Source of the DNA: Escherichia phage vB_EcoM_ESCO47
Direction: 5' to 3' (one strand)
Length of the DNA: 64,000 bases
Sequence record: OM386662.1
Positions within the stretch are counted from its first letter, which is position 1; each line of letters starts with the position of its first letter. The position numbers and the translations under genes were made by a program. The notes under the pieces were generated by a model. The model did no database searches and was not told the DNA's origin. It worked only from the letters and a program-made list of their open reading frames with translations. This document shows, piece by piece, positions 1 to 64,000 of this stretch.

Positions 1-1
1 T

Positions 2-364
2 AATCTTTGTTTTGATGTCGATGATTGCATCACGGAATGGAATAACACTCGTGATTACGTGAACTTCAAGCCAGACAGCGAAATGGTGTCTGCTATTAAT
101 GCCTTGTATGATGCAGGGCATACCATAACGCTTTACACTGCTCGCGGTATGAAGTCGGTAGGTCCTGGTCGTATAGCAATTGACATTCTCCCAAGTCTGA
201 TTCAGAACTTGGAAAACATTGGTTTGAAGTACCATAATTTGCTAACACATAAACCAGTATATGATTGGATTATCGACGACAAAGCTATGCGTCCTGACGA
301 ATTCAAAGCTCTTATGAATAAAGGCGAATTCGAAACATTTAAATCATATAAACCTAATCTATAA
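2..364 (+). CDS. HAD-superfamily phosphatase, small IIIA-like type; 5' end lies outside the window
   Basis: Frame is open from the window edge; FDVDDC nucleophile motif near the visible N-terminus and a later WIIDDK motif; the listed ORF start at 59 is an internal GTG. Confidence 0.6.
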   Translation, partial: NLCFDVDDCITEWNNTRDYVNFKPDSEMVSAINALYDAGHTITLYTARGMKSVGPGRIAIDILPSLIQNLENIGLKYHNLLTHKPVYDWIIDDKAMRPDEFKALMNKGEFETFKSYKPNL

Positions 365-421
365 TAATTTAAGTAAGACCTGCAAAAACCATCGCGTCAA
401 TTAACGTGAGATGCAAAAAAA

Positions 422-1582
422 ATGAATACTTTTAAAATCGGAACGAATTTTGATTTAGCTCTTCTTGATAAAATCGTAGAGCTCAATAAAACTTATCCTA
501 ATAGCTTAATAAACGAAGTATACGGCTCTACAAGAGAAATGGCTTTTGTAGCAGCCAGACCTGATTTTAGGCTTCCTGACGTTGACAAAAAGATGTTAGA
601 AGATTACGTTAAACGTTGTAACGAATTAGGTATTTGCTTTAACTATACACTCAACACGATAAATCCTGGTTCAAAAAGAGAACTAGTTGAGTGGAAGAAG
701 AAAGCTATTCAGGATTATGTTCAGTATCTTTGGTCAATAGGCGTATGGCGTATTACTATCGCTAACCCTGTTGTTATGGAAATTGTTCGTGAAGTCAATA
801 AAGACATTGAGATTGAAGTTTCAACAATTCTACATGTCGATGCTGTAACTCAAATCAAATACTTGCATGACCAATATAATATTAAAAAGGTCTGTTGCGG
901 AATTCATAAGAACCGTTCAGTTTCTTTCCTGAAGCGTGCAGCAGAGTTTTGCAATAAGAACAATATAATATTTGAAGTTCTTGTAAATGAGTTCTGTTCT
1001 AATGCTGGTAAAGGGTATACAACACATTGTAGTTATCGTGACTCTTGCTATATTTTCCATAGTACTGATGTTACAGTTGATGATGCTAAATCCTTAAACG
1101 GATATCCAATGCAACACTGCATTAAAGCTCGTGATACAGACCCATTTAACTGGTTGAGAACTCGTTTTGTTCGTCCTCAAGATTTGAAACTTTATAATGA
1201 TATTGGTATCACTCAATTCAAAGTTTCAGGACGTACAGGTAGCACAGACTACATTTTGAAAGTTCTTGAAGCATACGCTTCTGAAAAGTTTGAAGGTAAT
1301 TTGTTAGAACTGTGGAAGCCTTTAGAGACTATTTTCACTCTTGAAAATGAAACTGAGTTTTCACATACAGTAAATATTGAAACCTCTTTGTTAGATGGCT
1401 TTTTAGAAAAAAGGTGGTTCAGACATCCAGATTTCGATTGTGCTAATGAAATCTGCGGGACGACGTGTACATATTGTGAAAGATATTATAAACGTCAATT
1501 ATCTAAAAACGGGTTATCAGAAAATTCTATATCTATTATTGATATAACTAACTCTGATGACGCTTTGAGGTACCCGGAATGA
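422..1582 (+). CDS. U32-family-like TIM-barrel protein with Cys-rich C-terminus (putative Fe-S enzyme)
   Basis: 386 aa; NYTLNTIN, VSTILH and FEVLVNEFC...HCSYRDSC segments resemble the peptidase-U32 core; C-terminal CANEICGTTCTYC (CX4CX3CX2C). Confidence 0.45.
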   Translation: MNTFKIGTNFDLALLDKIVELNKTYPNSLINEVYGSTREMAFVAARPDFRLPDVDKKMLEDYVKRCNELGICFNYTLNTINPGSKRELVEWKKKAIQDYVQYLWSIGVWRITIANPVVMEIVREVNKDIEIEVSTILHVDAVTQIKYLHDQYNIKKVCCGIHKNRSVSFLKRAAEFCNKNNIIFEVLVNEFCSNAGKGYTTHCSYRDSCYIFHSTDVTVDDAKSLNGYPMQHCIKARDTDPFNWLRTRFVRPQDLKLYNDIGITQFKVSGRTGSTDYILKVLEAYASEKFEGNLLELWKPLETIFTLENETEFSHTVNIETSLLDGFLEKRWFRHPDFDCANEICGTTCTYCERYYKRQLSKNGLSENSISIIDITNSDDALRYPE

Positions 1583-1818
1583 TTTCTAGAAAAACTTTTA
1601 ACCACCAACTTAATGAAGAGATTTTGACTATGAAAATTAACAGCATCGAACAAATTCTTAAAAAGGCCCTTATGGGCCTGTTTGAAACTAAAGCGGCTAA
1701 AGTGATTAAAGAACCTGTTCAACTAGAATATTACGCTGATGCATTTCTTCATAGTGTTCTTGGAAGTATCGATGCTGAAGCTTTACGTTATATCAACATC
1801 GCTAAGAAATTCAAATAA
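1579..1818 (+). CDS. hypothetical protein (79 aa)
   Basis: ATGA stop/start overlap with upstream gene; no motif recognised. Confidence 0.4.
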   Translation: MISRKTFNHQLNEEILTMKINSIEQILKKALMGLFETKAAKVIKEPVQLEYYADAFLHSVLGSIDAEALRYINIAKKFK

Positions 1819-1860
1819 GCTTTATGAATTGAGTATATAATAAATTGTATTGAGGTAAAC

Positions 1861-2577
1861 ATGGGAAAACATAACACAATGAAATATATCAAAGCCGCAG
1901 ATTTTCAAGCCGCATTTAAAGCAGTCAATCGTGAAATTTTAGAAAACCCGGAATTCGTAACTGATTCTCGTATTGGTCGTTGTAATGAAATTGGGTCTAT
2001 GACAGTAGTTGTTGACACTCCATCATCATTCAAAATGACCGACCCACGTATTAACCGCATCTCTTATGAATATGCCGAAGACTTCTGGAAATTTATGATT
2101 TCTGGTGGTACTGATGCAGAAGAAGCATTTAAGGCATATCCTAACGTTGCTAAATTTATTTCTAAACCAAAATCAGATGCTTTGCCTGCGAACTTCAACA
2201 CTTTCTATGGTCCTCGCATTGCGGCCCAATTACCAACTCTTCTAAAAGAACTTAAAGAGAAGCCTAACTCTCGAAGAGTTGTGTTCCAAATTCTAGAAAG
2301 TTCTGATCAGGCTTTGCTTGATTCGGACGAAACACTTGAATATCCATGTACTGACTCGGTGACTTATTATATTCGCGATGGTAAGCTTTATACCCACTGT
2401 CATATGCGTTCTCAGAACTGTGCTGTTGTTATGCAGTTGGATTTTTATCTCCAAGGAAAATTACTTCATTATATCGCTAACGAATGTGGTGTAGAAGTTG
2501 GTGATTATACTCATACCATGGTAAGTGCCCATGTGTTTGAACGTGATTTTGATTATGTTAAAGGATTCCTTGACTAA
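1861..2577 (+). CDS. 42: deoxycytidylate hydroxymethylase-like enzyme (thymidylate synthase fold)
   Basis: NSRR, YPCTDSVTYYIRDGKL (Cys nucleophile) and RSQN motifs align with the TS family; Asp at the position of TS Asn177; sits where T4 has gene 42, upstream of uvsX. Confidence 0.75.
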   Translation: MGKHNTMKYIKAADFQAAFKAVNREILENPEFVTDSRIGRCNEIGSMTVVVDTPSSFKMTDPRINRISYEYAEDFWKFMISGGTDAEEAFKAYPNVAKFISKPKSDALPANFNTFYGPRIAAQLPTLLKELKEKPNSRRVVFQILESSDQALLDSDETLEYPCTDSVTYYIRDGKLYTHCHMRSQNCAVVMQLDFYLQGKLLHYIANECGVEVGDYTHTMVSAHVFERDFDYVKGFLD

Positions 2578-3476
2578 TGGCTATTTTCCGCGTACCTATC
2601 TTGAGTATGCGGTCTTATGAAACCGGACAGTATGCTATCCTTAAGGATGGCAACTTCCAACTTCATTTGCACCGTGCTAATCCAGGTGATGTGATTACAT
2701 ATCCACGTAATGCATCTGATATTAAAGAATGTGAACGTCTTTTCCCAGAATTTAAGTTTGTTCCATTATGGTATAAAGATAACGCGTATAACACTCGTAA
2801 ATATTTCTGGTCTGAAAATGAATTTGTGGTTGATTCATTAATTGCTTATTATGATTGTGATTTTCTAATCACAGATATCACTGGATATGATGGTGTTTTT
2901 GATGTAGAATTCAATTTCAATATCACTGCAGACCCTAATAAACCACGTTTTTATATTGACGAATTCTTAAAAACCGATATGTTGTCGGTTAATCGTTCAC
3001 TTCAAACTACTGTGTTGAATGAACGTCAAAAAGAAGTGCTGGTTAACGCAGGTGCAGATGGTAATAAGATTATCGTAACGCAGAAAGTTATACGTCCTTC
3101 CATCATGCAGCGTCTTGTAGGTGATTTGGCTCCTATTCATCTAGATGGTATTTTTCATCCATTTCGAATTAGTGACCCGTGCTATCGTTTTGAACAAGTG
3201 GTTGAATGTGCAATTCAATTAGGCCAACCACTTTATATAACCGATCCAAATAATAGCTTCGACAGAAATAAGTATCCTGAAGAAGCGCTGATTCGAATTT
3301 TTAAACCAACTAAAACTGAGTACTATCAAATTCTTAAAGGACGTCCGAAGATTCAATATTTCGAAAATCCTGAAGAAGTATTCCATCCAGGTCTTGGTGA
3401 GTTCATCTACTTTAACGCTTTAATTTCTTCGCCGTATAATATACCTAAATATGAAGATGTCGTAATCGAGGAATAA
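2577..3476 (+). CDS. hypothetical protein (299 aa) in the slot T4 uses for beta-glucosyltransferase
   Basis: TAATG stop/start overlap with gene 42; no resemblance to T4 Bgt as I recall it; no motif recognised. Confidence 0.55.
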   Translation: MAIFRVPILSMRSYETGQYAILKDGNFQLHLHRANPGDVITYPRNASDIKECERLFPEFKFVPLWYKDNAYNTRKYFWSENEFVVDSLIAYYDCDFLITDITGYDGVFDVEFNFNITADPNKPRFYIDEFLKTDMLSVNRSLQTTVLNERQKEVLVNAGADGNKIIVTQKVIRPSIMQRLVGDLAPIHLDGIFHPFRISDPCYRFEQVVECAIQLGQPLYITDPNNSFDRNKYPEEALIRIFKPTKTEYYQILKGRPKIQYFENPEEVFHPGLGEFIYFNALISSPYNIPKYEDVVIEE

Positions 3477-3477
3477 A

Positions 3478-4026
3478 ATGGCTAAAATTATTTTAGTAGA
3501 TGGCCCAGATAATGCTGGTAAAACAACTTTCATTAATGACATAATGGAAATTAGTGAAAGATATGTAAAGATTGATTTCCCTAAACGAACTGTAGATGGA
3601 CGCTTTGATGTTAAGTCTCGAAATGAAGTAGGCTGTTTCGAAACAATGCTAAATTATTTAGACCCTACTAAGATTTATCTGTTAGACCGTGGATATATTA
3701 GTAACTGGGTTTACGGACGTATTCGACAAGATGCGGACTCGGTTCTTGACGTTTATGAACAGGATTATGTTCGTCTTTGCCAAAACCATGATGTGTTCAC
3801 AATTATTTTAACACGTAACGAAATGACTGAAAGTTTTGAAGACGACCTTATCACGTTGTCTGCTCATGGCTTTAATTTTGTTATCTCACTTTTTGAAGAG
3901 TTTGCTGCTCATAATGGAATACAATCTTATCAGTTATTAAACCATGATGGTGCTAACAAAGTTATAGGATTTAATGTAAGTGAACGCAATGCATTGATTG
4001 CAGAAATTATCAAATGGGCTCGTTAA
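3478..4026 (+). CDS. P-loop nucleotide/nucleoside kinase (thymidylate-kinase / deoxynucleoside-kinase-like)
   Basis: Walker A ILVDGPDNAGKTT at N-terminus; LLDRGYIS (DR motif) as in Tmk/dNK kinases; 182 aa. Confidence 0.6.
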   Translation: MAKIILVDGPDNAGKTTFINDIMEISERYVKIDFPKRTVDGRFDVKSRNEVGCFETMLNYLDPTKIYLLDRGYISNWVYGRIRQDADSVLDVYEQDYVRLCQNHDVFTIILTRNEMTESFEDDLITLSAHGFNFVISLFEEFAAHNGIQSYQLLNHDGANKVIGFNVSERNALIAEIIKWAR

Positions 4027-4047
4027 GAGCCTATTTAAAGTTTAAAA

Positions 4048-4072
4048 TGCTGTATAACCTGTAGTATATAAT
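4048..4072 (+). promoter_or_regulatory. candidate MotA-dependent middle promoter upstream of uvsX
   Basis: MotA-box-like TGCTGTA 4048-4054, 12 bp, then -10 TATAAT 4067-4072. Confidence 0.35.
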
Positions 4073-4126
4073 CATCCTATCTTTTAAACGTGAGTAAAAT
4101 ATAATGACGCCTATGGAAAAAATACA

Positions 4127-5299
4127 ATGTCTGATTTAAAATCTCGTCTGATTAAAGCTTCTACTTCCAAAATGACCGCTGACTTGACTAAGTCTAAGCT
4201 CTTTAATAATCGTGATGAAGTCCCTACTCGTATTCCTATGTTGAATATTGCATTAGGTGGTGCATTGAATGCTGGTTTGCAGTCTGGTTTGACTATTTTT
4301 GCTGCCCCGTCTAAACACTTTAAAACATTGTTTGGGTTGACAATGGTTGCCGCATATATGAAGAAATACCCAGATGCGATCTGTTTGTTCTATGATTCAG
4401 AATTTGGTGCTTCAGAATCTTATTTCCGTTCAATGGGTGTTGATTTGGACCGCGTAGTTCACACTCCAATCCAATCAGTAGAACAACTTAAAGTTGATAT
4501 GACTAATCAGCTTGATGCAATCGAACGCGGTGAAAAGGTTATCATCTTTATTGACTCAATCGGTAACACAGCGTCTAAGAAAGAAACTGAAGATGCATTG
4601 AACGAAAAAGTTGTTGGTGATATGTCTCGTGCTAAGGCACTTAAATCTCTGTTCCGCATTGTGACCCCGTATCTGACTATTAAAGATATTCCGTGTGTTG
4701 CAATTAACCATACAGCAATGGAAATCGGCGGATTGTATCCTAAAGAGATTATGGGCGGCGGTACAGGTATTCTTTATTCTGCCAACACGGTATTTTTTAT
4801 CTCTAAACGTCAGGTTAAAGAAGGTACAGAATTGGCCGGTTATGACTTCACGTTGAAAGCAGAAAAATCTCGCACAGTTAAAGAGAAATCTACATTCCCG
4901 ATCACTGTTAATTTTGATGGTGGTATCGACCCATTCAGTGGCTTGTTAGAAATGGCAACTGAAATTGGTTTTGTAGTTAAGCCTAAAGCAGGTTGGTATG
5001 CTCGTGAATTCCTTGACGAAGAAACCGGTGAAATGGTTCGTGAAGAAAAATCCTGGCGAGCTAAAGCCACAGATTGCGTAGAATTCTGGGGACCTTTGTT
5101 TAAACACAAACCTTTCCGAGATGCAATTGAAACTAAATATAAACTAGGTGCTATCTCTTCTATTAAAGAAGTTGACGACGCAGTTAACGAATTAATCAAT
5201 GCTAAAACGTCTTCGAAAATTCCGGTAAAAGCTTCTGGTGCTCCATCTGCAGCTGATATCGAAAATGATTTAGACGATATGGAAGATTTTGATGAATAA
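4127..5299 (+). CDS. uvsX: UvsX recombinase (RecA-like)
   Basis: 390 aa; N-terminus MSDLKSRLIKASTSK and long stretches matching T4 UvsX as I recall it; RecA-type ATPase core. Confidence 0.96.
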   Translation: MSDLKSRLIKASTSKMTADLTKSKLFNNRDEVPTRIPMLNIALGGALNAGLQSGLTIFAAPSKHFKTLFGLTMVAAYMKKYPDAICLFYDSEFGASESYFRSMGVDLDRVVHTPIQSVEQLKVDMTNQLDAIERGEKVIIFIDSIGNTASKKETEDALNEKVVGDMSRAKALKSLFRIVTPYLTIKDIPCVAINHTAMEIGGLYPKEIMGGGTGILYSANTVFFISKRQVKEGTELAGYDFTLKAEKSRTVKEKSTFPITVNFDGGIDPFSGLLEMATEIGFVVKPKAGWYAREFLDEETGEMVREEKSWRAKATDCVEFWGPLFKHKPFRDAIETKYKLGAISSIKEVDDAVNELINAKTSSKIPVKASGAPSAADIENDLDDMEDFDE

Positions 5300-5633
5300 T
5301 CTTGATGATTTGAATCTAGAAATCGTTGATGAATCCCCTTCTTCGGAAGGGGAGGACATTCGCAAAGAACGTGTGTTTAATGAATCTCTTAAAGTTATCC
5401 AATCGGCAATGGAGAACGTCATTCAAGAGATTCTTATTACACTTGAAGATGGTTCTCATCATATAGTCTATATTACAAAATTAGACTGGGTTGATGGAAA
5501 AATCGTAATGGACTTTGCAGTTCTTGATCAGGACAGAAAAGCAGAACTTGTGCCGCATGTTGAAAAGTGTGTTACAATGCAAGTACAACAAGCTTTTAAT
5601 GAACGAACCAAGAAAAAATTTAAATTCTTTTAA
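5289..5633 (+). CDS. 40: gp40-like head vertex assembly protein
   Basis: 114 aa; overlaps uvsX stop and immediately precedes gene 41 as in the T4 uvsX-40-41 operon; assigned by synteny. Confidence 0.6.
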   Translation: MMNNLDDLNLEIVDESPSSEGEDIRKERVFNESLKVIQSAMENVIQEILITLEDGSHHIVYITKLDWVDGKIVMDFAVLDQDRKAELVPHVEKCVTMQVQQAFNERTKKKFKFF

Positions 5634-5642
5634 GGAGTTATC

Positions 5643-7085
5643 GTGGTAGAAATTATTTTGTCTCATCTTGTATATGACCAGACTTATTTTTCTAAAGTCT
5701 GGCCGTATATGGATTCTGAGTATTTTGAGCGTGGACCGGCAAAAAATGTCTTTAAAATTATAAAGAACCACGTTAACGAATACAGTGCTATGCCATCTAT
5801 TAACGCATTAAAGGTGGCTTTAGATAATAGTTCTTTAACCGAAAACGAGTATAAAGGAACTTCCGATTTAATCGATAAATTGGTCGATTCTCCTGAAGAC
5901 CCTGATTGGTTGGTTAAAGAAACCGAGAAATATGTCCAGCAAAAAGCAATGTATAATGCTACGTCTAAAATCATTGAGATTCAGACTAATGCTGAACTTC
6001 CACCTGAACAACGTAATAAGAAAATGCCTGACGTAGGAGCTATTCCAGACATTATGCGTCAAGCACTTTCAATCTCATTTGATAGTTATGTCGGTCATGA
6101 CTGGATGGATGACTATGAAGCTCGTTGGTTATCTTATCAGAATAAAGCACGTAAGGTCCCGTTCAAATTAAACATTTTGAATAAAATCACTAAAGGTGGT
6201 GCTGAAACCGGTACACTGAATGTTTTAATGGCTGGTGTTAACGTCGGTAAATCTTTAGGCCTTTGTTCACTTGCTGCAGATTATCTTCAAACAGGTCATA
6301 ATGTTCTTTATATTTCCATGGAAATGGCTGAAGAAGTTTGTGCTAAGCGTATAGATGCAAACATGCTTGACGTATCACTTGATGATATCGATGATGGTAA
6401 TGTATCTTATGCTGAATATAAAGCCAAGATGGAAAAATGGCGTTCAAAATCCACATTAGGACGTTTAGTAGTTAAACAGTATCCTACCGGCGGAGCTAAT
6501 GCTAATACATTCCGTGCATTACTTAACGAATTAAAACTCAAGAAGAACTTCGTTCCTTCTGTAATCATGATTGACTACTTGGGTATTTGTGGGTCTTGTC
6601 GTATCAGAGTTTACACTGAAAATAGCTACACATTAGTTAAAGCTATCGCAGAAGAACTTCGTGCTTTAGCGGTAGAATCTGAAACTGTTCTATGGACTGC
6701 AGCTCAGGTTGGTCGAGCAGCATGGGACGCTTCTGATATGAACATGAGTGATATCGCAGAATCAGCAGGTTTACCGGCGACAGCAGACTTCATGTTAGCA
6801 GTAATTGAGACCGAAGAACTTGCTCAAGCAGAACAGCAGCTCATTAAACAAATCAAATCACGGTATGGTGATAAGAACAAATGGAATAAATTCCTGATGG
6901 GTGTACGTAAAGGCAATCAGAAGTGGGTTGAAATTGAACAAGAAGGTATGAACACCACAAACACGGTAAATGAAAACGCAGGTGCTCAGATGCGTCACGC
7001 GGAAGCGAATCGTACGGAACGCGTAGGAAAAGCTAAAGCGACTAGAGCAGATTTAGACAATCTAGCCAATGAATTAAAATTTTAA
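5643..7085 (+). CDS. 41: replicative DNA helicase gp41 (DnaB-like)
   Basis: 480 aa; Walker A GVNVGKS; DnaB-family architecture; synteny with uvsX/40/61. Confidence 0.95.
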   Translation: MVEIILSHLVYDQTYFSKVWPYMDSEYFERGPAKNVFKIIKNHVNEYSAMPSINALKVALDNSSLTENEYKGTSDLIDKLVDSPEDPDWLVKETEKYVQQKAMYNATSKIIEIQTNAELPPEQRNKKMPDVGAIPDIMRQALSISFDSYVGHDWMDDYEARWLSYQNKARKVPFKLNILNKITKGGAETGTLNVLMAGVNVGKSLGLCSLAADYLQTGHNVLYISMEMAEEVCAKRIDANMLDVSLDDIDDGNVSYAEYKAKMEKWRSKSTLGRLVVKQYPTGGANANTFRALLNELKLKKNFVPSVIMIDYLGICGSCRIRVYTENSYTLVKAIAEELRALAVESETVLWTAAQVGRAAWDASDMNMSDIAESAGLPATADFMLAVIETEELAQAEQQLIKQIKSRYGDKNKWNKFLMGVRKGNQKWVEIEQEGMNTTNTVNENAGAQMRHAEANRTERVGKAKATRADLDNLANELKF

Positions 7086-7091
7086 TAAAAA

Positions 7092-7110
7092 GGAGACTTC
7101 GGTCTCCTTT
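7092..7110 (+). terminator. terminator-like hairpin after gene 41
   Basis: GGAGAC-TTCG-GTCTCC then TTT; short T tract. Confidence 0.4.
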
Positions 7111-7114
7111 CGGG

Positions 7115-7144
7115 GTTTACACCGCTCTTAAATCATGTTACTAT
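7115..7144 (+). promoter_or_regulatory. early promoter-like element
   Basis: -35 GTTTAC 7115-7120, 18-bp spacer, -10 TACTAT 7139-7144, then conserved AGACCTATCAA; ATG at 7171. Confidence 0.5.
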
Positions 7145-7170
7145 AGACCTATCAACTACTGGAGAACAAA

Positions 7171-7488
7171 ATGAAAACTATCGATTGCAAAGCAGAGTTT
7201 AAAGTTTTTTACCATGGCTCAAGCAGTGCAGCAAACATCGAAAACATGCTTTGTCCTCCTGAAGAAACAGGTGTACTGTCTGAAACCGGACGTAAGAAAA
7301 ACCTAAATCGAGTATTCTTTACTGAAGACATTGGTTTAGCAAAGATTTATGCAGGACGAGCAGCACGATCCTATGGAGGTGAACCACGTCTTTATCGAGT
7401 AATCACTCCGGTAGACGTAGTTCAAATGAATGATACTAAAGGTGCTACGGTATATCACGCCGAATGGGCCTTCTGTGAGGAAATATGA
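7171..7488 (+). CDS. hypothetical protein (105 aa)
   Basis: Preceded by an early promoter element; contains FYHGSS motif; function not recognised. Confidence 0.5.
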   Translation: MKTIDCKAEFKVFYHGSSSAANIENMLCPPEETGVLSETGRKKNLNRVFFTEDIGLAKIYAGRAARSYGGEPRLYRVITPVDVVQMNDTKGATVYHAEWAFCEEI

Positions 7489-7673
7489 GCAAATTAACTA
7501 AAGTTACTTTTATCGGTTGGTTTAAAAGCGGTGAGATGTTCACTAAAGATATCATGTTATCAGGTGATCGCGAAGAAATCGAGTGGGTTACGGTACAACT
7601 TGCTGAAGTGAACAACGCATTAGTTAAAGCATTTGTTAATGACGAGAAAGTTTTCGAAGCAGATTTTCGATAA
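7485..7673 (+). CDS. hypothetical protein (62 aa)
   Basis: Stop/start overlap with upstream ORF; no motif recognised. Confidence 0.4.
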   Translation: MSKLTKVTFIGWFKSGEMFTKDIMLSGDREEIEWVTVQLAEVNNALVKAFVNDEKVFEADFR

Positions 7674-7686
7674 TTTTAAAATAACT

Positions 7687-7716
7687 GTTTACAGGCCCCA
7701 CATACTGTGTTACTAT
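7687..7716 (+). promoter_or_regulatory. early promoter-like element
   Basis: -35 GTTTAC 7687-7692, -10 TACTAT 7711-7716, CTATCAA downstream; ATG at 7745. Confidence 0.5.
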
Positions 7717-7744
7717 CTTTCTATCAACTACAGAGGAAATTGAA

Positions 7745-8113
7745 ATGAAAAAATTAATCGCTTTAGCAATGGTATTTGGATTAACCGGATGTGGTGCCCA
7801 TGGCTTTATCCCTAATAACGTCGGCCAATTGATTTACAATCCGAATGTTAAACAGTATGACCAACCTAAAGTTGAAGTGGAAGACCCAGTTACTGTAGGT
7901 AATCGAATGATTCAAGCTGATGCTCATGCTCAACGTTATCGTGATTCTGATACTGTAGCTGTGTCAAAAGAACAGCGCGTTAAAGAACATTGCTTACAGG
8001 CTACTGAAATCGCATTCATTCGCTATGTTGAAACAACTGGTAAAGAGCCTTCCCAGAAACAAATCGCGAATAACTACGTCCAGTGTATTGAACGTTTAAA
8101 CAAATTTAATTAA
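7745..8113 (+). CDS. putative lipoprotein (122 aa)
   Basis: N-terminal signal peptide with lipobox-like LTGC; promoter element upstream. Confidence 0.55.
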   Translation: MKKLIALAMVFGLTGCGAHGFIPNNVGQLIYNPNVKQYDQPKVEVEDPVTVGNRMIQADAHAQRYRDSDTVAVSKEQRVKEHCLQATEIAFIRYVETTGKEPSQKQIANNYVQCIERLNKFN

Positions 8114-8116
8114 TTG

Positions 8117-8146
8117 GTTTACGCCAAAGTTAAAACAAGATACTAT
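8117..8146 (+). promoter_or_regulatory. early promoter-like element
   Basis: -35 GTTTAC 8117-8122, -10 TACTAT 8141-8146; ATG at 8175. Confidence 0.5.
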
Positions 8147-8174
8147 AAACATAACAAATCAAGAGGAAATTAAC

Positions 8175-8423
8175 ATGGAATTATTCGTAGCTAGTTCAGT
8201 AGCAGTTTTAATCGCAGGTATTGGTTCAATCATCATTTACATGTTGCCTTGGGTAATCGCACTTATTCGTGGCACAAAAAGCACAACAGCAATCTTCTTT
8301 GTATCTTTACTCTTTAACTGGACGATGGTTGGTTGGATTGGAACTTTAATTTGGTCTATCGTTGCCAAAAAGAAATCGGCTCAGCAGCCTCAACAAGTAA
8401 TTATTATTCGAGAAAAAGAATAA
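8175..8423 (+). CDS. imm: superinfection-immunity (Imm-family) membrane protein
   Basis: 82 aa, two predicted TM helices; LPWVIALIRG...FNWTMVGWIGTLIW matches the conserved core of the Imm superinfection-immunity family. Confidence 0.6.
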   Translation: MELFVASSVAVLIAGIGSIIIYMLPWVIALIRGTKSTTAIFFVSLLFNWTMVGWIGTLIWSIVAKKKSAQQPQQVIIIREKE

Positions 8424-8427
8424 ACTT

Positions 8428-8462
8428 GTTTACATTATAGATGGACTATAGTATAGTAGTCC
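8428..8462 (+). promoter_or_regulatory. early promoter-like element with inverted repeat around -10
   Basis: -35 GTTTAC 8428-8433, -10 TATAGT 8452-8457 inside GGACTA...TAGTCC repeat 8443-8462; ATG at 8487. Confidence 0.5.
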
Positions 8463-8486
8463 TATCAAATCAACTAAGGAGATAAA

Positions 8487-8780
8487 ATGAAAAAGTTATC
8501 ATTGGCAGCAATCTTACTTGCAGTATCATGCGCACCGGCTCCAGTTACGGCAGGTTATGATAAAGACCTCTGTGAGTGGTCAATGACTGCAAATCAAGAA
8601 GATGTTGAACAACAAATCTTCTCTGATATCATGAACATCACTAAACGAGACCGTCCTAATATGGTTAATAAAGTTGTTGAACAACTTAAGTCTGGCGGTA
8701 TCATGCAGTACAATTATGTTTTGTATTGTGACCCTAATTTTGATAACAAAGATATCGTAACCGAAATCACAGGTGAATAA
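8487..8780 (+). CDS. sp: spackle-like periplasmic protein (superinfection exclusion)
   Basis: 97 aa with signal peptide; GYDKDLCEWSMTA...QYNYVLYCD resembles T4 Sp as I recall it; adjacent to imm-like gene. Confidence 0.6.
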   Translation: MKKLSLAAILLAVSCAPAPVTAGYDKDLCEWSMTANQEDVEQQIFSDIMNITKRDRPNMVNKVVEQLKSGGIMQYNYVLYCDPNFDNKDIVTEITGE

Positions 8781-8781
8781 T

Positions 8782-9432
8782 ATGATTTATTATATGCACA
8801 AAAATGCGCCATTTAAATATGGTAAATTTCCTAATGCACAATGTTATAATATAACGCCGAATGAAAATAATAACGGATATCATCTCGGTGTAATTTTTGT
8901 AATTGTTAAAGATAACGAAATCGTCGCCTGGGCGGATTTTAAAGGTACAACATATGATGTTAATCCTGTGCCTTTCACATATTACAATATAACGGATTTG
9001 GCATATGATTATAATTGGTTTAATCATGACACGTTGGCTCATATTGAAGGTGTAGGATTTGACATCTCTTATTCTAGCTATTCATTATGTCCTATGAGCC
9101 GAGCTCACGGTAAAGATGCATCATATCTTTCAATTCGTAAACGTGTAAACTTCAAACGTAGTACAGATTATGTTGGTGGTCTCTTTGTTAAAGATAATAA
9201 AATAACCCGTATTAGTTATCCTTTAAGTGTAGGTCAAAAAGATGTTGATGTTGATTTAGACTTAACTGAAAATAACATTAATCGTATTGCTTCTGTATAT
9301 TTTGATATCGATGAAAAAATTGTAGTGTGTGGATACGAATTACCACCTGAAGAAAAGGCTGAAGCAATTGAAGTCGAATTAGAAATTTCTGTTGATGACC
9401 AAATATTTAATGCATTTATGAATCGAGGTTAA
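8782..9432 (+). CDS. hypothetical protein (216 aa)
   Basis: Listed ORF begins at GTG 8773; first ATG at 8782 follows GGTGA; no motif recognised. Confidence 0.5.
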   Translation: MIYYMHKNAPFKYGKFPNAQCYNITPNENNNGYHLGVIFVIVKDNEIVAWADFKGTTYDVNPVPFTYYNITDLAYDYNWFNHDTLAHIEGVGFDISYSSYSLCPMSRAHGKDASYLSIRKRVNFKRSTDYVGGLFVKDNKITRISYPLSVGQKDVDVDLDLTENNINRIASVYFDIDEKIVVCGYELPPEEKAEAIEVELEISVDDQIFNAFMNRG

Positions 9433-9433
9433 A

Positions 9434-9631
9434 ATGGCTACTGCAATTTGCACTGGTTCTAAAATTAGTGTTTTTACAAGTTTTGAAGATTATGAAGTTG
9501 TTTCAAAACACCAATGCCATATTAGCGTAAAAGCTAATGACGGTGTAATTTGGAATATTCCACAGTATGAAGGCACTACATATGAAGTCACAGATATAAA
9601 TGGTGACAAAGCAATCTTTGTAATTGATTAA
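9434..9631 (+). CDS. hypothetical protein (65 aa)
   Basis: Tightly packed after upstream ORF; no motif recognised. Confidence 0.4.
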   Translation: MATAICTGSKISVFTSFEDYEVVSKHQCHISVKANDGVIWNIPQYEGTTYEVTDINGDKAIFVID

Positions 9632-9650
9632 ATATACTCAGGAGGTACCT

Positions 9651-10118
9651 ATGGGTATTATTAACACCGCAATAGATTCTGTTTACGCATATAAGTTTAT
9701 TCGACTAATGCAAAAACCTTTTACCGAATGGAAAGCATACGAAGCCAAAATTATCGATGAACGTGGAAGTGTTCTTAAACGTCCTTCTACTCCCGAAGAA
9801 AAAGCGGCGTATACACCTTTTCATGCTTCAGTTCGTTCAATGAAGCGAATGATGAGCACTGTTCCGGGTCTTAATGGAATGGCCTCAATGATGTCTGCCT
9901 GGAGTGCTGTAGCTTCACGCTATAACATTACGGAAGAACAACAGAAAGAAATATTTAAAGAACTCCCTTTATTTGAGGATATGGTTGCTGGTGATTCAGG
10001 CGGCAGTCCTCAAGCTATTGCATCAGGAACAACTACAGGTGCAGTCGTAAATAAAGGTCCAGACCAAATTCCTTCCAAGAAAAGAAAGCGAATTAAAGTA
10101 AATATTAATAAGTTGTGA
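9651..10118 (+). CDS. hypothetical protein (155 aa)
   Basis: ATG at 9651 preceded by AGGAGG; listed ORF start 9624 is upstream in frame. Confidence 0.5.
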   Translation: MGIINTAIDSVYAYKFIRLMQKPFTEWKAYEAKIIDERGSVLKRPSTPEEKAAYTPFHASVRSMKRMMSTVPGLNGMASMMSAWSAVASRYNITEEQQKEIFKELPLFEDMVAGDSGGSPQAIASGTTTGAVVNKGPDQIPSKKRKRIKVNINKL

Positions 10119-10157
10119 TAAGATGGCCTTATTAATTTAAGGCCTCTGGAGAATACT

Positions 10158-11180
10158 ATGGCTGAATGGATAGATAATGAATTTGCTTATCGTGCGTTTT
10201 CTCACCTACCTCGTTTTAGACAAATCAATAATTCAAGCACATTTAAATTAACATTTCGTTGTCCAGTTTGTGGCGACTCCCAGACAGATGCAATGAAAGC
10301 CCGCGGTTGGTATTATGGCGGTACTCCTGGCAATGTACATTGTTATAACTGTCAATATCATAATACAATTTCTGGATACTTAAAAGAGTATGATGAAGAG
10401 CTTTATCGCGAATATCTAATGGAAGTTCGTAAAGAAAAAGCTAGAATGGAACCAAAGATTGAAAAGTTTCCTGAAGCTAAGCCGGAACCAGAGAAAAAGA
10501 CTATAAATTCTTTGCCGTCTTGTTCTCGTCTGGACAAGTTGCCTGAAGAGCATCCTATTGTGAAATATGTTAAGTCTCGATGCATTCCTAAAGAATCATG
10601 GAATAGACTATGGTTCACATTAGAATGGCCTAAATTGGTCAACAAGATTCAACCAGGGACATACAAGAAAGAGATTCCTGAACCACGTTTAGTGATTCCT
10701 ATTTTTAATAAAGATGGGAAGGCCGAGTCATTCCAAGGACGTGCACTTCGTAAAGATGCTCCTCAGAAATATATCACTATTAAAGCGTTTGAGACGGCAA
10801 CGAAAATATACGGTGTTGAACGTGTTAAGGAAGGAGATGTCTGGGTAATGGAAGGTCCTATTGATAGTTTATTCATACCCAATTCAATAGCTATTACAGG
10901 CGGCTCGATAGATTTAGATATGGTACCATTTAAAGAACGTCGGGTATGGGTAATGGATAATGAACCTAGGCATCCGGATACTATAGCTCGTATGAAACGT
11001 TTGGTAGATGCAGGCGAACGTGTCATGTTCTGGGATAAAGCTCCATGGAGATCAAAGGATGTGAATGATATGGTAATGAAAGAAAATGCAACACCAAATG
11101 AAATCCTTGAATATATGAAACAGAATATTTCAAGTGGGTTGCATGCTAAAATGAGATTATCTAAATATTCTAAAATTTAG
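10158..11180 (+). CDS. 61: DNA primase gp61
   Basis: 340 aa; zinc-ribbon CPVCGDS...CYNC and near-colinear match to T4 gp61 as I recall it. Confidence 0.95.
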   Translation: MAEWIDNEFAYRAFSHLPRFRQINNSSTFKLTFRCPVCGDSQTDAMKARGWYYGGTPGNVHCYNCQYHNTISGYLKEYDEELYREYLMEVRKEKARMEPKIEKFPEAKPEPEKKTINSLPSCSRLDKLPEEHPIVKYVKSRCIPKESWNRLWFTLEWPKLVNKIQPGTYKKEIPEPRLVIPIFNKDGKAESFQGRALRKDAPQKYITIKAFETATKIYGVERVKEGDVWVMEGPIDSLFIPNSIAITGGSIDLDMVPFKERRVWVMDNEPRHPDTIARMKRLVDAGERVMFWDKAPWRSKDVNDMVMKENATPNEILEYMKQNISSGLHAKMRLSKYSKI

Positions 11181-11374
11181 ACCAATCCTACTAGTGCAAA
11201 AGCAATATCAACTACTGTGTCAAGAGGCACAGAAGGAACGATAATACCGTTAGCAACTAGCAATGGAGCAATACCGAAATTCCAAGAAATGATTCCACCA
11301 ATAACAACAGCGGCTAAAATCGTTTTCTTTTTATGTCCTTTGATAGCGGCGATTAACAACGGTAACTTAAGCAT
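11177..11374 (-). CDS. small membrane protein (65 aa), antisense to the early-gene flow
   Basis: Hydrophobic; GGAG 9 nt upstream of ATG; paralogous to the adjacent minus-strand ORF. Confidence 0.5.
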   Translation of the reverse strand: MLKLPLLIAAIKGHKKKTILAAVVIGGIISWNFGIAPLLVANGIIVPSVPLDTVVDIAFALVGLV

Positions 11375-11570
11375 GCAAATTAACTCCGATTGCTTTGATT
11401 ATTGAAAGTATATGCTGTAACTCCACTTGTGGTAATATAATAGCTTGAGTTGCGGCCAATGGAACTATTACTAGATTCCATACTAAAACGTCCACAGCAA
11501 GAAAAAAGAATATCAACTTACGTGATTCTTTATTTGTTAACTTCCAGATTTGATAGAACACAGTTCCCAT
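11367..11570 (-). CDS. small membrane protein (67 aa), antisense to the early-gene flow
   Basis: AGGAGG 4 nt upstream of ATG; overlaps downstream ORF by 8 nt; shared WN(F/L)xI(A/V)PL core with its neighbour. Confidence 0.5.
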   Translation of the reverse strand: MGTVFYQIWKLTNKESRKLIFFFLAVDVLVWNLVIVPLAATQAIILPQVELQHILSIIKAIGVNLHA

Positions 11571-11598
11571 AAATCCTCCTACGTTATAGGTTTATTTA

Positions 11599-11623
11599 TG
11601 CTTTTTATCAGGTTTGGTATAAT
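11599..11623 (+). promoter_or_regulatory. candidate middle promoter upstream of gene 56
   Basis: TGCTTT 11599-11604 followed 13 bp later by -10 TATAAT 11618-11623. Confidence 0.4.
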
Positions 11624-11658
11624 TAACATCTCTTAAACATGAATTGAAAGGAAATAAA

Positions 11659-12180
11659 ATGGCGCACTTTAACGAATGTTCACAACTGATTGCTGGTGTT
11701 GATAAAGCTGAAGAAGCTTATTTTAATGCTCTTATTCACGAAGATAAAGACCCGTTGCAGGTAATGCTTGATATGCAGAAATCTTTACAGGTTCGTCTGG
11801 CAAATGACAAGCCTGAACATAACAAACATCCTGATGAATTGGCCACTGCTGGTGAAGTCGTTGATTGGCTACGCAATCAGAAAGATTATATTGACGATGA
11901 ATTCCGTGAACTTCTGACTTCTCTTGGTGGTATGAGCAATGGTGAAAAAGCCGCCAGCAGTGTATGGAAGCCGTGGAAGGCGCAACATGCTGAATATCGA
12001 AATCGTCGTATCGATGAACTGTCTCCTGAAGACCAGCTTGAAATCAAATTTGAAATGATTGATATTCTCCATTTCGTTCTGAATATGTTCCAAGGTCTTG
12101 GTCTTACTGCTGAAGAAATCTTTAAATTGTACTACCTGAAGAACAAACATAATTTTGAACGCCAGGATAATGGATATTAA
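11659..12180 (+). CDS. 56: dCTP pyrophosphatase gp56 (dCTPase/dUTPase-like)
   Basis: MAHFNEC...DPLQVMLDMQ...YYLKNK...RQDNGY matches T4 gp56 as I recall it; listed ORF starts at TTG 11644, ATG at 11659. Confidence 0.9.
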   Translation: MAHFNECSQLIAGVDKAEEAYFNALIHEDKDPLQVMLDMQKSLQVRLANDKPEHNKHPDELATAGEVVDWLRNQKDYIDDEFRELLTSLGGMSNGEKAASSVWKPWKAQHAEYRNRRIDELSPEDQLEIKFEMIDILHFVLNMFQGLGLTAEEIFKLYYLKNKHNFERQDNGY

Positions 12181-12182
12181 GA

Positions 12183-12190
12183 TATAAATA
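12183..12190 (+). promoter_or_regulatory. late promoter (TATAAATA) for soc
   Basis: Exact TATAAATA 29 nt upstream of the soc ATG. Confidence 0.7.
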
Positions 12191-12218
12191 CACCTGTAAT
12201 TAACTAAAGGAGTAAATT

Positions 12219-12470
12219 ATGGGTGGATATGTAAATATCAAAACGTTCGACCATGAAGTAGCAGGTGGTACAGTAGAAGGTACCGAGGTTTCTGTTGCAT
12301 TTGAAGTTTATTCTAATGCTCATCGAATCTCAGGTGCGCACTATCAGACTTTCCCGTCTGAAGAACCAGCCTATGATACTGTGGTTGACACCGCAGATGA
12401 TTGGGCAACAGCAAATGAAGCTATGTTTACCCCAGAACCTGCACCGGTTCCTCCAGGACCCGGTGCATAA
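12219..12470 (+). CDS. soc: small outer capsid protein Soc
   Basis: 83 aa; GYVNIKTF...VSVAF..Y...H.ISGAHYQTFPSE matches T4 Soc as I recall it; TATAAATA late promoter upstream. Confidence 0.85.
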   Translation: MGGYVNIKTFDHEVAGGTVEGTEVSVAFEVYSNAHRISGAHYQTFPSEEPAYDTVVDTADDWATANEAMFTPEPAPVPPGPGA

Positions 12471-12480
12471 GTTAATTATA

Positions 12481-12506
12481 AGGAATCCTTCGGGATTCCT
12501 TTTTTC
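12481..12506 (+). terminator. rho-independent terminator after soc
   Basis: AGGAATCC-TTCG-GGATTCCT then TTTTT. Confidence 0.7.
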
Positions 12507-12515
12507 GTTTCTACA

Positions 12516-12545
12516 GTTTACATCCTTGTAAAACAGTGTTATAGT
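12516..12545 (+). promoter_or_regulatory. early promoter-like element
   Basis: -35 GTTTAC 12516-12521, -10 TATAGT 12540-12545, then AGTCCTATCAA; ATG at 12574. Confidence 0.5.
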
Positions 12546-12573
12546 AGTCCTATCAAAACAAGAGGAGAACACT

Positions 12574-12789
12574 ATGTTAAATCGTTGGATTAAACCTAAT
12601 CAAACCTTAGATGAAGTTATTGCTCGTCAGGTTATACAGAAATATGATCTTCAACTATGGTATGCTGAAGTTGTTGTGCATTCATTCATGATGCATGCTG
12701 ATGGCTCAGTCGAATTTAATGCAGAAATCCGTAATGATTTTGAAGATGAAGGCCTGCCTAAAGTTGCATTTGTAAGAGGGTTCTTATAA
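12574..12789 (+). CDS. hypothetical protein (71 aa)
   Basis: Early promoter element and RBS upstream; no motif recognised. Confidence 0.45.
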   Translation: MLNRWIKPNQTLDEVIARQVIQKYDLQLWYAEVVVHSFMMHADGSVEFNAEIRNDFEDEGLPKVAFVRGFL

Positions 12790-13130
12790 TGTTTAAGTGG
12801 TTTAAAGAATTGTTTGCTTCCACCCCAGGACAAGGAATGGTTCCTATTGATACCCATGCACCTAAAAAAGAGTATATCTACGCGGGTGATGGTATGATGG
12901 AAGAAGTGGTTTGTCCGGCTGAAAAAGCAGATAATGTTGGACAGGTGGCATCTAGTTTAAACGCGTCAGAGTTAAAGTCTCAATTAGAAAAATTAAAAGA
13001 AGAACGTTCTCAAAGGCAAACATACATAGACGCTGCGGCAATAACGACAGTAGCTTCTGTAAGCTCATGGTCTGGGGATTCCTGTTCAAGTTCTTCTGAT
13101 TGTAGTTCAAGCTCTGGGAGCTGCGACTAA
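12789..13130 (+). CDS. hypothetical protein with Ser/Cys-rich C-terminal tail
   Basis: 113 aa; C-terminus SWSGDSCSSSSDCSSSSGSCD. Confidence 0.45.
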   Translation: MFKWFKELFASTPGQGMVPIDTHAPKKEYIYAGDGMMEEVVCPAEKADNVGQVASSLNASELKSQLEKLKEERSQRQTYIDAAAITTVASVSSWSGDSCSSSSDCSSSSGSCD

Positions 13131-13309
13131 TGAATAAAATTGTCAAGTGGTTTAAAAGTTGGAACGATGGTATTGAGCATAAAGACTGGCTTGATGTTCT
13201 TGATGAGAATTTATCTAAAGAGATTCAAGAACACGAAAAGAAGCAAGTTGAAGCCGAAGGTATCCGTCTTGTGAAACTTTATATGGGCGAACCTAGGAGA
13301 ACATTATGA
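13130..13309 (+). CDS. hypothetical small protein (59 aa)
   Basis: TAATG stop/start overlap with upstream ORF; below the ORF-track length cutoff. Confidence 0.3.
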
Positions 13310-13455
13310 CGTGTACCAAAGAAGCTGAAGCCAGAGCAAAGGAAGCTTTAGATTTGCTTCTCAAAATCGGTAGTAAAATGATGGAAGAGAACGAAAAATA
13401 CATCCAAGAAAATAAAACTCCGGATGGTCCATTAGTTGGTAAGAGGAAATCATAA
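13306..13455 (+). CDS. hypothetical small protein (49 aa)
   Basis: ATGA overlap with upstream ORF and ends exactly at the next ATG; below the ORF-track cutoff. Confidence 0.3.
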
Positions 13456-13853
13456 TGAAAGCTAATTTATACCACATACATATCGACGGTCAAAAATTCC
13501 CTATTGAAGTATTGATCCCTAGTGAGTGGTCAGCGTATAACACTGAAATGTACCGGCGCATTGAAGAACAGTTTTTAACGAGTATTTCTCCTAAAGGTTA
13601 CGAAGTAGAAATCCGACTGGCCGGTGAATTCCACTATGACCCATCTTCGCCATTTGACGTAAGTGAAATCATCATTAATAAAGGATTCGTTAGTCCTGGC
13701 AATAGTTCGTCTCTTTATGGTTACATAAACGATATCATTATCTGCGGAAATAAATTCAGTATATTCCATGAAGAAGACTTGAGAGAGTTCAAAAAGTTGG
13801 TATGGAACTACTTCGGTGAAACCGGGTTTAATTTTATTAAGGCGCCTAAATGA
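13455..13853 (+). CDS. hypothetical protein (132 aa), paralog of next gene
   Basis: Shares SSPFDVSEIIINKGFVSPGN-type block with the downstream ORF. Confidence 0.5.
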   Translation: MKANLYHIHIDGQKFPIEVLIPSEWSAYNTEMYRRIEEQFLTSISPKGYEVEIRLAGEFHYDPSSPFDVSEIIINKGFVSPGNSSSLYGYINDIIICGNKFSIFHEEDLREFKKLVWNYFGETGFNFIKAPK

Positions 13854-14332
13854 TGGCTAAAATACTCGAATTAGAATTTTATATTCGTGATAACCGTGGC
13901 CAAACTCGTCCTTATGATGACACAGTTTGCGTTATCTTAGTACCATCTGACACTAGTAACAGTTCATCTGAAAGCCTCGAAAAGGCTATTAATAGTATGG
14001 CTCTTCCTGAAAACGTTATGCTTAAAATAAAGCATAATAAAAATGTTGAGATGCAACCAGGTAGCCCATTTACAGTAGTAGAAGCATTGCTGATTAAAGG
14101 TTATAGTTATCCTAACAACAGATCAGAAGGCGAGAACTCTAAAGAAATTTTCTTTACAACTCCTGATAAAGACTGTCTCGAAGGACGAAGCTATCTTGTA
14201 GGAAGCACTTCTGACGTACTCGAAATCCAACGTCAGATCTGGACGCATTTTGATATCGGACTTCGCTTTACGTTAACAGAGTCAGCCCTTCTAGAACAAT
14301 CTCTTCGTCGACGCATGTACGGTGGTTTCTAA
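13850..14332 (+). CDS. hypothetical protein (160 aa), paralog of previous gene
   Basis: GSPFTVVEALLIKGYSYPNN block similar to the upstream ORF; ATGA overlap. Confidence 0.5.
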   Translation: MMAKILELEFYIRDNRGQTRPYDDTVCVILVPSDTSNSSSESLEKAINSMALPENVMLKIKHNKNVEMQPGSPFTVVEALLIKGYSYPNNRSEGENSKEIFFTTPDKDCLEGRSYLVGSTSDVLEIQRQIWTHFDIGLRFTLTESALLEQSLRRRMYGGF

Positions 14333-14511
14333 TGGATTTAATGAGCATGTTTGATGAGCCTGAAGTTGAGGCTCCTAAAGCACAACGTGGAGAACTCGTT
14401 GACGAACTGGACATTATTATACAGCGTCACGGGTTTAATCTTCCTATAGAAGTCCTGAAAGACCTAGCGTCTTACTACGATGATCCACCTCCTTGGGCCC
14501 CTTGGTCATAA
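14332..14511 (+). CDS. hypothetical small acidic protein (59 aa)
   Basis: TAATG overlap with upstream ORF; below the ORF-track cutoff. Confidence 0.3.
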   Translation: MDLMSMFDEPEVEAPKAQRGELVDELDIIIQRHGFNLPIEVLKDLASYYDDPPPWAPWS

Positions 14512-14596
14512 CAGTTATCCCTCCTTAACGACGTGGTATCCAACTATCACGTCGCCTCTTAGAGTATACATCACTCACAATTTAGCCGAATTTTTA

Positions 14597-14626
14597 GTGT
14601 ACATCCTTAAAGAACAGTGTTACTAT
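14597..14626 (+). promoter_or_regulatory. early promoter-like element
   Basis: -35 GTGTAC 14597-14602, -10 TACTAT 14621-14626; ATG at 14655. Confidence 0.45.
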
Positions 14627-14654
14627 TCTCCTATCAACTTCAGGAGAAATCAAA

Positions 14655-15266
14655 ATGTTTTTACCTTATAATGAATGTGAAATTGAAGAAATGGTTCGCC
14701 GAGCACAAGACCCTGTGTTCCAAGAAGACCTGCAATACAAAATTGATGAAGTGTTCAGTGATTCTGAGCAGAGCACTCTTTGGCAGTGCATGGAAAATAA
14801 ACCGGATTGCATTCAACAAGAGTTGGATTCAATCATTCGTAAAAATTGGTCATCTTCTGTGCCAACGGTCCTTTATCGTGGAATTTCTAAGAAAACTCTA
14901 AAAATGTTAGATTCTGTAGGATGTGTAGGAGCTACTATCAAGTTTGACCGAGTAATGAGCTTTAGTTCAGTATTTGGTGTAGCACGTAATTTTGCTTCAC
15001 ACAATTTTTATGGAACTAAACAAATATTCTGTGTTAAGAATGCTCCATTCGCTTTTAACTTCAGAGAAACAATGCTTGACATGATTTTGGCTGCGCCATC
15101 TTGCGAGTTCAGCGGAGCTTTCCCTGAAGCGACTAGACGGTCTAATGTTCGTTTAGTATCTGATGAGTGTGAATTTATGTTCCCGATCGGGACTACACTA
15201 CGTGTAGATTCTGTTACTGAAGAAGGAACTTATCGGATATGGAATCTGTCTATTATCGGTTACTGA
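14655..15266 (+). CDS. ADP-ribosyltransferase (ModA/ModB-like)
   Basis: R-S-ExE triad: YRG, FSS and ECEF motifs in correct order; position matches the T4 modA/modB locus between 56 and dda. Confidence 0.7.
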   Translation: MFLPYNECEIEEMVRRAQDPVFQEDLQYKIDEVFSDSEQSTLWQCMENKPDCIQQELDSIIRKNWSSSVPTVLYRGISKKTLKMLDSVGCVGATIKFDRVMSFSSVFGVARNFASHNFYGTKQIFCVKNAPFAFNFRETMLDMILAAPSCEFSGAFPEATRRSNVRLVSDECEFMFPIGTTLRVDSVTEEGTYRIWNLSIIGY

Positions 15267-15417
15267 CCGGATTGGAATAACCGGAAGGAACTCAGAACCA
15301 TTATAATACATAAATTTTTAAAGCATTTTACGAAAAAGAGTGTACAATACCTGAGAACATGATACTACAGACTTATCAGCTAAATGCCCCAACGTCCGTA
15401 AGACGGAAGAAAATATT

Positions 15418-16170
15418 ATGAAATTATCAAACATCCAAATCAAGAAAATCGAACGTCGTTTAGATCACACCAGAGCTTCTGCAAAGAGGCGCTCTAAGGA
15501 TTTTAACTTAGACTTTAATTACCTTAAAAACATTCTTGATCAAAAGGTCTGCGCTTACTCAGGTGAAACCTTTGATAACAAGGTTGAAGGTGAGAAATTA
15601 TCCTTAGAACGTTTTAATAACGATATCGGTTACATTAAAGGTAACGTTATTCCTGTCAAGAAAAAATATAACGCAGCACGTTCAGATTTTACTTTAGCCG
15701 AACTCATCGAGAAACGTGAAATAATCGCTGGACGTATCGCTACTCCTAGCGCAAAGAAAGTTGAAAAGCTTAATCTCGATGAAAAGAAATGGGCTGAAAT
15801 CAAACACACTTATACACAAATTAAAAATATCCAAAACAAACGTAAGAGCCGTATCGATCATATTGAAAAAATGACTAAAGGTAAAAGCACCTTATCTAAA
15901 GAAGACCAATTAAAAGTTGTCGGATTAAAAGCCCGCATCGATGGTTCCAGAGTTGCCGAAGGACGTGAAGTAACAAAGTTAAATGTTCTTCTTAAAGGTT
16001 CTGATTGGAAAACTAAAACCAAGTTATCCGACGCAGAAACGCTTTTTGATACATATGATAAAGTTATCCAAGGATTACAACGTTTCGAAAAGATTGGTTT
16101 CATCGGTAAATTAAAATTGAAACGTGGTTTACCACTTAACACTTCTATCTTTAAATTGATTAAAGGTTGA
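15418..16170 (+). CDS. hypothetical protein (250 aa), Srd-like by position
   Basis: Lys-rich; lies between the mod-like gene and dda where T4 has srd; no diagnostic motif. Confidence 0.4.
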   Translation: MKLSNIQIKKIERRLDHTRASAKRRSKDFNLDFNYLKNILDQKVCAYSGETFDNKVEGEKLSLERFNNDIGYIKGNVIPVKKKYNAARSDFTLAELIEKREIIAGRIATPSAKKVEKLNLDEKKWAEIKHTYTQIKNIQNKRKSRIDHIEKMTKGKSTLSKEDQLKVVGLKARIDGSRVAEGREVTKLNVLLKGSDWKTKTKLSDAETLFDTYDKVIQGLQRFEKIGFIGKLKLKRGLPLNTSIFKLIKG

Positions 16171-16171
16171 T

Positions 16172-16483
16172 ATGATGTATTATGCTTATTCAATAGCTTA
16201 TCGGGATTTCGAAGGATTCGTCCAACCGGTTCAGCTAGACTCTGAAAAACCGGCAATATTTTTTAAAAAGGAAGTTGCTGACAAAGTTTTCGATTATATT
16301 AAAAAGGAATACAAACAGGCTTTACGCATGGGAAGAATGAAAATGGTGGTTACACCTCGTAAGTTTTGGTTTGATAAAGTCGAAATGAAACATATAAAAT
16401 TAGATGAGGAGACTGAAAAATTATACCGACGAATTCTTGAAACAGGACGAGTCATTCGTGTACAGGTGGCAGGATTATTATGA
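16172..16483 (+). CDS. hypothetical protein (103 aa), dda.1 position
   Basis: Immediately upstream of dda with overlap; assigned by position only. Confidence 0.45.
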   Translation: MMYYAYSIAYRDFEGFVQPVQLDSEKPAIFFKKEVADKVFDYIKKEYKQALRMGRMKMVVTPRKFWFDKVEMKHIKLDEETEKLYRRILETGRVIRVQVAGLL

Positions 16484-17793
16484 AATTTGATGATTTGACG
16501 GACGGCCAGAAAAACGCCTTTAATGTTGTTATGAAGGCAATCAAAGAAAAGAAACACCATGTAACTATTAATGGTCCGGCTGGTACAGGTAAAACAACAC
16601 TCACACGGTTTATTGTTGAAGCTCTTATTTCAGCAGGTGAATCAGGTGTTATCTTAGCAGCCCCGACTCACGCCGCCAAAAAGGTTCTAAGTAAATTGGC
16701 CGGACAAGAAGCATCTACTATCCATAGTATTCTTAAAATCAACCCAACAACATACGAAGAAAACGTGTTATTTGAACAGAAACAGGCTCCTGATCTGGCA
16801 CTATGTCGAGTATTAGTGTTTGATGAAGCATCGATGTGTGATCGAAAACTTTTCCAGATTATGTTGGCAAGTATTCCAAAATGGTGTACAGTAATTGGCG
16901 TAGGTGACAGATGTCAGATTCGTCCTGTTGACCCAGGTGAAACAACAGCATATTTGAGCCCATTCTTTACGCATAAAGATTTTGTCCAATGTGACCTTAC
17001 AGAAGTCAAACGTAGTAATGCACCAATTATTGATGTTGCTACCGATATTCGTAATGGTAAATGGATTTATGATAAAATTGTTGACGGACATGGCGTTCAT
17101 GGCTACACTGATTTAAAATCATATATGATGAACTATTTTAATATCGTCAAAACGCCGGAAGACCTTTTCGAAAATCGAATGATGGCCTTCACAAATAAAT
17201 CTGTGGATAAATTAAATTCTGTTATTCGACGTAAGCTTTATCAAACAGAAGCTCCATTTATTAAAGATGAAGTTATTGTCCTTCAAGAACCTGTCACCAA
17301 GTCGTATAAACTCGATGGCAAAAATATGACTGAAATGCTTTTCAATAATGGCCAATTCGTTCGTATTAGAGACGCAGTTGAAACGTCCACATTTGTTAAA
17401 GCAAAGGGTGTTCCAGGCGAATATATGATACGATACTGGAATCTTAGTATTGAAACCTACGGTGATGATGAAGAATATAACAGAGAAGATATAAAGGTTA
17501 TTTCTTCGGATGAAGAGCTTTACAAATTTAATCTATTTTTAGCAAAAACAGCTGAAACGTATAAGTTCTGGAATAAAGGCGGTAAAGCTCCTTGGAATGA
17601 TTTCTGGGATGCTAAGCGAATGTTCACAAAGGTTAAAGCCCTTCCGGTATCAACCTTCCATAAAGCACAAGGTATGTCTGTTGATACGGCCTTTGTTTAT
17701 ACACCGTGTATCCATTACGCTGATTCTGAATTAGCAAAACAACTTCTGTACGTCGGTGCCACTCGTGGACGATTTGACGTCCATTATATTTGA
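16480..17793 (+). CDS. dda: Dda DNA helicase (SF1)
   Basis: 437 aa; Walker A GPAGTGKTT; near-colinear match to T4 Dda as I recall it. Confidence 0.95.
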   Translation: MKFDDLTDGQKNAFNVVMKAIKEKKHHVTINGPAGTGKTTLTRFIVEALISAGESGVILAAPTHAAKKVLSKLAGQEASTIHSILKINPTTYEENVLFEQKQAPDLALCRVLVFDEASMCDRKLFQIMLASIPKWCTVIGVGDRCQIRPVDPGETTAYLSPFFTHKDFVQCDLTEVKRSNAPIIDVATDIRNGKWIYDKIVDGHGVHGYTDLKSYMMNYFNIVKTPEDLFENRMMAFTNKSVDKLNSVIRRKLYQTEAPFIKDEVIVLQEPVTKSYKLDGKNMTEMLFNNGQFVRIRDAVETSTFVKAKGVPGEYMIRYWNLSIETYGDDEEYNREDIKVISSDEELYKFNLFLAKTAETYKFWNKGGKAPWNDFWDAKRMFTKVKALPVSTFHKAQGMSVDTAFVYTPCIHYADSELAKQLLYVGATRGRFDVHYI

Positions 17794-18482
17794 TTGAGGA
17801 AATTATGAATAATGATGTTATTATAGACTTTGAAACATTCGGTAATACGTCTAAAGCTGCGGTTATTGACCTTGCAGTTATTGCGTATAATTCCAACCCT
17901 GAAGTCGTAGAGACGTTTGAAGAACTCGTTCAACGTGGTAAACGAATTAAATTTAATCTTGCTTCACAGAAAGGAAAACGTGTTTTTGCTAAGACTACTA
18001 TGAAATGGTGGAAAGAGCAGTCAGATGAAGCTCGCAAAAACTTGGCACCAACTGAAGACGATGTTACCACTTTAGAGGGTATTAAAATCTTTTTGGACTA
18101 TTGCCGAGATAATAAAGTGGACCAATGGAAATCACAGATGTGGTGTCGTGGTATGAGCTTTGACTTTCCGATTCTGGTTGATTTAATTCGAGATCTTTAT
18201 CGTGACGAAGGTGTCCCAGAAGCAGAAATCGATACTGATAAACTTGAACCGGTTAAATTCTGGGCTCAACGTGACATCCGTACTGCAATTGAAGCTTACT
18301 CGTTGACGCGTGGATTAAGTATGTGTCCATTGCCAATGGGTACATTAAAAGGATTCGTTGCCCACGACAGTATTCATGATTGTGCTAAAGATATTTTGAT
18401 GTTAAAATATGCTCAACGTTATGCACTTGGACTTGAAGATGTGCCCGAGAATCCAGACCCATTAAGTGTAAAACAACGATAA
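17790..18482 (+). CDS. dexA: exonuclease A (DEDD 3'-5' exonuclease)
   Basis: IIDFETFG exo motif I near N-terminus; follows dda as in T4. Confidence 0.75.
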   Translation: MIEEIMNNDVIIDFETFGNTSKAAVIDLAVIAYNSNPEVVETFEELVQRGKRIKFNLASQKGKRVFAKTTMKWWKEQSDEARKNLAPTEDDVTTLEGIKIFLDYCRDNKVDQWKSQMWCRGMSFDFPILVDLIRDLYRDEGVPEAEIDTDKLEPVKFWAQRDIRTAIEAYSLTRGLSMCPLPMGTLKGFVAHDSIHDCAKDILMLKYAQRYALGLEDVPENPDPLSVKQR

Positions 18483-18486
18483 AACA

Positions 18487-18536
18487 GTTTACATCCTCTG
18501 TAGATATGTTATAATTCGTTCTATCAACTACAGAGG
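18487..18536 (+). promoter_or_regulatory. early promoter-like element with inverted repeat
   Basis: -35 GTTTAC 18487-18492, -10 TATAAT 18510-18515; arms CCTCTGTAG 18495-18503 and CTACAGAGG 18528-18536. Confidence 0.5.
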
Positions 18537-18556
18537 TAAGTAATACGATTACTGAT

Positions 18557-19048
18557 ATGGATCTAGCAAGTATGTACGGCACTCTTATTAAACCATTAAA
18601 AATTAAGGAACCAAAAATGGCTATCAAAATCGGCAAAACCTACAAACTGGTTGAACCTGAAATTAAAACTCCTGTACTGGTCGCTTCATATCATACTTTA
18701 AGCCTCCTTTTAGGTGATGAAGATTTCGAAATCGTATCTTTTAAAAGACATGTTTGGTTTGAAGGTTATGAAATAACGACTCGTCATCGTTCTTCAGGCC
18801 GAGTGGAAAATATTACTGTTTATACACACGAACTCGAGTTGTTTGAAGAATTGGTTCAAAAAGTTGTTGAAGACCCCACCGATCTTCTGTGTAAAGCAGT
18901 AAGCATTCGTCGTCCATTTGATAATCGTCGGATTTGTGGATGGGTAACTGATCAGTGGATTGAAGATGGTGTTGAGCTCTTGAACGTGGTCCATGATGGT
19001 GATTTTACTGTATGTCCACGTAGTGCAGTGGTTAATGTATTGAATTAA
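18557..19048 (+). CDS. hypothetical protein
   Basis: Alternative start ATG 18617 has AAGGAA RBS (143 aa); promoter element upstream. Confidence 0.45.
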   Translation: MDLASMYGTLIKPLKIKEPKMAIKIGKTYKLVEPEIKTPVLVASYHTLSLLLGDEDFEIVSFKRHVWFEGYEITTRHRSSGRVENITVYTHELELFEELVQKVVEDPTDLLCKAVSIRRPFDNRRICGWVTDQWIEDGVELLNVVHDGDFTVCPRSAVVNVLN

Positions 19049-19051
19049 TAG

Positions 19052-19099
19052 TTTTACTTCTCCTCTAGACATGATACTATAAACTTATCAACTAGAGGA
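19052..19099 (+). promoter_or_regulatory. early promoter-like element with inverted repeat
   Basis: -35 TTTTAC 19052-19057, -10 TACTAT 19075-19080; arms TCCTCTAG 19061-19068 and CTAGAGGA 19092-19099; ATG at 19107. Confidence 0.45.
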
Positions 19100-19106
19100 G
19101 AATAAT

Positions 19107-19634
19107 ATGTTAGTTTATCGAGTAGAACGTAGTTTTTGTACCCAAAGAGAATATTTGCCTTCAGTCGGATACGAAAACGGTGAAATGGTTCGTACCTGGG
19201 AGATATCCTGGAATAAAGAACCACGCTCACCTTACGGATGGTCTGGCACCGACAACTCTGAAGAAACCTGGGAATTCCTTGATAAACACGGGATATTGTC
19301 AGGCAACTTCTATCATAACGACGGCAATATAAACGCCCCTAATCGTCCTACAATCAAAAATGATCACCTCTTATCAAAAAATATTTTAAAACAAAATAAC
19401 CTTGATTTCATAGACCAAATAGCTGATTGGTTAGAGACAGGTGAATTTTACTTTGCGTTTGATACGGTCGACACGGTGTACCGATGGTTTGATAACTCCG
19501 ATGACATAGAACTCTTGAAGGCTAAAGGTTACTACATCGCGGTCTATGATGCTCCTGACGTCATTTTAGGCGACTCTCAACTTTTGTTCAAACGTTCTTC
19601 GGCAGAACAAGTTGATTTTATTTTAATAAAATGA
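19107..19634 (+). CDS. hypothetical protein (175 aa)
   Basis: Promoter element and GAGGAG RBS upstream; no motif recognised. Confidence 0.5.
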   Translation: MLVYRVERSFCTQREYLPSVGYENGEMVRTWEISWNKEPRSPYGWSGTDNSEETWEFLDKHGILSGNFYHNDGNINAPNRPTIKNDHLLSKNILKQNNLDFIDQIADWLETGEFYFAFDTVDTVYRWFDNSDDIELLKAKGYYIAVYDAPDVILGDSQLLFKRSSAEQVDFILIK

Positions 19635-19663
19635 TGTACAAACTGATAGTATTTTGTTACTAT
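19635..19663 (+). promoter_or_regulatory. early promoter-like element
   Basis: -35 TGTACA 19635-19640, -10 TACTAT 19658-19663, then AGACCTATCAA; ATG at 19692. Confidence 0.45.
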
Positions 19664-19691
19664 AGACCTATCAAAACAAGAGGAGAACATT

Positions 19692-19886
19692 ATGAAAACT
19701 TTATTAACTCAAGATCAATTTGAAGATATCCTTTTCGACCCAGAATTAGTTGTTGTTCAAAAAGAAATTACTAGTGGTCTTGAACACCATTCTTACGTAT
19801 ACGTTTATGAAAATGACAAACCAGTTATGGTTGCAGTACGTCACATCACAGGCGAAGGCACAACTTACTGGAAGGAAGCAATCTAA
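19692..19886 (+). CDS. hypothetical protein (64 aa)
   Basis: Promoter element and AGGAG RBS upstream. Confidence 0.45.
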
Positions 19887-20308
19887 TGGCTATTAAATTT
19901 GAAGTTAACAAATGGTACCAATTTAAAGATAAACGTGCCCAAGAAGAGTTTATTAAAGACCACACTGATAATGGGATTTATGCACGACGTCTTGGCATGG
20001 AACCATTTAAAGTATTAGATGTTGACCATCTTGGTCGTCCTACTAAAATTGTGACATCTACTGGCATGGTTGGATACGCAACAGGCGGTGATATCCTTGA
20101 TGAAAACTTTATCTGGCTCTCCACGAATGAAGCAGAGTTCTTTGTCGAAGTTGGAAATCCATACCAGGCAGCTGAAGAACAAGAACATGAAGAGCAAGAA
20201 CCAATGCCAGAATTGACTGAGTTCCCTTTACTGAAAGTTACTATTGAAAATAATGAACAAGCATGGTCTTTGTATCAAATGTTGAAAGCTCACTTTAAGG
20301 AACAATAA
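19886..20308 (+). CDS. hypothetical protein (140 aa)
   Basis: Stop/start overlap with upstream ORF; acidic C-terminal half. Confidence 0.5.
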
Positions 20309-20487
20309 TGCCGTTATACGACTATAAATGCCAATCTGAAGATTGTGGTCATGAATATGAAAAAATTAAAAGAATTTCTGAACGAGAAAACGATGTTTGC
20401 CCTGAATGTCATCGTCTGTCTACTCGTCGGGTTTCTGCTCCTAAACATGTGAACGGTGGTTTTTACGACTTACTTAAGAAGGATTGA
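20308..20487 (+). CDS. zinc-ribbon protein (FmdB-like, 59 aa)
   Basis: [18 protein letters not shown]...CPECHRLS: two CxxC pairs typical of FmdB-family Zn ribbons; below the ORF-track cutoff. Confidence 0.45.
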   Translation: MPLYDYKCQSEDCGHEYEKIKRISERENDVCPECHRLSTRRVSAPKHVNGGFYDLLKKD

Positions 20488-20489
20488 TT

Positions 20490-20915
20490 ATGGCTTTTAA
20501 AGGTTTTGAAGTTGGTAAGAAATATCGTATTATCAAAGGACAGGAAGATAATTTCTTGAGAATTCTTAATACGACTGGTAAACGTCTTAATACTAATCTG
20601 CATACTACTTTATTGTCCAAAGATTTTATTGTGGAAGAGATGATTGGTTATGGTGTTTCGATTATTGCTGTAGAAGCTGTAGGCGATTACGGCCGAACTA
20701 TTCATAGTATGCAAGGTGATATTCTGCTTTATGGTGCAGAATTTAAATTCTTTGAAGAAGTTCCGGAACCAGATACAGCTGTCGATTTCAAAAAAGGCTC
20801 TATAGAATTTGTTGATGGTTCGGTGATCGTATCAGGCGATGTGGTCATTACAGTTAAAAGTGAACAAGGGCGTTTGGCTGCAATTGATGCACTTCAGAAA
20901 ATTAAATTTAAATAA
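20490..20915 (+). CDS. hypothetical protein (141 aa)
   Basis: ATG 20490 preceded by AAGGA; listed ORF begins at TTG 20484; terminator follows. Confidence 0.5.
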   Translation: MAFKGFEVGKKYRIIKGQEDNFLRILNTTGKRLNTNLHTTLLSKDFIVEEMIGYGVSIIAVEAVGDYGRTIHSMQGDILLYGAEFKFFEEVPEPDTAVDFKKGSIEFVDGSVIVSGDVVITVKSEQGRLAAIDALQKIKFK

Positions 20916-20933
20916 GGGCTTCGGCCCTTTTTG
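20914..20933 (+). terminator. rho-independent terminator
   Basis: AAGGGC-TTCG-GCCCTT then TTT directly after stop at 20915. Confidence 0.6.
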
Positions 20934-20956
20934 CTTTAGATTTCGGATGATAGAAT
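20932..20956 (+). promoter_or_regulatory. candidate MotA-dependent middle promoter upstream of gene 39
   Basis: MotA box core TGCTTTA 20932-20938, 12-bp spacer, -10 TAGAAT 20951-20956. Confidence 0.5.
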
Positions 20957-20978
20957 ACCTTCATAACGAGGAGACAAC

Positions 20979-22796
20979 ATGATTAAAAATGAAATTAAAG
21001 TATTATCAGACGTAGAACATATTAAGAAACGTAGTGGTATGTATATTGGTTCTTCGGCTAAAGAAGCACATGAGCGTTTTTTGTTTGGTAAATATCAACA
21101 AGTTGAATATGTTCCTGGTCTGGTTAAATTAATCGATGAGATTATTGACAACTCGGTTGATGAAGCTATTCGTACATCATTTAAGTTCGCAAATAAAATT
21201 GATGTGCAAATTAAAAATAATCAAGTTTCGGTGGAAGATAACGGACGTGGTATTCCTCAAGGTTTAGTTACCGACCAAACAGGTGAACAAATTCCTGGGC
21301 CTGTAGCAGCCTGGACTATTCCAAAGGCCGGCGGTAACTTTGGCGATGACTCTGAACGCAAGACCGGTGGTATGAACGGCGTCGGGAGTAGTTTAACTAA
21401 TATCTTCTCTACGTTGTTTACAGGCATCACGTCAGATGGCGAAAATGAAATCACTGTTAATTGTTCAAACGGAATGGAAAACAAATCATGGTCTTCTAAG
21501 AAATCTAAAGGTAAAGGAACTAAAGTAATCTTCACTCCTGATTTCTCTTCATTTGAAGAGCATAATTTATCTCAAATTTATTTAGATATTACTTTAGACC
21601 GACTTCAAACATTGGCAGTCGTTTATCCTGATATCAAGTTCACATTTAATGGTAAAAAGGTTGATGGTAATTTTAAACGATTTGCTAAACAATTTGGCGA
21701 AGATAACATCATTCAAGAAAACGATAAAGTGTCAATCGCATTCACAACATCGCCTGACGGTTTTCGACATTTGACGTATGTGAACAACATTCATACTAAA
21801 AATGGTGGACATCATGTTGAATGTGTAATGGATGATATCTGCGAACATCTTTTGCCCGGTATTAAAAAGAAATATAAGGGTATTGAGGTAACTAAAGCTC
21901 GTGTTAAAGAATGTCTCACGATGCTGATGTTTATTCGTGATATGAGCAACATGCGTTTTGATTCTCAGACTAAAGAACGTTTAACGTCAACGTATGGTGA
22001 TATTCGTAATCATATCCAATTAGATGCTAAGAAAATTGCTCAGTCACTTCTTAAAAATGAAGCTCTGATTATGCCTATTGTTGAAGCAGCATTAGCTCGT
22101 AAATTAGCAGCAGAAAAGGCCGCCGAAACTAAAGCAGCTAAAAAGGCCACTAAAGCAAAAGTTCATAAGCATATTAAAGCTAATCAATGTGGTAAAGATG
22201 CAGATACGACATTGTTCTTAACAGAAGGTGATTCGGCAATTGGTTATCTCATTGATGTTCGTGACCGTGAACTACACGGCGGATTCCCATTACGTGGTAA
22301 GGTGATGAATAGCTGGGGTATGTCATATGCTGATATGATGAAGAACAAAGAGCTCTTTGATATCTGTGCTATCACAGGTCTTATTCTCGGTGAAAAGGCA
22401 GAGAACACGAACTATCGTAATATCGCAATTATGACCGATGCCGATCATGACGGTCTTGGAAGTATCTATCCGGCTTTGCTTGCTTTCTTTAGTAATTGGC
22501 CTGAATTGTTTGAACAAGGACGTATTCGCTTTGTTAAAACTCCGGTAATTATTGCACAAATTGGCAAAACACAAAAATGGTTTTATACTGTAGCTGAGTA
22601 TGAAGAAGCTAAAGAATCATTACCAAAACACGGTATTCGATATATTAAAGGACTTGGTTCACTTGAAAAATCCGAATACCGTGAAATGATTCAGAATCCA
22701 GTTTATGACGTAGTTAAATTGCCTGAAAACTGGAAAGAGTTGTTTGAAATGTTGATGGGTAATGACCCGGATCTTCGTAAAGAATGGATGTCCTAA
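20979..22796 (+). CDS. 39: DNA topoisomerase II large (ATPase) subunit, fused gp39+gp60 equivalent
   Basis: 605 aa GyrB-like; continuous frame with no bypass gap or inserted element. Confidence 0.92.
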   Translation: MIKNEIKVLSDVEHIKKRSGMYIGSSAKEAHERFLFGKYQQVEYVPGLVKLIDEIIDNSVDEAIRTSFKFANKIDVQIKNNQVSVEDNGRGIPQGLVTDQTGEQIPGPVAAWTIPKAGGNFGDDSERKTGGMNGVGSSLTNIFSTLFTGITSDGENEITVNCSNGMENKSWSSKKSKGKGTKVIFTPDFSSFEEHNLSQIYLDITLDRLQTLAVVYPDIKFTFNGKKVDGNFKRFAKQFGEDNIIQENDKVSIAFTTSPDGFRHLTYVNNIHTKNGGHHVECVMDDICEHLLPGIKKKYKGIEVTKARVKECLTMLMFIRDMSNMRFDSQTKERLTSTYGDIRNHIQLDAKKIAQSLLKNEALIMPIVEAALARKLAAEKAAETKAAKKATKAKVHKHIKANQCGKDADTTLFLTEGDSAIGYLIDVRDRELHGGFPLRGKVMNSWGMSYADMMKNKELFDICAITGLILGEKAENTNYRNIAIMTDADHDGLGSIYPALLAFFSNWPELFEQGRIRFVKTPVIIAQIGKTQKWFYTVAEYEEAKESLPKHGIRYIKGLGSLEKSEYREMIQNPVYDVVKLPENWKELFEMLMGNDPDLRKEWMS

Positions 22797-22818
22797 GCTC
22801 CTTCGGGAGCTTTATTTT
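22796..22818 (+). terminator. rho-independent terminator after gene 39
   Basis: AGCTCC-TTCG-GGAGCT then TTTATTTT. Confidence 0.6.
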
Positions 22819-22838
22819 AATTTTAATAAGGCTTAATT

Positions 22839-23939
22839 ATGAAAGTTATGTTTATCCCATCTCGTGCAGTCCCATTTAATCCTGACCGTGTACAAGGTGG
22901 TCTTGAAGCGGTACATTTAAATGTGTTGAAATATTTAGTTTCTATCGGTGCCGATATTGATTATATCGGTTTTGATAACGACACATTTGGTGATTGGAAA
23001 GTTACACACCATCCTGTTGGCCATCTTACTAAATTCAGTCTAGGTATGAGTTATACTATGGCTCGTAAGATTGTTGAACTGGCCGGCATCCATGAATACG
23101 ATTTTGTTGTTACTATGGAACCGACTAAACTAACCGTTCAGGCAATTAAAGACGCAGGTCTCTCTAAAGTTCATAAGAATTTTATGGCAACACCATTTGA
23201 ACCTGTATCTCGTGGCATTGTTCAAATTTGGGACCAGACTATTCAAATTCATAAGAACGGTGGTAAGAGTTATGCTCCTACTAAAGCCTTCCGTGAATTT
23301 GAACGCAAATATTGTCATATGACTTCAGGTCTGACAGACAAAATTGATTATGATTATTGGCGAGCAAATCCGTTGTTTGAAGCCGAAGATTATCCGGTTA
23401 TTTGTTTGAATGAGAAACCTGAAGTTCTTCCAGCAACTGATCTGATTATTAGTGCACAACGTTATGACACTAAAATGCGTCGTACTGATGTTGCTCTTGA
23501 AGCGATTAAAGCGCTCGGCGAAAATGGTGCAGGATACTGTCCTAGTAAATGGGCACCACCGGCTAAGTATCCAGTAACTATTGATGCTCCACATAGTGAA
23601 ATCATGGAACGCCTTAAAACAGCTAAAGCACTTATCAATACGTGTCCTGACACCGGCACGGTAGAGAATAGTTCTATTGAAGCTATTTCTAAAGGTGTAC
23701 CTGTGATTCAGCTAGTCTTTAAAGATTATCCACATGCTACGTTTGAATATGACCCTGACACGGTACGTGTAGAGATTGATGCTTCCACCCCTAAGAAAGA
23801 AGTAGTTATGCTTTACACAAAAGCTGTATTAGAATTCACTGACACATACGAATCACGAGTCAAACGTGCAGAATATGTATGGCAAAAGTATAATCGGGAT
23901 GCAGTTGTAGCGATGTGGGATAAAATCTTCACAGCGTAA
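22839..23939 (+). CDS. GT-B fold glycosyltransferase (candidate DNA hmC glycosyltransferase)
   Basis: 366 aa; C-terminal TGTVENSSIEAISKGVPVIQ resembles the nucleotide-sugar binding motif of GT-B enzymes; T4 has no such gene between 39 and rIIA. Confidence 0.55.
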   Translation: MKVMFIPSRAVPFNPDRVQGGLEAVHLNVLKYLVSIGADIDYIGFDNDTFGDWKVTHHPVGHLTKFSLGMSYTMARKIVELAGIHEYDFVVTMEPTKLTVQAIKDAGLSKVHKNFMATPFEPVSRGIVQIWDQTIQIHKNGGKSYAPTKAFREFERKYCHMTSGLTDKIDYDYWRANPLFEAEDYPVICLNEKPEVLPATDLIISAQRYDTKMRRTDVALEAIKALGENGAGYCPSKWAPPAKYPVTIDAPHSEIMERLKTAKALINTCPDTGTVENSSIEAISKGVPVIQLVFKDYPHATFEYDPDTVRVEIDASTPKKEVVMLYTKAVLEFTDTYESRVKRAEYVWQKYNRDAVVAMWDKIFTA

Positions 23940-24031
23940 ATCCTGAATAGCCTGAGGCACTATTACACATAAGATGATAAATTATATGGTCTTTGGTAAT
24001 AGTGTCATAGGAATCTACTGAAGAGAATATT

Positions 24032-24232
24032 ATGAGAACATATAACGTGGACTTGGAACTTTTTGATAAAGCGGTGCTCCGGGAATTCCGGCTTATCCAA
24101 AGATTTTTTGATATCGAGTCAGCAGAGTCCTTTAAAGAACGCTTTAAAGAAATTCGATATAAAATACAAACCGATACAGCTACTAAAGAAGAACTTCTTG
24201 AAGTAGCAGAAATTTTTAAACGTAACTTGTGA
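24032..24232 (+). CDS. hypothetical protein (66 aa)
   Basis: Immediately upstream of rIIA; no motif recognised. Confidence 0.45.
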   Translation: MRTYNVDLELFDKAVLREFRLIQRFFDIESAESFKERFKEIRYKIQTDTATKEELLEVAEIFKRNL

Positions 24233-24244
24233 CGAGAGAAAAAT

Positions 24245-26458
24245 ATGATTATTGAAACGGCTAAAGAAACGATTATTGGTTCAGGCGGTAAGAGCACAGC
24301 ATTCACTATTCAAGCAAACAGTAAAGTGTATAAGATTCTTTCTAACGATCTTTACACAAACAAAGAACGAGCTTGTGTACGTGAATTAATCACAAACTGT
24401 ATTGATGGGCAAATTCTTAATGGCTGCACTGATAAGTTTATTGTTCAGGCACCAGGTCGTTTAGACCCACGTTTTGTAGTTCGAGACTTTGGTCCTGGTA
24501 TGAGTGATTTCACCATTCGAGGTAATGACGAAGAGCCAGGAATTTATAACTCATATTTTGCTTCAACTAAAACATCGAGTAACGATTTCATTGGTGGATT
24601 CGGACTCGGTTCTAAAGCTCCATTAGCATATACTGATACGTTTAACATTACTTCTTATCATAATGGTGAAGTTCGTGGTTATGTAATTTATCAAGATGAC
24701 AGTGGTCCACAGATTAAGCCAACCTTCGTAGATAAGATGGGTCCTGATGACCGGACCGGTGTTGAAGTAGTTGTGCCTGTTAACCCAGAAGATTTTGAAA
24801 AGTTCGCATCCGAAATTGCTTATGTTATGCGTCCTCTCGGCGATATTGCAGAAGTTCGTGGTGTTAAAGATATCAAATACTTCCCTGATTTCGACGACGT
24901 TTATCTGGCCAAGGATGCTCCATGGGGTGAACGTGGTAACATCATGGCTGTTTATGGTGGTATTGTATATCCTATCAGTGACGCTATTAAAGAACAAACA
25001 TGGATGATGACGCGATGCACTACAGCTTATATTAAATTCCCCATGGGTGAACTAGATGTAGCCCCGTCTCGTGAAGCATTGTCATTTGATAAACGTACAG
25101 TAGCAAATATCCATAAACGTGTTGCAGAAATTGATGCAAAATTATTTGCTGAAGATTCTAAGAAATGGATTGATTGTGAATATCCACGTCATGTATTCCG
25201 TGAAATCGATTCTCTTGGTTACTCTGCTCGTAAATACATGGAAAAAGCTGGTTCTAATATTGAATCACTGAAATATTCTAAAGAACAGCTAACTTATTCT
25301 GAGTTGTACAAACGTTTTAAAATGGGTCCTGAATGGTGCAACCTTGGTGTTGTATACGATATCGTTTCAGACCCACGTCTTCGTCGTATTCGTGAAAGCG
25401 GAAGCTCGTCTGCAACTATTTCAATTAATAGCCTGCTAGGTATTAGCCGTAAGCATATTGATATTGTTATTGACGATGTGAAAGGCCGCGTACCAATGAT
25501 GCGTGCTCTGAACGATGCTTTGACTTCCACTGATGCATCAACACTCGTTGATAAGGTTCCTTCCGGATGGGGTAGTAGCGTATTATTCATTAACCCGGAA
25601 GATGAAGTTGCAATGAAACTTCTAGAACGATTAAAGGTTATTTTCGCTGGGGATAGCCTTAAATTTTATAAGACATCTGAAATTCTTGCATTAGTTAAAC
25701 CGTGGATTGAAGTTAAAGAACGTTCATCGCAGCCTCGTCCTAAATCCCCAAGTGCTCATCGGTTCTTTAAGAATGAAAACGATGTTTGGGTATCAGAAGA
25801 TCTCTTTATTCCAGCGAGTGAAGCTGATGAAATCCAAGGTTATGCTATAGTTCGTAATCGTTCTAATGCTGAATGTCTTGACGCAGATAAAGGTTGGTTG
25901 AACTATGACTCCAATTTCTTGACCCGTATTGCTGATTTGTCAGGTATTAAAGAGTTCACTGTAGTCCGTCCACAGATTGCTAAGAAAGTTCGTAAACTTG
26001 GTGAAGTAGAATGCTTGTTCGAAAAATCAATTAATGACTATATTACGCTAATTGATAAAGTGGATTATGATGAGTATGTATCACCAAGTCGTAGAGCACA
26101 GCCTTATTTGAATCATATTACTCGTAATGAAGAGCTTAACTTCCTTAGTAAGTATTTTAGCTCTAAGAACAAAGAAATCAGTAAAGATTTTGCAAAACTT
26201 TCAACAGTAAATAATCGTTGGGGATGGAATCGATTCTCAGGTGTTACTAACAGAGAACTGAATAAGAAGTTGGAATTGTGTGCTAAAATTTTCGATAAGC
26301 TTAAAGATAATGCTTACGATAATGATGATAAAATGGTTATTGAATTCGAAACCAATTATCATATTGTGTCAGACTACATGGGACGACGTGGTACTCTTTC
26401 CAAAGAACAGGTCGCTCAAATCGTTAAATTCATGAAGGCCGTGGAAGCGGCCAAATAA
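24245..26458 (+). CDS. rIIA: rIIA membrane-associated protein (GHKL ATPase-like N-domain)
   Basis: 737 aa; Bergerat-fold motifs ELITNCIDG, DFGPGM, GGFGLGSKA; followed by rIIB. Confidence 0.9.
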   Translation: MIIETAKETIIGSGGKSTAFTIQANSKVYKILSNDLYTNKERACVRELITNCIDGQILNGCTDKFIVQAPGRLDPRFVVRDFGPGMSDFTIRGNDEEPGIYNSYFASTKTSSNDFIGGFGLGSKAPLAYTDTFNITSYHNGEVRGYVIYQDDSGPQIKPTFVDKMGPDDRTGVEVVVPVNPEDFEKFASEIAYVMRPLGDIAEVRGVKDIKYFPDFDDVYLAKDAPWGERGNIMAVYGGIVYPISDAIKEQTWMMTRCTTAYIKFPMGELDVAPSREALSFDKRTVANIHKRVAEIDAKLFAEDSKKWIDCEYPRHVFREIDSLGYSARKYMEKAGSNIESLKYSKEQLTYSELYKRFKMGPEWCNLGVVYDIVSDPRLRRIRESGSSSATISINSLLGISRKHIDIVIDDVKGRVPMMRALNDALTSTDASTLVDKVPSGWGSSVLFINPEDEVAMKLLERLKVIFAGDSLKFYKTSEILALVKPWIEVKERSSQPRPKSPSAHRFFKNENDVWVSEDLFIPASEADEIQGYAIVRNRSNAECLDADKGWLNYDSNFLTRIADLSGIKEFTVVRPQIAKKVRKLGEVECLFEKSINDYITLIDKVDYDEYVSPSRRAQPYLNHITRNEELNFLSKYFSSKNKEISKDFAKLSTVNNRWGWNRFSGVTNRELNKKLELCAKIFDKLKDNAYDNDDKMVIEFETNYHIVSDYMGRRGTLSKEQVAQIVKFMKAVEAAK

Positions 26459-26467
26459 GGAAACATT

Positions 26468-27403
26468 ATGTACAATATCAAATGCTTGTCCCAAGAAGAA
26501 CAGTTAGAAGCTTACGGCCTGGTTGAATCAGGCAAATGGACCCGTAAAGAAATTGCCGATTACTTTGACATTTCAACAGATACTCTTCGTAAGATTGTTA
26601 AGAATTTTAAAGCTGAAGAGAAAGCCTCTGAATTTGAAGACGAAGAACAGGTCCCAGAAAATAATGAACCTATTATTACAGGTCATCGTCCAGAAATCGT
26701 ATGGAACGCGTCGTCTAAATTTATTTCAATTATTGAAGGACGCGATTCATATAATGCGACACCAACAAGCCATGCGAATTTTGAAGAAATTAAAGCTAAT
26801 TTGGTCGCAGGAAACTTTGCTAAAGCTATCGAACTTATTAACCTCAAGAAAGCTATTACTAAGTATGTTGATGGTAATATTATTATTGAAGGTGGTCGCC
26901 TATTTTATCAAGGAATAGAAATTCGTTCAGGACTTGTCGATCGTATTATCGACTCTATGGAAAAAGGCGAAGACTTTAAATTTTATCTGCCATTCCTTGA
27001 AAACTTGTTAGAAAACCCAAGTGAAAAAGCAGTTCAACGCTTATTCGACTTCTTGGTTGCAAACGATATTGAAATCACTGAAGACGGTCATTTCTACGCA
27101 TGGAAAGTAGTTCGTAAAGACTATTTAGATTGCTATAGTGGCACATTTGATAACTCGCCTGGTAAAGTTGTTTCAATGCCTCGTACTCGTGTTAACGATG
27201 ATGATACTCAAACTTGTTCCAGTGGTCTACATGTTTGTGCTAAATCATATATTCGTTACTTTGGTTCTAGCTCAGATAAAGTTGTTAAGGTTAAAGTTCA
27301 TCCACGTGATGTTGTATCCATCCCAGTTGACTACGGTGATGCTAAGATGCGTACTTGTCGTTATGAAGTAATTTCAGACGTTACTGAATTATTTGCAGAA
27401 TAA
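26468..27403 (+). CDS. rIIB: rIIB protein
   Basis: 311 aa; MYNIKCL... and C-terminal half closely match T4 rIIB as I recall it. Confidence 0.93.
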   Translation: MYNIKCLSQEEQLEAYGLVESGKWTRKEIADYFDISTDTLRKIVKNFKAEEKASEFEDEEQVPENNEPIITGHRPEIVWNASSKFISIIEGRDSYNATPTSHANFEEIKANLVAGNFAKAIELINLKKAITKYVDGNIIIEGGRLFYQGIEIRSGLVDRIIDSMEKGEDFKFYLPFLENLLENPSEKAVQRLFDFLVANDIEITEDGHFYAWKVVRKDYLDCYSGTFDNSPGKVVSMPRTRVNDDDTQTCSSGLHVCAKSYIRYFGSSSDKVVKVKVHPRDVVSIPVDYGDAKMRTCRYEVISDVTELFAE

Positions 27404-27408
27404 TAATT

Positions 27409-27431
27409 GGGGACTTCGGTCCCCTTTTTTC
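27409..27431 (+). terminator. rho-independent terminator after rIIB
   Basis: GGGGAC-TTCG-GTCCCC then TTTTTT. Confidence 0.75.
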
Positions 27432-27444
27432 TTTAGGGGTAATT

Positions 27445-27732
27445 ATGATTCATCCATTTGACGTATCAGAATCCAAAATTGCTAATCTTCGCGGTCATCA
27501 TAAGTGTAAATCAGTTTATTGTGCTAAATTGGTAAAACATCCTGGCGATGCACACTACGGCTGGTTAGAATGTGACGAAGTTGTTATTGAAATCCCTCCT
27601 GTGGATGCAGAATACCTTGAAGAAGGTGATCGCATTTATTTAGGTGAACTACATATTAGAGGTATCTATGGTAAAGACGAACTTGGGACTACTGAGACTG
27701 AAGAGTCTTCCGACATTTATCCTGTCGAATGA
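27445..27732 (+). CDS. hypothetical protein (95 aa)
   Basis: Follows rIIB terminator; Cys/His-containing N-terminal half. Confidence 0.5.
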   Translation: MIHPFDVSESKIANLRGHHKCKSVYCAKLVKHPGDAHYGWLECDEVVIEIPPVDAEYLEEGDRIYLGELHIRGIYGKDELGTTETEESSDIYPVE

Positions 27733-27748
27733 GTTTCTGACTAGCGAA

Positions 27749-28225
27749 ATGAAGGTAAAGATCGCGGATACAGCCAAGTATTCTCTTAGTCAAGACCCTG
27801 ATCAAATCAAAGAAGACGTAGTTCGTCGTTGTAAGGTTGCAGTCTTTGCCGAGTATGTAGTCGCTAATTGGTTAGATGGATATGTTAATAAAGGCATTGA
27901 AGATGTTGAAGACCCTTACACGTATGCATGGGATGTTCTAGCTCATCCTAAATACTGTGGATTGCGTGTAGAAGTCAAGACTCATCAGATGGACTCACGT
28001 TGGATTTCAGTCACTACAGGATATAGTGGCGATTATCCGGGTGGTAATGGAATCAATATAGGGCCCTTCTTGAATCATCGAGTCGCAGATTGCATTATTA
28101 TATTAAATGCCAAAGAAACCTCACCTGACGTCTTCTCTTATTCTATAAAGTTCGCGGGAGACCATGAAGACCTAAAGAAAATCGTCCGCAAGAGCAACTA
28201 CAACGGGTGGTATCTTCATCTTTAA
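27749..28225 (+). CDS. putative PD-(D/E)xK-type nuclease (DenB position)
   Basis: D...EVK-like motif WDVLAHPKYCGLRVEVKT; start ambiguous (GTG 27644, ATG 27668 with AGAGG, or ATG 27749). Confidence 0.4.
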   Translation: MKVKIADTAKYSLSQDPDQIKEDVVRRCKVAVFAEYVVANWLDGYVNKGIEDVEDPYTYAWDVLAHPKYCGLRVEVKTHQMDSRWISVTTGYSGDYPGGNGINIGPFLNHRVADCIIILNAKETSPDVFSYSIKFAGDHEDLKKIVRKSNYNGWYLHL

Positions 28226-28237
28226 TTTCATAAAAGT

Positions 28238-28273
28238 GTTTACAGCTAAGTAGGACTATGATATAGTAGTCCT
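28238..28273 (+). promoter_or_regulatory. early promoter-like element with inverted repeat
   Basis: -35 GTTTAC 28238-28243, -10 TATAGT 28262-28267; arms AGGACTA 28252-28258 and TAGTCCT 28267-28273; ATG at 28294. Confidence 0.5.
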
Positions 28274-28293
28274 ATCTAAAGGAGGATAACATC

Positions 28294-28557
28294 ATGAAAT
28301 TTAAATTTTTCTACGCAAAACATAAAGTGACCGGTGAGTTTGTTTCAATGTACAACACCGCAGATGACGAAGGGATGATTTATACCCATTTGGGTCTATC
28401 TCATTGGGATTCAGACGTGCCTTATATGTCATCTGAAGCCGAAATAACTCGTCTGGTTAATGGACATATGAACGACCATTTTGGTGTTATTCTTTCTAAA
28501 GACCTTAAAGAGGTTATCAACAAAGGATATATGGAACTCGCGGAAGTTGAGATATGA
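28294..28557 (+). CDS. hypothetical protein (87 aa)
   Basis: Promoter element and GGAGGA RBS upstream. Confidence 0.5.
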   Translation: MKFKFFYAKHKVTGEFVSMYNTADDEGMIYTHLGLSHWDSDVPYMSSEAEITRLVNGHMNDHFGVILSKDLKEVINKGYMELAEVEI

Positions 28558-28640
28558 GCTCTAAAATGTGGATAGGAATATGGTTGCTTAGTATCCCAAT
28601 GATTTGTATAATATTTTCAATTGCATTGAGGTACTTATGA
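28554..28640 (+). CDS. hydrophobic micro-protein (28 aa)
   Basis: ATGA-coupled to upstream ORF; single predicted TM segment. Confidence 0.25.
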   Translation: MSSKMWIGIWLLSIPMICIIFSIALRYL

Positions 28641-28747
28641 AAAATGCACTTCTTATTGTACTAAGAACAATTTGTGATACGGGTTTTTACATTGCATGTT
28701 CGTTCACTGGAACATGGTTGGCTTTAACATATTTTAATGTAATTTAA
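28637..28747 (+). CDS. hydrophobic micro-protein (36 aa)
   Basis: ATGA-coupled to preceding micro-ORF; hydrophobic. Confidence 0.25.
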   Translation: MKNALLIVLRTICDTGFYIACSFTGTWLALTYFNVI

Positions 28748-28749
28748 TT

Positions 28750-28779
28750 GTTTACATCAAGGTAGGATTATGGTATAGT
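28750..28779 (+). promoter_or_regulatory. early promoter-like element
   Basis: -35 GTTTAC 28750-28755, -10 TATAGT 28774-28779, then AGTCCTATCAA; ATG at 28808. Confidence 0.5.
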
Positions 28780-28807
28780 AGTCCTATCAAAATATGAGGA
28801 ACACAAA

Positions 28808-29008
28808 ATGACTAAGCTTTTTAAAGATGTTGAAATTGGTGAAAAATTTGTCCTGAATAATGGTCAGCAGCTTATTCGTGTAGCTTCTATAGCCGGACAA
28901 ACTCATAACTGCATCGCCCCGACGTATTGGACCCGATTCTTTATTGAGGATGACACCGAATGTTTAACTGTTGAAGAGCTTTTTGAACGTTCTGATATAA
29001 CCGAATAA
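28808..29008 (+). CDS. hypothetical protein (66 aa)
   Basis: Promoter element and GAGGAA RBS upstream. Confidence 0.45.
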   Translation: MTKLFKDVEIGEKFVLNNGQQLIRVASIAGQTHNCIAPTYWTRFFIEDDTECLTVEELFERSDITE

Positions 29009-29010
29009 AA

Positions 29011-29046
29011 TTGTACAAACTCCTGAGAGCAGAGTATAATGCTCTC
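29011..29046 (+). promoter_or_regulatory. promoter-like element (TTGTAC type) with inverted repeat
   Basis: TTGTAC 29011-29016, -10 TATAAT 29035-29040; arms GAGAGCA 29025-29031 and TGCTCTC 29040-29046; near-identical copy at 56780; ATG at 29085. Confidence 0.5.
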
Positions 29047-29084
29047 ATGGATTACAAAACATCAACTTACTTGAGGAAATTTAT

Positions 29085-29534
29085 ATGAACAATTACATGA
29101 CTCGTCGCGATATCCTGGCAGCTGGTGGTACTACGGTTGCTTACGTTCAGAATGGTAAATACCAGTCAGGTGAACCATCTAAAGCGGTTGCAGCACAACC
29201 TGGATTCTACTTCTTTGTTAAAGGTTTTAGTAACTCTCGTGTAGTAGCTGCCCGGTTTTATGTAGGTAATCAACGTTCTAAACAGGGACTTGATGGTATT
29301 GTAGCTAATATCCGTAAACAACGTTCTCAAGCTGCTCGCACCATGGCCACCAACAACGTAATTTACGAAGTGTTATACGTCCCAGCATCTAAGATGAAAC
29401 CTCTGACAACCGGCATTGGTAAAAGACAGTTAGTGATGGCTTTCACTCGCAATCACAGTTCAGATCTACAGACACTGGAAGAAATGAACCGAATTCTGGC
29501 CGACAACTTTAAATTCATCTTACAGAGTTACTAA
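29085..29534 (+). CDS. ndd: nucleoid disruption protein Ndd-like
   Basis: 149 aa; [13 protein letters not shown]...[12 protein letters not shown]...TLEEMNR.LADNFKF matches T4 Ndd as I recall it; position between rIIB and 52. Confidence 0.6.
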
Positions 29535-29576
29535 TCCGGTAATAAAACGGCGTCTTAGGACGCCACTGGGGAAATT

Positions 29577-29741
29577 ATGCAACCGATTTTAACTTTTATC
29601 TGGTTAGTGACTGTTATTGTGTTGGTAACCCTTTTTGCAGCAGGTGTATGGGTTCCAGGTCCTTTTGTTGTTGGATTTATTTGTGTGTGGTTCATACTAG
29701 ACGCAATCGTTAAATTTTTAGTAACGGTATTTAACCGATGA
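29577..29741 (+). CDS. small membrane protein (54 aa)
   Basis: Hydrophobic; between ndd and 52 where T4 carries small peptides (stp/ac region). Confidence 0.4.
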   Translation: MQPILTFIWLVTVIVLVTLFAAGVWVPGPFVVGFICVWFILDAIVKFLVTVFNR

Positions 29742-29878
29742 TTAAACAAATCTTTGGCTACTCGATAGCCCTTGCTGCTTTATTAGTGGCATTATATTAT
29801 GGTGTTATGTTCGGGCTAATCCAAGTCGTGCTTTTCATTTCTGATGTTATTATGGCACTACATTCACTAGTATGGTAA
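29738..29878 (+). CDS. small membrane protein (46 aa)
   Basis: ATGA-coupled to upstream ORF; hydrophobic. Confidence 0.35.
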   Translation: MIKQIFGYSIALAALLVALYYGVMFGLIQVVLFISDVIMALHSLVW

Positions 29879-29882
29879 ATTT

Positions 29883-31208
29883 ATGCAACTGAATAATCGT
29901 GATTTAAAAAGTATTATTGATAATGAAGCACTAGCGTATGCAATGTATACGGTTGAAAACCGTGCAATCCCAAACATGATTGATGGGTTTAAACCGGTTC
30001 AACGATTTGTTATTCATCGTGCATTGGACTTGGCTCGTGGAAACAAAGAAAAATTCCATAAACTGGCTTCAATCGCTGGTGGTGTAGCTGATCTCGGTTA
30101 TCACCACGGTGAATCTTCAGCACAAGATGCCGGTGCTCTGATGGCTAACACATGGAATAACAACTATCCATTATTAGATGGACAAGGCAACTTTGGTTCA
30201 CGAACGGTTCAAAAGGCTGCAGCATCTCGTTATATTTTTGCTCGTATCAGTAAAAATTTCTATAACGTCTATAAAGATTCTGAGTATGCTCCAGAACATG
30301 AAGATAAAGAACACGTTCCACCAAAATTCTATCTTCCAATTATCCCGACGGTTCTATTGAACGGTGTTTCTGGTATCGCAACCGGGTATGCAACAAGCAT
30401 TCTGCCTCATAGTTTTAAATCTGTTAAGAAGGCTGTATTACAAGCTCTTCAAGGTAAAAATATCACTAAGCCTAAAGTTGAATTCCCAGAGTTTCGCGGC
30501 GAAGTGCATGAAGTTGAAGACCGATATGAAATTCACGGCACATATAAATTCACATCTCGGACTCAAATGCAAATCACCGAGATTCCATATAAATTTGATC
30601 GTGAAACGTATGTGAGTAAAGTTCTCGACCCGTTAGAAGATAAAGGGTTGATTACATGGGAAGATGACTGCGGTGAACATGGTTTCGGATTTAAGGTGAA
30701 GTTCCGTAAAGAGTATTCGCTTCCGGACGATGAAGCTCTTCGTCATGAGAAAATCATGAAAGACTTTAGTCTTATTGAACGTCGTTCCCAGAACATTACT
30801 GTTATCAATGAAAAAGGCAAGTTGGCTGTATATGATAACGTTGTTGATTTGATTAAAGATTTTGTTGAAGTCCGTAAGACTTACGTTCAAAAACGTATTG
30901 ACAACAAAATCGTTGAATCAGAAAAAGCTTTTAAACTAGCTTTTGCCAAGGCGCATTTTATCAAGAAAGTTATTGCCGGTGAAATCGTGATTCAAGGCAA
31001 GACTCGTAAAGCTTTGACCGAAGAGTTATCACAAGTGGAAATGTATAAAGAACATGTAGACAAGTTAGTAGGTCTTAACATCTTCCATATCACATCAGAT
31101 GAAGCACGTAAACTAGCAGAAGAAGCTAAAGCTAAGAAAGAAGAAAATGAGTACTGGAAATCTACAGATGTCGTAGCAGAGTACACTAAAGACCTGGAGT
31201 CTCTATGA
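29883..31208 (+). CDS. 52: DNA topoisomerase II medium subunit gp52 (GyrA-like)
   Basis: 441 aa; MIDGFKPVQRFV motif. Confidence 0.93.
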   Translation: MQLNNRDLKSIIDNEALAYAMYTVENRAIPNMIDGFKPVQRFVIHRALDLARGNKEKFHKLASIAGGVADLGYHHGESSAQDAGALMANTWNNNYPLLDGQGNFGSRTVQKAAASRYIFARISKNFYNVYKDSEYAPEHEDKEHVPPKFYLPIIPTVLLNGVSGIATGYATSILPHSFKSVKKAVLQALQGKNITKPKVEFPEFRGEVHEVEDRYEIHGTYKFTSRTQMQITEIPYKFDRETYVSKVLDPLEDKGLITWEDDCGEHGFGFKVKFRKEYSLPDDEALRHEKIMKDFSLIERRSQNITVINEKGKLAVYDNVVDLIKDFVEVRKTYVQKRIDNKIVESEKAFKLAFAKAHFIKKVIAGEIVIQGKTRKALTEELSQVEMYKEHVDKLVGLNIFHITSDEARKLAEEAKAKKEENEYWKSTDVVAEYTKDLESL

Positions 31209-31288
31209 GCTTCACAGGCCTAGCCCTCGGGTTCTTGGTCACAGTCACATTGTTAGTCATCTTACTTCTATGGTTAGACCGTGAATGA
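31205..31288 (+). CDS. hydrophobic micro-protein (27 aa)
   Basis: ATGA-coupled to gene 52 stop; ends at the terminator hairpin. Confidence 0.25.
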   Translation: MSFTGLALGFLVTVTLLVILLLWLDRE

Positions 31289-31310
31289 GGAGCCTTCGGG
31301 CTCCTTTTTG
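31288..31310 (+). terminator. rho-independent terminator after gene 52 region
   Basis: GGAGCC-TTCG-GGCTCC then TTTTT. Confidence 0.7.
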
Positions 31311-31329
31311 TGCATTTTTACACAAAACA

Positions 31330-31358
31330 GTTTACATGCGCGTCAAGCATGATATTAT
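31330..31358 (+). promoter_or_regulatory. early promoter-like element upstream of motA
   Basis: -35 GTTTAC 31330-31335, -10 TATTAT 31353-31358; CATGC...GCATG repeat in spacer; ATG at 31397. Confidence 0.5.
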
Positions 31359-31396
31359 AGACCTATCAAAACAAAACAACCATTTGGAGAAATAAA

Positions 31397-32029
31397 ATGT
31401 CTAAAGTTACTTACATCATCAAAGCTTCTGAAAACGTCCTGAATGAAAAAACCGCTGCGATAATGGTTTATATCATTAAGAACAACTTCTGCACCGCTGC
31501 TGATGTCCGTGAAGCCCTGGAAGCAGAATACAATGCATCAATTGTTAACTCTAACATTGGTGTACTGATTAAGAAAGGTTTAATCGAAAAATCAGGTGAT
31601 GGACTTGTAGCAACTGGTGAAGCAATGGATATAGTCCAGAAAGCAGCTGATCTGTTTGCTCAAGAAAATGCACCGGAACTTCTGCGGAAACGTAACACTC
31701 GTAAAGCTCGCGGAGTTACTCCTGAGATGCAAGTTCTTGCAGATTTTGTTTTCGAAAATATTAAAGACAAAGTTGAAGTTAAAGAAATTGGTGAAAACCG
31801 TAGTAACTTAGAAGTTCGATTCGCAAAACGAGTTTTAGGTATTCGTCAAATTGAAATTCGTCGAGATGGATGTCTTCGTATCTTTGCATACAACATGACA
31901 GAAACCGAGTCAAAACTGTTTACTTCTCTTGAAAACGGTGTTAAGATAAAAGTCGGTGGTAAATATACCTACATTGATTTCCCTAATGTAACAAAAGAAA
32001 TCATTACTCTTGTAACTAACGTACTGTGA
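31397..32029 (+). CDS. motA: middle-transcription activator MotA
   Basis: 210 aa; MSKVTYIIKAS...NSNIGVLIKKGL.EKSGDGL matches T4 MotA as I recall it. Confidence 0.9.
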   Translation: MSKVTYIIKASENVLNEKTAAIMVYIIKNNFCTAADVREALEAEYNASIVNSNIGVLIKKGLIEKSGDGLVATGEAMDIVQKAADLFAQENAPELLRKRNTRKARGVTPEMQVLADFVFENIKDKVEVKEIGENRSNLEVRFAKRVLGIRQIEIRRDGCLRIFAYNMTETESKLFTSLENGVKIKVGGKYTYIDFPNVTKEIITLVTNVL

Positions 32030-32039
32030 GGAATACACG

Positions 32040-32369
32040 ATGAATAAGTTGAATATTGTTAATGAACTTCGTAAATGTGCAGAACCTACTCAGGAAGGAT
32101 GGGATATTTGGTACCACGGTGCTTATCTTGGAACTATTGTAAAGATTAAAGCTGGTAAATATATGATTCTTCGTGAAGATAAGGATGCTCCAGTAGGTAT
32201 TCGCAATAACTTCATGGCTGCAATTGGTTCATTCGTTGATGCTGCATACGAAGTGTATAAAGAAGATTACAAAGAACTTATGGAATCACAACCAGTTATT
32301 CGTTCGATTGGCGTTAACAAAGTTCAACAGAAAAGCCTATGGCAACGTGTTAAAGGATGGTTCAAATGA
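32040..32369 (+). CDS. hypothetical protein (109 aa)
   Basis: Directly downstream of motA. Confidence 0.5.
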
Positions 32370-32827
32370 AAACCTTTGAAGAACGTTTAGCTTTGTTAGA
32401 TAAAGCCCTATCACGTGAGACCCCTGAAAGTCTGGCTGCTAAATTACAGTCATATGGATACGAATATACGAAACAAGATGTTTTAGATGAAGTTCCTGAA
32501 ATTTGTTGGGAAATTGGTCATTGGTGTAATGACCAGAAATTCCAACGACGAATTGTCTGTGCAGCCAACCGATTTAAATTAAAGGATGGTGGAACACTTG
32601 TTATTCCAGGTGCTCGTCATTATTCTAAAGATATGGCTGCGGTATTAGATGCAGTTGAAGATAAGGTTGTTTCATGTCAGGTTTGTGGCGACGACCAAGG
32701 CTTTATCGACCAGTATAGCAATTATTGGACTCGTAAAGAAGCAATGATTATTGCTACTTATGCCGGTCAGGTACGTATTGAACGCGGTGGTCGTGAAGAC
32801 GAACTTTATTCAGAGGACCTTTACTAG
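32366..32827 (+). CDS. hypothetical protein (153 aa)
   Basis: ATGA coupling at 32366; listed ORF starts at 32357; Cys pairs CWEIGHWC and CQVC. Confidence 0.5.
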
Positions 32828-33105
32828 TGAATCTTAAACAAATGCAGATTGATGATATTGAAACCCATATTAATCATATCAACCGCGGGAATGCCATGGT
32901 GGAAGATAATTGGGGAACTTATGTTAACCAACCTGCATGGGACGCTTTAGATCACGAATATATAAACAATATTTCTCCTATTGACATTCACAAAAATATG
33001 AACGGTTTAAAACCATTTTTACGTGATATGTATATTGCTACAAACAAAGAAATTATTAGTTCGTTGGAATATCAATTAAGGAAACTAAAAGATGAGGACT
33101 CTTGA
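32827..33105 (+). CDS. hypothetical protein (92 aa), Arn position
   Basis: Between motA and asiA where T4 has arn; by position only. Confidence 0.45.
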   Translation: MNLKQMQIDDIETHINHINRGNAMVEDNWGTYVNQPAWDALDHEYINNISPIDIHKNMNGLKPFLRDMYIATNKEIISSLEYQLRKLKDEDS

Positions 33106-33301
33106 TTCAAAGTCGGAATATTTTAATTCTTTAAATGACAAAACCAAAGCTTTAATACGTCATTTTATAGTTGAAATGGGCTATACCAACTCAAGCGACC
33201 TTAGAGAACATATAATTGAATGTGGTGTAGCCAAGAAATTCTCATTCACTGGAAAATGTTTAAACGTGGTAATTGCCCATTATGAACAATCTTGTAGCTA
33301 A
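33092..33301 (+). CDS. hypothetical protein (69 aa)
   Basis: Overlaps upstream ORF end. Confidence 0.45.
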   Translation: MRTLDSKSEYFNSLNDKTKALIRHFIVEMGYTNSSDLREHIIECGVAKKFSFTGKCLNVVIAHYEQSCS

Positions 33302-33390
33302 GCACAACTTCAATAAGGCTTCCGTCCACAAAGACAAGAAGAAAAACTTTAAAGAGTCTAACCGTAAGCAGAAACATAAAGGGAAAGGCT

Positions 33391-33678
33391 ATGATTACTA
33401 AGATCAAAGAACTACCGGCAACTGAACTTGTTCTGCACTGCGAATTGTTAGCCGAGTTATATTCCGTCAATAAAAATGTCTACCGTAGTGTCATTGTTGA
33501 TATGGAAGATGAAGTGTGTTCTCGCGTCAGGTTTCCTGTCGAGTTTAGTTACCATCCACCAGGTAACATTACGGTTGTTTTTGGTTCTGATTTTACCGAA
33601 GAAGAGGTCTTAGCAAAGCTCAAAGAAGAAATTGAAGCCTTTGAATTGCAAGATTATATTGACGACTATAGAGGGTAA
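33391..33678 (+). CDS. hypothetical protein (95 aa)
   Basis: No motif recognised. Confidence 0.5.
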   Translation: MITKIKELPATELVLHCELLAELYSVNKNVYRSVIVDMEDEVCSRVRFPVEFSYHPPGNITVVFGSDFTEEEVLAKLKEEIEAFELQDYIDDYRG

Positions 33679-33681
33679 AGT

Positions 33682-33840
33682 ATGAGCCATAACTTAGAGA
33701 ACGTAGTAGATGCCGAACGTGAAAGGGAAGCCTTAGTCTATAATGAACTATTATCTCATCTTACTACCTTACACTCGTATGAGCAGGAAGACTATACAAA
33801 ATATGTAGAAAGTGTAGAAAAATATGTTTACAATCCGTAA
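33682..33840 (+). CDS. hypothetical small protein (52 aa)
   Basis: GAGGG RBS 5 nt upstream of ATG; below the ORF-track cutoff. Confidence 0.35.
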   Translation: MSHNLENVVDAEREREALVYNELLSHLTTLHSYEQEDYTKYVESVEKYVYNP

Positions 33841-33854
33841 GGATATGTTAATAT
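33826..33854 (+). promoter_or_regulatory. early promoter-like element upstream of asiA
   Basis: -35 GTTTAC 33826-33831, 17-bp spacer, -10 TAATAT 33849-33854, CCTATCAA downstream; ATG at 33889. Confidence 0.45.
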
Positions 33855-33888
33855 ACACCTATCAACTAAATGGAATGAATAAAACATT

Positions 33889-34164
33889 ATGACTACCAAA
33901 AATATTGAAATCGTCCGTGAAATTATTACTGTTGCTTCTATTCTGATGAAATTTTCAAGGGAAGACATTGTTGAGGATCGTCAAACATTTATCGAATTCT
34001 TGAATGAGATAGGAATTAGAAATGATGGCCGACAGTTAAATCAAAACTCATTTAAAAAGCTAGTTTCGAATTTAACTGTCGAAGAAAAGAAAACACTGAT
34101 CAGTGAATTCAATGAGGGTTACGAAAATATTTATCGTCATTTAGTGATGCATTCTAACAATTGA
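33889..34164 (+). CDS. asiA: anti-sigma70 factor AsiA
   Basis: 91 aa; IEIVREIITVASILMKFSREDIV...LNEIG matches T4 AsiA as I recall it. Confidence 0.9.
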   Translation: MTTKNIEIVREIITVASILMKFSREDIVEDRQTFIEFLNEIGIRNDGRQLNQNSFKKLVSNLTVEEKKTLISEFNEGYENIYRHLVMHSNN

Positions 34165-34169
34165 TTCAA

Positions 34170-34829
34170 TTATTTAGCCCTTCCTAAAATCCTGGCCGCT
34201 TGGTTACAAATAGAAGCTAAGCGGTCTTCTCCTATTATTTTAGTCCCCTTATACCAATACATTGAAACAGCCCCAGCATATACGTTGTCCAAATTAAAAT
34301 AAGGGCAACTATACATGTAGTTTAGTTCCTCAGTTTTAGACTTTGTTGGCAGAAATGCGAACTCTGTTTTAGAATCAAAGTGCCTTCCACTTAAATGAAT
34401 TAAATATTCATTCATAGTCTTATCCACCGGAAATCCACCTAAAGACTTCTCGGAAATGGTAGTAGGTAGTTTACCCTCATATGCAATAAGGTCCACAAAA
34501 TAATTTAAATTTTTAGGGCGGAAAGAATACACTGCACTAAAATCTGCACCGGAAGAGATATGAACTATCTGTAATTGTTCTAAAGCCGCAGATTCAAAAC
34601 GTTGGTCTCTTTCCTTTTGTATAACTTCTGTGTATGTGTCATATTTGGCTCTCACATAATAGTCGAGGAATATAGTTCCTTTATACCATATCAAAGCCAT
34701 AATGAATAAAAGAACAACAACGGCCACACGAGAAACAAGAACTTTCCCGGTGGCATTATCTTTGAAAATACGATCTAACAACCCAAATAGAATATCACTA
34801 GGAGAGAATGATACTCTAGGCGCTGCCAT
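34170..34829 (-). CDS. t: holin T
   Basis: 219 aa; MAAPRVSFSPSDILFG...single TM...C-terminal periplasmic domain matching T4 T as I recall it. Confidence 0.93.
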   Translation of the reverse strand: MAAPRVSFSPSDILFGLLDRIFKDNATGKVLVSRVAVVVLLFIMALIWYKGTIFLDYYVRAKYDTYTEVIQKERDQRFESAALEQLQIVHISSGADFSAVYSFRPKNLNYFVDLIAYEGKLPTTISEKSLGGFPVDKTMNEYLIHLSGRHFDSKTEFAFLPTKSKTEELNYMYSCPYFNLDNVYAGAVSMYWYKGTKIIGEDRLASICNQAARILGRAK

Positions 34830-34839
34830 AATACCTCCT

Positions 34840-35391
34840 TTATCTGAAGATATTTATCACTCTTTTAAAAAATGATTTTCGTTCTTTTTCTGGCCATGCC
34901 GGGAATTCGCCACCTAAATGCTCATGCTTTTCATAAAGAGCAAAGAAACGTTTAAGATTCTGGTAATAGAATTTCTCGTCTTTATTTGCAACAGAAGCTT
35001 CAACCAAATTAGACAAGACTTGGTACTCTTTAAAAAGTTGATCAAGTTTTCTATTTCTAAGAGTCAAACGTTTATAACACTCATCCTCTTTCCAGCCGCC
35101 ATCTATCCAAAGATCAAACTCGCCAGGCTCATCAAATGTTGCACCCTGTAAGCTTCCTATACTATCAATTTTAACGGGTTGTTTATCGAAGGTCCAAGCT
35201 AGTTTACCGCGATGATCTTCTTCGTAAATCCAATCTTGAATGCGTTCGTCAAAAACAATCGCATATCCTTCTTTATGATCAAGTGGTTTTTTAGTTGTAG
35301 AATGCGCCGGGAGCCCAATGCCTTTAACAGGTTTATATGTTTCTTCTTTATAAAATTCTTTAGTGTCAAAATAGTAGTGGTAAATTTTCAT
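34840..35391 (-). CDS. 38: tail fibre assembly protein gp38 (T4-type)
   Basis: 183 aa; MKIYHYYFDTKEFYKEE...HLGGEFP matches T4 gp38 as I recall it. Confidence 0.9.
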   Translation of the reverse strand: MKIYHYYFDTKEFYKEETYKPVKGIGLPAHSTTKKPLDHKEGYAIVFDERIQDWIYEEDHRGKLAWTFDKQPVKIDSIGSLQGATFDEPGEFDLWIDGGWKEDECYKRLTLRNRKLDQLFKEYQVLSNLVEASVANKDEKFYYQNLKRFFALYEKHEHLGGEFPAWPEKERKSFFKRVINIFR

Positions 35392-35399
35392 TATTATAA

Positions 35400-35415
35400 A
35401 GGGCCCGAAGGCCCT
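35400..35415 (-). terminator. hairpin between genes 37 and 38 (minus strand)
   Basis: Minus-strand AGGGCC-TTCG-GGCCCT with weak U tract; likely attenuator or stability element. Confidence 0.35.
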
Positions 35416-35419
35416 CTCC

Positions 35420-38400
35420 TTAAGCTAAACGAACGATATAGTTAAACGCAACGTTTTTAACAGTGTTCTCTGTATTACCTGTTGCGTTAACTGTTATTGT
35501 GTGACTATGTGAGCCTAATGCAACGGTGTGTGTATGAGCACCAATACCTACAGTATGCGTATGAGCACCAACGGCCACGTTATGTGTATGTGCTCCAGCC
35601 GAAGCAGCAGTACCAGATAAAGAGTGACTGTGGTTGCCCTGACTGTCTGTTTTCGCACAATAACCAGCTCCCTGCTGGTTGGTTCCTTTAACCGTGGATA
35701 CACTTGCCGGAATGGTTACTGTTCCGTATTGGCTCCAACCACTACTGCTCATCCTTAAACCATCTGTGTGAGCATGGGCGCCGGTTGAGTTTGTGGAACC
35801 GCTCAGACTATGTGTATGCGCACCAGCTGAAGCAGCAGATTTGGTACCGTAGTCAAAACTCGAACTTGTCTTAGTACCGTAGTCAAAACTTGACGACGTT
35901 TTTGTACCTAGATCAACCGAGTTAGAAGAAGCACTATGGGTATGAGATTTAACACCATCTGCTTCTGTACTCAACACTGCACGACCACTCGGTTTACCTT
36001 TAATAGTTTGTCCACGCATATCAGGAATAGTTCCTGAAGTATATACTGCACCTAATTTAGGATACGCCGCTTTGTCAAAAGTCTGGCCTTCCATAATAGC
36101 ATAACCCACAGGAGGTGTATCAGTTGGCCATGGAATCGGAGCACCAATCGGATAACTAGAGATGATATCCGTCTTAAGACTATTTATCGTCGTATTTAGG
36201 TTAGCAAAGTTACCAGTACCACCTGTGATATTACCATCAGTACCAATTATAACGGTATTAATTTCAATTTTATTAGGTGAACGGAACGAGCCATCACGTC
36301 TAAATTGCCATGCTAAATCCGCCTTTTGTGGACCTGTTGAATCATTATCACCGCCTTCATGATAGTGAATTCTAAAATCACCCGTACTAATTAATGTACC
36401 CAAAGAATAACAACTATCGCCCTGGACATATCGTTGTTTCAAAATAGGAACGTAAGTACTTGTATCTGTACGATTAATATTCATGTAGAATGGGGCACGA
36501 ACATTTTCATTATTTTGCGAGACAAATGAACCAGCCCCTGCTGGTTTAACAATATCAGTACATTCAGCATCAATATATGTCGACTGCCCTAATTGCATAC
36601 GGAAATTAGGACTTATACGCGAATTAGTGGTCAACACAACGAGTTTTGTATCATTGTCTACGGTGACCATATTACCGCCGGCACCATCATCACCTAATGT
36701 AACGGTATGACGCATTTGTACCATGCCATTATTAAGACTAATACTTAATGGGCGGAGATTACTTATTCCACCGCTTTCACCAGCATCTTTGGGAGTTGGA
36801 ATAATATGCAATGCTGCTTCAGAGCGGCGGAAAATAGCACCGTATTCGGCATTCCAAATTCTTAATGCATCATTAGTTCCACCAATTTTAACTTGACCAC
36901 TAATAGAAGAACCGCCTGTTAAACTAAGTCCATTGCTCATGGTAACTGCACCATTTAAAGTGCTCAAACCATCAACTTTAAGACTTCCTGCAGTGTTAAT
37001 AGAGCCGTTAGCATTAACTTGTCCATTGAACTGGGATACAACAGGCCCAGTAGTTTCAGAGCCACTTGGAGCCATACGCTGTGAATAAAAATAATATCCT
37101 TGTCCATCAGAAACTTCGAATACTGTTTCGCGCGCTTTGTCACCGGTAGCATTAAAACTATTACCCCAAGCTTTAACAGTCACATAACTTTTATTCTGTC
37201 CTGCTCTAGAACCAGCTTCCCACAAGATTTGTTTTGTGCCGTCTACCCCTGTAGGAGCTTTAAATGTTAAAGCCGACGTATTATCGTCACCTGCAAAATA
37301 CATGCCGGATCGTATAGAAATACGTTGGGTTGAATAGATGGTACCATCAGCCCTAAGATTTAATTCATTATTACCGGTTTTGATGTTTAATATGCCAGGT
37401 TCAACAATAAGACCCTCGGACATAGATACTGCCATACGTCCTGTGCCACGGAAATAATGATAAAACTTACCATTACTATTATACCCAAGATGAGTTTGTC
37501 CATCACCGTTAGCATTACCATCAGGAGTTGTTTGAATTGTTAAAACAGAAGCGTTATTTCCAGGCATTACCCAGGTGGCACCAGAGTCATCTGAGCGACC
37601 GACAGTCAAACGTTTCGTACTTAAAAATACCCCATTTGTTAAAGTCGCAGTAGAAGTACCTTGTGCAACAAAATCAATTTTACCTGAAGCGATAGATTTG
37701 AATCCAGTAGATGGGTCCCCTAGAACTATATAACATTCGCCCATAGCGCCAGTTGAACCATAGTTATTAATGTTTTCATCTGCGGTAATTGTGCCAATTG
37801 CGAGAGAACGACGTAATACTAAAGATCCATCATTACGAAGACCCATCCGTTTATTAATCGCGGTGTCACCTGTCCACCAAGAAATCTCTTCGCTTTTACC
37901 AGTTTGTGAAGAAACTAATTCATGATAAATCGTGCCGCCGGATTTTGCGCGGAATTTACGAAGATAGTTAATACCGTTTTCTTCACCTGTGCCAGGATAA
38001 ACATACTGAACTAATGATTGCGAATCGTATTGTCCAAATGCTTTTGTGTCTAAAACAATGGTTTTCGTATTAACTTGTGGAGCAGAAACTATACCAGTAG
38101 CGGAGTTAATATTGCCTGACGCAGAAATATTACCTGTTGCAACAACCAAGCTACCAGAATCAACCGTAAATCCACCATCGCGTCGGAAAGTCCAATATTT
38201 CGAAGTGCCTGTTTCATCAATATAATGCATCTTCATTGAGCCTTCATTAACTAAGGTCCCTAATGAGAAAGTACCATCTTTATAACGTTGCTTAATTAAC
38301 GGGTTATATTCTGAAGTAGCGGTTGATGCGGAAATATCCATGAAAATAGGGGCTTTTGCCGTGTGTTGACCGGCCCAAGAACCAACTCCGGTGCCCTTAT

Positions 38401-38674
38401 AAGCAAATTCGATATATCCACCTGATGCAACATTTTGTGAGCCTATTAAATTAAATGTACCTGTCTGAGTATAGTTACCTACATGAGTTACATTACCATT
38501 AATATCCCCACCTTTAGCGAACCCAAGGTTAATAATATTGCCTAAATCATCTTTTGTAAAAATAGTACGATCTTTTAAGTTTATAGCCAATTCACCTTCG
38601 GCTAATTGCGCAGCTGTTGGATTAACACCAGCTACTTTGCTTCTTTTAAATTGTATTTGCTTAATAGTAGCCAT
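35420..38674 (-). CDS. 37: long tail fibre distal subunit gp37
   Basis: 1084 aa; C-terminal His boxes GAHTHN/GAHTHT/GAHTHT/GSHSHT and terminal [11 protein letters not shown]. Confidence 0.9.
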
Positions 38675-38688
38675 AAGTCCTCTTTAAC

Positions 38689-39351
38689 TTAATAATAGCC
38701 GAAATCTTGTACAGAATCTTTAATAACAATTTGGTCAAAACGAGGAACGTGTGAAGGATCTGACGCAGGGTTCTGGGAGAAAAAGTTTGGAGCTGTTAAT
38801 GCACCAATCATAGTATCGCCTGAACGAAGTACACGGCTGTTTGCGTTATTATTAACTGTATTTATTTGCCCATCAACATAATCTTTACGAGTAAGGTCAT
38901 TAGCCGCGATAGGAGCAACTGCATTACTTCTTATTTGACCTACTGCTGTCACAACGCCTTTTGTACTAATATCACCATTACGTGCATTAATTACAACAGT
39001 TCGGTCTGCTGAACCTTGTGATGATTTAAAACCAATACCATTCCACGAAACGATGTCGATATTTGCCATATCAAAAGTAGCTGAATCACCGTTACCTGGA
39101 TAAACACCACACTGTTGACTACTACCTACGGTAGGAACATGTACGCCTCCATTAAATCGAACAGTTGCAGCGTAAGTACCACCATTAGCTTTAGAAACGA
39201 AATCGTTATCAGCCGCTTGTGGTTTGTTATATTCAGAATATAATTTAAACGTTTTGTATAAGATGTCGTCGCCAGCTGGCATTAAAGGGAAATTACCTTG
39301 GTGCCAAATGACCGAACCACCTGTTGTTGAACCTGCTTTTAAATCTGCCAT
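38689..39351 (-). CDS. 36: long tail fibre protein gp36
   Basis: 220 aa; size and position between 35 and 37. Confidence 0.85.
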   Translation of the reverse strand: MADLKAGSTTGGSVIWHQGNFPLMPAGDDILYKTFKLYSEYNKPQAADNDFVSKANGGTYAATVRFNGGVHVPTVGSSQQCGVYPGNGDSATFDMANIDIVSWNGIGFKSSQGSADRTVVINARNGDISTKGVVTAVGQIRSNAVAPIAANDLTRKDYVDGQINTVNNNANSRVLRSGDTMIGALTAPNFFSQNPASDPSHVPRFDQIVIKDSVQDFGYY

Positions 39352-39377
39352 TATTTGGCCTCCTTATAAGTATACCG

Positions 39378-39385
39378 TATTTATA
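39378..39385 (-). promoter_or_regulatory. late promoter (TATAAATA) for gene 36
   Basis: Plus strand TATTTATA = minus TATAAATA, about 27 nt upstream of the gene 36 start codon at 39351. Confidence 0.7.
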
Positions 39386-39410
39386 CAAAAATGGGAGACC
39401 GAAGTCTCCC
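39386..39410 (-). terminator. rho-independent terminator after gene 35 (minus strand)
   Basis: Minus-strand GGGAGAC-TTCG-GTCTCCC then ATTTTTG; immediately precedes the gene 36 late promoter. Confidence 0.6.
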
Positions 39411-39414
39411 TAAA

Positions 39415-40542
39415 TTATTCCGATGCTTCTCTAAATTCTTGACCAAATACTTTACCCGTATCAGTTGAAGATTGGGTAGGGAACGTCATAATATCTGGAG
39501 GACTTAAAGATTCTGAAACATAATTTACACGAATACCATTTACACCAAATTCTGCGGCCTTCGGTATACTTCCATTACACGAAACTTCAGTGAATATAAT
39601 ATTTCGTAATCCACCTTGACCGGCTGCCGCAGTTCGATAACAATAAATTGTGAACCCGTCAGCATCAGCAGGAATTTTAGTATACTCTTCAAATATCTTC
39701 CATTGTCCTGCTGTTCCATCAAAGTTTAAATCTTTAAATGAAATAGGAGACGTTGAAGGAGATTTAAAGAAACGTATAGAAAGTCTTGTGGTTCCTTGAG
39801 CTAACAAATCAGCGTCAGCCATCATCTGGAATTTCGTATAAAGAAAATCACCAGGCTTTAAATTGTAGTTAGCAAGAGGAGTCACTAGTGATGTTGTAGG
39901 CATCCTTTTAACTTCATTATTAGTTCCACCAACGGTAGATAAAAATGTATCCGTCGATTCAAATGTGCGAACAGGGAAACCGGTAGCACCTATATCATCA
40001 ATTGTATCATAAACGACTTCTAACGGAGTGCTATAATCAGCACGAGACTTTTTATTTCCATATTTTATATGCTCTAAAGCAATAGCGTTCTTTCCTGACA
40101 CATAAAACGCGGAATATGAAATGTCCACGATATTTAACACCGGTTGAGCCATAGGAATAACTGAACTACCTGCTTTAGTGAACCAAGTTAAAACTTCAGG
40201 CGGGAAGTTAGTCTTATTATTTGTCACAAAAGCAAATATGAATCCGGGAGCGTAAGAGTTCATAAATGCAACAAAAGCATTTGAAGTTGCGTCGTTTACA
40301 GTAGAAAAATTATAAACTTTACTTTCTACTATGGCACCTGACGACGGATTTATAATGCGAACATTTAATCCAACTGCGAAAACTTGACCACCGAGCGGAC
40401 TATCCTGAAAATTTATATACGGGTTTGTAGTTGAAAGCGGGCATGAACCCGCTATACTTAATTTAAATCTTACTGAATTGCTTTCCGATAAAAATGGCGT
40501 TTGGACGTATCCTTGTCCAAACTTAGCCATAAATTTTTCCAT
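39415..40542 (-). CDS. 35: long tail fibre hinge protein gp35
   Basis: 375 aa; size and position between 34 and 36. Confidence 0.85.
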   Translation of the reverse strand: MEKFMAKFGQGYVQTPFLSESNSVRFKLSIAGSCPLSTTNPYINFQDSPLGGQVFAVGLNVRIINPSSGAIVESKVYNFSTVNDATSNAFVAFMNSYAPGFIFAFVTNNKTNFPPEVLTWFTKAGSSVIPMAQPVLNIVDISYSAFYVSGKNAIALEHIKYGNKKSRADYSTPLEVVYDTIDDIGATGFPVRTFESTDTFLSTVGGTNNEVKRMPTTSLVTPLANYNLKPGDFLYTKFQMMADADLLAQGTTRLSIRFFKSPSTSPISFKDLNFDGTAGQWKIFEEYTKIPADADGFTIYCYRTAAAGQGGLRNIIFTEVSCNGSIPKAAEFGVNGIRVNYVSESLSPPDIMTFPTQSSTDTGKVFGQEFREASE

Positions 40543-40550
40543 AATACCTC

Positions 40551-43500
40551 TTATTCAATCCATTCGAATTTAACGGTTTTATTAATTGGATCTGGAACAA
40601 TTCTAACATTACCTATACGCAAGAAGTCACGAATAGTAAGGTTACCAATTACCGCGTTATCTGAAGGCAGAGCACCGACATCTGACGGTGAAGGTGGGTT
40701 ACCACTATCAAACACCATAGCAAAAGACGTCCAAGCATCTTTATTTCTCTGCCAGGTTCTAGTGTAACGTATACTACCGCCATTAGCTCCTGTCGGATAA
40801 CAAATCCAATCTTGATAAAGAGAATTTAAACTATTACCGAATTGGGTTAATGTGCCTGGATATTTAATTTCTTGAACACGATTACCTGCAGCATCCCTAG
40901 TCCAATAACCTGGGAACTGAGTATATGTCGCTTCATCATTAATATCGATAGACCAGAATCCAACCGTGCCTTCGGTAGGTTTACGAGTATAAAGATCAGC
41001 CGTTTTAGAGCCACTAGAAATGATTCGACTGTTTACAGTTAAACCACCTGAAGTAATAGTAGCACCATTTGTTATCTGTACACCGTTATCTAATCTAACC
41101 AGACCTGTAGCATTATTGATAGTCAATGGGCGTAATGAGTTAAATGTCCCAGACTGATTACCAGAATCGGTTAAAACGAAATATGAACTATTTCCGGCGT
41201 TATGAATCATAAAGCCGTAGTTACCATTAATCGCTCTAAATGCTATAGGAGATCGAGAAACAATTTCACCATTAGACGAAATAGAACCGGTAGAAGTGGT
41301 CGTACCTGTCACAGTCAAATTACCTGTTGCATTAAGGTTTACGGATGTCAATCCACCATTAACGTTCATCTGGATATTGCCAAGATTATTTCTCTGAGTA
41401 TAGAAATGATGGCTTGTTTCATCACTAACTTCAAATACTGTAGCTCGTGTTTTATCAGCACCGCTGCCAAACGTATTACCAAAAACTCGAATAGAAACGT
41501 TTTCTGTTGAACTTGTGGCGTACTGATTTCCCTTTTCGAAAATTAGACGCGGAGCAGTATCGGTATTAGCAATAGTTAATGTACTATTTGCGGATACTGA
41601 ACCACCAAAGAATCCGGTGCTTGTAGATACTAAAGGAGCACTCAGGTTCAATTGTTTAGTCAGACTTAAAGAACCATTAACTGTCTGGTCGATATCTCTA
41701 CGGATAAACTGAAGAGAATCCAGGCCATCTAACAACTCAGTATCAGCGGCTTTTGCTTTCAATGGTAAATAGTTAGCAAGCACACGGTTAAATTCATAAG
41801 GAGAAATAGCATAACTATTTTTCTCGTATAAGTTTAGATCCTGAGTATTGCCTTGTGTATCATTACCAACAAAAGTGATAGAACCGGATGAAGTTTTAAC
41901 GAATCCGCGAATCGCCGTAGTAGCAGCCCATGTTGGTTCATTCTGGACAATCCATTTTAAATTCTTAGGAGATACAGCGGTATTAGCTGAAGTACCAGTA
42001 ACTGTTTCTGCTTGGGTGGCGACTTTAATTACACCTTCAGAAGTTTCAGTGGACTTAGTCCCTAAAAGCTTTTTAGGAGTAATAAGAACATCATCTAAAG
42101 TTCCTGCATTAGATTCTGCCTGGGTCGCTACGCGAAGTGTACCACGTTGTGTTTCATTTGCTTTAGAAATATCGAGAGTATAATGGTTCCACAAGGTTCC
42201 TTCTTCAATAAGTCCGGAATCAGAATTAACACCAGTACGGTCAGAAGAATCAAAATGAGTTTTAACTTTCAAGGGAGTTGAAATTCGAGTATCATCAGTC
42301 CCAGCATCAAATTCAACTTGAGTTGCAATCTCTGCAATACCACTTAAAGCTTCTGTAGCTTTCCTGTCATTTAACGTTTTAGGCGTTACCGCACGAGTAT
42401 AATCAGTCCCAGCATCAGTCTCTGCTTGCGTAGCAATTTCAATTAAACCAATACGTCCGTCTGTAGAAGTTTTCTTATGCAGAGTTTCGGGGGTGACAAC
42501 AGCATGAGAATAACCAGCTTGAGATTGACCTGCAATTACTTCACTTTCAAGAGCCAGAATAGTAGCACCCTGTTGAGTAGAAGTCGCTTTATACTGATCG
42601 AGAGCTTTAGGCGAAATAGTTAACGTAGTTGTGTCTTTATTATAAACGTTAGTGCCTGCAGTCCCACGAGTAGCAGCAGGAGTAGCTGAAGCAGTCGATA
42701 CATATTTAACTATACCTGATAGAGTTTCTGAACCCTGACGTGCCTGTAATTTCTTAGGAGTGATAATAGTTGTATCATCGGTCCCAGCATCAGTCTCTGC
42801 TTGAGTAGCTATTTCTGCTAAACCGCGACGAGTTTCAGTCGCTGTACGCTCATTTAATTTCTTAGGTGTAACAATTGTATCATCAACAAATGTTGCAGTA
42901 GAATCCTGATTAACTTGAGCGGTAGTAGCAGTTTTTGCAATACCACGTCGAGTTTCAGTCGCTGTACGATTAGCTAATGTCTCTGGGGTAATTGCAACTT
43001 CTTTAGCCGGAGAATTTTCTAAATCAACATTTGCTTGTGCTTGGTTAGCCAAAGCAATAACACCTACACGAGCACGAGTAGTATCATTTAATGAATCAAC
43101 ACGTTCTACAGTCGGTATGTTTTGTTGAACAATCCAATAGTTGTTTCTACCGGCTTCTTCGATATAAGCTAATTCAATTACAGGAACATAAGAAGTAGTC
43201 CCATTAAATTCTAACTCTGTAACGGAAACCCAATCGGCATCAGGTGGATATTCTGAACGTTTAGGGAACTGAAGAAGTTCTACACTACTATAAATTGTAT
43301 CGGTACTTGCGGCTTTAATTTTAACCGTTTGACCTTTACGCATATAGTTTAATGAAATTTTAACAGTGTCTCCACTCAAAATTCCGGTAGGAAGAGTAAG
43401 ATTCACAGTTGATACTGAAGCATTGTTAGCACCAAACACGAGAATTTCTTCGTTAGGGCTAATTACGGTGTCAGTTCGTACAATGCGCAGTCGTGATTTC

Positions 43501-44396
43501 TGGTCACCTTCCCATACTCTCCACAAACTAGATGCTGCATCAAAAATAAAAAGAGCATCAGCAAAATTACGACCTTCAGCGATATGTGTCCCAACTTCAC
43601 GGATAGAAGTCGTATCATCAAATGTTTTAACAATTGTATGATACAAAGGGTTTAATTTATCCAAATCGACGAGATTAATTACGTCACCGTTATTAGCGTT
43701 GCGTGGCAATGTAATATTAATAGGAGCTGCACTGGTAAAACGACGAATAATAAAATCATTAGCTTGCGCCTGATAAGGTGCCGCTGGAGTTACTATAGTA
43801 GATTTGTTACCATAATCAACAAGATACATGTGCCATAAACGATTGCTGAAAACTAAAACAATCTGAGATTTAGGGTGAGTCATTAAAACCGAACGAACCT
43901 GTTCGCCTTTAAAGTTCACAATACTCTGAACTGAAGCGTTGATTTGCACTTTAACTGTGCCTGGTTTGCCACCAATATCCGCTAAAACGATTGTATCACC
44001 ATCAACAGGAGAGCTAGGCAAAGTGAAGTCCATGTCATTCCCGGCGGCTGTATTAACAGAAATCGATTCACCTGATGCTAATTGATATGACCCAGTAGAA
44101 ACGGTTATCCACTGTGCATCTGTACGAACTGCACGCCACAGACCTAAATTGAAATTACCTGCCGGAGAAGGAATATCATTAATTGCTTGATATAAGCGGT
44201 TATCATAAAGAACAACAAACCCGCGCACGTATCCGCGTGTATTACTATAATTCTGTACGGTGTTTTCTTGTACCAGGAAGTCAACGTTTACGCCATCAGT
44301 ACCAACTGTACGGTCGGCTAATGCTACGTTAACAATCTTGTCGCCACCGGCGTCCAGTCCGTCTTCGGCTCTGAACTTACGTTTGATGTCGGCCAT
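40551..44396 (-). CDS. 34: long tail fibre proximal subunit gp34
   Basis: 1281 aa; internal repeats of roughly 30 aa (ATQAETDAGTDDT...TPKKL type). Confidence 0.9.
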   Translation of the reverse strand: MADIKRKFRAEDGLDAGGDKIVNVALADRTVGTDGVNVDFLVQENTVQNYSNTRGYVRGFVVLYDNRLYQAINDIPSPAGNFNLGLWRAVRTDAQWITVSTGSYQLASGESISVNTAAGNDMDFTLPSSPVDGDTIVLADIGGKPGTVKVQINASVQSIVNFKGEQVRSVLMTHPKSQIVLVFSNRLWHMYLVDYGNKSTIVTPAAPYQAQANDFIIRRFTSAAPINITLPRNANNGDVINLVDLDKLNPLYHTIVKTFDDTTSIREVGTHIAEGRNFADALFIFDAASSLWRVWEGDQKSRLRIVRTDTVISPNEEILVFGANNASVSTVNLTLPTGILSGDTVKISLNYMRKGQTVKIKAASTDTIYSSVELLQFPKRSEYPPDADWVSVTELEFNGTTSYVPVIELAYIEEAGRNNYWIVQQNIPTVERVDSLNDTTRARVGVIALANQAQANVDLENSPAKEVAITPETLANRTATETRRGIAKTATTAQVNQDSTATFVDDTIVTPKKLNERTATETRRGLAEIATQAETDAGTDDTTIITPKKLQARQGSETLSGIVKYVSTASATPAATRGTAGTNVYNKDTTTLTISPKALDQYKATSTQQGATILALESEVIAGQSQAGYSHAVVTPETLHKKTSTDGRIGLIEIATQAETDAGTDYTRAVTPKTLNDRKATEALSGIAEIATQVEFDAGTDDTRISTPLKVKTHFDSSDRTGVNSDSGLIEEGTLWNHYTLDISKANETQRGTLRVATQAESNAGTLDDVLITPKKLLGTKSTETSEGVIKVATQAETVTGTSANTAVSPKNLKWIVQNEPTWAATTAIRGFVKTSSGSITFVGNDTQGNTQDLNLYEKNSYAISPYEFNRVLANYLPLKAKAADTELLDGLDSLQFIRRDIDQTVNGSLSLTKQLNLSAPLVSTSTGFFGGSVSANSTLTIANTDTAPRLIFEKGNQYATSSTENVSIRVFGNTFGSGADKTRATVFEVSDETSHHFYTQRNNLGNIQMNVNGGLTSVNLNATGNLTVTGTTTSTGSISSNGEIVSRSPIAFRAINGNYGFMIHNAGNSSYFVLTDSGNQSGTFNSLRPLTINNATGLVRLDNGVQITNGATITSGGLTVNSRIISSGSKTADLYTRKPTEGTVGFWSIDINDEATYTQFPGYWTRDAAGNRVQEIKYPGTLTQFGNSLNSLYQDWICYPTGANGGSIRYTRTWQRNKDAWTSFAMVFDSGNPPSPSDVGALPSDNAVIGNLTIRDFLRIGNVRIVPDPINKTVKFEWIE

Positions 44397-44426
44397 TCGT
44401 TTTTCCTTTATTGTTTCAATAATACT

Positions 44427-44434
44427 TATTTATA
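44427..44434 (-). promoter_or_regulatory. late promoter (TATAAATA) for gene 34
   Basis: Plus strand TATTTATA = minus TATAAATA, about 30 nt upstream of the gene 34 start codon at 44396. Confidence 0.7.
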
Positions 44435-44437
44435 CCA

Positions 44438-44467
44438 GTTTACGCTTTCAAACGGTTATGTTACTAT
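44438..44467 (+). promoter_or_regulatory. early promoter-like element upstream of rnh
   Basis: -35 GTTTAC 44438-44443, -10 TACTAT 44462-44467; ATG at 44500. Confidence 0.5.
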
Positions 44468-44499
44468 AGACAAGTTGACTAACTGAACAAGAGGTTCAT

Positions 44500-45417
44500 A
44501 TGGATTTAGAAATGATGTTGGATGAAGATTATAAAGAAGGTGTTGTGCTTGCAGACTTTAGTAACATCGCGTTAGCTGCAGCATTAAACAACTTTGAAGA
44601 CGGTGATAAGATCACAGTACCTATGGTTCGCCATGTAATCTTGAATTCTATTCGTAAAAACGTTGTGATGTTTCGTAAACAAGGTTATTCAAAATTTGTT
44701 CTATGTATGGATAACGCTACTTCGGGTTACTGGCGACGTGACTTTGCATACTACTACAAGAAAAACCGTAAAACTGATCGCGAAGCTTCAAAATGGGATT
44801 GGGAAGGTTATTTCACTGCTCTCCGTCAAGTTGTTGATGAGCTAAAGAAATATATGCCTTATGTTGTAATGGACATTGACAAATATGAAGCGGATGACCA
44901 TATTGGTGTTCTTTCTAAACACTTATCCCTTTTAGGATATAAAGTTCTCATCGCTGCATCTGATGGTGACTTTACACAATTGCACAAATATCCTAACGTA
45001 AAACAATGGTCTCCACCACAGAAAAAATGGGTTAAAACTAAGAATGGTTCTGCTGAAATCGATTGCATGACCAAAATTCTTAAAGGTGACCGTAAGGATG
45101 GTGTCGCATCGGTTCGAGTTCGTGGTGATTTCTGGTTCACACGTCTTGAAGGTGAACGAACTCCAAGCATGAAAACAAGCATTATTGAAGCTATTGCTAA
45201 TGATCGTAGTCAAGCCGAAGTGCTTCTTAGCGCTGAAGAATATAAACGTTATCAAGAAAACTTGGTTTTAATTGATTTCGATTATATTCCTGACAATATT
45301 GCTTCAAACATTATAGAGTATTATAACTCTTACAAACCACAACCTAAAGGCAAGATTTATTCATATTTCGTTAAATCAGGTCTTTCTAAATTAACAAGCG
45401 TAATTAATGAATTCTGA
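44500..45417 (+). CDS. rnh: RNase H (5'-3' exonuclease, FEN family)
   Basis: 305 aa; MDLEMMLDEDYKEG... near-colinear with T4 RNase H as I recall it. Confidence 0.93.
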   Translation: MDLEMMLDEDYKEGVVLADFSNIALAAALNNFEDGDKITVPMVRHVILNSIRKNVVMFRKQGYSKFVLCMDNATSGYWRRDFAYYYKKNRKTDREASKWDWEGYFTALRQVVDELKKYMPYVVMDIDKYEADDHIGVLSKHLSLLGYKVLIAASDGDFTQLHKYPNVKQWSPPQKKWVKTKNGSAEIDCMTKILKGDRKDGVASVRVRGDFWFTRLEGERTPSMKTSIIEAIANDRSQAEVLLSAEEYKRYQENLVLIDFDYIPDNIASNIIEYYNSYKPQPKGKIYSYFVKSGLSKLTSVINEF

Positions 45418-45424
45418 GGTAAAC

Positions 45425-45694
45425 ATGGCTAAGAAAGAAGCAGTCGAATTTAATCAAGATGTACACGGTGAAGAACTGGCGAAACTGGTCAAGGAAGCTT
45501 CCGATAATAAACTTAAAATTTCTGGGTATAACGAACTGATTAAAGACATTCGTATTCGTGCTAAAGACGAACTTGGCGTCGATGGTAAAATGTTTAATCG
45601 TTTGCTGGCTCTTTATCATAAAGATGCTCGCGATCAATTTGAAGCCGAAACCGAAGAAGTGGTGGAATTATATGACACTGTTTTCACTAAGTGA
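45425..45694 (+). CDS. dsbA: double-stranded DNA-binding protein DsbA
   Basis: 89 aa from ATG 45425 (GAGG RBS); listed ORF begins at 45407. Confidence 0.8.
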   Translation: MAKKEAVEFNQDVHGEELAKLVKEASDNKLKISGYNELIKDIRIRAKDELGVDGKMFNRLLALYHKDARDQFEAETEEVVELYDTVFTK

Positions 45695-46010
45695 TATTAA
45701 ACCGGTCGATGAGGCCGGTCTCTCCGAAAAAGAGTTAGCGGTAAAACAAGACAAAGATGATATTGCTAAACTCCTTGATCGCCAAGAAAATGGCTTCTTA
45801 ATCGAGTCTATGGTAAATCAGTACGGTATGACTTATTTAGAAGCAACGACTGCTTTTCTGGAAGAGAACTCTATTCCTGAAACCCAGTTTGCTAAATTTA
45901 TTCCATCAGGAATTATTGAAAAAATTACAAGCGAAGCCGTTGATGAGAATATGCTTCGCCCTTCAATTGCTCGCGGTGAAAAAACTAATACGTTAGATTT
46001 CTTATTATGA
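45672..46010 (+). CDS. 33: late transcription co-activator gp33
   Basis: 112 aa from ATG 45672; ...LDRQENGF...EATTAFLEENSIPETQFAKFIPSGIIEKI matches T4 gp33 as I recall it. Confidence 0.8.
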   Translation: MTLFSLSDIKPVDEAGLSEKELAVKQDKDDIAKLLDRQENGFLIESMVNQYGMTYLEATTAFLEENSIPETQFAKFIPSGIIEKITSEAVDENMLRPSIARGEKTNTLDFLL

Positions 46011-46660
46011 TTAAAATACGCATGCCTCCTGATGGAGAACGTTATATTAATGGAAAATCGGTATACAAACTATACTTGATGTGCAAACAACATTTCAACG
46101 GTCGGTATGACGTAATCAAATATAACTGGTGCATGCGTGTTTCGGATAATGCATATCAAAAACGCCGAGATAAATATTTCTTTGAGAAACTAGCAGAGAA
46201 ATATAAGTTAAAGGAACTCACTCTGATATTCATTAGTAACTTAGTTGCTAACCAAGATGCTTGGATTGGTGAGATATCAGACGCTGATGCATTAGTTTTT
46301 TATAGGGAATATATTGGACGTCTTAAACAAGCCAAGGAGTCGTTCGCTGAAGACGTACGTAACATCTACTATTTCAGTAAGAAAGTGGAAGTTAACGCGC
46401 TTCAAGAAATATTTGATTATAATAATAAAGTTCAGTCGAGCTACATATTCAAACTACTACAAAGTAGTATAATTTCATTTGAGACCTTCTTGTTGTTGGA
46501 CTCATTCCTGAATATTATAGATAAGCATGACGAACTAACCGATAATTTAGTCTGGCAAAACTATTCTACCAAATTAAAGGCATATCGAAAAATACTTCAA
46601 ATCGATAGTAATGCCGCTAAGAAATTGTTCATAGAAACAATCAAATCTTGTAAATATTAA
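46007..46660 (+). CDS. 59: helicase loader gp59
   Basis: 217 aa; near-colinear with T4 gp59 as I recall it. Confidence 0.93.
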   Translation: MIKIRMPPDGERYINGKSVYKLYLMCKQHFNGRYDVIKYNWCMRVSDNAYQKRRDKYFFEKLAEKYKLKELTLIFISNLVANQDAWIGEISDADALVFYREYIGRLKQAKESFAEDVRNIYYFSKKVEVNALQEIFDYNNKVQSSYIFKLLQSSIISFETFLLLDSFLNIIDKHDELTDNLVWQNYSTKLKAYRKILQIDSNAAKKLFIETIKSCKY

Positions 46661-46690
46661 GCTTTATGCTTTGTGTGATAAAATTTATCG

Positions 46691-46698
46691 TATAAATA
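46691..46698 (+). promoter_or_regulatory. late promoter (TATAAATA) upstream of gene 32
   Basis: Exact TATAAATA in the gene 32 leader. Confidence 0.6.
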
Positions 46699-46708
46699 AA
46701 ACATACCA

Positions 46709-46734
46709 GCTACGAGGTGTAGTGTCGTAGCACC
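46709..46734 (+). promoter_or_regulatory. candidate gene 32 leader pseudoknot (translational operator)
   Basis: Stem GCTACG 46709-46714 / CGTAGC 46726-46731; loop GGTG 46716-46719 can pair with CACC 46731-46734; followed by A/U-rich leader to the RBS. Confidence 0.4.
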
Positions 46735-46769
46735 AACTGTAAAATTTAATAATCTAAAAGGTAAATATA

Positions 46770-47678
46770 ATGTTTAAACGTAAATCTACTGCTGACCTCG
46801 CTGCTCAAATGGCTAAACTGAATGGTAATAAAGGTTTCTCTTCAGAAGATAAAGGCGAATGGAAGCTGAAGCTAGATGCATCAGGTAATGGTCAGGCGGT
46901 AATTCGTTTCTTGCCAGCAAAAACTGATGATGCACTACCATTTGCAATTCTTGTTAACCACGGTTTCAAGAAAAATGGTAAATGGTATATTGAAAATTGC
47001 TCTTCTACACATGGTGATTACGACTCTTGTCCTGTATGTCAGTACATTAGTAAAAATGACCTGTACAATACCAACAAAACCGAATATTCTCAACTGAAAC
47101 GTAAAACTTCTTATTGGGCTAATATTCTGGTTGTTAAAGACCCTCAAGCTCCAGATAACGAAGGTAAAGTATTTAAATATCGTTTCGGTAAAAAGATTTG
47201 GGACAAAATCAATGCAATGATTGCTGTTGATACCGAAATGGGTGAAACTCCGGTTGATGTTACTTGTCCTTGGGAAGGTGCTAACTTTGTTCTTAAAGCC
47301 AAGCAGGTTTCTGGTTTCAGTAACTACGATGAATCTAAATTCTTGGGTCAATCTGAAATTCCTCGTATTAACGACGAATCTTTCCAGAAAGAATTGTTTG
47401 ACCAGATGGAAGACCTGTCTGAAATGACTGCTAAAGACAAGTTCAAGTCCTTTGAAAAATTGACTGAATCTTTTGTTAAGGTTCTTGGTACTGCAGCAAT
47501 GGGTGGTGCAGCAGCTGCCGCAGCTAGTGTTGCAGATAAAGTTGCTTCTGATCTTGATGATTTTGATAAAGACATGGAAGCATTCAATACAACATCCACC
47601 AAATCCGCTGATGATTTCATGAGTTCTAGCACATCTTCTGATGATGGCGACCTCGATGACCTGTTAGCTGGTCTATAA
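46770..47678 (+). CDS. 32: single-stranded DNA-binding protein gp32
   Basis: 302 aa; zinc-site CxxC...C region and acidic C-terminal tail. Confidence 0.95.
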
Positions 47679-47684
47679 TAAATC

Positions 47685-47706
47685 GGGAGACTTCGGTCTC
47701 CCTTTT
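47685..47706 (+). terminator. rho-independent terminator after gene 32
   Basis: GGGAGAC-TTCG-GTCTCCC then TTTT. Confidence 0.75.
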
Positions 47707-47732
47707 GAGTATCTGTAAATTGCCGAAAAGTT

Positions 47733-47761
47733 GTTTACTTCTTCCCTGGATGTGTTAGTAT
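47733..47761 (+). promoter_or_regulatory. early promoter-like element
   Basis: -35 GTTTAC 47733-47738, -10 TAGTAT 47756-47761, then AGACCTATCAA; ATG at 47791. Confidence 0.5.
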
Positions 47762-47790
47762 AGACCTATCAACAACATGAGGAAATCAAA

Positions 47791-48183
47791 ATGGAAATCG
47801 GAAAATCTTATATCATTAACCCTTTATTTAAAGACGACTTTGTTCAAGAAGCACCGCACAATAACGCTAAGATGTTAAAATTGATTGAACTCCATGGGCC
47901 CAGTTTTGTTGTAAACGGAATGGAACCTGATTATGATAGCGATACGCTAAACGTAGTAAGTGTAACTATGGAAGACGGTACTGTATGTTCTGCCGGCGGT
48001 GAAATTGAAACTTATTTTGAGATTTATTACGATGAGTTCAAATACTTTACTGAGGTAGATTTAGTAAAGCCTCAACCTACTAACAAAGGTATAGCTTTAG
48101 GTGTAACAAAAATCCATTGTATCGTAGATGAAACCAATGTCGACGAAGTCATCGAACTTTTGCAAAAAACTTTTAAAAAGTAG
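47791..48183 (+). CDS. hypothetical protein (130 aa)
   Basis: Promoter element upstream; no motif recognised. Confidence 0.5.
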   Translation: MEIGKSYIINPLFKDDFVQEAPHNNAKMLKLIELHGPSFVVNGMEPDYDSDTLNVVSVTMEDGTVCSAGGEIETYFEIYYDEFKYFTEVDLVKPQPTNKGIALGVTKIHCIVDETNVDEVIELLQKTFKK

Positions 48184-48222
48184 TTTATAACAAGATAGGG
48201 CTATGTTATAGTAGCCCTATCT
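48183..48222 (+). promoter_or_regulatory. early promoter-like element with long inverted repeat
   Basis: -35 GTTTAT 48183-48188, -10 TATAGT 48207-48212; 11-bp arms AGATAGGGCTA 48193-48203 and TAGCCCTATCT 48212-48222; ATG at 48247. Confidence 0.5.
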
Positions 48223-48246
48223 AATAAAAGTGAAGAGGAGAATAAA

Positions 48247-49926
<1,680 letters not shown>

Positions 49927-50181
49927 ATGATTTTACGTTTTATTAATTCATATGGCACCACAATTTTTGAAATAAAAAATCCTACCGAACTAGATATCCC
50001 TTCACCGAATAGTGAAATCACAGTTAAAGGTGAACGATTCATTTGTTATTCACACGAACGAATTTATGAATATCGCGAATTTTGTGGTGGTTACGGTATG
50101 GAAAAAGAACCATTGGTTTATTTCGATATCACGGTCTTGACACCTAAAGAATACAAAGAAATTATTGCTGAGGATAATTAA
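49927..50181 (+). CDS. hypothetical protein (84 aa)
   Basis: Between td and nrdA. Confidence 0.5.
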   Translation: MILRFINSYGTTIFEIKNPTELDIPSPNSEITVKGERFICYSHERIYEYREFCGGYGMEKEPLVYFDITVLTPKEYKEIIAEDN

Positions 50182-50268
50182 CGCTTCAGTTTAAAAGTGT
50201 ATAATAAATTAACGGGATAAATACTATCCCGTTTGGAGTAATGATTACCAACCTATGCTGAGGAATAT

Positions 50269-52524
50269 ATGCAAGTAACTAAGAGCAGTGGTGTATCCCA
50301 AAATTTTGATGCACAGAAAATTATTCAAGTCTTAACTTGGCAATGTGAAGGAACACAAATTGACCCATATGAATTGTACGAAGAAATTAAGACCCATCTT
50401 GTCGACGGGATGAGCACCAAAGATATCCAGAAGATTTGTATTAAAGTTGCAGCTAACTCGATTTCTGTCGAAGAACCTGATTATCAGTATGTCGCTGCCA
50501 AAGGGCTAATGTTTGCACTTCGTAAAGATGTATATGGGCAGTTTGAACCGCCTGCTTTTATCGACCATATTTCTTATTGTGTTAATGAAGGCAAATATGA
50601 TCCTGAGTTGTTGTCTAGATATTCTGCAGAAGAAATCATTTATCTTGATTCTCGGATTAAACATGAGCGAGATTTTGATCTGACTTATGCTGGTGCTATG
50701 CAGCTTAAAGAAAAATACCTGGTTAAAGATAAAACAACTGGTAAGATTTATGAAACTCCACAGTTTGCTATCATGGCTATCGGTATGGCCTTACATCAAG
50801 ACGAAACTCATGACCGTTTGAAACATATTATTCGTTTTTATGATGCCGTTTCTACTCATCAAGTTTCATTGCCTACTCCAATTATGGCAGGTGCTCGTAC
50901 TCCGACTAGACAGTTTTCCAGCTGTGTAGTTATTGAATCCGGTGATTCGTTGAAGTCTATTAACAAAACGTCAGCATCAATTATCGAATATATTTCCAAA
51001 CGAGCTGGTATTGGTATTAACGTTGGTATGCTTCGCGCTGAAGGTTCTAAAATTGGCATGGGTGAAGTGCGTCATACAGGTGTTATTCCGTTCTGGAAAC
51101 ATTTCCAAACAGCAGTAAAATCTTGTTCTCAAGGTGGTATTCGTGGTGGTGCTGCAACCGCATATTATCCGATGTGGCATTTGGAAGTAGAGAACCTGTT
51201 AGTTCTTAAAAATAACAAAGGTGTTGACGAAAACCGTATCCGTCATATGGACTATGGAATTCAGATTAATGACCTTATGATGGAACGCCTTGGTAAAAAT
51301 GATTATATTACTTTATTTAGCCCTCACGAAATGTCCGGCGAATTGTATTACTCGTTCTTTGAAGACCAAGATAAGTTCCGTGAGCTTTATGAAAAAGCAG
51401 AAAAAGACCCGGCAATCAGAAAGAAACGAATCAAAGCATTAGAACTTTTTGAATTGTTTATGACTGAACGTTCAGGTACTGCTCGAATTTATCCACAGTT
51501 TGTTGATAACACGAATAACTACACTCCGTTTATTCGTGAAAAAGCTCCAATTCGTCAGAGTAACTTATGTTGTGAAATCGCTATTCCGACTAATGATGTT
51601 AACAGTCCTGACGCTGAAATTGGTTTATGCACGTTATCTGCTTTTGTATTAGATAAATTTGATTGGCAAGACCAAGATAAAATTAATGAACTTGCTGAAG
51701 TACAAGTACGTGCACTTGATAACCTGTTAGACTATCAAGATTATCCGGTTCCAGAAGCTTTAAAAGCTAAAAAGCGTCGAAATCTCGGTGTCGGTGTTAC
51801 TAACTATGCAGCTTGGTTAGCTTCTAACTTTGCCTCATATGAAGATGCTAACGATTTGACCCACGAATTATTTGAGAGATTACAGTATGGACTCATTAAA
51901 GCTTCAATCAAGTTGGCCAAAGAAAAAGGACCTTGCGAGTATTATTCAGACACTAAATGGTCTCGAGGCGAATTACCTATCGACTGGTACAATAAAAAGA
52001 TTGACCAAATCGCAGCTCCAAAATACGTTTGTGACTGGTCGGGGCTACGTGAAGACCTTAAGCTCTTTGGCATTCGCAACAGCACATTATCAGCTCTTAT
52101 GCCATGTGAATCAAGCAGCCAGGTTTCCAACTCTACAAACGGTATCGAGCCTCCACGTGGTCCGGTAAGTATTAAAGAATCTAAAGAAGGTAATTTCCGC
52201 CAGGTAGTTCCTAATATCGAACACAACATTGGTCTTTATGACTACGCCTGGAAACTTGCTAAGAAAGGTAATAAACCTTATTTGACTCAAGTTGCTATTA
52301 TGTTGAAATGGGTATGTCAATCGGCTTCAGCCAATACGTACTACGACCCAGAGAATTACGAGAAAGGTAAAGTGCCAATGTCTGTAATGCTTGACGATTT
52401 GCTTTACTTCTGGTACTTCGGCGGTAAAAACCTCTACTATCATAATACTCGCGATGGTTCTGGTACTGACGACTATGAACTAGAAACTCCAAAAGTTGAT
52501 GATTGTTCAGCTTGTAAGCTTTAA
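50269..52524 (+). CDS. nrdA: ribonucleotide reductase class Ia large subunit
   Basis: 751 aa; N-terminal ATP-cone; catalytic core. Confidence 0.95.
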   Translation: MQVTKSSGVSQNFDAQKIIQVLTWQCEGTQIDPYELYEEIKTHLVDGMSTKDIQKICIKVAANSISVEEPDYQYVAAKGLMFALRKDVYGQFEPPAFIDHISYCVNEGKYDPELLSRYSAEEIIYLDSRIKHERDFDLTYAGAMQLKEKYLVKDKTTGKIYETPQFAIMAIGMALHQDETHDRLKHIIRFYDAVSTHQVSLPTPIMAGARTPTRQFSSCVVIESGDSLKSINKTSASIIEYISKRAGIGINVGMLRAEGSKIGMGEVRHTGVIPFWKHFQTAVKSCSQGGIRGGAATAYYPMWHLEVENLLVLKNNKGVDENRIRHMDYGIQINDLMMERLGKNDYITLFSPHEMSGELYYSFFEDQDKFRELYEKAEKDPAIRKKRIKALELFELFMTERSGTARIYPQFVDNTNNYTPFIREKAPIRQSNLCCEIAIPTNDVNSPDAEIGLCTLSAFVLDKFDWQDQDKINELAEVQVRALDNLLDYQDYPVPEALKAKKRRNLGVGVTNYAAWLASNFASYEDANDLTHELFERLQYGLIKASIKLAKEKGPCEYYSDTKWSRGELPIDWYNKKIDQIAAPKYVCDWSGLREDLKLFGIRNSTLSALMPCESSSQVSNSTNGIEPPRGPVSIKESKEGNFRQVVPNIEHNIGLYDYAWKLAKKGNKPYLTQVAIMLKWVCQSASANTYYDPENYEKGKVPMSVMLDDLLYFWYFGGKNLYYHNTRDGSGTDDYELETPKVDDCSACKL

Positions 52525-52575
52525 GAATTTTAATTATAATTGACTCATGGATGAGTCACTATTGAGAGAATATAA

Positions 52576-53754
52576 ATGAGTACAGTTTTTAATACACAAC
52601 AAGTTGATGTTTTGAACGAACCTATGTTCTTCGGTTCAGGTCTCGGTCTTGCACGTTACGATATTCAACGACATAAAGTTTTTGAAGAGCTTATCGAAAA
52701 GCAGCTCTCGTTCTTTTGGCGTCCCGAGGAAGTAAACTTGATGTTGGATTCAGCCCAGTTTAATAAGCTTCCACAGTTCCAACAGGACATCTTTACCAAC
52801 AACCTTAAGTATCAATCATTATTAGATTCTATCCAAGGCAGAGCACCATCTGCGGTACTTATGTCATTGCTTTCAGACCCTTCATTAGATACATGGGTCG
52901 CTACATGGACTTTCAGTGAAACTATTCACTCTCGTTCATATACTCATATTATGCGAAATCTTTATACAGATCCATCGAAAGTATTTGATGAGATTGTATT
53001 AGATGACGCAATTATGAAGCGTGCCGAATCTATCGGACGATATTATGATGATGTTCTGGTTAAAACTCGAGCTTGGGAAAATTCTAAAGAATTTGTAGAA
53101 CAAGCTAAAGAATCTCCTGATGCCGACCTTCGTTTAAACCAAGCTATTAAACAAGAGTCTGAAGCTAAACGAGACCTAATGAAATCTCTTTATCTTTGTT
53201 TGCATGTCATCAATGCATTGGAAGCTATTCGTTTTTACGTGTCTTTTGCTTGTACTTTCAACTTCCATAAGAATATGGAAATTATGGAAGGCAATGCGAA
53301 GATTATGAAGTTCATTGCTCGTGATGAACAGCTCCACCTCAAGGGCACTCAATATATTATTCGTGCTTTACAAGACGGTGAAGACGGTGATGAATGGGTC
53401 AAAATTGCTCAAGAGTGTGAACAAGAAGCAGTTGATATTTTCATGGAAGTTAACGCTCAAGAAAAAGAATGGGCTGAACACTTGTTTAAAGATGGTGCTC
53501 TTCCAGGCCTAAATGTTAAAATCCTAAGTGAATTTGTAGATTATCTAACCGTGTCTCGTATGCGTAGTTGCGGTCTACCATGTCCTCTTAAAGACATATC
53601 AACTCGTCATCCTATTCCATGGATTCGTGAGTATTTGAACTCTGATTTGGTTCAAGCTGCACCACAAGAAGTTGAGATCAGTTCTTATCTTGTCGCTCAA
53701 ATTGATAATGACGTCAACCAAGATGTAATAAATTCATACAAAAAATATTTCTAA
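52576..53754 (+). CDS. nrdB: ribonucleotide reductase class Ia small subunit (uninterrupted)
   Basis: 392 aa continuous; di-iron/tyrosyl radical protein pattern. Confidence 0.95.
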   Translation: MSTVFNTQQVDVLNEPMFFGSGLGLARYDIQRHKVFEELIEKQLSFFWRPEEVNLMLDSAQFNKLPQFQQDIFTNNLKYQSLLDSIQGRAPSAVLMSLLSDPSLDTWVATWTFSETIHSRSYTHIMRNLYTDPSKVFDEIVLDDAIMKRAESIGRYYDDVLVKTRAWENSKEFVEQAKESPDADLRLNQAIKQESEAKRDLMKSLYLCLHVINALEAIRFYVSFACTFNFHKNMEIMEGNAKIMKFIARDEQLHLKGTQYIIRALQDGEDGDEWVKIAQECEQEAVDIFMEVNAQEKEWAEHLFKDGALPGLNVKILSEFVDYLTVSRMRSCGLPCPLKDISTRHPIPWIREYLNSDLVQAAPQEVEISSYLVAQIDNDVNQDVINSYKKYF

Positions 53755-53757
53755 GGA

Positions 53758-53773
53758 AGGGACTTAGGTCCCT
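53758..53773 (+). terminator. hairpin between nrdB and denA
   Basis: AGGGAC-TTAG-GTCCCT; weak T tract. Confidence 0.3.
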
Positions 53774-53781
53774 CTTATATT

Positions 53782-54192
53782 ATGAAAGATATCGCCGCAG
53801 AATATTCTTTTATTAAATATACAGAGTTAGAATTATTGGAAGACGCGACAATTAAAACGGTTGAAGTCCCTAATAAGAAAAACGTTATCTATGCGATTGT
53901 AATAGATGATGAACTCATGTATATTGGTAAAACTAAGAATCTAAAGAAACGCATTAACTATTATCGAACTGCTATAAATCGAAAAGACCAGACTTCAGAC
54001 TCTAGAAAATCTTTAATGATTTTAGACGCGTTAATGCAAGGTCTAAAGGTCGAATTCTGGGCCCGCCAATGTTTCGACCTATCGGTCACCAACGAACTCG
54101 GTTCTATGACCATCGCAACGATGGACCTTGAAGAGCCACTGTTTATTAAGAAGTTCAACCCGCCTTGGAATATCCAATACAAGAAAAAGTAG
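53782..54192 (+). CDS. denA: endonuclease II (GIY-YIG family)
   Basis: 136 aa; YAIVIDDELMYIGKTKNLKKRINYY GIY-YIG-like motif; position after nrdB. Confidence 0.8.
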   Translation: MKDIAAEYSFIKYTELELLEDATIKTVEVPNKKNVIYAIVIDDELMYIGKTKNLKKRINYYRTAINRKDQTSDSRKSLMILDALMQGLKVEFWARQCFDLSVTNELGSMTIATMDLEEPLFIKKFNPPWNIQYKKK

Positions 54193-54221
54193 TTTACATA
54201 CCACATGGACTGTGGTATAAT
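54192..54221 (+). promoter_or_regulatory. early promoter-like element upstream of rnlA
   Basis: -35 GTTTAC 54192-54197, -10 TATAAT 54216-54221; CCACA...TGTGG repeat in spacer; ATG at 54248. Confidence 0.5.
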
Positions 54222-54238
54222 TTTTAAAAATCAAATGA

Positions 54239-55372
<1,134 letters not shown>

Positions 55373-55374
55373 TG

Positions 55375-55404
55375 GTTTACAAACGCCAAGGATGGTGTTA
55401 CTAT
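55375..55404 (+). promoter_or_regulatory. early promoter-like element upstream of alc
   Basis: -35 GTTTAC 55375-55380, -10 TACTAT 55399-55404; ATG at 55433. Confidence 0.5.
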
Positions 55405-55432
55405 GGACATATCAATTACCTAGGAGAACATT

Positions 55433-55933
55433 ATGAACATGCAATTGATTACTAATGATATGGTTGTAGCAGCATTTGGGGATTCAACCGACGGCATCCA
55501 AGTCTTTAAGAAAGGACGTGCAGTTGGTTACCTCACTGATCTTCGTACTACCCTGGCTAAAAATGCTAAAAAGAAGGTGAAGCAAAAGGAATACTCTACA
55601 CGATATGTTGAAGAAAAACGCGAAGCAATGCCGGAAGCAGTAAACGCAATGGTAGAGTTCCTTCAAAACAATCTGTCTAAATATGACGCTAATGTGTTCA
55701 TTAATATTAGTCAACCTAATGTTCATATTGCTGATAACAAATTTTATATCATTTGCGATCCTTTGTCTGATAAATTCAATCGTCTCGGAATTTCAAGCCC
55801 TTATCATACAGCAGAAGAGTTGTGTGTACTGTTTGAGACTTATAAAATCCAATGTGATGGTCCTAAGACAGTCTTGATTAATGGTTTGTCCCGAGACGAA
55901 ATCATTGAGATTATTGAAAAATGCTTAAAGTAA
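55433..55933 (+). CDS. alc: Alc-like transcription termination protein (by position)
   Basis: 166 aa; between rnlA and pseT as in T4; no diagnostic motif. Confidence 0.6.
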   Translation: MNMQLITNDMVVAAFGDSTDGIQVFKKGRAVGYLTDLRTTLAKNAKKKVKQKEYSTRYVEEKREAMPEAVNAMVEFLQNNLSKYDANVFINISQPNVHIADNKFYIICDPLSDKFNRLGISSPYHTAEELCVLFETYKIQCDGPKTVLINGLSRDEIIEIIEKCLK

Positions 55934-56277
55934 ATCCGATTTATGCTGTCATCGGAGCATTTGCTCTGGTTTCAGTGGTTACAATAGTTTTCTTAAATCA
56001 TAAAGTTGACTCGTTAACAACCGAATTGACCACAGTTAAACAGGTCGCTAAAAACAACGCTGAAGCGTTAGATTCATTCAAGATTCAATATGAGTCCATT
56101 AAAACCATGACTTATAAGAATCAGGCATTAGTTGAGCAAATTAAGGCTGAAAATGAAAAACTCCGGAAGGATGCGAAGAAGAGCAGCGTGGTGGCAAAGA
56201 AACCAGGACTCGTCGAGAACCAAATCAACAAGTCCTTTAACGCCTATGCAGAAGACCTCAGGAAGCTTTCAGAATGA
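55921..56277 (+). CDS. inner-membrane spanin-like protein
   Basis: N-terminal TM anchor followed by coiled-coil-type sequence; precedes lipoprotein gene. Confidence 0.55.
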   Translation: MLKVNPIYAVIGAFALVSVVTIVFLNHKVDSLTTELTTVKQVAKNNAEALDSFKIQYESIKTMTYKNQALVEQIKAENEKLRKDAKKSSVVAKKPGLVENQINKSFNAYAEDLRKLSE

Positions 56278-56564
56278 TTAAATTATCTGTACTTGTATTA
56301 TCTATTGGTCTTTTGGTTGGATGTGCTCAGGACATTCCTGTAAGCCCTAAAGAGACTTTACACCCATCATGGCCTAGTCCTATTGCAGAGTATAACCAAA
56401 AATGGCAAGTTAAAGTCATTGACGGTATTCCATGGGTAGGTATGCCTTTTGAAGACTCTCAAGAATTCCGAATCTGGATGAATGACGTAAAAAGATATGT
56501 ACATGACCAGAAAACTATGATATGTTATTATCGTAGTGGTTTAAAAGAGGACAAATGCAAATGA
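56274..56564 (+). CDS. outer-membrane spanin-like lipoprotein
   Basis: Signal peptide with lipobox LLVGC; ATGA coupling to the upstream i-spanin-like gene. Confidence 0.55.
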   Translation: MIKLSVLVLSIGLLVGCAQDIPVSPKETLHPSWPSPIAEYNQKWQVKVIDGIPWVGMPFEDSQEFRIWMNDVKRYVHDQKTMICYYRSGLKEDKCK

Positions 56565-56779
56565 CACCTACTCAACTAGAACATCTTAAAGGGTTGATCT
56601 ATGAGTCTGAAATGGCCGCAATGATTTACGGACGGCAGATTCAACGTTTAGAATCTTTACCTCCTTCAGGTGACCCACTGATAGTTCAGTCTAGAGCTAA
56701 TCTTAAAAATGAGTACCAAAACAAGTGGGGCAAAGCGGCCAATGCACTTCATGAGTACATTCAAACTCTAGTAAAATAG
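56555..56779 (+). CDS. hypothetical protein (74 aa)
   Basis: Immediately upstream of pseT. Confidence 0.45.
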   Translation: MQMTPTQLEHLKGLIYESEMAAMIYGRQIQRLESLPPSGDPLIVQSRANLKNEYQNKWGKAANALHEYIQTLVK

Positions 56780-56814
56780 TTGTACAAACTCTTGGGAGCA
56801 GAGTATAATGCTCC
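56780..56814 (+). promoter_or_regulatory. promoter-like element (TTGTAC type) with inverted repeat, upstream of pseT
   Basis: TTGTAC 56780-56785, -10 TATAAT 56804-56809; arms GGAGCA 56795-56800 and TGCTCC 56809-56814; near-identical to element at 29011. Confidence 0.5.
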
Positions 56815-56826
56815 TATGGACAATAA

Positions 56827-57743
<917 letters not shown>

Positions 57744-57744
<1 letters not shown>

Positions 57745-57935
57745 TGAAACTATTATATGAAGTGATTGAGGCCATCGAACAGCATAAAGAATATTTGTTT
57801 GTAGCCTGGCCTTTAGTAAATGGACAGTTCGGTATTGATGTGCTGGACTATGAGCATGAAGAACGTTTGGACGGTGGTATATTTGATAACGTCGACCAGG
57901 CAATTGAATGGTTAAATGAAAACTATGTACGATAA
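57744..57935 (+). CDS. hypothetical protein (63 aa)
   Basis: Overlaps pseT stop. Confidence 0.4.
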
Positions 57936-58140
57936 ACATCATGAAATCGAAGATGAAGCATACAAAATGCTTCGTAAACTAGTGGGACTTAATATGAGTC
58001 CTACATTAATCAACAAACTCGCAGGAATTCGTAATGATCTGAATACTCGTTACAAAGGCGAATATCATGTAGAGTTTGTTCCTGTAGGTGAACCGACCGA
58101 GCGATTTGTTGTTCGAGTTAAAGTAAATACTGTACACTGA
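57916..58140 (+). CDS. hypothetical protein (74 aa)
   Basis: Overlaps upstream ORF. Confidence 0.4.
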   Translation: MKTMYDKHHEIEDEAYKMLRKLVGLNMSPTLINKLAGIRNDLNTRYKGEYHVEFVPVGEPTERFVVRVKVNTVH

Positions 58141-58147
58141 GGTAATT

Positions 58148-58423
58148 ATGTTCCCAACTTATTCTGAAATTGTAAAGGTAGTCTTCAGTCAGATTATTGC
58201 TAATAATATGTTTGAAGTGCTTGATAATGCAGCCGAACTCAGAGTTCATGCTCAACTAACTCATGTACTCAATGCTTTGCTCCCGGACCAAGTAGATTCT
58301 ATTGCTATTACTCTTCTCCCTGGGTCTGCACACGTCATAGTGGTATTTGATCTTGACGGCGATTTAGTTATCCAATGTGATATCAATTTCGGTACACAAA
58401 AAATTGAATGCAAAGCAATTTAA
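58148..58423 (+). CDS. hypothetical protein (91 aa)
   Basis: No motif recognised. Confidence 0.45.
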   Translation: MFPTYSEIVKVVFSQIIANNMFEVLDNAAELRVHAQLTHVLNALLPDQVDSIAITLLPGSAHVIVVFDLDGDLVIQCDINFGTQKIECKAI

Positions 58424-58425
58424 TG

Positions 58426-58455
58426 GTTTACAACATGGTGGAGTTGTGATACTAT
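58426..58455 (+). promoter_or_regulatory. early promoter-like element
   Basis: -35 GTTTAC 58426-58431, -10 TACTAT 58450-58455; ATG at 58484. Confidence 0.5.
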
Positions 58456-58483
58456 AACTCTACCAACAAATGAGGAAATAGAA

Positions 58484-58720
58484 ATGCTAAGTGAAAACCC
58501 AATTACAGTACACGAATTTCAGATTAAAGTAAAAGAATTTGCTCAAGCACTCATCAATAAAGTGTCTGAACGTTTCCAAGATGCAACATTACGAGTTATT
58601 CAAGAATCTCCACGTTCTTTTCTCATAATCGTTAATCCTAAAGACGGTGACCAAATTACTAATCTTAAATTAGGCAGTGATGGTCTTGTTGAAGCAACTC
58701 GAGTATATGGAACACTATAA
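58484..58720 (+). CDS. hypothetical protein (78 aa)
   Basis: Promoter element and GAGGAA RBS upstream. Confidence 0.45.
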   Translation: MLSENPITVHEFQIKVKEFAQALINKVSERFQDATLRVIQESPRSFLIIVNPKDGDQITNLKLGSDGLVEATRVYGTL

Positions 58721-58828
58721 TGAGAGCTATCTCATTACTATCGAGAATGGTCATAAATCTGAGCACTACCAACTTAGCCTGTCTAATCCGGTTAAAGGTA
58801 TTGTTGTTTATATCTCCTAAGGATTGTT

Positions 58829-59821
58829 ATGTTACCTGTCATCAGAAAACTTATTTCTCCAAAAGAACTGGCTGAGATTATTCCTTTGTCGGAAGCTTAC
58901 GCATCACAAGTGGCTTCTCATCGCGAACAAGTTAATTCGATTATGAACGGTGAAGACCCACGCAAACTTATTGTTGTAGGTCCTTGTTCAATTCATGACC
59001 CTATTGCTGCTGTTGAATACGGCAAACGTCTGGCTGAACTTCAAACTCGTCTTCCTAATGTTCTGTTAGTGATGCGCGTTTATTTTGAAAAGCCTCGAAC
59101 TACCGTAGGTTGGAAAGGTCTTGTAAATGATCCATATCTTGACGGAAGTTTTGATATGAACCACGGTCTTATAGTTGCACGAACATTGTGTCGTAAACTT
59201 CTGCGTATGGGACTTCCATTAGCAACTGAAGTATTAGACCCATTCACGATTAAGTATCTTTCTGGTATTTTCTCATGGGTTGCTATTGGCGCCCGTACGA
59301 CTGAAAGTCAGACACATCGTGAAATTGCTTCAGGTCTACCGATGTGCGTAGGCTTCAAGAACGCAACCAATGGTTCTATTAAAGTAGCTACAGACGCGAT
59401 GTATAGTGCCGCCCAGCCTCATCGGTATATGGGTATGGACGTCGATGGTACTGTAGGCATTGTTGAAGCTGAAGGTAATCAGAATACGCATATCGTATTG
59501 CGTGGTGGGACTAACGGTCCGAACTATCATTCTTCTGATATTCAAGAAGCTTCTAACAAAGCAAGTGCGGTAGGTCTGAATCATTATGTAATGGTTGACT
59601 GTAGCCATGCAAACGCTGGTGGGTATTATAGCAATCAAATTGATATTGGTAAAAATTTAGCAGCTAATGATTTGGTCAAAGGAATTATGATAGAATCATT
59701 CCTACATGAAGGAAATCAAAAAATTTCTGATAATATGTCCTATGGCGTTTCCATTACCGATGCGTGCATCAGTTGGGAACAAACTAAAGAGCTGTTAACT
59801 TATATTAATAAGGTTCAATAA
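58829..59821 (+). CDS. 3-deoxy-D-arabino-heptulosonate-7-phosphate (DAHP) synthase, class I AroG/AroF/AroH-like
   Basis: 330 aa; hallmark motifs GPCSIHD, RVYFEKPRTTVGWKGL, GARTTESQ, GFKN and ESFLHEGNQ; AAGGA RBS. Confidence 0.85.
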   Translation: MLPVIRKLISPKELAEIIPLSEAYASQVASHREQVNSIMNGEDPRKLIVVGPCSIHDPIAAVEYGKRLAELQTRLPNVLLVMRVYFEKPRTTVGWKGLVNDPYLDGSFDMNHGLIVARTLCRKLLRMGLPLATEVLDPFTIKYLSGIFSWVAIGARTTESQTHREIASGLPMCVGFKNATNGSIKVATDAMYSAAQPHRYMGMDVDGTVGIVEAEGNQNTHIVLRGGTNGPNYHSSDIQEASNKASAVGLNHYVMVDCSHANAGGYYSNQIDIGKNLAANDLVKGIMIESFLHEGNQKISDNMSYGVSITDACISWEQTKELLTYINKVQ

Positions 59822-60402
59822 TGAAAGCTAGCACATATCTTCAAATTGCTTATTTGATTTCTCAAGAATCAAAATGTTGTTCATGGAAAGTTGGTGCCGT
59901 CATTGAAAAAGATGGACGCATTATCTCTACTGGATATAATGGTTCACCTGCAGGTGGCGTTAACTGTTGCGAACAGGCATCCGAAAATGGTTGGTTGAAG
60001 AATAAACCGAGTCCGGTCATCGTTGCTGGACATAAAGAAGGCACTACGGCATTTGGACGGGCAGATAATTTTGTTTTGGCTAAAGAACATCGAGCGGCTC
60101 ATAGTGCATGGTCTGCTAATAATGAAATCCATGCTGAACTGAATGCAATTTTATTTGCAGCTCGTAAAGGTAATTCTATTGAAGGTGCTACGTTGTATAC
60201 GACGCTTTCTCCGTGTCCTGATTGCACTAAAGCTATTACACAGTCGGGTATTAAAAAGGTTGTATACGCAGAATTATATGACAGATCTCCTGAAAATTGG
60301 GCAGACATTCTTAAACAAGCTGGTATTGAAGTAATTCAGTACTCTCGTAATAATCTTCGTTCTCTGAATTGGGAACAAATCCGAAACTTTTGTGGTGAAT
60401 AA
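59821..60402 (+). CDS. cd: dCMP deaminase
   Basis: 193 aa; zinc-binding HAELNAI and SPCPDCT motifs. Confidence 0.9.
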   Translation: MKASTYLQIAYLISQESKCCSWKVGAVIEKDGRIISTGYNGSPAGGVNCCEQASENGWLKNKPSPVIVAGHKEGTTAFGRADNFVLAKEHRAAHSAWSANNEIHAELNAILFAARKGNSIEGATLYTTLSPCPDCTKAITQSGIKKVVYAELYDRSPENWADILKQAGIEVIQYSRNNLRSLNWEQIRNFCGE

Positions 60403-60403
60403 T

Positions 60404-60700
60404 ATGATTTTAACTGAACAAGAAACTACGGTTCTTCGTGAACGTATTAAAACTATTCTGTCTGTAGGCGTTCATTGTGTTGTATTTGAAAAGGCTAATG
60501 GTGATGTTCGTACGATGTTTGCCTCCCGCGATGAACTTGAAGTCAAATATGAAAATAGAAATCCGGCAACAGAAGTTCGTTCTGAACCTCGTGAATCAGT
60601 TCGAGCATTCGATACCAAGTTAGGTCAGTGGCGTTCTTTTCGCCTTGATAAAGTAATTTCGGTTGATGGTACTCCGGTAGAACGTTTGCTTCTTCTGTAA
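60404..60700 (+). CDS. hypothetical protein (98 aa)
   Basis: ATG 60404 just after cd stop; listed ORF begins at GTG 60392. Confidence 0.5.
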   Translation: MILTEQETTVLRERIKTILSVGVHCVVFEKANGDVRTMFASRDELEVKYENRNPATEVRSEPRESVRAFDTKLGQWRSFRLDKVISVDGTPVERLLLL

Positions 60701-60702
60701 TT

Positions 60703-60727
60703 TGCTTTACGTTTAATATGTTATTAT
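60703..60727 (+). promoter_or_regulatory. candidate MotA-dependent middle promoter upstream of gene 31
   Basis: MotA box core TGCTTTA 60703-60709, 12-bp spacer, -10 TATTAT 60722-60727. Confidence 0.45.
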
Positions 60728-60757
60728 TAATCTATCGTTAAACAAAAAGGAAATAAG

Positions 60758-61090
60758 ATGTCTGAAGTACAACTCCCAATTCGTGCTGTTGGTGAATATG
60801 TTATTCTGGTTTCTGAACCCGCTCAAGCAGGTGATGAAGAAGTTACCGAATCAGGACTTGTGATTGGTAAACGTGTTCAAGGTGAAGTTCCTGAACTATG
60901 TGTAGTTCATTCTGTAGGTCCTGATGTTCCTGAAGGTTTCTGTGAAGTTGGTGATTTGACTCCACTACCAGTTGGACAAATTCGAAATGTTCCACATCCA
61001 TTTGTGGCTTTAGGACTTAAACAACCTAAAGAAATTAAACAGAAATTTGTCACTTGTCATTACAAAGCAATCCCGTGTCTTTATAAGTGA
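60758..61090 (+). CDS. 31: co-chaperonin gp31 (GroES-like)
   Basis: 110 aa; matches T4 gp31 as I recall it. Confidence 0.9.
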
Positions 61091-61098
61091 TATAAATA
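61091..61098 (+). promoter_or_regulatory. late promoter motif (TATAAATA) downstream of gene 31
   Basis: Exact TATAAATA immediately after the gene 31 stop, upstream of the rIII-like gene. Confidence 0.5.
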
Positions 61099-61216
61099 AT
61101 AATATGAATTGAGTTCCAATTCTATGAGGTAGTCTACAACTGAGAGATCTGTCGAAAGAAGATGAAATTCAGAAGAACGTGACTACCAAGTTTTAATCTC
61201 TAACGAGAATTTTTAA

Positions 61217-61465
61217 ATGATTAAACAATTACAACACGCTCTCGAACTGCAACGCTCTGCATGGAACAACGGTCACGAAAACTACGGTGCATCAATTGAT
61301 GTTGAAGCCGAAGCACTGGAAATCCTGCAGTATTTCAAACATCTGAATCCTGTCCAAGCTGATCTTCGTGATGTTCTGGCTCAGAAAGATGAACTGAAAT
61401 ATGCTAAGCCTCTGGCTTCTGCCGCACGTAAAGCAGTTCGTCATTTTGTTATTACTTTGAAATAA
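61217..61465 (+). CDS. rIII: rIII-like lysis inhibition accessory protein
   Basis: 82 aa; position after gene 31; MIKQLQHALELQR... resembles T4 rIII as I recall it. Confidence 0.65.
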   Translation: MIKQLQHALELQRSAWNNGHENYGASIDVEAEALEILQYFKHLNPVQADLRDVLAQKDELKYAKPLASAARKAVRHFVITLK

Positions 61466-61628
61466 TTGCTATCATGCGTCAGCAAAAGGTTAGCTGTGTA
61501 AGTCATGGTAGGTATGATGACAGGTTTATGGTTATCCTGTCGGTAAATATACAAAACCTATGTTCCCCTCGAGGGCTTACGCAGGCAATGTCAATAAGTC
61601 CTGCATTTTCATTTAAAGAGAATTTATA

Positions 61629-61808
61629 ATGGCAAAACAAGCTAAAGCAAAGAAAGCAGTTGAAAAGAAAGTTGATGGTACCTCTAAACGCGCTGGATAC
61701 AAGCGTGGGTCGAACTCTCGTATTAATCAAACCGTTGAGAAGATCATGCGCAGAGCACGTGCAGTTCTTCGAGATGATGCTTCTCGTTTTGGAAAGGTTG
61801 TTGCATAA
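61629..61808 (+). CDS. small basic protein (59 aa)
   Basis: Lys/Arg-rich; followed by a strong terminator; weak RBS; below the ORF-track cutoff. Confidence 0.4.
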   Translation: MAKQAKAKKAVEKKVDGTSKRAGYKRGSNSRINQTVEKIMRRARAVLRDDASRFGKVVA

Positions 61809-61813
61809 TTTTA

Positions 61814-61836
61814 GGGAGACTTCGGTCTCCCTTTTG
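61814..61836 (+). terminator. rho-independent terminator
   Basis: GGGAGAC-TTCG-GTCTCCC then TTTT; same hairpin sequence as at 47685. Confidence 0.75.
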
Positions 61837-61872
61837 TGCGTTTAGGGCAGAAAAAGTTTAAAAAAAAAAGAT

Positions 61873-61902
61873 GTTTACTCTCCTGTAGGATGTGTTACTA
61901 TA
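61873..61902 (+). promoter_or_regulatory. early promoter-like element
   Basis: -35 GTTTAC 61873-61878, -10 TACTAT 61897-61902; ATG at 61943. Confidence 0.5.
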
Positions 61903-61942
61903 GACTTGTACCACCTAATCAATAAAACAACCGGAGAATAAA

Positions 61943-62314
61943 ATGAACACTATCAATTTAAATGCTACAATTAAATGCCGTGACCATGATGGATATAAAT
62001 CTCAAGTTGTTAACGAGTTACAGTGGATGGTTCGTTCAGTTCAAGGTGATGTGGTTTATTGTACAACTCCTGATGGCCCTTCAGACGATTTTTGTTATCA
62101 TATCGAAATCGAAAACTTTTTCACTGGTGAAATTTACCGTCTGAATTCTACAGTTTATGGCTGTATTCGTTCTAAAACTTACGAAGATGAAGAAACTGGT
62201 TACTCTGAAGATGTTGTATGGTACGAAAACGCCAGAAATCGCGCAGAGACATTAATCGAGAAGATTAAAGCAAAAGGTGTTATTGATTCAGCTAAGTGGA
62301 CAAAAATCAAATAA
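61943..62314 (+). CDS. hypothetical protein (123 aa)
   Basis: Promoter element and GGAG RBS upstream. Confidence 0.5.
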   Translation: MNTINLNATIKCRDHDGYKSQVVNELQWMVRSVQGDVVYCTTPDGPSDDFCYHIEIENFFTGEIYRLNSTVYGCIRSKTYEDEETGYSEDVVWYENARNRAETLIEKIKAKGVIDSAKWTKIK

Positions 62315-62318
62315 AAAT

Positions 62319-62358
62319 GTTTACTTTGGTACAGGATATGTTATTATATACCTGTACC
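62319..62358 (+). promoter_or_regulatory. early promoter-like element with inverted repeat
   Basis: -35 GTTTAC 62319-62324, -10 TATTAT 62342-62347; arms GGTACAGG 62328-62335 and CCTGTACC 62351-62358; ATG at 62389. Confidence 0.5.
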
Positions 62359-62388
62359 AACAAACAACTTAAACATCTGGAGAATAAA

Positions 62389-62754
62389 ATGAACTACACC
62401 AACTTCGAACGCAAATATGTTTCTAACGGTATCGCTGGTTCTATTGATACGATTTGCTTATGGAAACATAACAATGGTTCAGTATGTGAAATTGAGCAGT
62501 ATATGACACCTAATTATGTTTATATGCGATTTGAAAATGGTATCACCCTTTCAATTACAATGGAAGGTTCCAACTTCAAAATCGCTCTGGATGATGACTT
62601 CCGTCAACGTGATTTAGGTACTCATCCTTGTTGGAATGGTGATAATCGTAAGCTTCTGGTTAAAACTTGGATTCGCCATATTCTGAGTAATAGAGCTAAA
62701 CCTGAACATCTTGAAGCAATCTTTGATGTAGTTCTTAACGAATTCGATATTTGA
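62389..62754 (+). CDS. hypothetical protein (121 aa)
   Basis: ATG 62389 with GGAG RBS and promoter element upstream; listed ORF start 62296 lies inside that promoter element. Confidence 0.5.
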   Translation: MNYTNFERKYVSNGIAGSIDTICLWKHNNGSVCEIEQYMTPNYVYMRFENGITLSITMEGSNFKIALDDDFRQRDLGTHPCWNGDNRKLLVKTWIRHILSNRAKPEHLEAIFDVVLNEFDI

Positions 62755-62764
62755 TCTAACAAAC

Positions 62765-62780
62765 AGGGGCTTCGGCCCCT
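62765..62780 (+). terminator. terminator-like hairpin
   Basis: AGGGGC-TTCG-GCCCCT; weak T tract. Confidence 0.35.
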
Positions 62781-62795
62781 ATTGAGGAAATTAAA

Positions 62796-62990
62796 ATGAA
62801 TTTATTTGTATCGCAAACTGTCCGGTTAAAAGGCGATGGAATTCCCGGAATGATTTCTAAAGTGTTACCTGCATTTAAATTGGGAGATATTCAGATCAAA
62901 GAAACCTATGTGGTCTTATGGGTAGACGGTACTGAAGATGTTCGTATGGGTTCTGAATTAGCAGTAATCAAATGTTTAAAGCGAGGATAA
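62796..62990 (+). CDS. hypothetical protein (64 aa)
   Basis: GAGGAA RBS upstream. Confidence 0.45.
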   Translation: MNLFVSQTVRLKGDGIPGMISKVLPAFKLGDIQIKETYVVLWVDGTEDVRMGSELAVIKCLKRG

Positions 62991-63115
62991 TATGATTAAG
63001 AAGCTAATCCAAAAATTGCTTGGCACTGAAATAGTTGAAGTTACTTATCGTGTGACTGACGTAAGCCCACGGACCCGAAATATTGGACCGTACTAAAACA
63101 ATTGAGAGATTCATT

Positions 63116-63952
63116 ATGAAACCCGTGATTTTAACCGATATTGATGGAGTATGTTTGAGCTGGCAGTCAGGTCTTCCATATTTTGCACAAAAATATAATC
63201 TGCCTTTAGAACATATCCTTAAAATGATTCAAGACGAAAAGTTTATTGCTCCTGGTAAACTTTTCAATACTGACGATAATCTTGGTAAACAATTAATCGA
63301 AAAATATAATTGTTCTGATTTTATTCGTTATTTAGCTCCATATACTGACGCTTTGCGTGTAATCAATAAGCTCAAATCCGACTACAATTTTGTAGCTGTA
63401 ACGGCTCTAGGTGATTCAATTGATGCCCGTTTGAATAGACAATTTAATCTAAACGCATTGTTCCCTGGCGCTTTCTCAGAAGTTATGATGTGCGGTCATG
63501 ATTCTTCAAAGGAACAATTGTTTAAAAAGGCTAAAGAGAAATATAATATTGTATGTTATGTCGATGATTTGGCTCACCACTGTGACCATGCATCAGAAAT
63601 TCTTAATGTGCCGGTATACTGGTTAGCTCGTGGTGAACGTGATGCAATTCCACGTACTGCACAACGTGTTTATACGTGGGACGATATTGAGCATCGTTTG
63701 GTTCCACCCGAGCATAATTCAGATTCAGATCGTGAAGACCTTTTAAAACGATTGGCGGATTTGCTTAAAGAATCCGGTGCAACAAGTCCAGGTGCGTGGC
63801 CTAATCAAATTGGCGCTCCGTCGAATCCGTATACCTGGCGAACCCCAGGACCAACCGATATGCAGCCTCATTGGCGATACACTAATGTAGGCGAACATCC
63901 TGTTCCTCCGTATTGGGCAGTTCCACAAGGTTACGGCACAACTAAGGGTTAA
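63116..63952 (+). CDS. HAD-family 5'(3')-deoxyribonucleotidase-like protein with Pro/Trp-rich C-terminal extension
   Basis: ATG 63116; VILTDIDGV nucleophile motif; C-terminal 80 aa Pro-rich (PGPTDMQPHWRY...PPYWAVPQGYG). Confidence 0.55.
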   Translation: MKPVILTDIDGVCLSWQSGLPYFAQKYNLPLEHILKMIQDEKFIAPGKLFNTDDNLGKQLIEKYNCSDFIRYLAPYTDALRVINKLKSDYNFVAVTALGDSIDARLNRQFNLNALFPGAFSEVMMCGHDSSKEQLFKKAKEKYNIVCYVDDLAHHCDHASEILNVPVYWLARGERDAIPRTAQRVYTWDDIEHRLVPPEHNSDSDREDLLKRLADLLKESGATSPGAWPNQIGAPSNPYTWRTPGPTDMQPHWRYTNVGEHPVPPYWAVPQGYGTTKG

Positions 63953-64000
63953 TTATGTTTGTAGTTCATGATATTACAGACGGCAAAAACACAACGCGTG

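What the first reader, a model, noticed from the sequence alone, without database searches (positions are those of the whole stretch)
28554..28747. Two translationally coupled hydrophobic micro-ORFs
28-aa and 36-aa hydrophobic peptides are chained by ATGA overlaps to the preceding gene and to each other, and end just before a promoter element. The coupling pattern argues they are translated.
Basis: seen in the sequence. Interest (0 to 1): 0.35.

Follow-up and report, generated by a model that had tools for sequence, protein, structure and literature searches.

The report
Two small phage membrane-peptide genes
The two tiny hydrophobic reading frames are real, conserved early genes of an RB69-like T-even phage: the first is the counterpart of T4 gene ndd.6 and the second is specific to this phage genus, so the finding is correct but already catalogued and of unknown function.

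Summary
ORF A (28554-28640, 28 aa) and ORF B (28637-28747, 36 aa) are chained by ATGA stop/start overlaps to an 87-aa gene and to each other. ORF B ends 3 nt before an early promoter.

The window is an RB69-like Mosigvirus, and the locus lies between denB and ndd. ORF A is the orthologue of T4 Ndd.6 (phrog_8851). It is found in Mosigvirus, Tequatrovirus, Dhakavirus and Gelderlandvirus. Synonymous sites are near saturation between genera while ten residues never change, and six of these lie on one face of the predicted helix.

ORF B (phrog_18561) occurs only in Mosigvirus. It sits where T4 has ndd.5 but is not detectably related to it. Its frame is intact in nearly all of 152 genomes and under moderate purifying selection (pN/pS 0.28-0.45).

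Published T4 data class ndd.5 and ndd.6 RNA as early, did not detect the proteins, and found no fitness effect on knock-down.

Most likely both are non-essential inner-membrane micro-proteins made from one early operon by translational coupling. The operon is a 512-bp cassette bounded by repeated promoter/stem-loop elements. Function is unknown. Novelty: already known. Interest: low.

The parts
28221..28280 (+). Upstream copy of a 60-nt direct repeat. It is a T4-type early promoter (-35 TTTACA at 28239-28244, -10 TATAGT at 28262-28267) with a 10-bp stem-loop at 28250-28275 that spans the -10 hexamer. This matches the published PeSL (promoter-early stem-loop) type.
   Evidence: Promoter scan, 10 of 12 consensus positions plus an extended TG. 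Direct repeat D1, 82% identity, spacing 512 nt. Stem-loop folds at -13.2 kcal/mol, z = -3.0. The composite motif occurs 3 times in the window against 0 expected.
28294..28557 (+). First gene of the operon: an 87-aa soluble protein, homologue of RB69ORF270c and PST ORF268 (phrog_2390). It has a strong Shine-Dalgarno sequence, AAAGGAGG, at 28278-28285. Its TGA stop overlaps the ORF A start codon.
   Evidence: Shine-Dalgarno duplex energy -11.6 kcal/mol. pN/pS 0.07. AlphaFold2 model with pLDDT 89 has no significant PDB fold match.
28554..28640 (+). ORF A: a 28-aa predicted single-pass membrane micro-protein, the orthologue of T4 Ndd.6. Its own Shine-Dalgarno sequence is weak (GGAAG). Its ATG overlaps the upstream TGA (ATGA at 28554-28557).
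   Evidence: phrog_8851, E = 1.9e-10, profile positions 1-28 of 28; z = 9.6. Shine-Dalgarno duplex energy -3.6 kcal/mol.
28628..28631 (+). GAGG Shine-Dalgarno sequence for ORF B, lying inside the ORF A codons Leu25-Arg26 and 5 nt before the ORF B ATG.
   Evidence: Sequence. Duplex energy -6.9 kcal/mol, similar to the free-standing genes ndd.1 (-6.3) and ndd (-6.2). The same GAGG precedes ndd.5 in T4.
28637..28747 (+). ORF B: a 36-aa hydrophobic micro-protein specific to Mosigvirus (phrog_18561). It occupies the position that ndd.5 holds in T4. Its ATG overlaps the ORF A TGA (ATGA at 28637-28640).
   Evidence: 152 records, all Mosigvirus-type; E = 1.4e-29; a single 50%-identity cluster among 1.84 billion representatives; pN/pS 0.45 and 0.28.
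28733..28792 (+). Downstream copy of the 60-nt repeat, which is the early promoter for ndd.1 (-35 at 28751-28756, -10 at 28774-28779) with an 11-bp stem-loop at 28761-28788. It overlaps the last five codons of ORF B and closes the 512-bp cassette.
   Evidence: -13.7 kcal/mol, z = -6.1. In phage OLB35 (L057) the sequence diverges exactly here and changes the ORF B C-terminus.

Best explanation
Both frames are genuine early protein-coding genes in the hyperplastic region between denB and ndd of an RB69-like T-even phage.

Expression. A PeSL-type early promoter at 28239-28267 drives a three-gene operon: the 87-aa RB69ORF270c homologue, then ORF A, then ORF B. Ribosomes load at the strong Shine-Dalgarno sequence of the first gene. 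They pass to ORF A by termination-reinitiation at the ATGA overlap, because ORF A's own Shine-Dalgarno sequence is weak. They reach ORF B by a second ATGA overlap helped by a GAGG embedded in ORF A.

ORF A is the orthologue of T4 Ndd.6. It is a 28-residue peptide that is essentially one transmembrane helix. The conserved C-terminal basic residue suggests that the C-terminus faces the cytoplasm. The invariant residues W6, W10, I14, I17, C18 and F21 lie on one helix face next to an invariant P15. I infer from this that it docks onto a specific partner helix in the inner membrane, either a host membrane protein or copies of itself, rather than acting as a generic detergent-like peptide.

ORF B is a second hydrophobic micro-protein specific to this lineage. 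It occupies a slot that holds the unrelated ndd.5 in T4 and is empty in Dhakavirus and Gelderlandvirus. This fits cassette exchange at the flanking PeSL repeats.

Both are accessory factors for host takeover or adaptation and are dispensable in laboratory hosts.

Shown here: the anatomy, orthology, frame conservation and purifying selection. Taken from T4 papers: early transcription and non-essentiality. Inferred: translation, membrane insertion, the coupling mechanism and partner binding.
For: Identity and synteny:
- The window is 96-97% identical to RB69-type phages, and the gene order is rIIB, denB, ORF270c, [A, B], ndd.1, ndd, ac, 52.1, 52.

ORF A is Ndd.6:
- Searches support this.
- The family occurs in four genera.
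- Ser2-Ser3 is encoded as AGC-TCT, AGT-TCA, AGT-AGC, AGC-AGC or AGC-AGT in different genera.
- Between genera pS is 0.7-1.0 for most pairs and pN is 0.12-0.40.
- Within the genus pN/pS is 0.10-0.12.

Start site and independence:
- The overlapping start is TTG in many Dhakavirus loci. In L033 and L034 the internal ATG is lost, so only the overlapping TTG can start the ORF.
- In the loci examined, TTG starts go with a strong AAAGAGGTG or AAGGAGGTG Shine-Dalgarno sequence. The two Dhakavirus ATG starts go with a weaker one.
- In Gelderlandvirus the gene stands alone with its own early promoter and an AAGAGG Shine-Dalgarno sequence.
- T4 has lost the upstream genes, yet it keeps an in-frame 8-codon ORF (MKIAEIEL) that still ends in ATGA on the ndd.6 start.

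Conserved helix face:
- The conservation helical moment is 3.84, against 1.57 +/- 0.79 in permutations (p = 0.0045).

ORF B:
- tblastn finds it in all 152 Mosigvirus records with the locus.
- An in-frame codon deletion occurs in PNJ-9-type phages.
- pN/pS is 0.28 with p = 0.006 (16 sequences) or 0.45 with p = 0.035 (20 sequences). The other frames give about 0.9-1.0.

Expression signals and published data:
- Shine-Dalgarno duplex energies are -11.6, -3.6 and -6.9 kcal/mol for the three genes in order.
- The flanking 60-nt repeats carry stem-loops, as described for PeSL elements (PMC4122927).
- In T4, ndd.5 and ndd.6 transcripts are classed as early (PMC9697503 Table S2).
- CRISPRi-ART knock-down of T4 ndd.5 and ndd.6 scored 'Not Fit', meaning no fitness effect (PMC11879866 supplement).
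- The T4 deletion saDelta9, which removes 52.1 through denB, is still viable (PMC6071114).
- No Rfam family matches the region and no minus-strand ORF of 20 aa or more lies within it.
Against: - There is no direct evidence of translation. T4 proteomics lists Ndd.5 and Ndd.6 protein as not detected. A 28-32-aa hydrophobic peptide with few tryptic sites is hard to detect, so this is weak evidence against.
- The existence of the ORFs is not itself beyond chance.
- ORF B is less constrained than its neighbours. It is frameshifted in at least 3 of the 152 records (F2, KAW3E185, PECP20), always at homopolymer runs, so these could be sequencing errors or real losses.
- The variant counts come from 16-20 sequences that I chose partly for their divergence, and they are not corrected for phylogeny.
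- Membrane insertion, topology and partner binding are inferred from sequence only. The helix-face test rests on four genera and assumes an ideal helix despite P15.
- Coupling is inferred from the overlaps and the Shine-Dalgarno strengths and has not been measured.
Confidence: 0.7

Rival explanations
1. ORF A is a real gene, but ORF B matters only through the act of being translated, or is a decaying remnant. On this view, keeping ribosomes on the early transcript up to the next promoter/stem-loop protects the RNA from Rho-dependent polarity or from decay, and the peptide itself has no function.
For: - ORF B is restricted to one genus and has no detectable relatives.
- Its slot is empty in Dhakavirus and Gelderlandvirus and holds an unrelated ORF in T4.
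- Its pN/pS of 0.28-0.45 is higher than the 0.07-0.12 of its neighbours.
- At least three records carry frameshifts.
- Its hydrophobicity is only in about the top 11% of small ORFs.
Against: - A role in cis would not constrain the amino-acid sequence, yet synonymous changes are enriched in this frame only (p = 0.006-0.035). The other two frames give about 0.9-1.0.
- The non-synonymous changes seen in the 16 intact sequences are mostly conservative (L6I, R10K, I12F, T15A, T26S, F33L).
- The one length variant among the intact sequences is a whole-codon deletion.
- A dedicated GAGG Shine-Dalgarno sequence is kept.
Confidence: 0.2
2. The peptides damage the membrane in the manner of bacterial type I toxins or holin-like peptides. 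They would oligomerise in the inner membrane, depolarise or permeabilise it, and so contribute to host shut-off.
For: - Their size, hydrophobicity and single-helix architecture resemble small membrane toxins. This comparison rests on my own knowledge and was not tested here.
- Expression is early.
- The neighbouring T4 gene ac is annotated as an acridine-resistance predicted membrane protein. From my own knowledge it changes cell permeability to acridines.
- A conserved helix face fits self-association as well as it fits binding to a partner.
Against: - Early depolarisation would hurt a phage that needs an energised host for about 25 minutes.
- Knock-down of T4 ndd.5 and ndd.6 has no fitness effect, and the saDelta9 deletion is viable.
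- No match was found in 72,556 plasmid records, and PHROGs matches only the phage families.
- No toxicity data exist.
Confidence: 0.15
3. ORF A and ORF B form an obligate two-subunit membrane complex, and the ATGA coupling exists to make them in equal amounts.
For: - The two are chained by an overlap, as are ndd.6 and ndd.5 in T4.
- Both are hydrophobic.
Against: - Ndd.6 homologues occur with no second micro-ORF in Dhakavirus and Gelderlandvirus.
- The partner in T4 (ndd.5, phrog_5011) is unrelated to ORF B (phrog_18561), with an alignment z of about 1.
- ORF B is frameshifted in some genomes in which ORF A is intact.
Confidence: 0.1
4. The 194 nt are not coding. On this view they are a spacer, regulatory RNA or promoter-upstream element, and the ORFs are by-products of a T-rich, AT-rich sequence.
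For: - Open frames of this size are common in shuffled sequence of the same composition.
- The last 15 nt of ORF B belong to the repeated promoter element.
- The RB69 reference annotation leaves the interval empty.
Against: - The substitution pattern is frame-specific in both ORFs.
- ORF A is conserved at the protein level across genera with synonymous sites saturated and serine codon families switched.
- The ORF A homologue has its own promoter and Shine-Dalgarno sequence in Gelderlandvirus.
- There is no Rfam match.
- In 16 Mosigvirus sequences, variant density is higher in the true intergenic stretch (0.25 per nt) than in ORF A (0.11) or ORF B (0.18).
Confidence: 0.03

Closest known systems
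T4 Ndd.6 (gene ndd.6, T4p275, UniProt P39248; PHROG phrog_8851, labelled 'outer membrane protein')
   Same: - ORF A has the same length (28 aa) and 14 of 28 identical residues.
- It shares the motif M-S-S-x-x-W-x-x-x-W-x-x-[SC]-I-P-x-I-C-x-x-F-[ST].
- It sits in the same place, downstream of denB, and is followed by a second micro-ORF joined by ATGA.
- It is driven by the same type of early promoter.
   Different: - ORF A is 50% diverged from T4 Ndd.6.
- It has K4, which T4 lacks.
- In T4 the upstream 87-aa gene is reduced to an 8-codon ORF.
- The label 'outer membrane protein' is an old prediction with no experiment behind it. A 28-residue single hydrophobic helix is more plausibly an inner-membrane peptide (my inference).
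T4 Ndd.5 (T4p274, UniProt P39247; phrog_5011)
   Same: ORF B occupies the same position, immediately after ndd.6. It uses the same ATGA overlap and the same GAGG in the last codons of ndd.6. Its size is similar (36 against 32 aa), it is also hydrophobic, and it also ends just before a promoter.
   Different: There is no detectable sequence relationship. The global and local alignment z-scores are about 1 (p about 0.15), and the two belong to different PHROGs, which are built by remote-homology clustering. ORF B is either a non-orthologous replacement or has diverged beyond recognition.
phrog_18561, annotated as 'hypothetical protein' or 'putative transmembrane protein' in Mosigvirus genomes (e.g. 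phage 55 WEW54150.1, JS09)
   Same: ORF B matches the profile over its full length, positions 1-36 of 36, at E = 1.4e-29. It is 100% identical to the copy in many records, RB69 included.
   Different: None. ORF B is a member of this family. RB69's own reference annotation simply omits it.
PeSL (promoter-early stem-loop) cassettes of T4-like phages (Arbiol 2010; Comeau 2014, PMC4122927)
   Same: The three-gene unit is bounded by two 60-nt direct repeats. Each repeat holds a TTTACA-N17-TATAGT early promoter with a stem-loop. The gene content between denB and ndd differs between genera exactly at these elements.
   Different: Here the stem-loop spans the -10 hexamer and is 10-11 bp long (TAGGAYTA...TAGTCCTA). 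The paper does not cover RB69-type phages, so I did not compare with the published consensus for them. Recombination at these repeats is inferred and has not been observed.
Bacterial small inner-membrane regulators (AcrZ, MgrB, MgtS, KdpF and similar) and the T4 Ac and gp52.1 peptides next door
   Same: They are single-helix peptides under 55 aa that act by binding a larger membrane protein. The conserved helix face of Ndd.6 fits that mode of action. T4 ac and 52.1 are small predicted membrane proteins in the same gene cluster. This analogy comes from my own knowledge.
   Different: There is no sequence similarity, no known partner and no experiment. The comparison describes how the peptide might work and is not a claim that it belongs to any of these families.

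Membership tests
Ndd.6 family (phrog_8851), tested for ORF A | Full-length match to the family profile | tested here: met
   E = 1.9e-10, residues 1-28 on profile positions 1-28 of 28. For comparison, T4 Ndd.6 scores 1.6e-17 and a Dhakavirus member 1.9e-15 on the same profile.
Ndd.6 family (phrog_8851), tested for ORF A | Pairwise similarity to T4 Ndd.6 beyond what composition alone would give | tested here: met
   BLOSUM62 global score 84 against 23.9 +/- 6.3 in 3000 shuffles (z = 9.6). None of the other T4 ndd.x peptides, ac or 52.1 exceeds z = 1.8.
Ndd.6 family (phrog_8851), tested for ORF A | Position downstream of denB and upstream of ndd, on the early strand, behind an early promoter | tested here: met
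Ndd.6 family (phrog_8851), tested for ORF A | A translated, membrane-located product | not testable with these tools
   The only data are from T4: transcript class early, protein not detected. Hydropathy predicts one transmembrane helix.
Ndd.5 family (phrog_5011), tested for ORF B | Sequence match to the family | tested here: not met
   ORF B hits only phrog_18561, and T4 Ndd.5 hits phrog_5011. The pairwise z-score is about 1.
Ndd.5 family (phrog_5011), tested for ORF B | Second micro-ORF joined to ndd.6 by ATGA and ending before the next early promoter | tested here: met
   This shows the same position only.
phrog_18561 (Mosigvirus 36-aa protein), tested for ORF B | Full-length profile match | tested here: met
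   E = 1.4e-29, positions 1-36 of 36. 152 phage records, all Mosigvirus-type. One 50%-identity cluster among 1.84 billion representatives.
Translationally coupled operon (termination-reinitiation at overlapping stop and start codons) | A 4-nt NTGA overlap of stop and start, conserved in relatives | tested here: met
   ATGA at 28554 and 28637. ATGA in Tequatrovirus, ATGA or TTGA in Dhakavirus, and the T4 8-codon leader ORF also ends in ATGA.
Translationally coupled operon (termination-reinitiation at overlapping stop and start codons) | Downstream expression depends on translation of the upstream ORF | not testable with these tools
   Support is indirect only. The ORF A Shine-Dalgarno sequence is weak (-3.6 kcal/mol, against -11.6 for the first gene). 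Against strict dependence, two metagenomic Mosigviruses carry an amber codon at position 38 of the upstream gene, and the Gelderlandvirus gene is monocistronic.
PeSL-bounded cassette (Comeau 2014, PMC4122927) | Early promoter combined with a stem-loop, repeated on both sides of variable ORFs | tested here: met
   60-nt repeats 82% identical and 512 nt apart. Stem-loops fold at -13.2 and -13.7 kcal/mol, z = -3.0 and -6.1. The motif occurs 3 times in the window against 0 expected.
PeSL-bounded cassette (Comeau 2014, PMC4122927) | Recombination or mini-circle excision at the repeats | not tested
   Only circumstantial evidence: gene content differs between genera at these points, and OLB35 diverges from the start of the downstream repeat.
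Type I toxin or small membrane toxin | Toxicity on expression, and an antisense RNA or other antidote | not testable with these tools
   There is no Rfam match on either strand and no minus-strand ORF. Toxicity is unknown.

The most novel reading that the evidence does not exclude
Ndd.6 (ORF A) is a conserved 28-residue transmembrane 'adaptor'. It would use its invariant W6-W10-I14-(I17/C18)-F21 face to bind and re-programme a specific host inner-membrane protein. One candidate outcome is the unexplained stimulation of phosphatidylglycerol synthesis, which Kutter et al. 2018 report is blocked in T4 saDelta9, the deletion that removes 52.1 through denB. On this reading, the variable second micro-ORF (ORF B, ndd.5 or none) tunes that activity to different hosts.
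Probability: 0.1. Interest if true: 0.5.

Novelty: already known. Interest (0 to 1): 0.15.

Why it matters
The practical value is small. ORF A (87 nt) is left out of many Mosigvirus annotations, including the RB69 reference, and it is also unannotated in phage PST and in a Gelderlandvirus genome. ORF B is missing from RB69 too. Both should be annotated, ORF A as ndd.6.

Biologically, Ndd.6 is one of the shortest phage genes seen in all four T-even genera I examined. It has a sharply defined conserved helix face, which makes it a tractable candidate for finding a host membrane target. The locus is also a tidy example of how T-even phages swap micro-genes between promoter/stem-loop repeats while keeping translational coupling. 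T4's 8-codon leader ORF shows this well.

None of this changes current understanding. The function of these peptides remains unknown.

Tried and rejected
ORF A is too short for that tool, for the representative search and for structure prediction.
- The exhaustive phmmer search with ORF B found only its own cluster, so nothing bridges it to ndd.5.
- I compared ORF B with every small T4 peptide of the region (ndd.2, 2a, 3, 4, 5, 6, ac, 52.1). None was significant, so I dropped the idea that ORF B is a diverged ndd.5 or ndd.2.
- Pfam gave nothing for any of the four proteins I scanned (ORF A, ORF B, the 87-aa protein and ndd.1). Rfam gave nothing on either strand.
- tblastn with the Gelderlandvirus Ndd.6 variant returned no match, not even to itself. 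I attribute this to BLAST's low-complexity filter, so it says nothing about distribution. tblastn of ORF A against plasmids also found nothing.
- I tried to get at the operon's function through its first gene. The AlphaFold2 model of the 87-aa protein is confident (pLDDT 89, pTM 0.77), but Foldseek against the PDB gave no hit with E below 0.35.
- A terminator-like hairpin at 28695-28716 inside ORF B is weak (3 G-C pairs, poor T-run). The scan found 4 such sites in 27000-30500 against 2.2 +/- 1.4 expected, so I treated it as chance.
- The shuffle test showed that ORF presence alone is not evidence.
- Literature searches for ribosome profiling of T4 small proteins found nothing relevant. The main text of the HIDEN-SEQ preprint on T4 does not mention the ndd genes.
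Full report
**What is there.**
- An 87-aa ORF (28294-28557) ends in TGA, and that stop overlaps the ATG of a 28-aa ORF. I call this ORF A (28554-28640, MSSKMWIGIWLLSIPMICIIFSIALRYL).
- The TGA of ORF A overlaps the ATG of a 36-aa ORF, ORF B (28637-28747, MKNALLIVLRTICDTGFYIACSFTGTWLALTYFNVI).
- Three nucleotides after the ORF B stop comes a promoter: TTTACA, 17 nt, TATAGT, at 28751-28779.
- A near-identical promoter at 28239-28267 precedes the 87-aa gene, which has a strong AAAGGAGG Shine-Dalgarno sequence.
- No ORF of 20 aa or more lies on the minus strand within the interval, and no Rfam family matches it.

**Is it more than chance?**
The ORFs alone are not. In 23% of dinucleotide-preserving shuffles of the 194 nt, open stretches of 25 or more codons cover at least 95% of the segment. 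ATGA junctions are also common in this kind of genome, for example at 29738-29741. Hydrophobicity is unusual for ORF A (GRAVY 1.53, a value reached by 3.1% of 295 small ORFs in the window) and less so for ORF B (1.07, where 10.8% reach 1.0). The verdict therefore rests on comparison with relatives.

**Context.**
The window is an RB69-like Mosigvirus, a T-even phage, 96-97% identical to phages a20, RB69 and others over this stretch. The gene order is rIIB, ORF272c, denB, RB69ORF270c (the 87-aa gene), [ORF A, ORF B], ndd.1, ndd, an ac-like gene, 52.1 and gene 52.

Annotation of the two small ORFs varies. The RB69 reference leaves the interval empty. Phage 55 annotates both as 'putative transmembrane protein' with ribosome-binding sites. 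In the records I fetched that annotate the interval, ORF B is usually listed and ORF A is not. ORF A is 87 nt, which from my own knowledge is below the 90-nt minimum of common gene callers.

**ORF A is Ndd.6.**
T4 carries six small annotated genes, ndd.2 to ndd.6, between denB and ndd.1. T4 Ndd.6 (MSSLWWCFVWLISIPVICLTFTFVMRLL) has the same length as ORF A and 14 of 28 identical residues. The alignment score is 9.6 standard deviations above shuffles, and no other small peptide of the region exceeds z = 1.8. ORF A matches phrog_8851 end to end at E = 1.9e-10, as do T4 Ndd.6 and a Dhakavirus homologue. tblastn finds ORF A-like sequences in 757 phage records.

I found the gene in four genera:
- **Mosigvirus and Tequatrovirus.** It follows the 87-aa gene through an ATGA overlap.
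- **Dhakavirus.** The overlap is either ATGA or TTGA. In the TTGA loci the start is a TTG preceded by a strong AAAGAGGTG or AAGGAGGTG. The Ser-Ser-Lys codons upstream of the first internal ATG are retained. In L033 and L034 that internal ATG is gone, so the overlapping TTG is the only possible start.
- **Gelderlandvirus.** In Salmonella phage UTK0003 the 29-aa gene stands alone between denB and ndd, with its own early promoter and an AAGAGG Shine-Dalgarno sequence. It is unannotated there.

**Selection on ORF A.**
Between genera, synonymous differences are near saturation (pS 0.7-1.0 for most pairs) while pN is 0.12-0.40. Ser2-Ser3 switches between the AGY and TCN codon families. Within 20 Mosigvirus sequences there are 7 synonymous and 3 non-synonymous variants (L11F, I20V, A24V). 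That gives pN/pS 0.10 and p = 6e-4, against 0.9-2.3 for the other two frames. With 16 sequences the value is 0.12. These counts are simple site counts on a sample I chose partly for divergence, and they are not corrected for phylogeny.

**A conserved helix face.**
Ten positions never vary in the four genera: M1, S2, S3, W6, W10, I14, P15, I17, C18 and F21. On an ideal helix, W6, W10, I14, I17, C18 and F21 fall within a 120-degree arc. The conservation moment is 3.84, against 1.57 +/- 0.79 in permutations (p = 0.0045). A basic residue near the C-terminus (R26 or K27) is nearly always present. I read this as a single transmembrane helix that makes a specific helix-helix contact. This is inference from sequence.

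**ORF B.**
It matches phrog_18561 over its full length at E = 1.4e-29. It occurs in 152 phage records, all Mosigvirus-type. It forms a single 50%-identity cluster among 1.84 billion protein representatives.

It sits where T4 has ndd.5. The ATGA overlap is the same, and so is the GAGG formed by the Arg codon near the end of ndd.6. However, the two peptides are not detectably related (z about 1, different PHROGs). Dhakavirus and Gelderlandvirus have no second micro-ORF at all.

Within Mosigvirus:
- The frame is intact in nearly all records.
- PNJ-9-type phages have a whole-codon deletion.
- At least three records (F2, KAW3E185, PECP20) have single-base indels at A, G or T runs.
- OLB35 has a different C-terminus. 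Its sequence diverges from the others starting at the beginning of the downstream repeat.
- Variants split 11 synonymous to 16 non-synonymous in all 20 sequences (pN/pS 0.45, p = 0.035). Without the four aberrant sequences they split 10 to 9 (pN/pS 0.28, p = 0.006). The other frames give about 0.9-1.0.

ORF B is therefore under purifying selection in its own frame, though less strongly than ORF A (0.10-0.12) or the 87-aa gene (0.07).

**Expression.**
Predicted pairing with the 16S rRNA tail is -11.6 kcal/mol for the 87-aa gene, -3.6 for ORF A and -6.9 for ORF B. The free-standing ndd.1 and ndd give about -6.3 and -6.2. This fits ribosomes loading at the first gene and reaching ORF A mainly by reinitiation at the overlap, with ORF B helped by its own Shine-Dalgarno sequence. 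That mechanism is inferred.

For T4, published data class ndd.5 and ndd.6 RNA as early and list the proteins as not detected (PMC9697503 Table S2). CRISPRi-ART knock-down of either gene gives no fitness effect (PMC11879866 supplement). The saDelta9 deletion, which removes 52.1 through denB, still grows at about half the wild-type yield and loses the infection-induced rise in phosphatidylglycerol synthesis. The review states that the products of ndd.1 to ndd.6 are unknown (PMC6071114).

**The cassette.**
The two promoters are part of 60-nt direct repeats at 28221-28280 and 28733-28792. They are 82% identical and 512 nt apart. Each holds a 10-11-bp stem-loop across the -10 hexamer, folding at -13.2 and -13.7 kcal/mol. 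A third copy lies at 8428-8464. These match the 'promoter-early stem-loop' (PeSL) elements that Comeau et al. proposed as sites of cassette exchange in T4-like phages, with this very region as one of their examples (PMC4122927). The different contents of the slot after ndd.6 (ORF B, ndd.5 or nothing) fit that picture.

**Verdict.**
ORF A is the RB69-type orthologue of T4 ndd.6, and ORF B is an already catalogued gene specific to Mosigvirus. Both are best explained as early, non-essential micro-proteins of the inner membrane, made from one coupled operon. Their function is unknown. My preferred mechanism for ORF A is specific binding to a membrane partner, and I rate it at about 40%.

My confidence by claim:

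| Claim | Confidence |
|---|---|
| ORF A is a functional gene | about 0.9 |
| ORF B is a functional gene | about 0.7 |
| Coupling mechanism as described | about 0.6 |

The finding is ordinary for a T-even genome and already known, so interest is low.

Noticed in passing
L004 (T4 NC_000866, record 166993-167019, minus strand) compared with L062 (PST KF208315): T4 lacks about 480 nt that are present in PST and other Tequatroviruses. The deletion joins the Shine-Dalgarno sequence and ATG of ORF269 to the last 7 codons of ORF268, the homologue of the 87-aa gene. This leaves an unannotated 8-codon ORF (MKIAEIEL) whose TGA still overlaps the ndd.6 ATG. The junction shows AAATG microhomology.
   Followed up: yes
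L062 1735-1916, minus strand (Yersinia phage PST): ndd.6 and ndd.5 are present in PST but not annotated. Comeau 2014 fig. 6A describes an 'exchange of ndd.4/.5 in T4 for ORF268/269 in PST'. This is better described as an insertion or deletion of ORF268/269 upstream of ndd.6.
   Followed up: yes
window 29085-29740: The ndd gene and the ac-like gene of this phage have no DNA match at about 85% identity or more in 50,697 phage records. Only the 52.1 end (from about 29728) matches. Their proteins resemble the Dhakavirus type rather than the RB69 type. This is a mosaic module that begins at about 29082, just downstream of the promoter at 29012-29040.
   Followed up: partly
window 8428-8464, 28238-28274 and 28750-28786: Three copies of a composite early promoter plus stem-loop motif (GTTTACA...TAGGAYTATGRTATAGTAGTCCTA), against 0 expected by chance. 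These are probable PeSL elements of the RB69 type.
   Followed up: partly
L005/L023 and L038 (metagenomic Mosigviruses), codon 38 of the 87-aa gene; equivalent to window 28406: A TGG-to-TAG amber mutation truncates the first gene of the operon in two independent contigs, while ORF A and ORF B stay intact. An in-frame internal ATG could restart translation as a 43-aa product.
   Followed up: no
L008/L027 (Escherichia phage vB_EcoM_G8): A 2-nt insertion (GG) just before the ndd.6 stop fuses ndd.6 to an 83-aa out-of-frame ORF. ndd.5 remains intact. This may be a sequencing error or a natural frameshift.
   Followed up: no
L029, L032-L037, L045, L046 compared with L030, L031 (Dhakavirus): The start codon and the Shine-Dalgarno sequence of ndd.6 vary together. 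TTG starts are paired with AAAGAGGTG or AAGGAGGTG, and ATG starts with the weaker AAAGAGATA.
   Followed up: partly
window 28294-28557: The 87-aa RB69ORF270c homologue (phrog_2390) gives a confident AlphaFold2 model of mixed alpha/beta structure (pLDDT 89), but it has no significant match in the PDB and no Pfam family. It appears to be a small fold of unknown function seen so far only in T-even-type phages.
   Followed up: partly
L060 (Escherichia phage ESCO10, OM386655): The annotation in this record looks wrong. The homologue of the 87-aa gene is labelled 'immunity to superinfection membrane protein', and neighbouring small ORFs are labelled 'DNA-directed DNA polymerase' and 'clamp loader small subunit'.
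   Followed up: no

What the first reader, a model, noticed from the sequence alone, without database searches (positions are those of the whole stretch)
29577..29878. Pair of small membrane proteins between ndd and gene 52
54-aa and 46-aa hydrophobic proteins, ATGA-coupled, occupy the position where T4 carries the small stp and ac genes. The Stp peptide of T4 is known to activate a host anticodon nuclease, so small peptides here are candidates for host-defence interaction.
Basis: partly seen in the sequence, partly recalled or inferred. Interest (0 to 1): 0.35.

Follow-up and report, generated by a model that had tools for sequence, protein, structure and literature searches.

The report
Two small T4-type phage membrane genes
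The two tiny hydrophobic genes are real but ordinary: one is the copy of phage T4's uncharacterised membrane gene 52.1, and the other belongs to a rare, already catalogued family that here replaces T4's ac gene, next to a deleted remnant of stp.

Summary
ORF1 (29577-29741, 54 aa) and ORF2 (29738-29878, 46 aa) overlap by ATGA and lie between ndd and topoisomerase gene 52 of a T4-like phage.

T4's order is ndd-stp-ac-52.1-52.
- ORF2 is the ortholog of T4 gp52.1 (43/46 identical; Pfam DUF7396, 79.8 bits). It is neither Stp nor Ac.
- ORF1 belongs to PHROG 9347, a rare family of predicted two-helix membrane proteins in Dhakavirus and Gaprivervirus phages (best match VR5, 74% aa). It shows no detectable relation to Ac or Stp (hhalign probability below 1%).

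Both ORFs are under purifying selection (dN/dS 0.19-0.31 and 0.06-0.11).

The 42-nt spacer before ORF1 is a fossil of stp. About 45 nt of coding sequence are deleted; the terminal hairpin and ribosome-binding site remain.

The ndd-ORF1 module is a divergent patch in a Mosigvirus-like backbone. This fits the known cassette shuffling in this hyperplastic region.

Function remains inferred: early, co-translated, non-essential inner-membrane microproteins that probably alter host envelope physiology, as proposed for Ac. Nothing supports a Stp-like activation of PrrC. ORF1 is a new member of a known kind; interest is low.

The parts
29012..29040 (+). Sigma-70-type (T4 early-type) promoter-like site, TGTACA-17-TATAAT, upstream of ndd. 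It is the likely start of the ndd-ORF1-ORF2-52 transcript. A stem GAGAGCA...TGCTCTC overlaps the -10 hexamer.
   Evidence: 10 of 12 matches; the count of such sites is not above the shuffled expectation, so this is a consensus match only; sequence. No terminator-like site lies between it and ORF1; the only one before gene 52 (29773-29791, inside ORF2) is within the number expected from shuffles.
29085..29534 (+). ndd (nucleoid disruption protein), 149 aa. It is a divergent allele: 71% nt to Mosigvirus, 75-77% to Dhakavirus VR5 and JS98-like phages.
   Evidence: Pfam PF06591 6.1e-67; phrog_1102; blastn.
29535..29576 (+). Non-coding remnant of stp. It aligns to the last ~33 nt of stp in T4, VR26, an IME08-like locus and two metagenome contigs, with ~45 nt of stp coding sequence deleted. 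It retains the hairpin GGCGTC-TTAG-GACGCC (29549-29564) and the Shine-Dalgarno-like GGGGAA that serves ORF1.
   Evidence: Alignment. The pattern is unique in the window and appeared in 0 of 100 shuffles. It is present in 15 of the 22 loci fetched by then and absent from the loci that lack stp (VR5, Mosigvirus). RNA fold -15.6 kcal/mol, z=-2.3. An in-frame TAA lies two codons upstream and there is no start codon (sequence).
29577..29741 (+). ORF1, 54 aa, member of PHROG 9347. It is a predicted two-helix (hairpin) membrane protein with the turn motif GVWVPGP.
   Evidence: phrog_9347 3.6e-22, full length. 74% identical to the VR5 hypothetical protein. dN/dS 0.19-0.31. AlphaFold2 gives helices 2-21 and 28-53 at pLDDT 78.6.
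29738..29878 (+). ORF2, 46 aa, ortholog of T4 gp52.1 (Pfam DUF7396, phrog_3595). It is predicted as one long hydrophobic helix. It is ATGA-coupled to ORF1 and ends 4 nt before the ATG of gene 52.
   Evidence: DUF7396 1.6e-22, 79.8 bits against a cut-off of 27. 43/46 identical to T4 gp52.1. dN/dS 0.06-0.11 for the window copy. AlphaFold2 gives a helix 2-45 at pLDDT 95.9.
29883..31208 (+). Gene 52, DNA topoisomerase II medium subunit, 441 aa. It is the conserved right-hand anchor of the slot.
   Evidence: 80% nt to T4 gene 52, 86.6% to Mosigvirus.

Best explanation
The pair consists of two ordinary accessory early genes of a T4-like (Straboviridae, Tevenvirinae) phage.

Identity (shown):
- ORF2 is the ortholog of T4 gene 52.1, a 46-aa membrane protein of unknown function. 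It is found directly upstream of topoisomerase gene 52 in every Tequatro-, Mosig-, Dhaka- and Gaprivervirus locus examined.
- ORF1 is a member of PHROG 9347, a 53-55-aa family so far annotated only as 'hypothetical protein' in Dhakavirus and Gaprivervirus phages.

History (shown): the interval between ndd and 52.1 is a cassette slot. Different lineages carry different combinations of stp, ac (phrog_2501), the ORF1 family (phrog_9347) and a fourth 57-59-aa family (phrog_5941). In this phage, an ndd / (stp) / ORF1 / 5'-52.1 module of Dhaka- or Gaprivervirus type sits in a Mosigvirus-like backbone, where Mosigviruses carry an ac-like gene. The stp in that module was then mostly deleted.

Mechanism (inferred):
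- The genes are probably transcribed early with ndd.
- ORF2 has no good Shine-Dalgarno sequence of its own, so it is probably translated by termination-reinitiation from ORF1. This would give roughly equimolar products.
- ORF1 would insert into the host inner membrane as a helical hairpin, with both ends probably cytoplasmic. gp52.1 would insert as a long transmembrane helix.
- Together, or with a host membrane complex, they would alter envelope physiology (transport, efflux, permeability or lipid synthesis) in a way that is dispensable on laboratory hosts.

The nearest functional precedent is Ac. It occupies the same coupled position before 52.1 in T4 and is proposed to block AcrAB-TolC efflux.
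For: Identity:
- Searches give the family assignments and identities.
- The PHROG 9347 family is rare and phage-restricted. I found 1 hit in the 5.8-billion-sequence database and 2 clusters in the exhaustive search of 1.84 billion representatives. There were 24 of 50,697 phage records and 3 metagenome contigs. There were none in 185,579 bacterial and archaeal genomes.
- Both are real genes under purifying selection.

Slot contents by lineage:
- T4: stp-ac-52.1
- Mosigvirus: ac-52.1
- VR26/VR20/VR25 and an IME08-like locus: stp-ORF1fam-52.1
- VR5: phrog_5941-ORF1fam-52.1
- JS98-like: phrog_5941-stp-ac-ORF1fam-52.1
- This window: (stp relic)-ORF1-52.1

Coupling: in every locus examined, the gene before 52.1 overlaps its start codon, by 1, 4 or 8 nt.

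Mosaic origin: Mosigvirus LF82-41 is 98% identical at 29000-29059 and 86.6% after 29795. It is only 71% identical over ndd and cannot be aligned over ORF1 and the first 57 nt of ORF2.

stp relic.

Structure.

Dispensability and phenotypes of the T4 region:
- The T4 deletions saDelta9 (52.1 to denB) and GT7 (gp52.1-rIIB) are viable (PMC6071114, PMC9712115).
- saDelta9 abolishes the infection-induced stimulation of phospholipid synthesis (PMC6071114).
- Ac sensitises cells to acriflavine and is proposed to obstruct AcrAB-TolC (bioRxiv 10.1101/2025.06.30.662393; PMC13250531).
- Cassette exchange in the ndd region of T4-type phages is documented (PMC4122927, PMC2839356).
Against: - No experiment or homology links either family to any biochemical function. 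Pfam, NCBIfam and PADLOC gave nothing informative, and neither did the PDB sequence search or Foldseek.
- The ORF1-gp52.1 complex is inferred only from conserved translational coupling. T4-type gp52.1 is found with either Ac or the ORF1 family, so there is no partner-specific covariation.
- JS98-like phages carry both an ac-like gene and an ORF1-family gene. The two are therefore not simple functional substitutes.
- Conservation in gp52.1 is not confined to one helix face (permutation P=0.7). A defined interaction surface could not be shown.
- The AlphaFold2 models rest on shallow alignments (2 and 13 sequences).
- The promoter is a consensus match only.
Confidence: 0.6

Rival explanations
1. 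One reading: the two peptides are the counterparts of Stp and Ac and interact with a host defence such as the EcoprrI/PrrC anticodon nuclease.
For: They lie in the interval where T4 has stp and ac. The slot varies between close relatives, as expected for loci in an arms race. The phage still encodes the tRNA-repair pair Pnk and RnlA, so PrrC-type pressure on the lineage is plausible.
Against: - ORF2 is gp52.1, which coexists with stp and ac in T4.
- ORF1 belongs to a different family from both.
- Stp is a soluble, basic 26-mer, whereas these are transmembrane helices.
- No stp-like or ac-like sequence exists anywhere in the 64-kb window.
- stp itself is present only as a deleted relic.
- There are no PADLOC matches.
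Confidence: 0.03
2. ORF1 is a non-homologous functional analogue of Ac. It would be a hairpin microprotein that, with gp52.1, inhibits a host efflux pump or otherwise raises envelope permeability, so the phage would be acridine-sensitive through ORF1.
For: - ORF1 has the same position and the same overlap with the 52.1 start as Ac in T4 and Mosigvirus.
- It has a similar size and a predicted two-helix shape (Ac is described as two helices in bioRxiv 10.1101/2025.06.30.662393).
- In this backbone it sits where relatives have the ac-like gene.
Against: - JS98-like genomes keep both families.
- There is no sequence relation.
- Helix 2 of Ac is much less hydrophobic than that of ORF1.
- The efflux-pump model for Ac is itself only a hypothesis.
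Confidence: 0.2
3. The proteins act in phage-phage or phage-defence conflicts at the membrane. Examples would be superinfection exclusion, as with T4 Imm and Sp, or blocking or triggering a membrane-based abortive-infection system.
For: They appear to be early, are small membrane proteins, and are dispensable on laboratory hosts (PMC6071114, PMC9712115). The ORF1 family has a patchy, cassette-like distribution. ORF1 has a higher dN/dS than gp52.1.
Against: gp52.1 is very strongly conserved across four genera (dN/dS below 0.15 between genera; the one higher value, 0.23, is the close VR5/JS98-like pair), which does not fit an arms-race protein. There is no similarity to Imm, Sp or any known anti-defence protein.
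Confidence: 0.15
4. 52.1 is retained mainly as an upstream coupled reading frame or regulatory region for gene 52, or as a membrane tether for the topoisomerase. ORF1 would be a passenger.
For: - 52.1 always ends 4 nt before the 52 start codon.
- The 52.1/52 junction at 29840-29899 is 100% identical to T4 against ~80% elsewhere.
- A MotA-box-like middle promoter lies inside ORF2: TGCTTTA, 12 nt, TATTAT at 29776-29800.
Against: Synonymous sites in 52.1 do diverge (dS 0.5 to above 2) while the protein stays nearly invariant. This indicates selection on the protein itself. T4 deletions removing 52.1 are viable (PMC6071114, PMC9712115).
Confidence: 0.1
5. The ORFs are chance open frames in AT-rich DNA.
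For: They are very short. An antisense 64-codon frame also stays open across ORF1.
Against: Both have full-length HMM matches, a conserved frame and length across about 70% nt identity, and dN/dS well below 1.
Confidence: 0.01

Closest known systems
T4 gp52.1 (NP_049876.1; Pfam DUF7396, PHROG 3595)
   Same: ORF2 is 43/46 identical. It has the same length, the same position 4 nt before gene 52, and the same overlap with the preceding small membrane gene.
   Different: Three conservative substitutions (K4Q, L6F, L10I). The partner gene upstream is ORF1 instead of ac.
Escherichia phage VR5 hypothetical protein YP_009205956.1 (VR5_262) and relatives in VR7 (ORF281c), VR26, VR20, VR25 and JS98/IME08-type phages (PHROG 9347)
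   Same: ORF1 is 74% identical to the VR5 protein. It has the same 54-aa length, the GVWxPGP turn, the D42/K46 pair, and the ATGA overlap with 52.1.
   Different: No closer relative is on record. Here the gene sits in a Mosigvirus-like backbone, where the family was not found otherwise. Except in VR5, the relatives have an intact stp immediately upstream; this phage has only a relic.
T4 Ac (acridine sensitivity protein, 51 aa, PHROG 2501)
   Same: A small predicted two-helix membrane protein in the same slot, translationally overlapped with 52.1. It is replaced by ORF1 relative to Mosigvirus relatives.
   Different: No detectable homology. The second helix of Ac is only weakly hydrophobic. Both families coexist in JS98-like phages. 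The acridine phenotype of this phage is untested.
T4 Stp (26-aa activator of PrrC / inhibitor of EcoprrI, PHROG 6763)
   Same: Only the genomic neighbourhood. A 3' remnant of stp lies directly upstream of ORF1.
   Different: Stp is soluble and basic, whereas ORF1 and ORF2 are transmembrane. No sequence similarity was found.
Bacterial small membrane proteins that bind transporters, e.g. AcrZ binding AcrB (recalled from general knowledge, not tested)
   Same: Size class (about 50 aa) and hydrophobic helix. This is the kind of action proposed for Ac.
   Different: No sequence or fold match was obtained in any library. This is purely an analogy.

Membership tests
gp52.1 / DUF7396 (PF24129), for ORF2 | Scores above the Pfam gathering threshold over the full 46-position model | tested here: met
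   79.8 bits against a cut-off of 27, model positions 1-46 of 46; phrog_3595 1.8e-24.
gp52.1 / DUF7396 (PF24129), for ORF2 | Orthologous position: immediately upstream of topoisomerase gene 52, overlapped by the preceding small gene | tested here: met
   The invariant core LYYGVMFGLIQVVLFISDVIM is present.
PHROG 9347, for ORF1 | Full-length HMM match | tested here: met
   E 3.6e-22, residues 2-53 on profile positions 1-52 of 53. JS98-type and VR25-type relatives hit the same PHROG.
PHROG 9347, for ORF1 | Conserved synteny (directly before and overlapping 52.1) and the G-V-W/F-x-P turn between two hydrophobic helices | tested here: met
T4 Ac family (PHROG 2501), for ORF1 | Sequence or profile similarity to Ac | tested here: not met
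   No phrog_2501 hit. BLASTP E=1.3. hhalign probability 0.4%.
T4 Ac family (PHROG 2501), for ORF1 | Confers acridine sensitivity on infection; loss gives acriflavine resistance | not testable with these tools
   Requires plating of wild-type and deletion phage on acriflavine.
T4 Stp family (PHROG 6763), for ORF1 and ORF2 | About 26-aa basic soluble peptide with the conserved MSNFHNEHVMQ... sequence | tested here: not met
   No phrog_6763 hit. No significant tblastn hit for Stp in the whole window (best E=0.1). Opposite hydropathy.
T4 Stp family (PHROG 6763), for ORF1 and ORF2 | Activates PrrC or inhibits EcoprrI | not testable with these tools
   Needs expression in a prr+ host and a tRNA-Lys cleavage assay.
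PeSL-type modular shuffling of T4-type hyperplastic regions (PMC2839356, PMC4122927) | Cassette boundaries coincide with an early promoter plus stem-loop motif | tested here: inconclusive
   The left edge of the divergent module (about 29060) lies just after a promoter-like site with an overlapping stem (29012-29060). The right edge lies inside 52.1, not at a PeSL. A scar with a crossover at the same place in 52.1 exists in JS98-like genomes.

The most novel reading that the evidence does not exclude
The ndd-52.1 interval may be a dedicated exchange site for non-homologous two-helix membrane microproteins: Ac, the ORF1 family and the phrog_5941 family. Each would be co-translated with, and would dock onto, the invariant gp52.1 helix. 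gp52.1 would act as a common scaffold and the swapped partner would set which host inner-membrane complex is hit (efflux pump, lipid-synthesis enzyme or membrane defence sensor). ORF1 would then be a new specificity module, and its import together with stp loss would be a host-adaptation event.
Probability: 0.1. Interest if true: 0.5.

Novelty: new member of a known kind. Interest (0 to 1): 0.15.

Why it matters
It matters little on its own. Both genes fall into catalogued families of unknown function, in a region of T4-type genomes long known to be plastic and dispensable.

The modest value has three parts:
- It corrects the annotation logic for this locus: ORF2 is 52.1, not ac or stp.
- It documents a clean natural stp deletion in a phage that keeps Pnk and RnlA.
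- It shows that the gene co-translated with gp52.1 can be swapped between unrelated families. This gives a simple genetic handle, through partner-swap phages, for finally assigning functions to gp52.1 and Ac. That includes the unexplained loss of phospholipid-synthesis stimulation in the T4 saDelta9 deletion.

Tried and rejected
- Homology of ORF1 to Ac or gp52.1: BLASTP and hhalign were negative.
- Stp, Ac or phrog_5941 genes elsewhere in the window: none found.
- Function from curated libraries: Pfam gave only a DUF for ORF2 and nothing for ORF1. NCBIfam and PADLOC gave nothing.
- Solved-structure relatives: a PDB profile search at E up to 10 gave no hits. Foldseek of the ORF1 model against PDB gave no hits. 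I did not fold-search the single-helix ORF2 model, because matches to a lone helix are meaningless.
- Known RNA family for the hairpin or spacer: Rfam at E up to 1 gave none.
- Wider family members: the word-indexed search gave 1 hit and the exhaustive HMMER search gave 2 clusters. The viral-contig scan found only VR5. The metagenome scan found 3 contigs and the bacterial-genome scan none. The exact proteins are not on record.
- One-sided conservation of the gp52.1 helix, as evidence for an interaction face: not supported (P=0.71 and 0.72). G22, Q29, D36 and S43 do fall on one face.
- My home-made sliding-identity plot gave spuriously high values for the JS98-like locus over ORF1. I discarded that column in favour of blastn.
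- Literature: no paper mentions DUF7396. The term 'gp52.1' appears only as a deletion end-point. One search was wasted on clinical 'NDD' papers.

Full report
**Observation**

ORF1 is at 29577-29741 (54 aa) and ORF2 at 29738-29878 (46 aa). The ORF2 ATG overlaps the ORF1 TGA.

The gene upstream (29085-29534) is ndd (Pfam Phage_T4_Ndd, 6.1e-67). The gene downstream (29883-31208) is the topoisomerase II medium subunit, gene 52. Both small proteins are extremely hydrophobic, with GRAVY 1.84 and 1.73.

They are not chance frames:
- Each matches a full-length family HMM. ORF1 hits phrog_9347 at 3.6e-22. ORF2 hits phrog_3595 at 1.8e-24 and Pfam DUF7396 at 79.8 bits against a cut-off of 27.
- Comparison with orthologs at 64-89% nucleotide identity shows purifying selection. 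ORF1 has dN/dS 0.19-0.31. ORF2 has dN/dS 0.06-0.11 in the five comparisons of the window copy (0.05-0.23 over all pairs).

**What the genome is**

Over 24000-36000 the window is about 85-87% identical to Mosigvirus phages (LF82-41, APCEc01, p000v and others). No record in the 50,697-phage collection is closer, and the exact ORF1 and ORF2 proteins are not on record in the large protein collection.

**Comparison with T4**

The T4 record gives the order ndd - stp (26 aa) - ac (51 aa) - 52.1 (46 aa) - 52.
- ORF2 is 43/46 identical to T4 gp52.1. It is its ortholog.
- ORF1 is not Ac. T4 Ac and the ac-like genes of Mosigvirus and JS98-type phages all fall in phrog_2501, Stp in phrog_6763, and ORF1 in phrog_9347.
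- BLASTP of ORF1 against Ac gives E=1.3.
- Profile-profile comparison of an 8-member ORF1-family alignment with a 6-member Ac alignment gives 0.4% probability. Both families are equally unrelated to gp52.1.
- Nothing resembling Stp, Ac or the phrog_5941 family is encoded anywhere in the 64 kb.

**Distribution of the ORF1 family**

The family is rare and restricted to T4-like phages:
- one hit (VR5, 74% identity) in the word-indexed 5.8-billion-sequence search;
- two clusters in the exhaustive search of 1.84 billion representatives;
- 24 phage records, all Gaprivervirus (SP18, VR7, VR20, VR25, VR26, RZ and others) or Dhakavirus (VR5, dhaeg and others), with a best nucleotide identity of 83%;
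- three metagenome contigs;
- none in 185,579 bacterial and archaeal genomes.

Everywhere it is annotated as 'hypothetical protein', for example VR7ORF281c. In SP18 it is unannotated and frameshifted.

**The slot is a cassette site**

I extracted the ndd-52 interval from 20-odd loci. The contents by lineage are:

| Lineage | Genes between ndd and 52 |
|---|---|
| Tequatrovirus (T4) | stp-ac-52.1 |
| Mosigvirus | ac-52.1 |
| VR26/VR20/VR25, an IME08-like locus and two metagenome contigs | stp-ORF1fam-52.1 |
| VR5 | phrog_5941-ORF1fam-52.1 |
| JS98-like | phrog_5941-stp-ac-ORF1fam-52.1 |
| This window | ORF1-52.1 |

gp52.1 is the constant element. Whatever gene precedes it overlaps its start codon by 1, 4 or 8 nt.

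JS98-like genomes contain a scar between the ac-like gene and the ORF1-family gene. It is a frameshifted 5' half of 52.1 fused to the 3' part of a second stp. This shows that an stp-ORF1fam-52.1 cassette was inserted by a crossover inside 52.1, at the YYGV codons.

The window shows the same kind of event:
- Mosigvirus LF82-41 is 98% identical up to about 29060 and 86.6% identical from 29795 on.
- It is only 71% identical across ndd.
- It cannot be aligned across ORF1 and the first 57 nt of ORF2.
- That stretch is closest, at 75-83%, to Dhakavirus and JS98-type phages.

Modular exchange in exactly this ndd neighbourhood of T4-type genomes has been described before (PMC4122927, which shows T4 ndd.4/.5 against PST ORF268/269; PMC2839356).

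**The stp fossil**

The 42-nt spacer between ndd and ORF1 (29535-29576) aligns with the end of stp in T4, VR26, the IME08-like locus and the metagenome contigs. Relative to those sequences:
- About 45 nt are missing, covering stp codons 1 to about 16.
- An in-frame TAA lies two codons before the retained GGC GTC TTA GGA CGC.
- No start codon remains.
- What survives is the hairpin GGCGTC-TTAG-GACGCC plus the ribosome-binding region now used by ORF1.

The 26-nt motif is unique in the window and appeared in 0 of 100 shuffles. It is present in 15 of the 22 loci fetched by then. It is absent from the loci that lack stp (VR5 and the Mosigvirus loci).

In the stp-bearing phages the loop is mostly UUCG (UUUG in VR26). 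That makes it one of the C(UUCG)G hairpins long known in T4 intercistronic regions (my recollection of Tuerk et al. 1988, not checked here).

This phage therefore descends from an stp-ORF1-52.1 arrangement and has lost stp. It still encodes full-length Pnk (56842-57741, 77% identical to T4 PseT) and RnlA (54248-55369, 67% identical).

**Anatomy and expression**

- A promoter-like site, TGTACA-17-TATAAT, lies at 29012-29040 upstream of ndd. The scan reports no terminator-like site between it and ORF1. The only one before gene 52 (29773-29791, inside ORF2) is within the number expected from shuffles. The hairpin in the spacer has no U-tract and was not called.
- ORF1 has a GGGGAA Shine-Dalgarno-like element 5 nt before its ATG. 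ORF2 has none, which fits reinitiation at the ATGA overlap. This reading of the sequence is an inference.
- AlphaFold2 predicts ORF1 as two helices (2-21 and 28-53) joined by the conserved GVWVPGP turn, at pLDDT 78.6 from only 2 sequences. Both of its basic residues (K46 and the C-terminal R54) lie in its C-terminal part, so an N-in/C-in hairpin is the likely topology (positive-inside rule; inference).
- gp52.1 is predicted as one continuous helix, 2-45, at pLDDT 95.9. Residues G22, Q29, D36 and S43 fall on one face, but conservation is not face-specific (P=0.7). The whole Y20-I38 core is invariant, apart from conservative changes at five positions.

**Function**

Nothing in Pfam, NCBIfam, PADLOC, the PDB sequence search, the Foldseek fold search or Rfam gives a functional lead. 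The literature offers only context:
- T4 deletions saDelta9 (52.1 through denB) and GT7 (gp52.1-rIIB) are viable (PMC6071114, PMC9712115).
- saDelta9 abolishes the T4-induced stimulation of phospholipid, especially phosphatidylglycerol, synthesis. No gene has been assigned to this effect (PMC6071114).
- Ac makes infected or expressing cells accumulate acridines. It has recently been proposed to obstruct AcrAB-TolC (bioRxiv 10.1101/2025.06.30.662393; cited in PMC13250531).

My best-supported account is that ORF1 and gp52.1 are early, co-translated, non-essential inner-membrane microproteins. They would act together, or on a host membrane complex, to alter envelope physiology.
- I hold the identity and history part at about 0.9.
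- I hold the membrane-complex mechanism at about 0.3.
- The specific Ac-like efflux or permeability reading is about 0.2.
- A role in membrane-level phage-phage or defence conflicts is about 0.15.
- A mainly regulatory or tethering role of 52.1 for gene 52 is about 0.1. The 52.1/52 junction at 29840-29899 is 100% identical to T4, and a MotA-type TGCTTTA-12-TATTAT site lies at 29776-29800.

**Verdict**

The position is right, the homology is wrong, 52.1 was overlooked, and stp is a relic rather than replaced. ORF2 is already known as T4 gp52.1. ORF1 is a new, divergent member of a catalogued but uncharacterised phage family, sitting in a new backbone. Interest is low (0.15).

The most novel reading still open is that gp52.1 is a common scaffold with swappable partner microproteins that set the host target. 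I give it about 0.1 probability, and it would be of moderate interest if true.

Noticed in passing
window 29535-29576: The spacer before ORF1 is a deletion remnant of stp. About 45 nt of coding sequence are lost, while the terminal hairpin GGCGTC-TTAG-GACGCC and the ribosome-binding site are kept. The stem is invariant in all stp-bearing loci across four genera, including its synonymous positions, which hints at selection on the RNA hairpin itself.
   Followed up: yes
window ~29060-29795: ndd + stp relic + ORF1 + the first 57 nt of 52.1 form a divergent patch in a Mosigvirus-like backbone. The patch is 71% identical or unalignable to Mosigvirus and 75-83% identical to Dhakavirus or JS98-type phages. 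The flanks are 98% and 86.6% identical to LF82-41. The left edge abuts a promoter-plus-stem motif at 29012-29060 that resembles a PeSL.
   Followed up: partly
window 29776-29800: A MotA-box-like middle-promoter motif lies inside ORF2: TGCTTTA, 12 nt, TATTAT. It would drive gene 52. The box is conserved in T4, VR5 and the JS98-like locus (one mismatch in VR26), but the -10 element is weaker in T4.
   Followed up: no
window 29840-29899: The last 39 nt of 52.1, the 4-nt spacer and the first 17 nt of gene 52 are 100% identical to T4. The surrounding identity is about 80%. This suggests a constrained translation-initiation region for gene 52.
   Followed up: no
window 31205-31288 and 31285-31395: Two more ATGA-coupled mini-ORFs follow gene 52, roughly where T4 has motA.1. 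One is a hydrophobic 27-aa ORF (MSFTGLALGFLVTVTLLVILLLWLDRE) and the other is 36 aa. Neither matches a PHROG at E up to 0.01 (the 27-aa one gave only chance-level Pfam and PHROG hits, E about 0.5-0.8).
   Followed up: partly
window 54248-55369 and 56842-57741: Full-length RnlA (67% aa identity to T4) and polynucleotide kinase PseT (77%) are present. The phage therefore keeps the tRNA-repair countermeasure to PrrC-type nucleases although stp is deleted.
   Followed up: partly
L013 and L015 (JS98-like) 1198-1345: A fossil junction lies between the ac-like gene and the ORF1-family gene. It is a frameshifted 5' half of 52.1 fused to the 3' part of a T4-type stp. It is a scar of cassette insertion with a crossover at the YYGV codons of 52.1.
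   Followed up: partly
L003 (Shigella phage SP18) 2271-2563: SP18 has an unannotated stp and an ORF1-family gene split by a frameshift. This is either a pseudogene or a sequencing error. The RefSeq record shows no feature between ndd and gene 52.
   Followed up: no
window 28554-28640 and 28808-29008: Other small genes of the ndd cluster are present: a 28-aa ORF matching phrog_8851 ('outer membrane protein', 1.9e-10), and a 66-aa ORF matching phrog_2183 (4.1e-30) that lies where T4 has ndd.1.
   Followed up: no

Follow-up and report, generated by a model that had tools for sequence, protein, structure and literature searches.

The window analysed here, a stretch of 64,000 nt from sequence record OM386662.1, belongs to vB_EcoM_ESCO47 (ESCO47), a Mosigvirus isolated from horse dung with a narrow host range on APEC strains (PMC10269720). 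Its minus strand, which carries all of the features described below, contains gene 37 (35420..38674), an ORF of 1084 aa encoding gp37, the distal subunit of the long tail fibre. The product is an exact sequence match to UPW39410.1, annotated as the 'receptor-recognition protein' of this phage. Upstream of gene 37 are the genes for gp36 (PF03903) and gp35. Immediately downstream comes gene 38 (34840..35391), which encodes a T4-type tail-fibre assembly chaperone of 183 aa and is an exact match to UPW39409.1, annotated as 'distal long tail fiber assembly catalyst'; the holin gene t follows it (34170..34829; 219 aa; Pfam PF11031, E=6e-92). The initiation region of gene 38 (35401..35419) contains a Shine-Dalgarno sequence, GGAG, at 35416-35419 and a hairpin, GGGCC-UUCG-GGCCC, at 35401-35414; as computed, the fold shortens the distance from the GGAG to the ATG at 35391. 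The hairpin is kept in T4, JK45 and GiZh, with a compensatory C-G to G-C change, and a split ribosome-binding site has been described for T4 gene 38 (PMC3014915).

The C-terminal part of gp37 carries eight boxes of the form HxH. Three of these fall in the ascending arm of the needle delineated below: box 1 (KSHTHS, 35933-35950, first His at aa 911), box 2 (GAHTHS, 35807-35824, aa 953) and box 3 (GAHAHT, 35765-35782, aa 967). The other five fall in the descending arm: box 4 (GNHSHS, 35621-35638, aa 1015), box 5 (GAHTHN, 35579-35596, aa 1029), box 6 (GAHTHT, 35552-35569, aa 1038), box 7 (GAHTHT, 35525-35542, aa 1047) and box 8 (GSHSHT, 35498-35515, aa 1056). Boxes 5-8 follow a strict 9-aa spacing with linkers of 3 residues each (VAV, VGI and VAL), and Tandem Repeats Finder reported a 27-nt period at 35532-35597 (2.4 copies, 76% matches). 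The abundance of these motifs is far above chance: the whole of gp37 has nine against 0.6 expected and its last 180 aa have eight against 1.3 expected, and in neither case did any of 20,000 shuffles contain as many. The initial annotation of this locus had named four boxes, GAHTHN, GAHTHT, GAHTHT and GSHSHT, at the gp37 C-terminus; these are real, correspond to boxes 5-8 and precede an 11-residue C-terminal peptide. Its inventory was nevertheless incomplete, as GNHSHS lies inside the span that it described (35420-35700) and was missed, together with the three ascending boxes just beyond it.

The same annotation had taken gp37 to be of the T4 type with metal-binding HxH boxes, and comparison with the crystallised T4 gp37 tip (PDB 2XGF) bears this out. 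The last 326 aa of gp37 matched 2XGF with E=6.8e-89 (phmmer), query residues 56-326 aligning to chain residues 2-242, which is the whole crystallised construct; the tip of the ESCO47 fibre does align with the T4 needle domain. The T4 needle holds seven iron ions, each bound by HxH histidines from three chains (PMC6957217), and all 14 of its iron-ligand histidines, from seven boxes, were invariant in a five-way alignment of ESCO47, T4, LF82-41, 9g and lambda Stf. ESCO47 gp37 has two histidines (one box) beyond these 14. Over its last 271 aa the protein is 70% identical to T4 gp37 (from T4 residue 781), with the same order of collar, up-and-down stem, head and collar and with all seven T4 boxes kept; the 14-residue C-terminal sequence is kept as well, and the structural glycines G921 and G964 of T4 correspond to G959 and G1013 in ESCO47. 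The two proteins differ in that ESCO47 has an extra 10-aa GTK unit on the way up and an extra 9-aa unit, GAHTHNVAV, on the way down, giving eight boxes rather than seven and a box spacing of 42,14,48,14,9,9,9 against 32,14,37,14,9,9 in T4. The inter-box gap that holds the head is 11 aa longer in ESCO47, the head sequences are unrelated, and the residues of T4 that contact OmpC and LPS have no alignable counterpart in the ESCO47 head.

The domain boundaries of ESCO47 gp37 were transferred through the alignment from the T4 map (PMC6957217), in which collar domain D10 comprises residues 811-881 and 1010-1026, the stem runs up through 882-931 and down through 960-1009, and the tip subdomain spans 932-959. 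On this basis, the N-terminal part of the collar lies at aa 839-909 (35948..36160; T4 811-881), where a match to Pfam Collar (PF07484, E=1e-10) was found at aa 844-891. The ascending stem arm, with boxes 1-3, follows at aa 910-969 (35768..35947), as placed by alignment with T4, lambda, 9g and LF82-41, and includes three 10-aa GTK units (35819..35908) where T4 has two. The tip subdomain, or head, comprises 39 aa (aa 970-1008; 35651..35767; T4 932-959) within an inter-box segment of 43 aa (aa 970-1012) between boxes 3 and 4. The descending arm, with boxes 4-8, was placed at aa 1009-1067 (35474..35650) from the T4 alignment and the 27-nt period, and a C-terminal collar strand of 17 aa (aa 1068-1084; 35423..35473) aligns with T4 1010-1026, so that collar sequence flanks the needle on both sides.

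This anatomy changes where the receptor would be met. Receptor contacts in T4 gp37 are located in the head (PMC5221442; PMC6957217), and from the shared domain order we infer that the ESCO47 head at 35651-35767 is the receptor-binding apex and the host-range determinant. It had been proposed that the four C-terminal boxes form the receptor-recognition tip and that variable host-range segments separate them. As the T4 map puts the descending stem after the tip subdomain, boxes 5-8 would instead be a conserved shaft returning from the apex and not the receptor-binding end, and what separates them is 3-residue linkers, in the stretch of gp37 where conservation is highest. By the same map, the 11-residue C-terminal peptide would belong to the collar, at the needle end most distant from the receptor. 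The host-range segment would be the one head, flanked by boxes 3 and 4, about half of which falls within 35420-35700. The initial annotation had therefore made a real observation and a correct family assignment, but had looked for the receptor site in the wrong region of gp37.

The additional GTK unit and the additional His box of ESCO47 are related to each other by a rule that holds across the homologues: the first ascending gap has a length of 12 + 10n for n descending boxes spaced 9 aa apart, and there are as many GTK units as such boxes. The classes (gap/n) were 22/1, 32/2, 42/3, 52/4, 62/5 and 73/6, in two architectures, and ESCO47, with n=3, has one rung more than T4. The rule was obeyed by every complete tip among 263 homologues from two database searches, one of which gave proteins of 342 aa or less only, without 9g and LF82-41, while the other was an exhaustive representative search; the homologues counted are cluster representatives and not phylogenetically independent events. 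Among IMG/VR loci, 35 of the 37 complete tips fitted, one (L052) was too divergent to score and one (L039, on a metagenomic contig) broke the rule, with three GTK units and n=2, that is 42/2 instead of 42/3. The pairing was thus kept in all but one of the approximately 250 complete tips scored, and we reject the rule as an absolute. In the exception, a mismatch of one rung may be tolerated, or the 27-nt repeat may have collapsed in short-read assembly. Both stem arms of T4 are 50 aa, and the contacts G921-F970 and H929-G964 set an antiparallel register of i + j ~1891, in which each GTK unit would face one His-box unit. The needle appears, on this structural analogy, to be built from paired rungs in which a 10-aa GTK unit going up faces a 9-aa His box coming down. 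The number of HxH repeats is known to range from 7 to 9 across T4-like coliphages (PMC6563267).

While the needle belongs to the T4 family, its head does not resemble that of T4. The box spacing of ESCO47 and its 29-aa tail are identical in lambda Stf, 9g, LF82-41 and JK45, and a tblastn search of phage records with the last 196 aa gave 93% identity to LF82-41, 89% to the 9g side fibre and 75% to lambda Stf, with all other T-even phages at 71% or below. ESCO47 was compared with 26 other tips that share the eight-box arm spacing and vary in head length. With the exception of one outlier, P0199 (48% and 56% for the two arms respectively), the ascending arms were 61-89% and the descending arms 72-94% identical to those of ESCO47. 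The heads were bimodal: lambda-type heads were 72-95% identical to that of ESCO47 and all others 33% or less. Over the 43-aa segment, the figures were 95% for LF82-41, 84% for 9g and 72% for lambda. Because head identity is bimodal while the arms are conserved, the head has the character of an exchangeable cassette in these alignments, and by sequence both the head and the exact box spacing are of the lambda Stf/9g type rather than the T4 type; the T4-type assignment does not extend to them.

These relatives share the tip with ESCO47 in different settings. LF82-41, also a Mosigvirus, is the closest overall (91.8% nucleotide identity over the C-terminal 1850 nt of gene 37 plus gene 38) and likewise pairs a head of the lambda type with a chaperone of the gp38 type, although the N-terminal half of its gp37 is far more divergent, with three short blastn stretches of 67-81%. 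The side tail fibre gp70 of the siphovirus 9g (Nonagvirus) has the same geometry and head type, but comes from an unrelated phage family with a Tfa-type chaperone downstream, and its similarity to ESCO47 starts at the collar domain. The orf-314 part of Stf from lambda (Ur-lambda) has the same head type and spacing in a siphovirus side fibre with another N-terminal shaft, and its nucleotide identity to ESCO47 is just ~70%.

The type of head bears on the likely receptor. Lambda Stf binds OmpC (PMC12617516), and T-even phages that carry the adhesin on their own gp37 target OmpC (PMC8594841). With a lambda-type head, OmpC is therefore the best guess for ESCO47, and by analogy it is most probably the receptor of this fibre. 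Laboratory T4-lambda hybrids, in which a T-even fibre was given the C-terminus of lambda Stf, reportedly required OmpC in the work of Montag, Schwarz and Henning in 1989; those hybrids are said to have carried lambda tfa as well, whereas ESCO47 was isolated from nature and has retained a T4-type gp38. The receptor could differ from OmpC because the head is just 72-74% identical to that of lambda and because, in T4, one substitution in the head is enough to switch recognition between OmpC and LPS (PMC5221442). With the same anatomy, the lambda-type head might recognize LPS core sugars or another outer-membrane protein, an alternative that we regard as unlikely but one to be taken seriously. T4 itself falls back on LPS when OmpC is absent (PMC5221442), the related PhiNP tip uses LPS glucose-II (PMC9659904), approximately 11 of the 43 positions differ between the ESCO47 and lambda heads, and ESCO47 plates on 3-9% of APEC strains (PMC10269720), a host range that would fit a different receptor. 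Against it, lambda Stf is the only characterized head of this sequence type and binds OmpC, and OmpC is needed by all characterized T-even phages with a gp37-borne adhesin. OmpC remains the receptor that we favour.

At the DNA level, the tip is a patchwork of segments that match either LF82-41 or 9g. The region encoding gp37 aa 895-929 is of the LF82-41 type and includes a 96-nt exact run; aa 936-950 are 9g-type and aa 954-988 LF82-41-type; aa 988-1023 are near-identical in ESCO47, LF82-41 and 9g; aa 1024-1047 are 9g-type, with a single mismatch in 72 nt against 9g and 17 against LF82-41; aa 1048-1054 are unique to ESCO47; and aa 1057-1083 are again LF82-41-type. The differences between LF82-41 and ESCO47 coincide exactly with the two 9g-like patches, each of which holds 17 mismatches. 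Between ESCO47 and 9g there is one stretch of 182 nt with two mismatches, as well as exact runs of 84 and 59 nt, and both phages were obtained from horse faeces or dung. All of the switches between parents occur in or beside repeat or His-box sequence, and a 27/30-nt direct repeat encoding AASAGAHTH lies on both sides of the head. The position of the switches matches the model of Tetart and Krisch (cited in PMC3157838).

With regard to a possible prophage source of the tip, megablast found no match to it in 5,426 complete E. coli genomes. Raw GC content rises to 0.50 at 35500-35800, which was considered as a sign of foreign origin and rejected: GC3 is 0.31 in the tip, compared with 0.34 in the T4 tip and 0.25 in the rest of gp37, a modest excess. 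Since GC3 is close to that of the T4 tip, the peak mostly reflects a composition rich in Gly, Ala, His and Thr.

In the T4 register (here i + j ~1978), the two patches of 9g type would lie exactly opposite one another in the shaft. The inner edge of the central LF82-41-type tract could not be placed because aa 988-1023 are near-identical in all three phages; the idea of facing patches is informed by their outer boundaries only. The arrangement is suggestive of filtered exchange, without demonstrating it. We tentatively propose, as an idea that may well prove wrong, that rungs are interchangeable but gained, lost or exchanged only as facing pairs, and that compatibility within the needle acted as a filter on a recent myovirus-siphovirus exchange, seen in the ESCO47-9g patches. 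On a different reading of the same mosaic, what matters most about the His boxes is not metal binding: following the Tetart and Krisch model, they would be linkers, conserved in both DNA and protein, that favour the shuffling of fibre segments by recombination. The patchwork, whose switches all coincide with or adjoin repeat and His-box sequence, and the direct repeat around the head are what such linkers would leave behind. However, the linker and metal roles do not exclude each other, the T4 histidines coordinate iron and substitution of either H929 or H931 by Ala is lethal (PMC6957217), and the strict conservation of HxH together with the 9-aa register over approximately 250 proteins indicates a structural constraint at the level of the protein. 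We consider it improbable that the boxes are primarily linkers, and prefer to regard them as metal sites of the needle.

The product of gene 38 had been described as the chaperone type and not the T2-type adhesin, and this is upheld. ESCO47 gp38 is 98% identical to gp38 of LF82-41 and 76% identical to T4 gp38 over 178 aa, compared with 29% for both lambda Tfa and the Tfa-type protein of 9g, and it matches PHROG 105, 'tail fiber assembly', with E=1e-41. It contains 6% glycine and two GG dipeptides, and no glycine-rich or poly-glycine motifs were found in it; the gp38 adhesins of the T2/T6/S16 type, by contrast, are ~260 aa long with glycine-rich motifs between hypervariable segments. That gp38 might be such an adhesin, capping gp37 and binding the receptor, has in its favour only the position of its gene directly downstream of gene 37, and is refuted by its identity to the T4 chaperone, its PHROG match and its size and composition, with gp37 in addition having a complete needle and head of its own; we give this reading practically no credence. 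In both T4 and ESCO47 a gp38-type chaperone gene is found downstream of gene 37, and ESCO47 has no Tfa-type gene in that position, unlike lambda. Among the IMG/VR loci, the gene behind the tip went with the kind of phage and not with the class of needle: it was Tfa-type for siphovirus and prophage tips and gp38-type for T-even tips. In the records examined, a lambda-type head combined with gp38 was present only in ESCO47 and LF82-41. From these gene arrangements the chaperone would seem to stay with the phage backbone and not to travel with the tip, a pattern that fits the two chaperone families described within the T4/lambda family of tips (PMC9659904).

Taken as a whole, we think it very probable that the locus encodes the homotrimeric distal needle of the ESCO47 long tail fibre, of the T4 gp37/lambda Stf kind, with a lambda-type head and a T4-type chaperone. 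Each gp37 chain would leave the collar and climb the shaft through aa 910-969, contributing three HxH boxes and three GTK units, form the apical head at aa 970-1008 and then descend through aa 1009-1067, where it would contribute five more boxes, four of them in the strict 9-aa period, before ending in the collar. At each box, a metal ion on the fibre axis would be bound by six histidines, two from each of the three chains; by analogy with the seven Fe of T4, eight metal ions are predicted, with the occupancy of the eighth site an extrapolation. By its sequence the needle is one modular rung longer than that of T4, and its geometry matches lambda Stf exactly. Receptor specificity would reside in the lambda Stf-type head, which would dock most probably on OmpC. 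The gp38 protein, presumably translated from the hairpin-bridged split ribosome-binding site, would act as a folding chaperone together with gp57A, which is encoded elsewhere, and is predicted to be absent from the virion.

The needle is of a known kind and is found in a published, annotated phage, and as such provides little new biology. HxH iron needles have already been documented, as has the T4/lambda family of receptor-binding tips with its two families of chaperones (PMC9659904). The analysis is of more use for work with the phage itself. ESCO47 is a candidate for APEC cocktails, and attempts to engineer or predict its host range should be directed at the 39-aa head at 35651-35767 rather than at the four C-terminal boxes, with OmpC as the first receptor to consider. 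The 10:9 coupling of the two arms may furthermore provide a design rule for chimeric fibres of this family, in which rungs would be added or removed in pairs.

Mosaicism of gp37, the distal subunit of the long tail fibre, is also seen at a larger scale, with a split between 35420-37243 and 37244-38674. The C-terminal 1.85 kb of the gene, together with the chaperone gene 38, shares 92% identity with the Mosigvirus LF82-41, whereas the best matches to the N-terminal half, at about 78-80%, are Tequatrovirus/Citrobacter phages (GiZh, PhiZZ23); the flanking genome has ~86% identity with Mosigvirus genomes. At the other extreme of scale is a short divergent patch encoding aa 1048-1054 (35513-35531, minus strand), in which the window departs at six sites where LF82-41 and the siphovirus 9g agree. 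All six changes are synonymous, as the peptide is identical in the three phages. The patch may have been acquired from a third donor, or His-box units may have undergone conversion with one another within the gene.

Between genes 37 and 38 (35401-35419, minus strand), 23 nt ahead of the ATG of gene 38, a GGAG Shine-Dalgarno sequence is followed by a UUCG-tetraloop hairpin, GGGCC-UUCG-GGCCC. It is the already known 'split ribosome-binding site' of T4 gene 38. The stem in T4, JK45 and GiZh is GGGGC...GCCCC, and relative to it the stem of the window shows a C-G to G-C exchange that is compensatory. We note that gp35 (39415-40542, minus strand) matches Pfam PF15711 (ILEI, interleukin-like EMT inducer) over aa 58-129 (E=1.3e-6; 29.3 bits, where the cutoff is 27), a surprising family for a fibre hinge protein.

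A ninth HxH motif of gp37, RIHYHE (aa 768-773; 36356-36373, minus strand), sits ~140 aa upstream of the needle and may represent an additional metal site in the shaft. T4 conserves this motif in the form RVHYHG (aa 742-744), beyond the crystallised fragment. Within the head of the needle, the sole cysteine is Cys1005, in GAGYCAK (35660-35662, minus strand), which is common to 9g and LF82-41 but is replaced by leucine at the matching position of lambda; trimerization would bring three cysteines close to the apex.

Among the sequences found, the numerical pairing of ascending 10-aa GTK units with descending 9-aa-spaced His-box units was broken only by the tip ORF of one metagenomic locus, IMGVR_UViG_3300030021_000020, with three GTK units to two 9-aa His-box units. 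Either a mismatch of one rung is tolerated or a 27-nt repeat has collapsed in the metagenome assembly. In the window, a 27/30-nt direct repeat that encodes AASAGAHTH (35581-35610 and 35809-35838, copies 228 nt apart) flanks boxes 2-4 and the head. The peptide is likewise present in both arms of 9g, but only in the descending arm of LF82-41. This repeat could be a substrate for head duplications and deletions, as reported in T4 host-range mutants.
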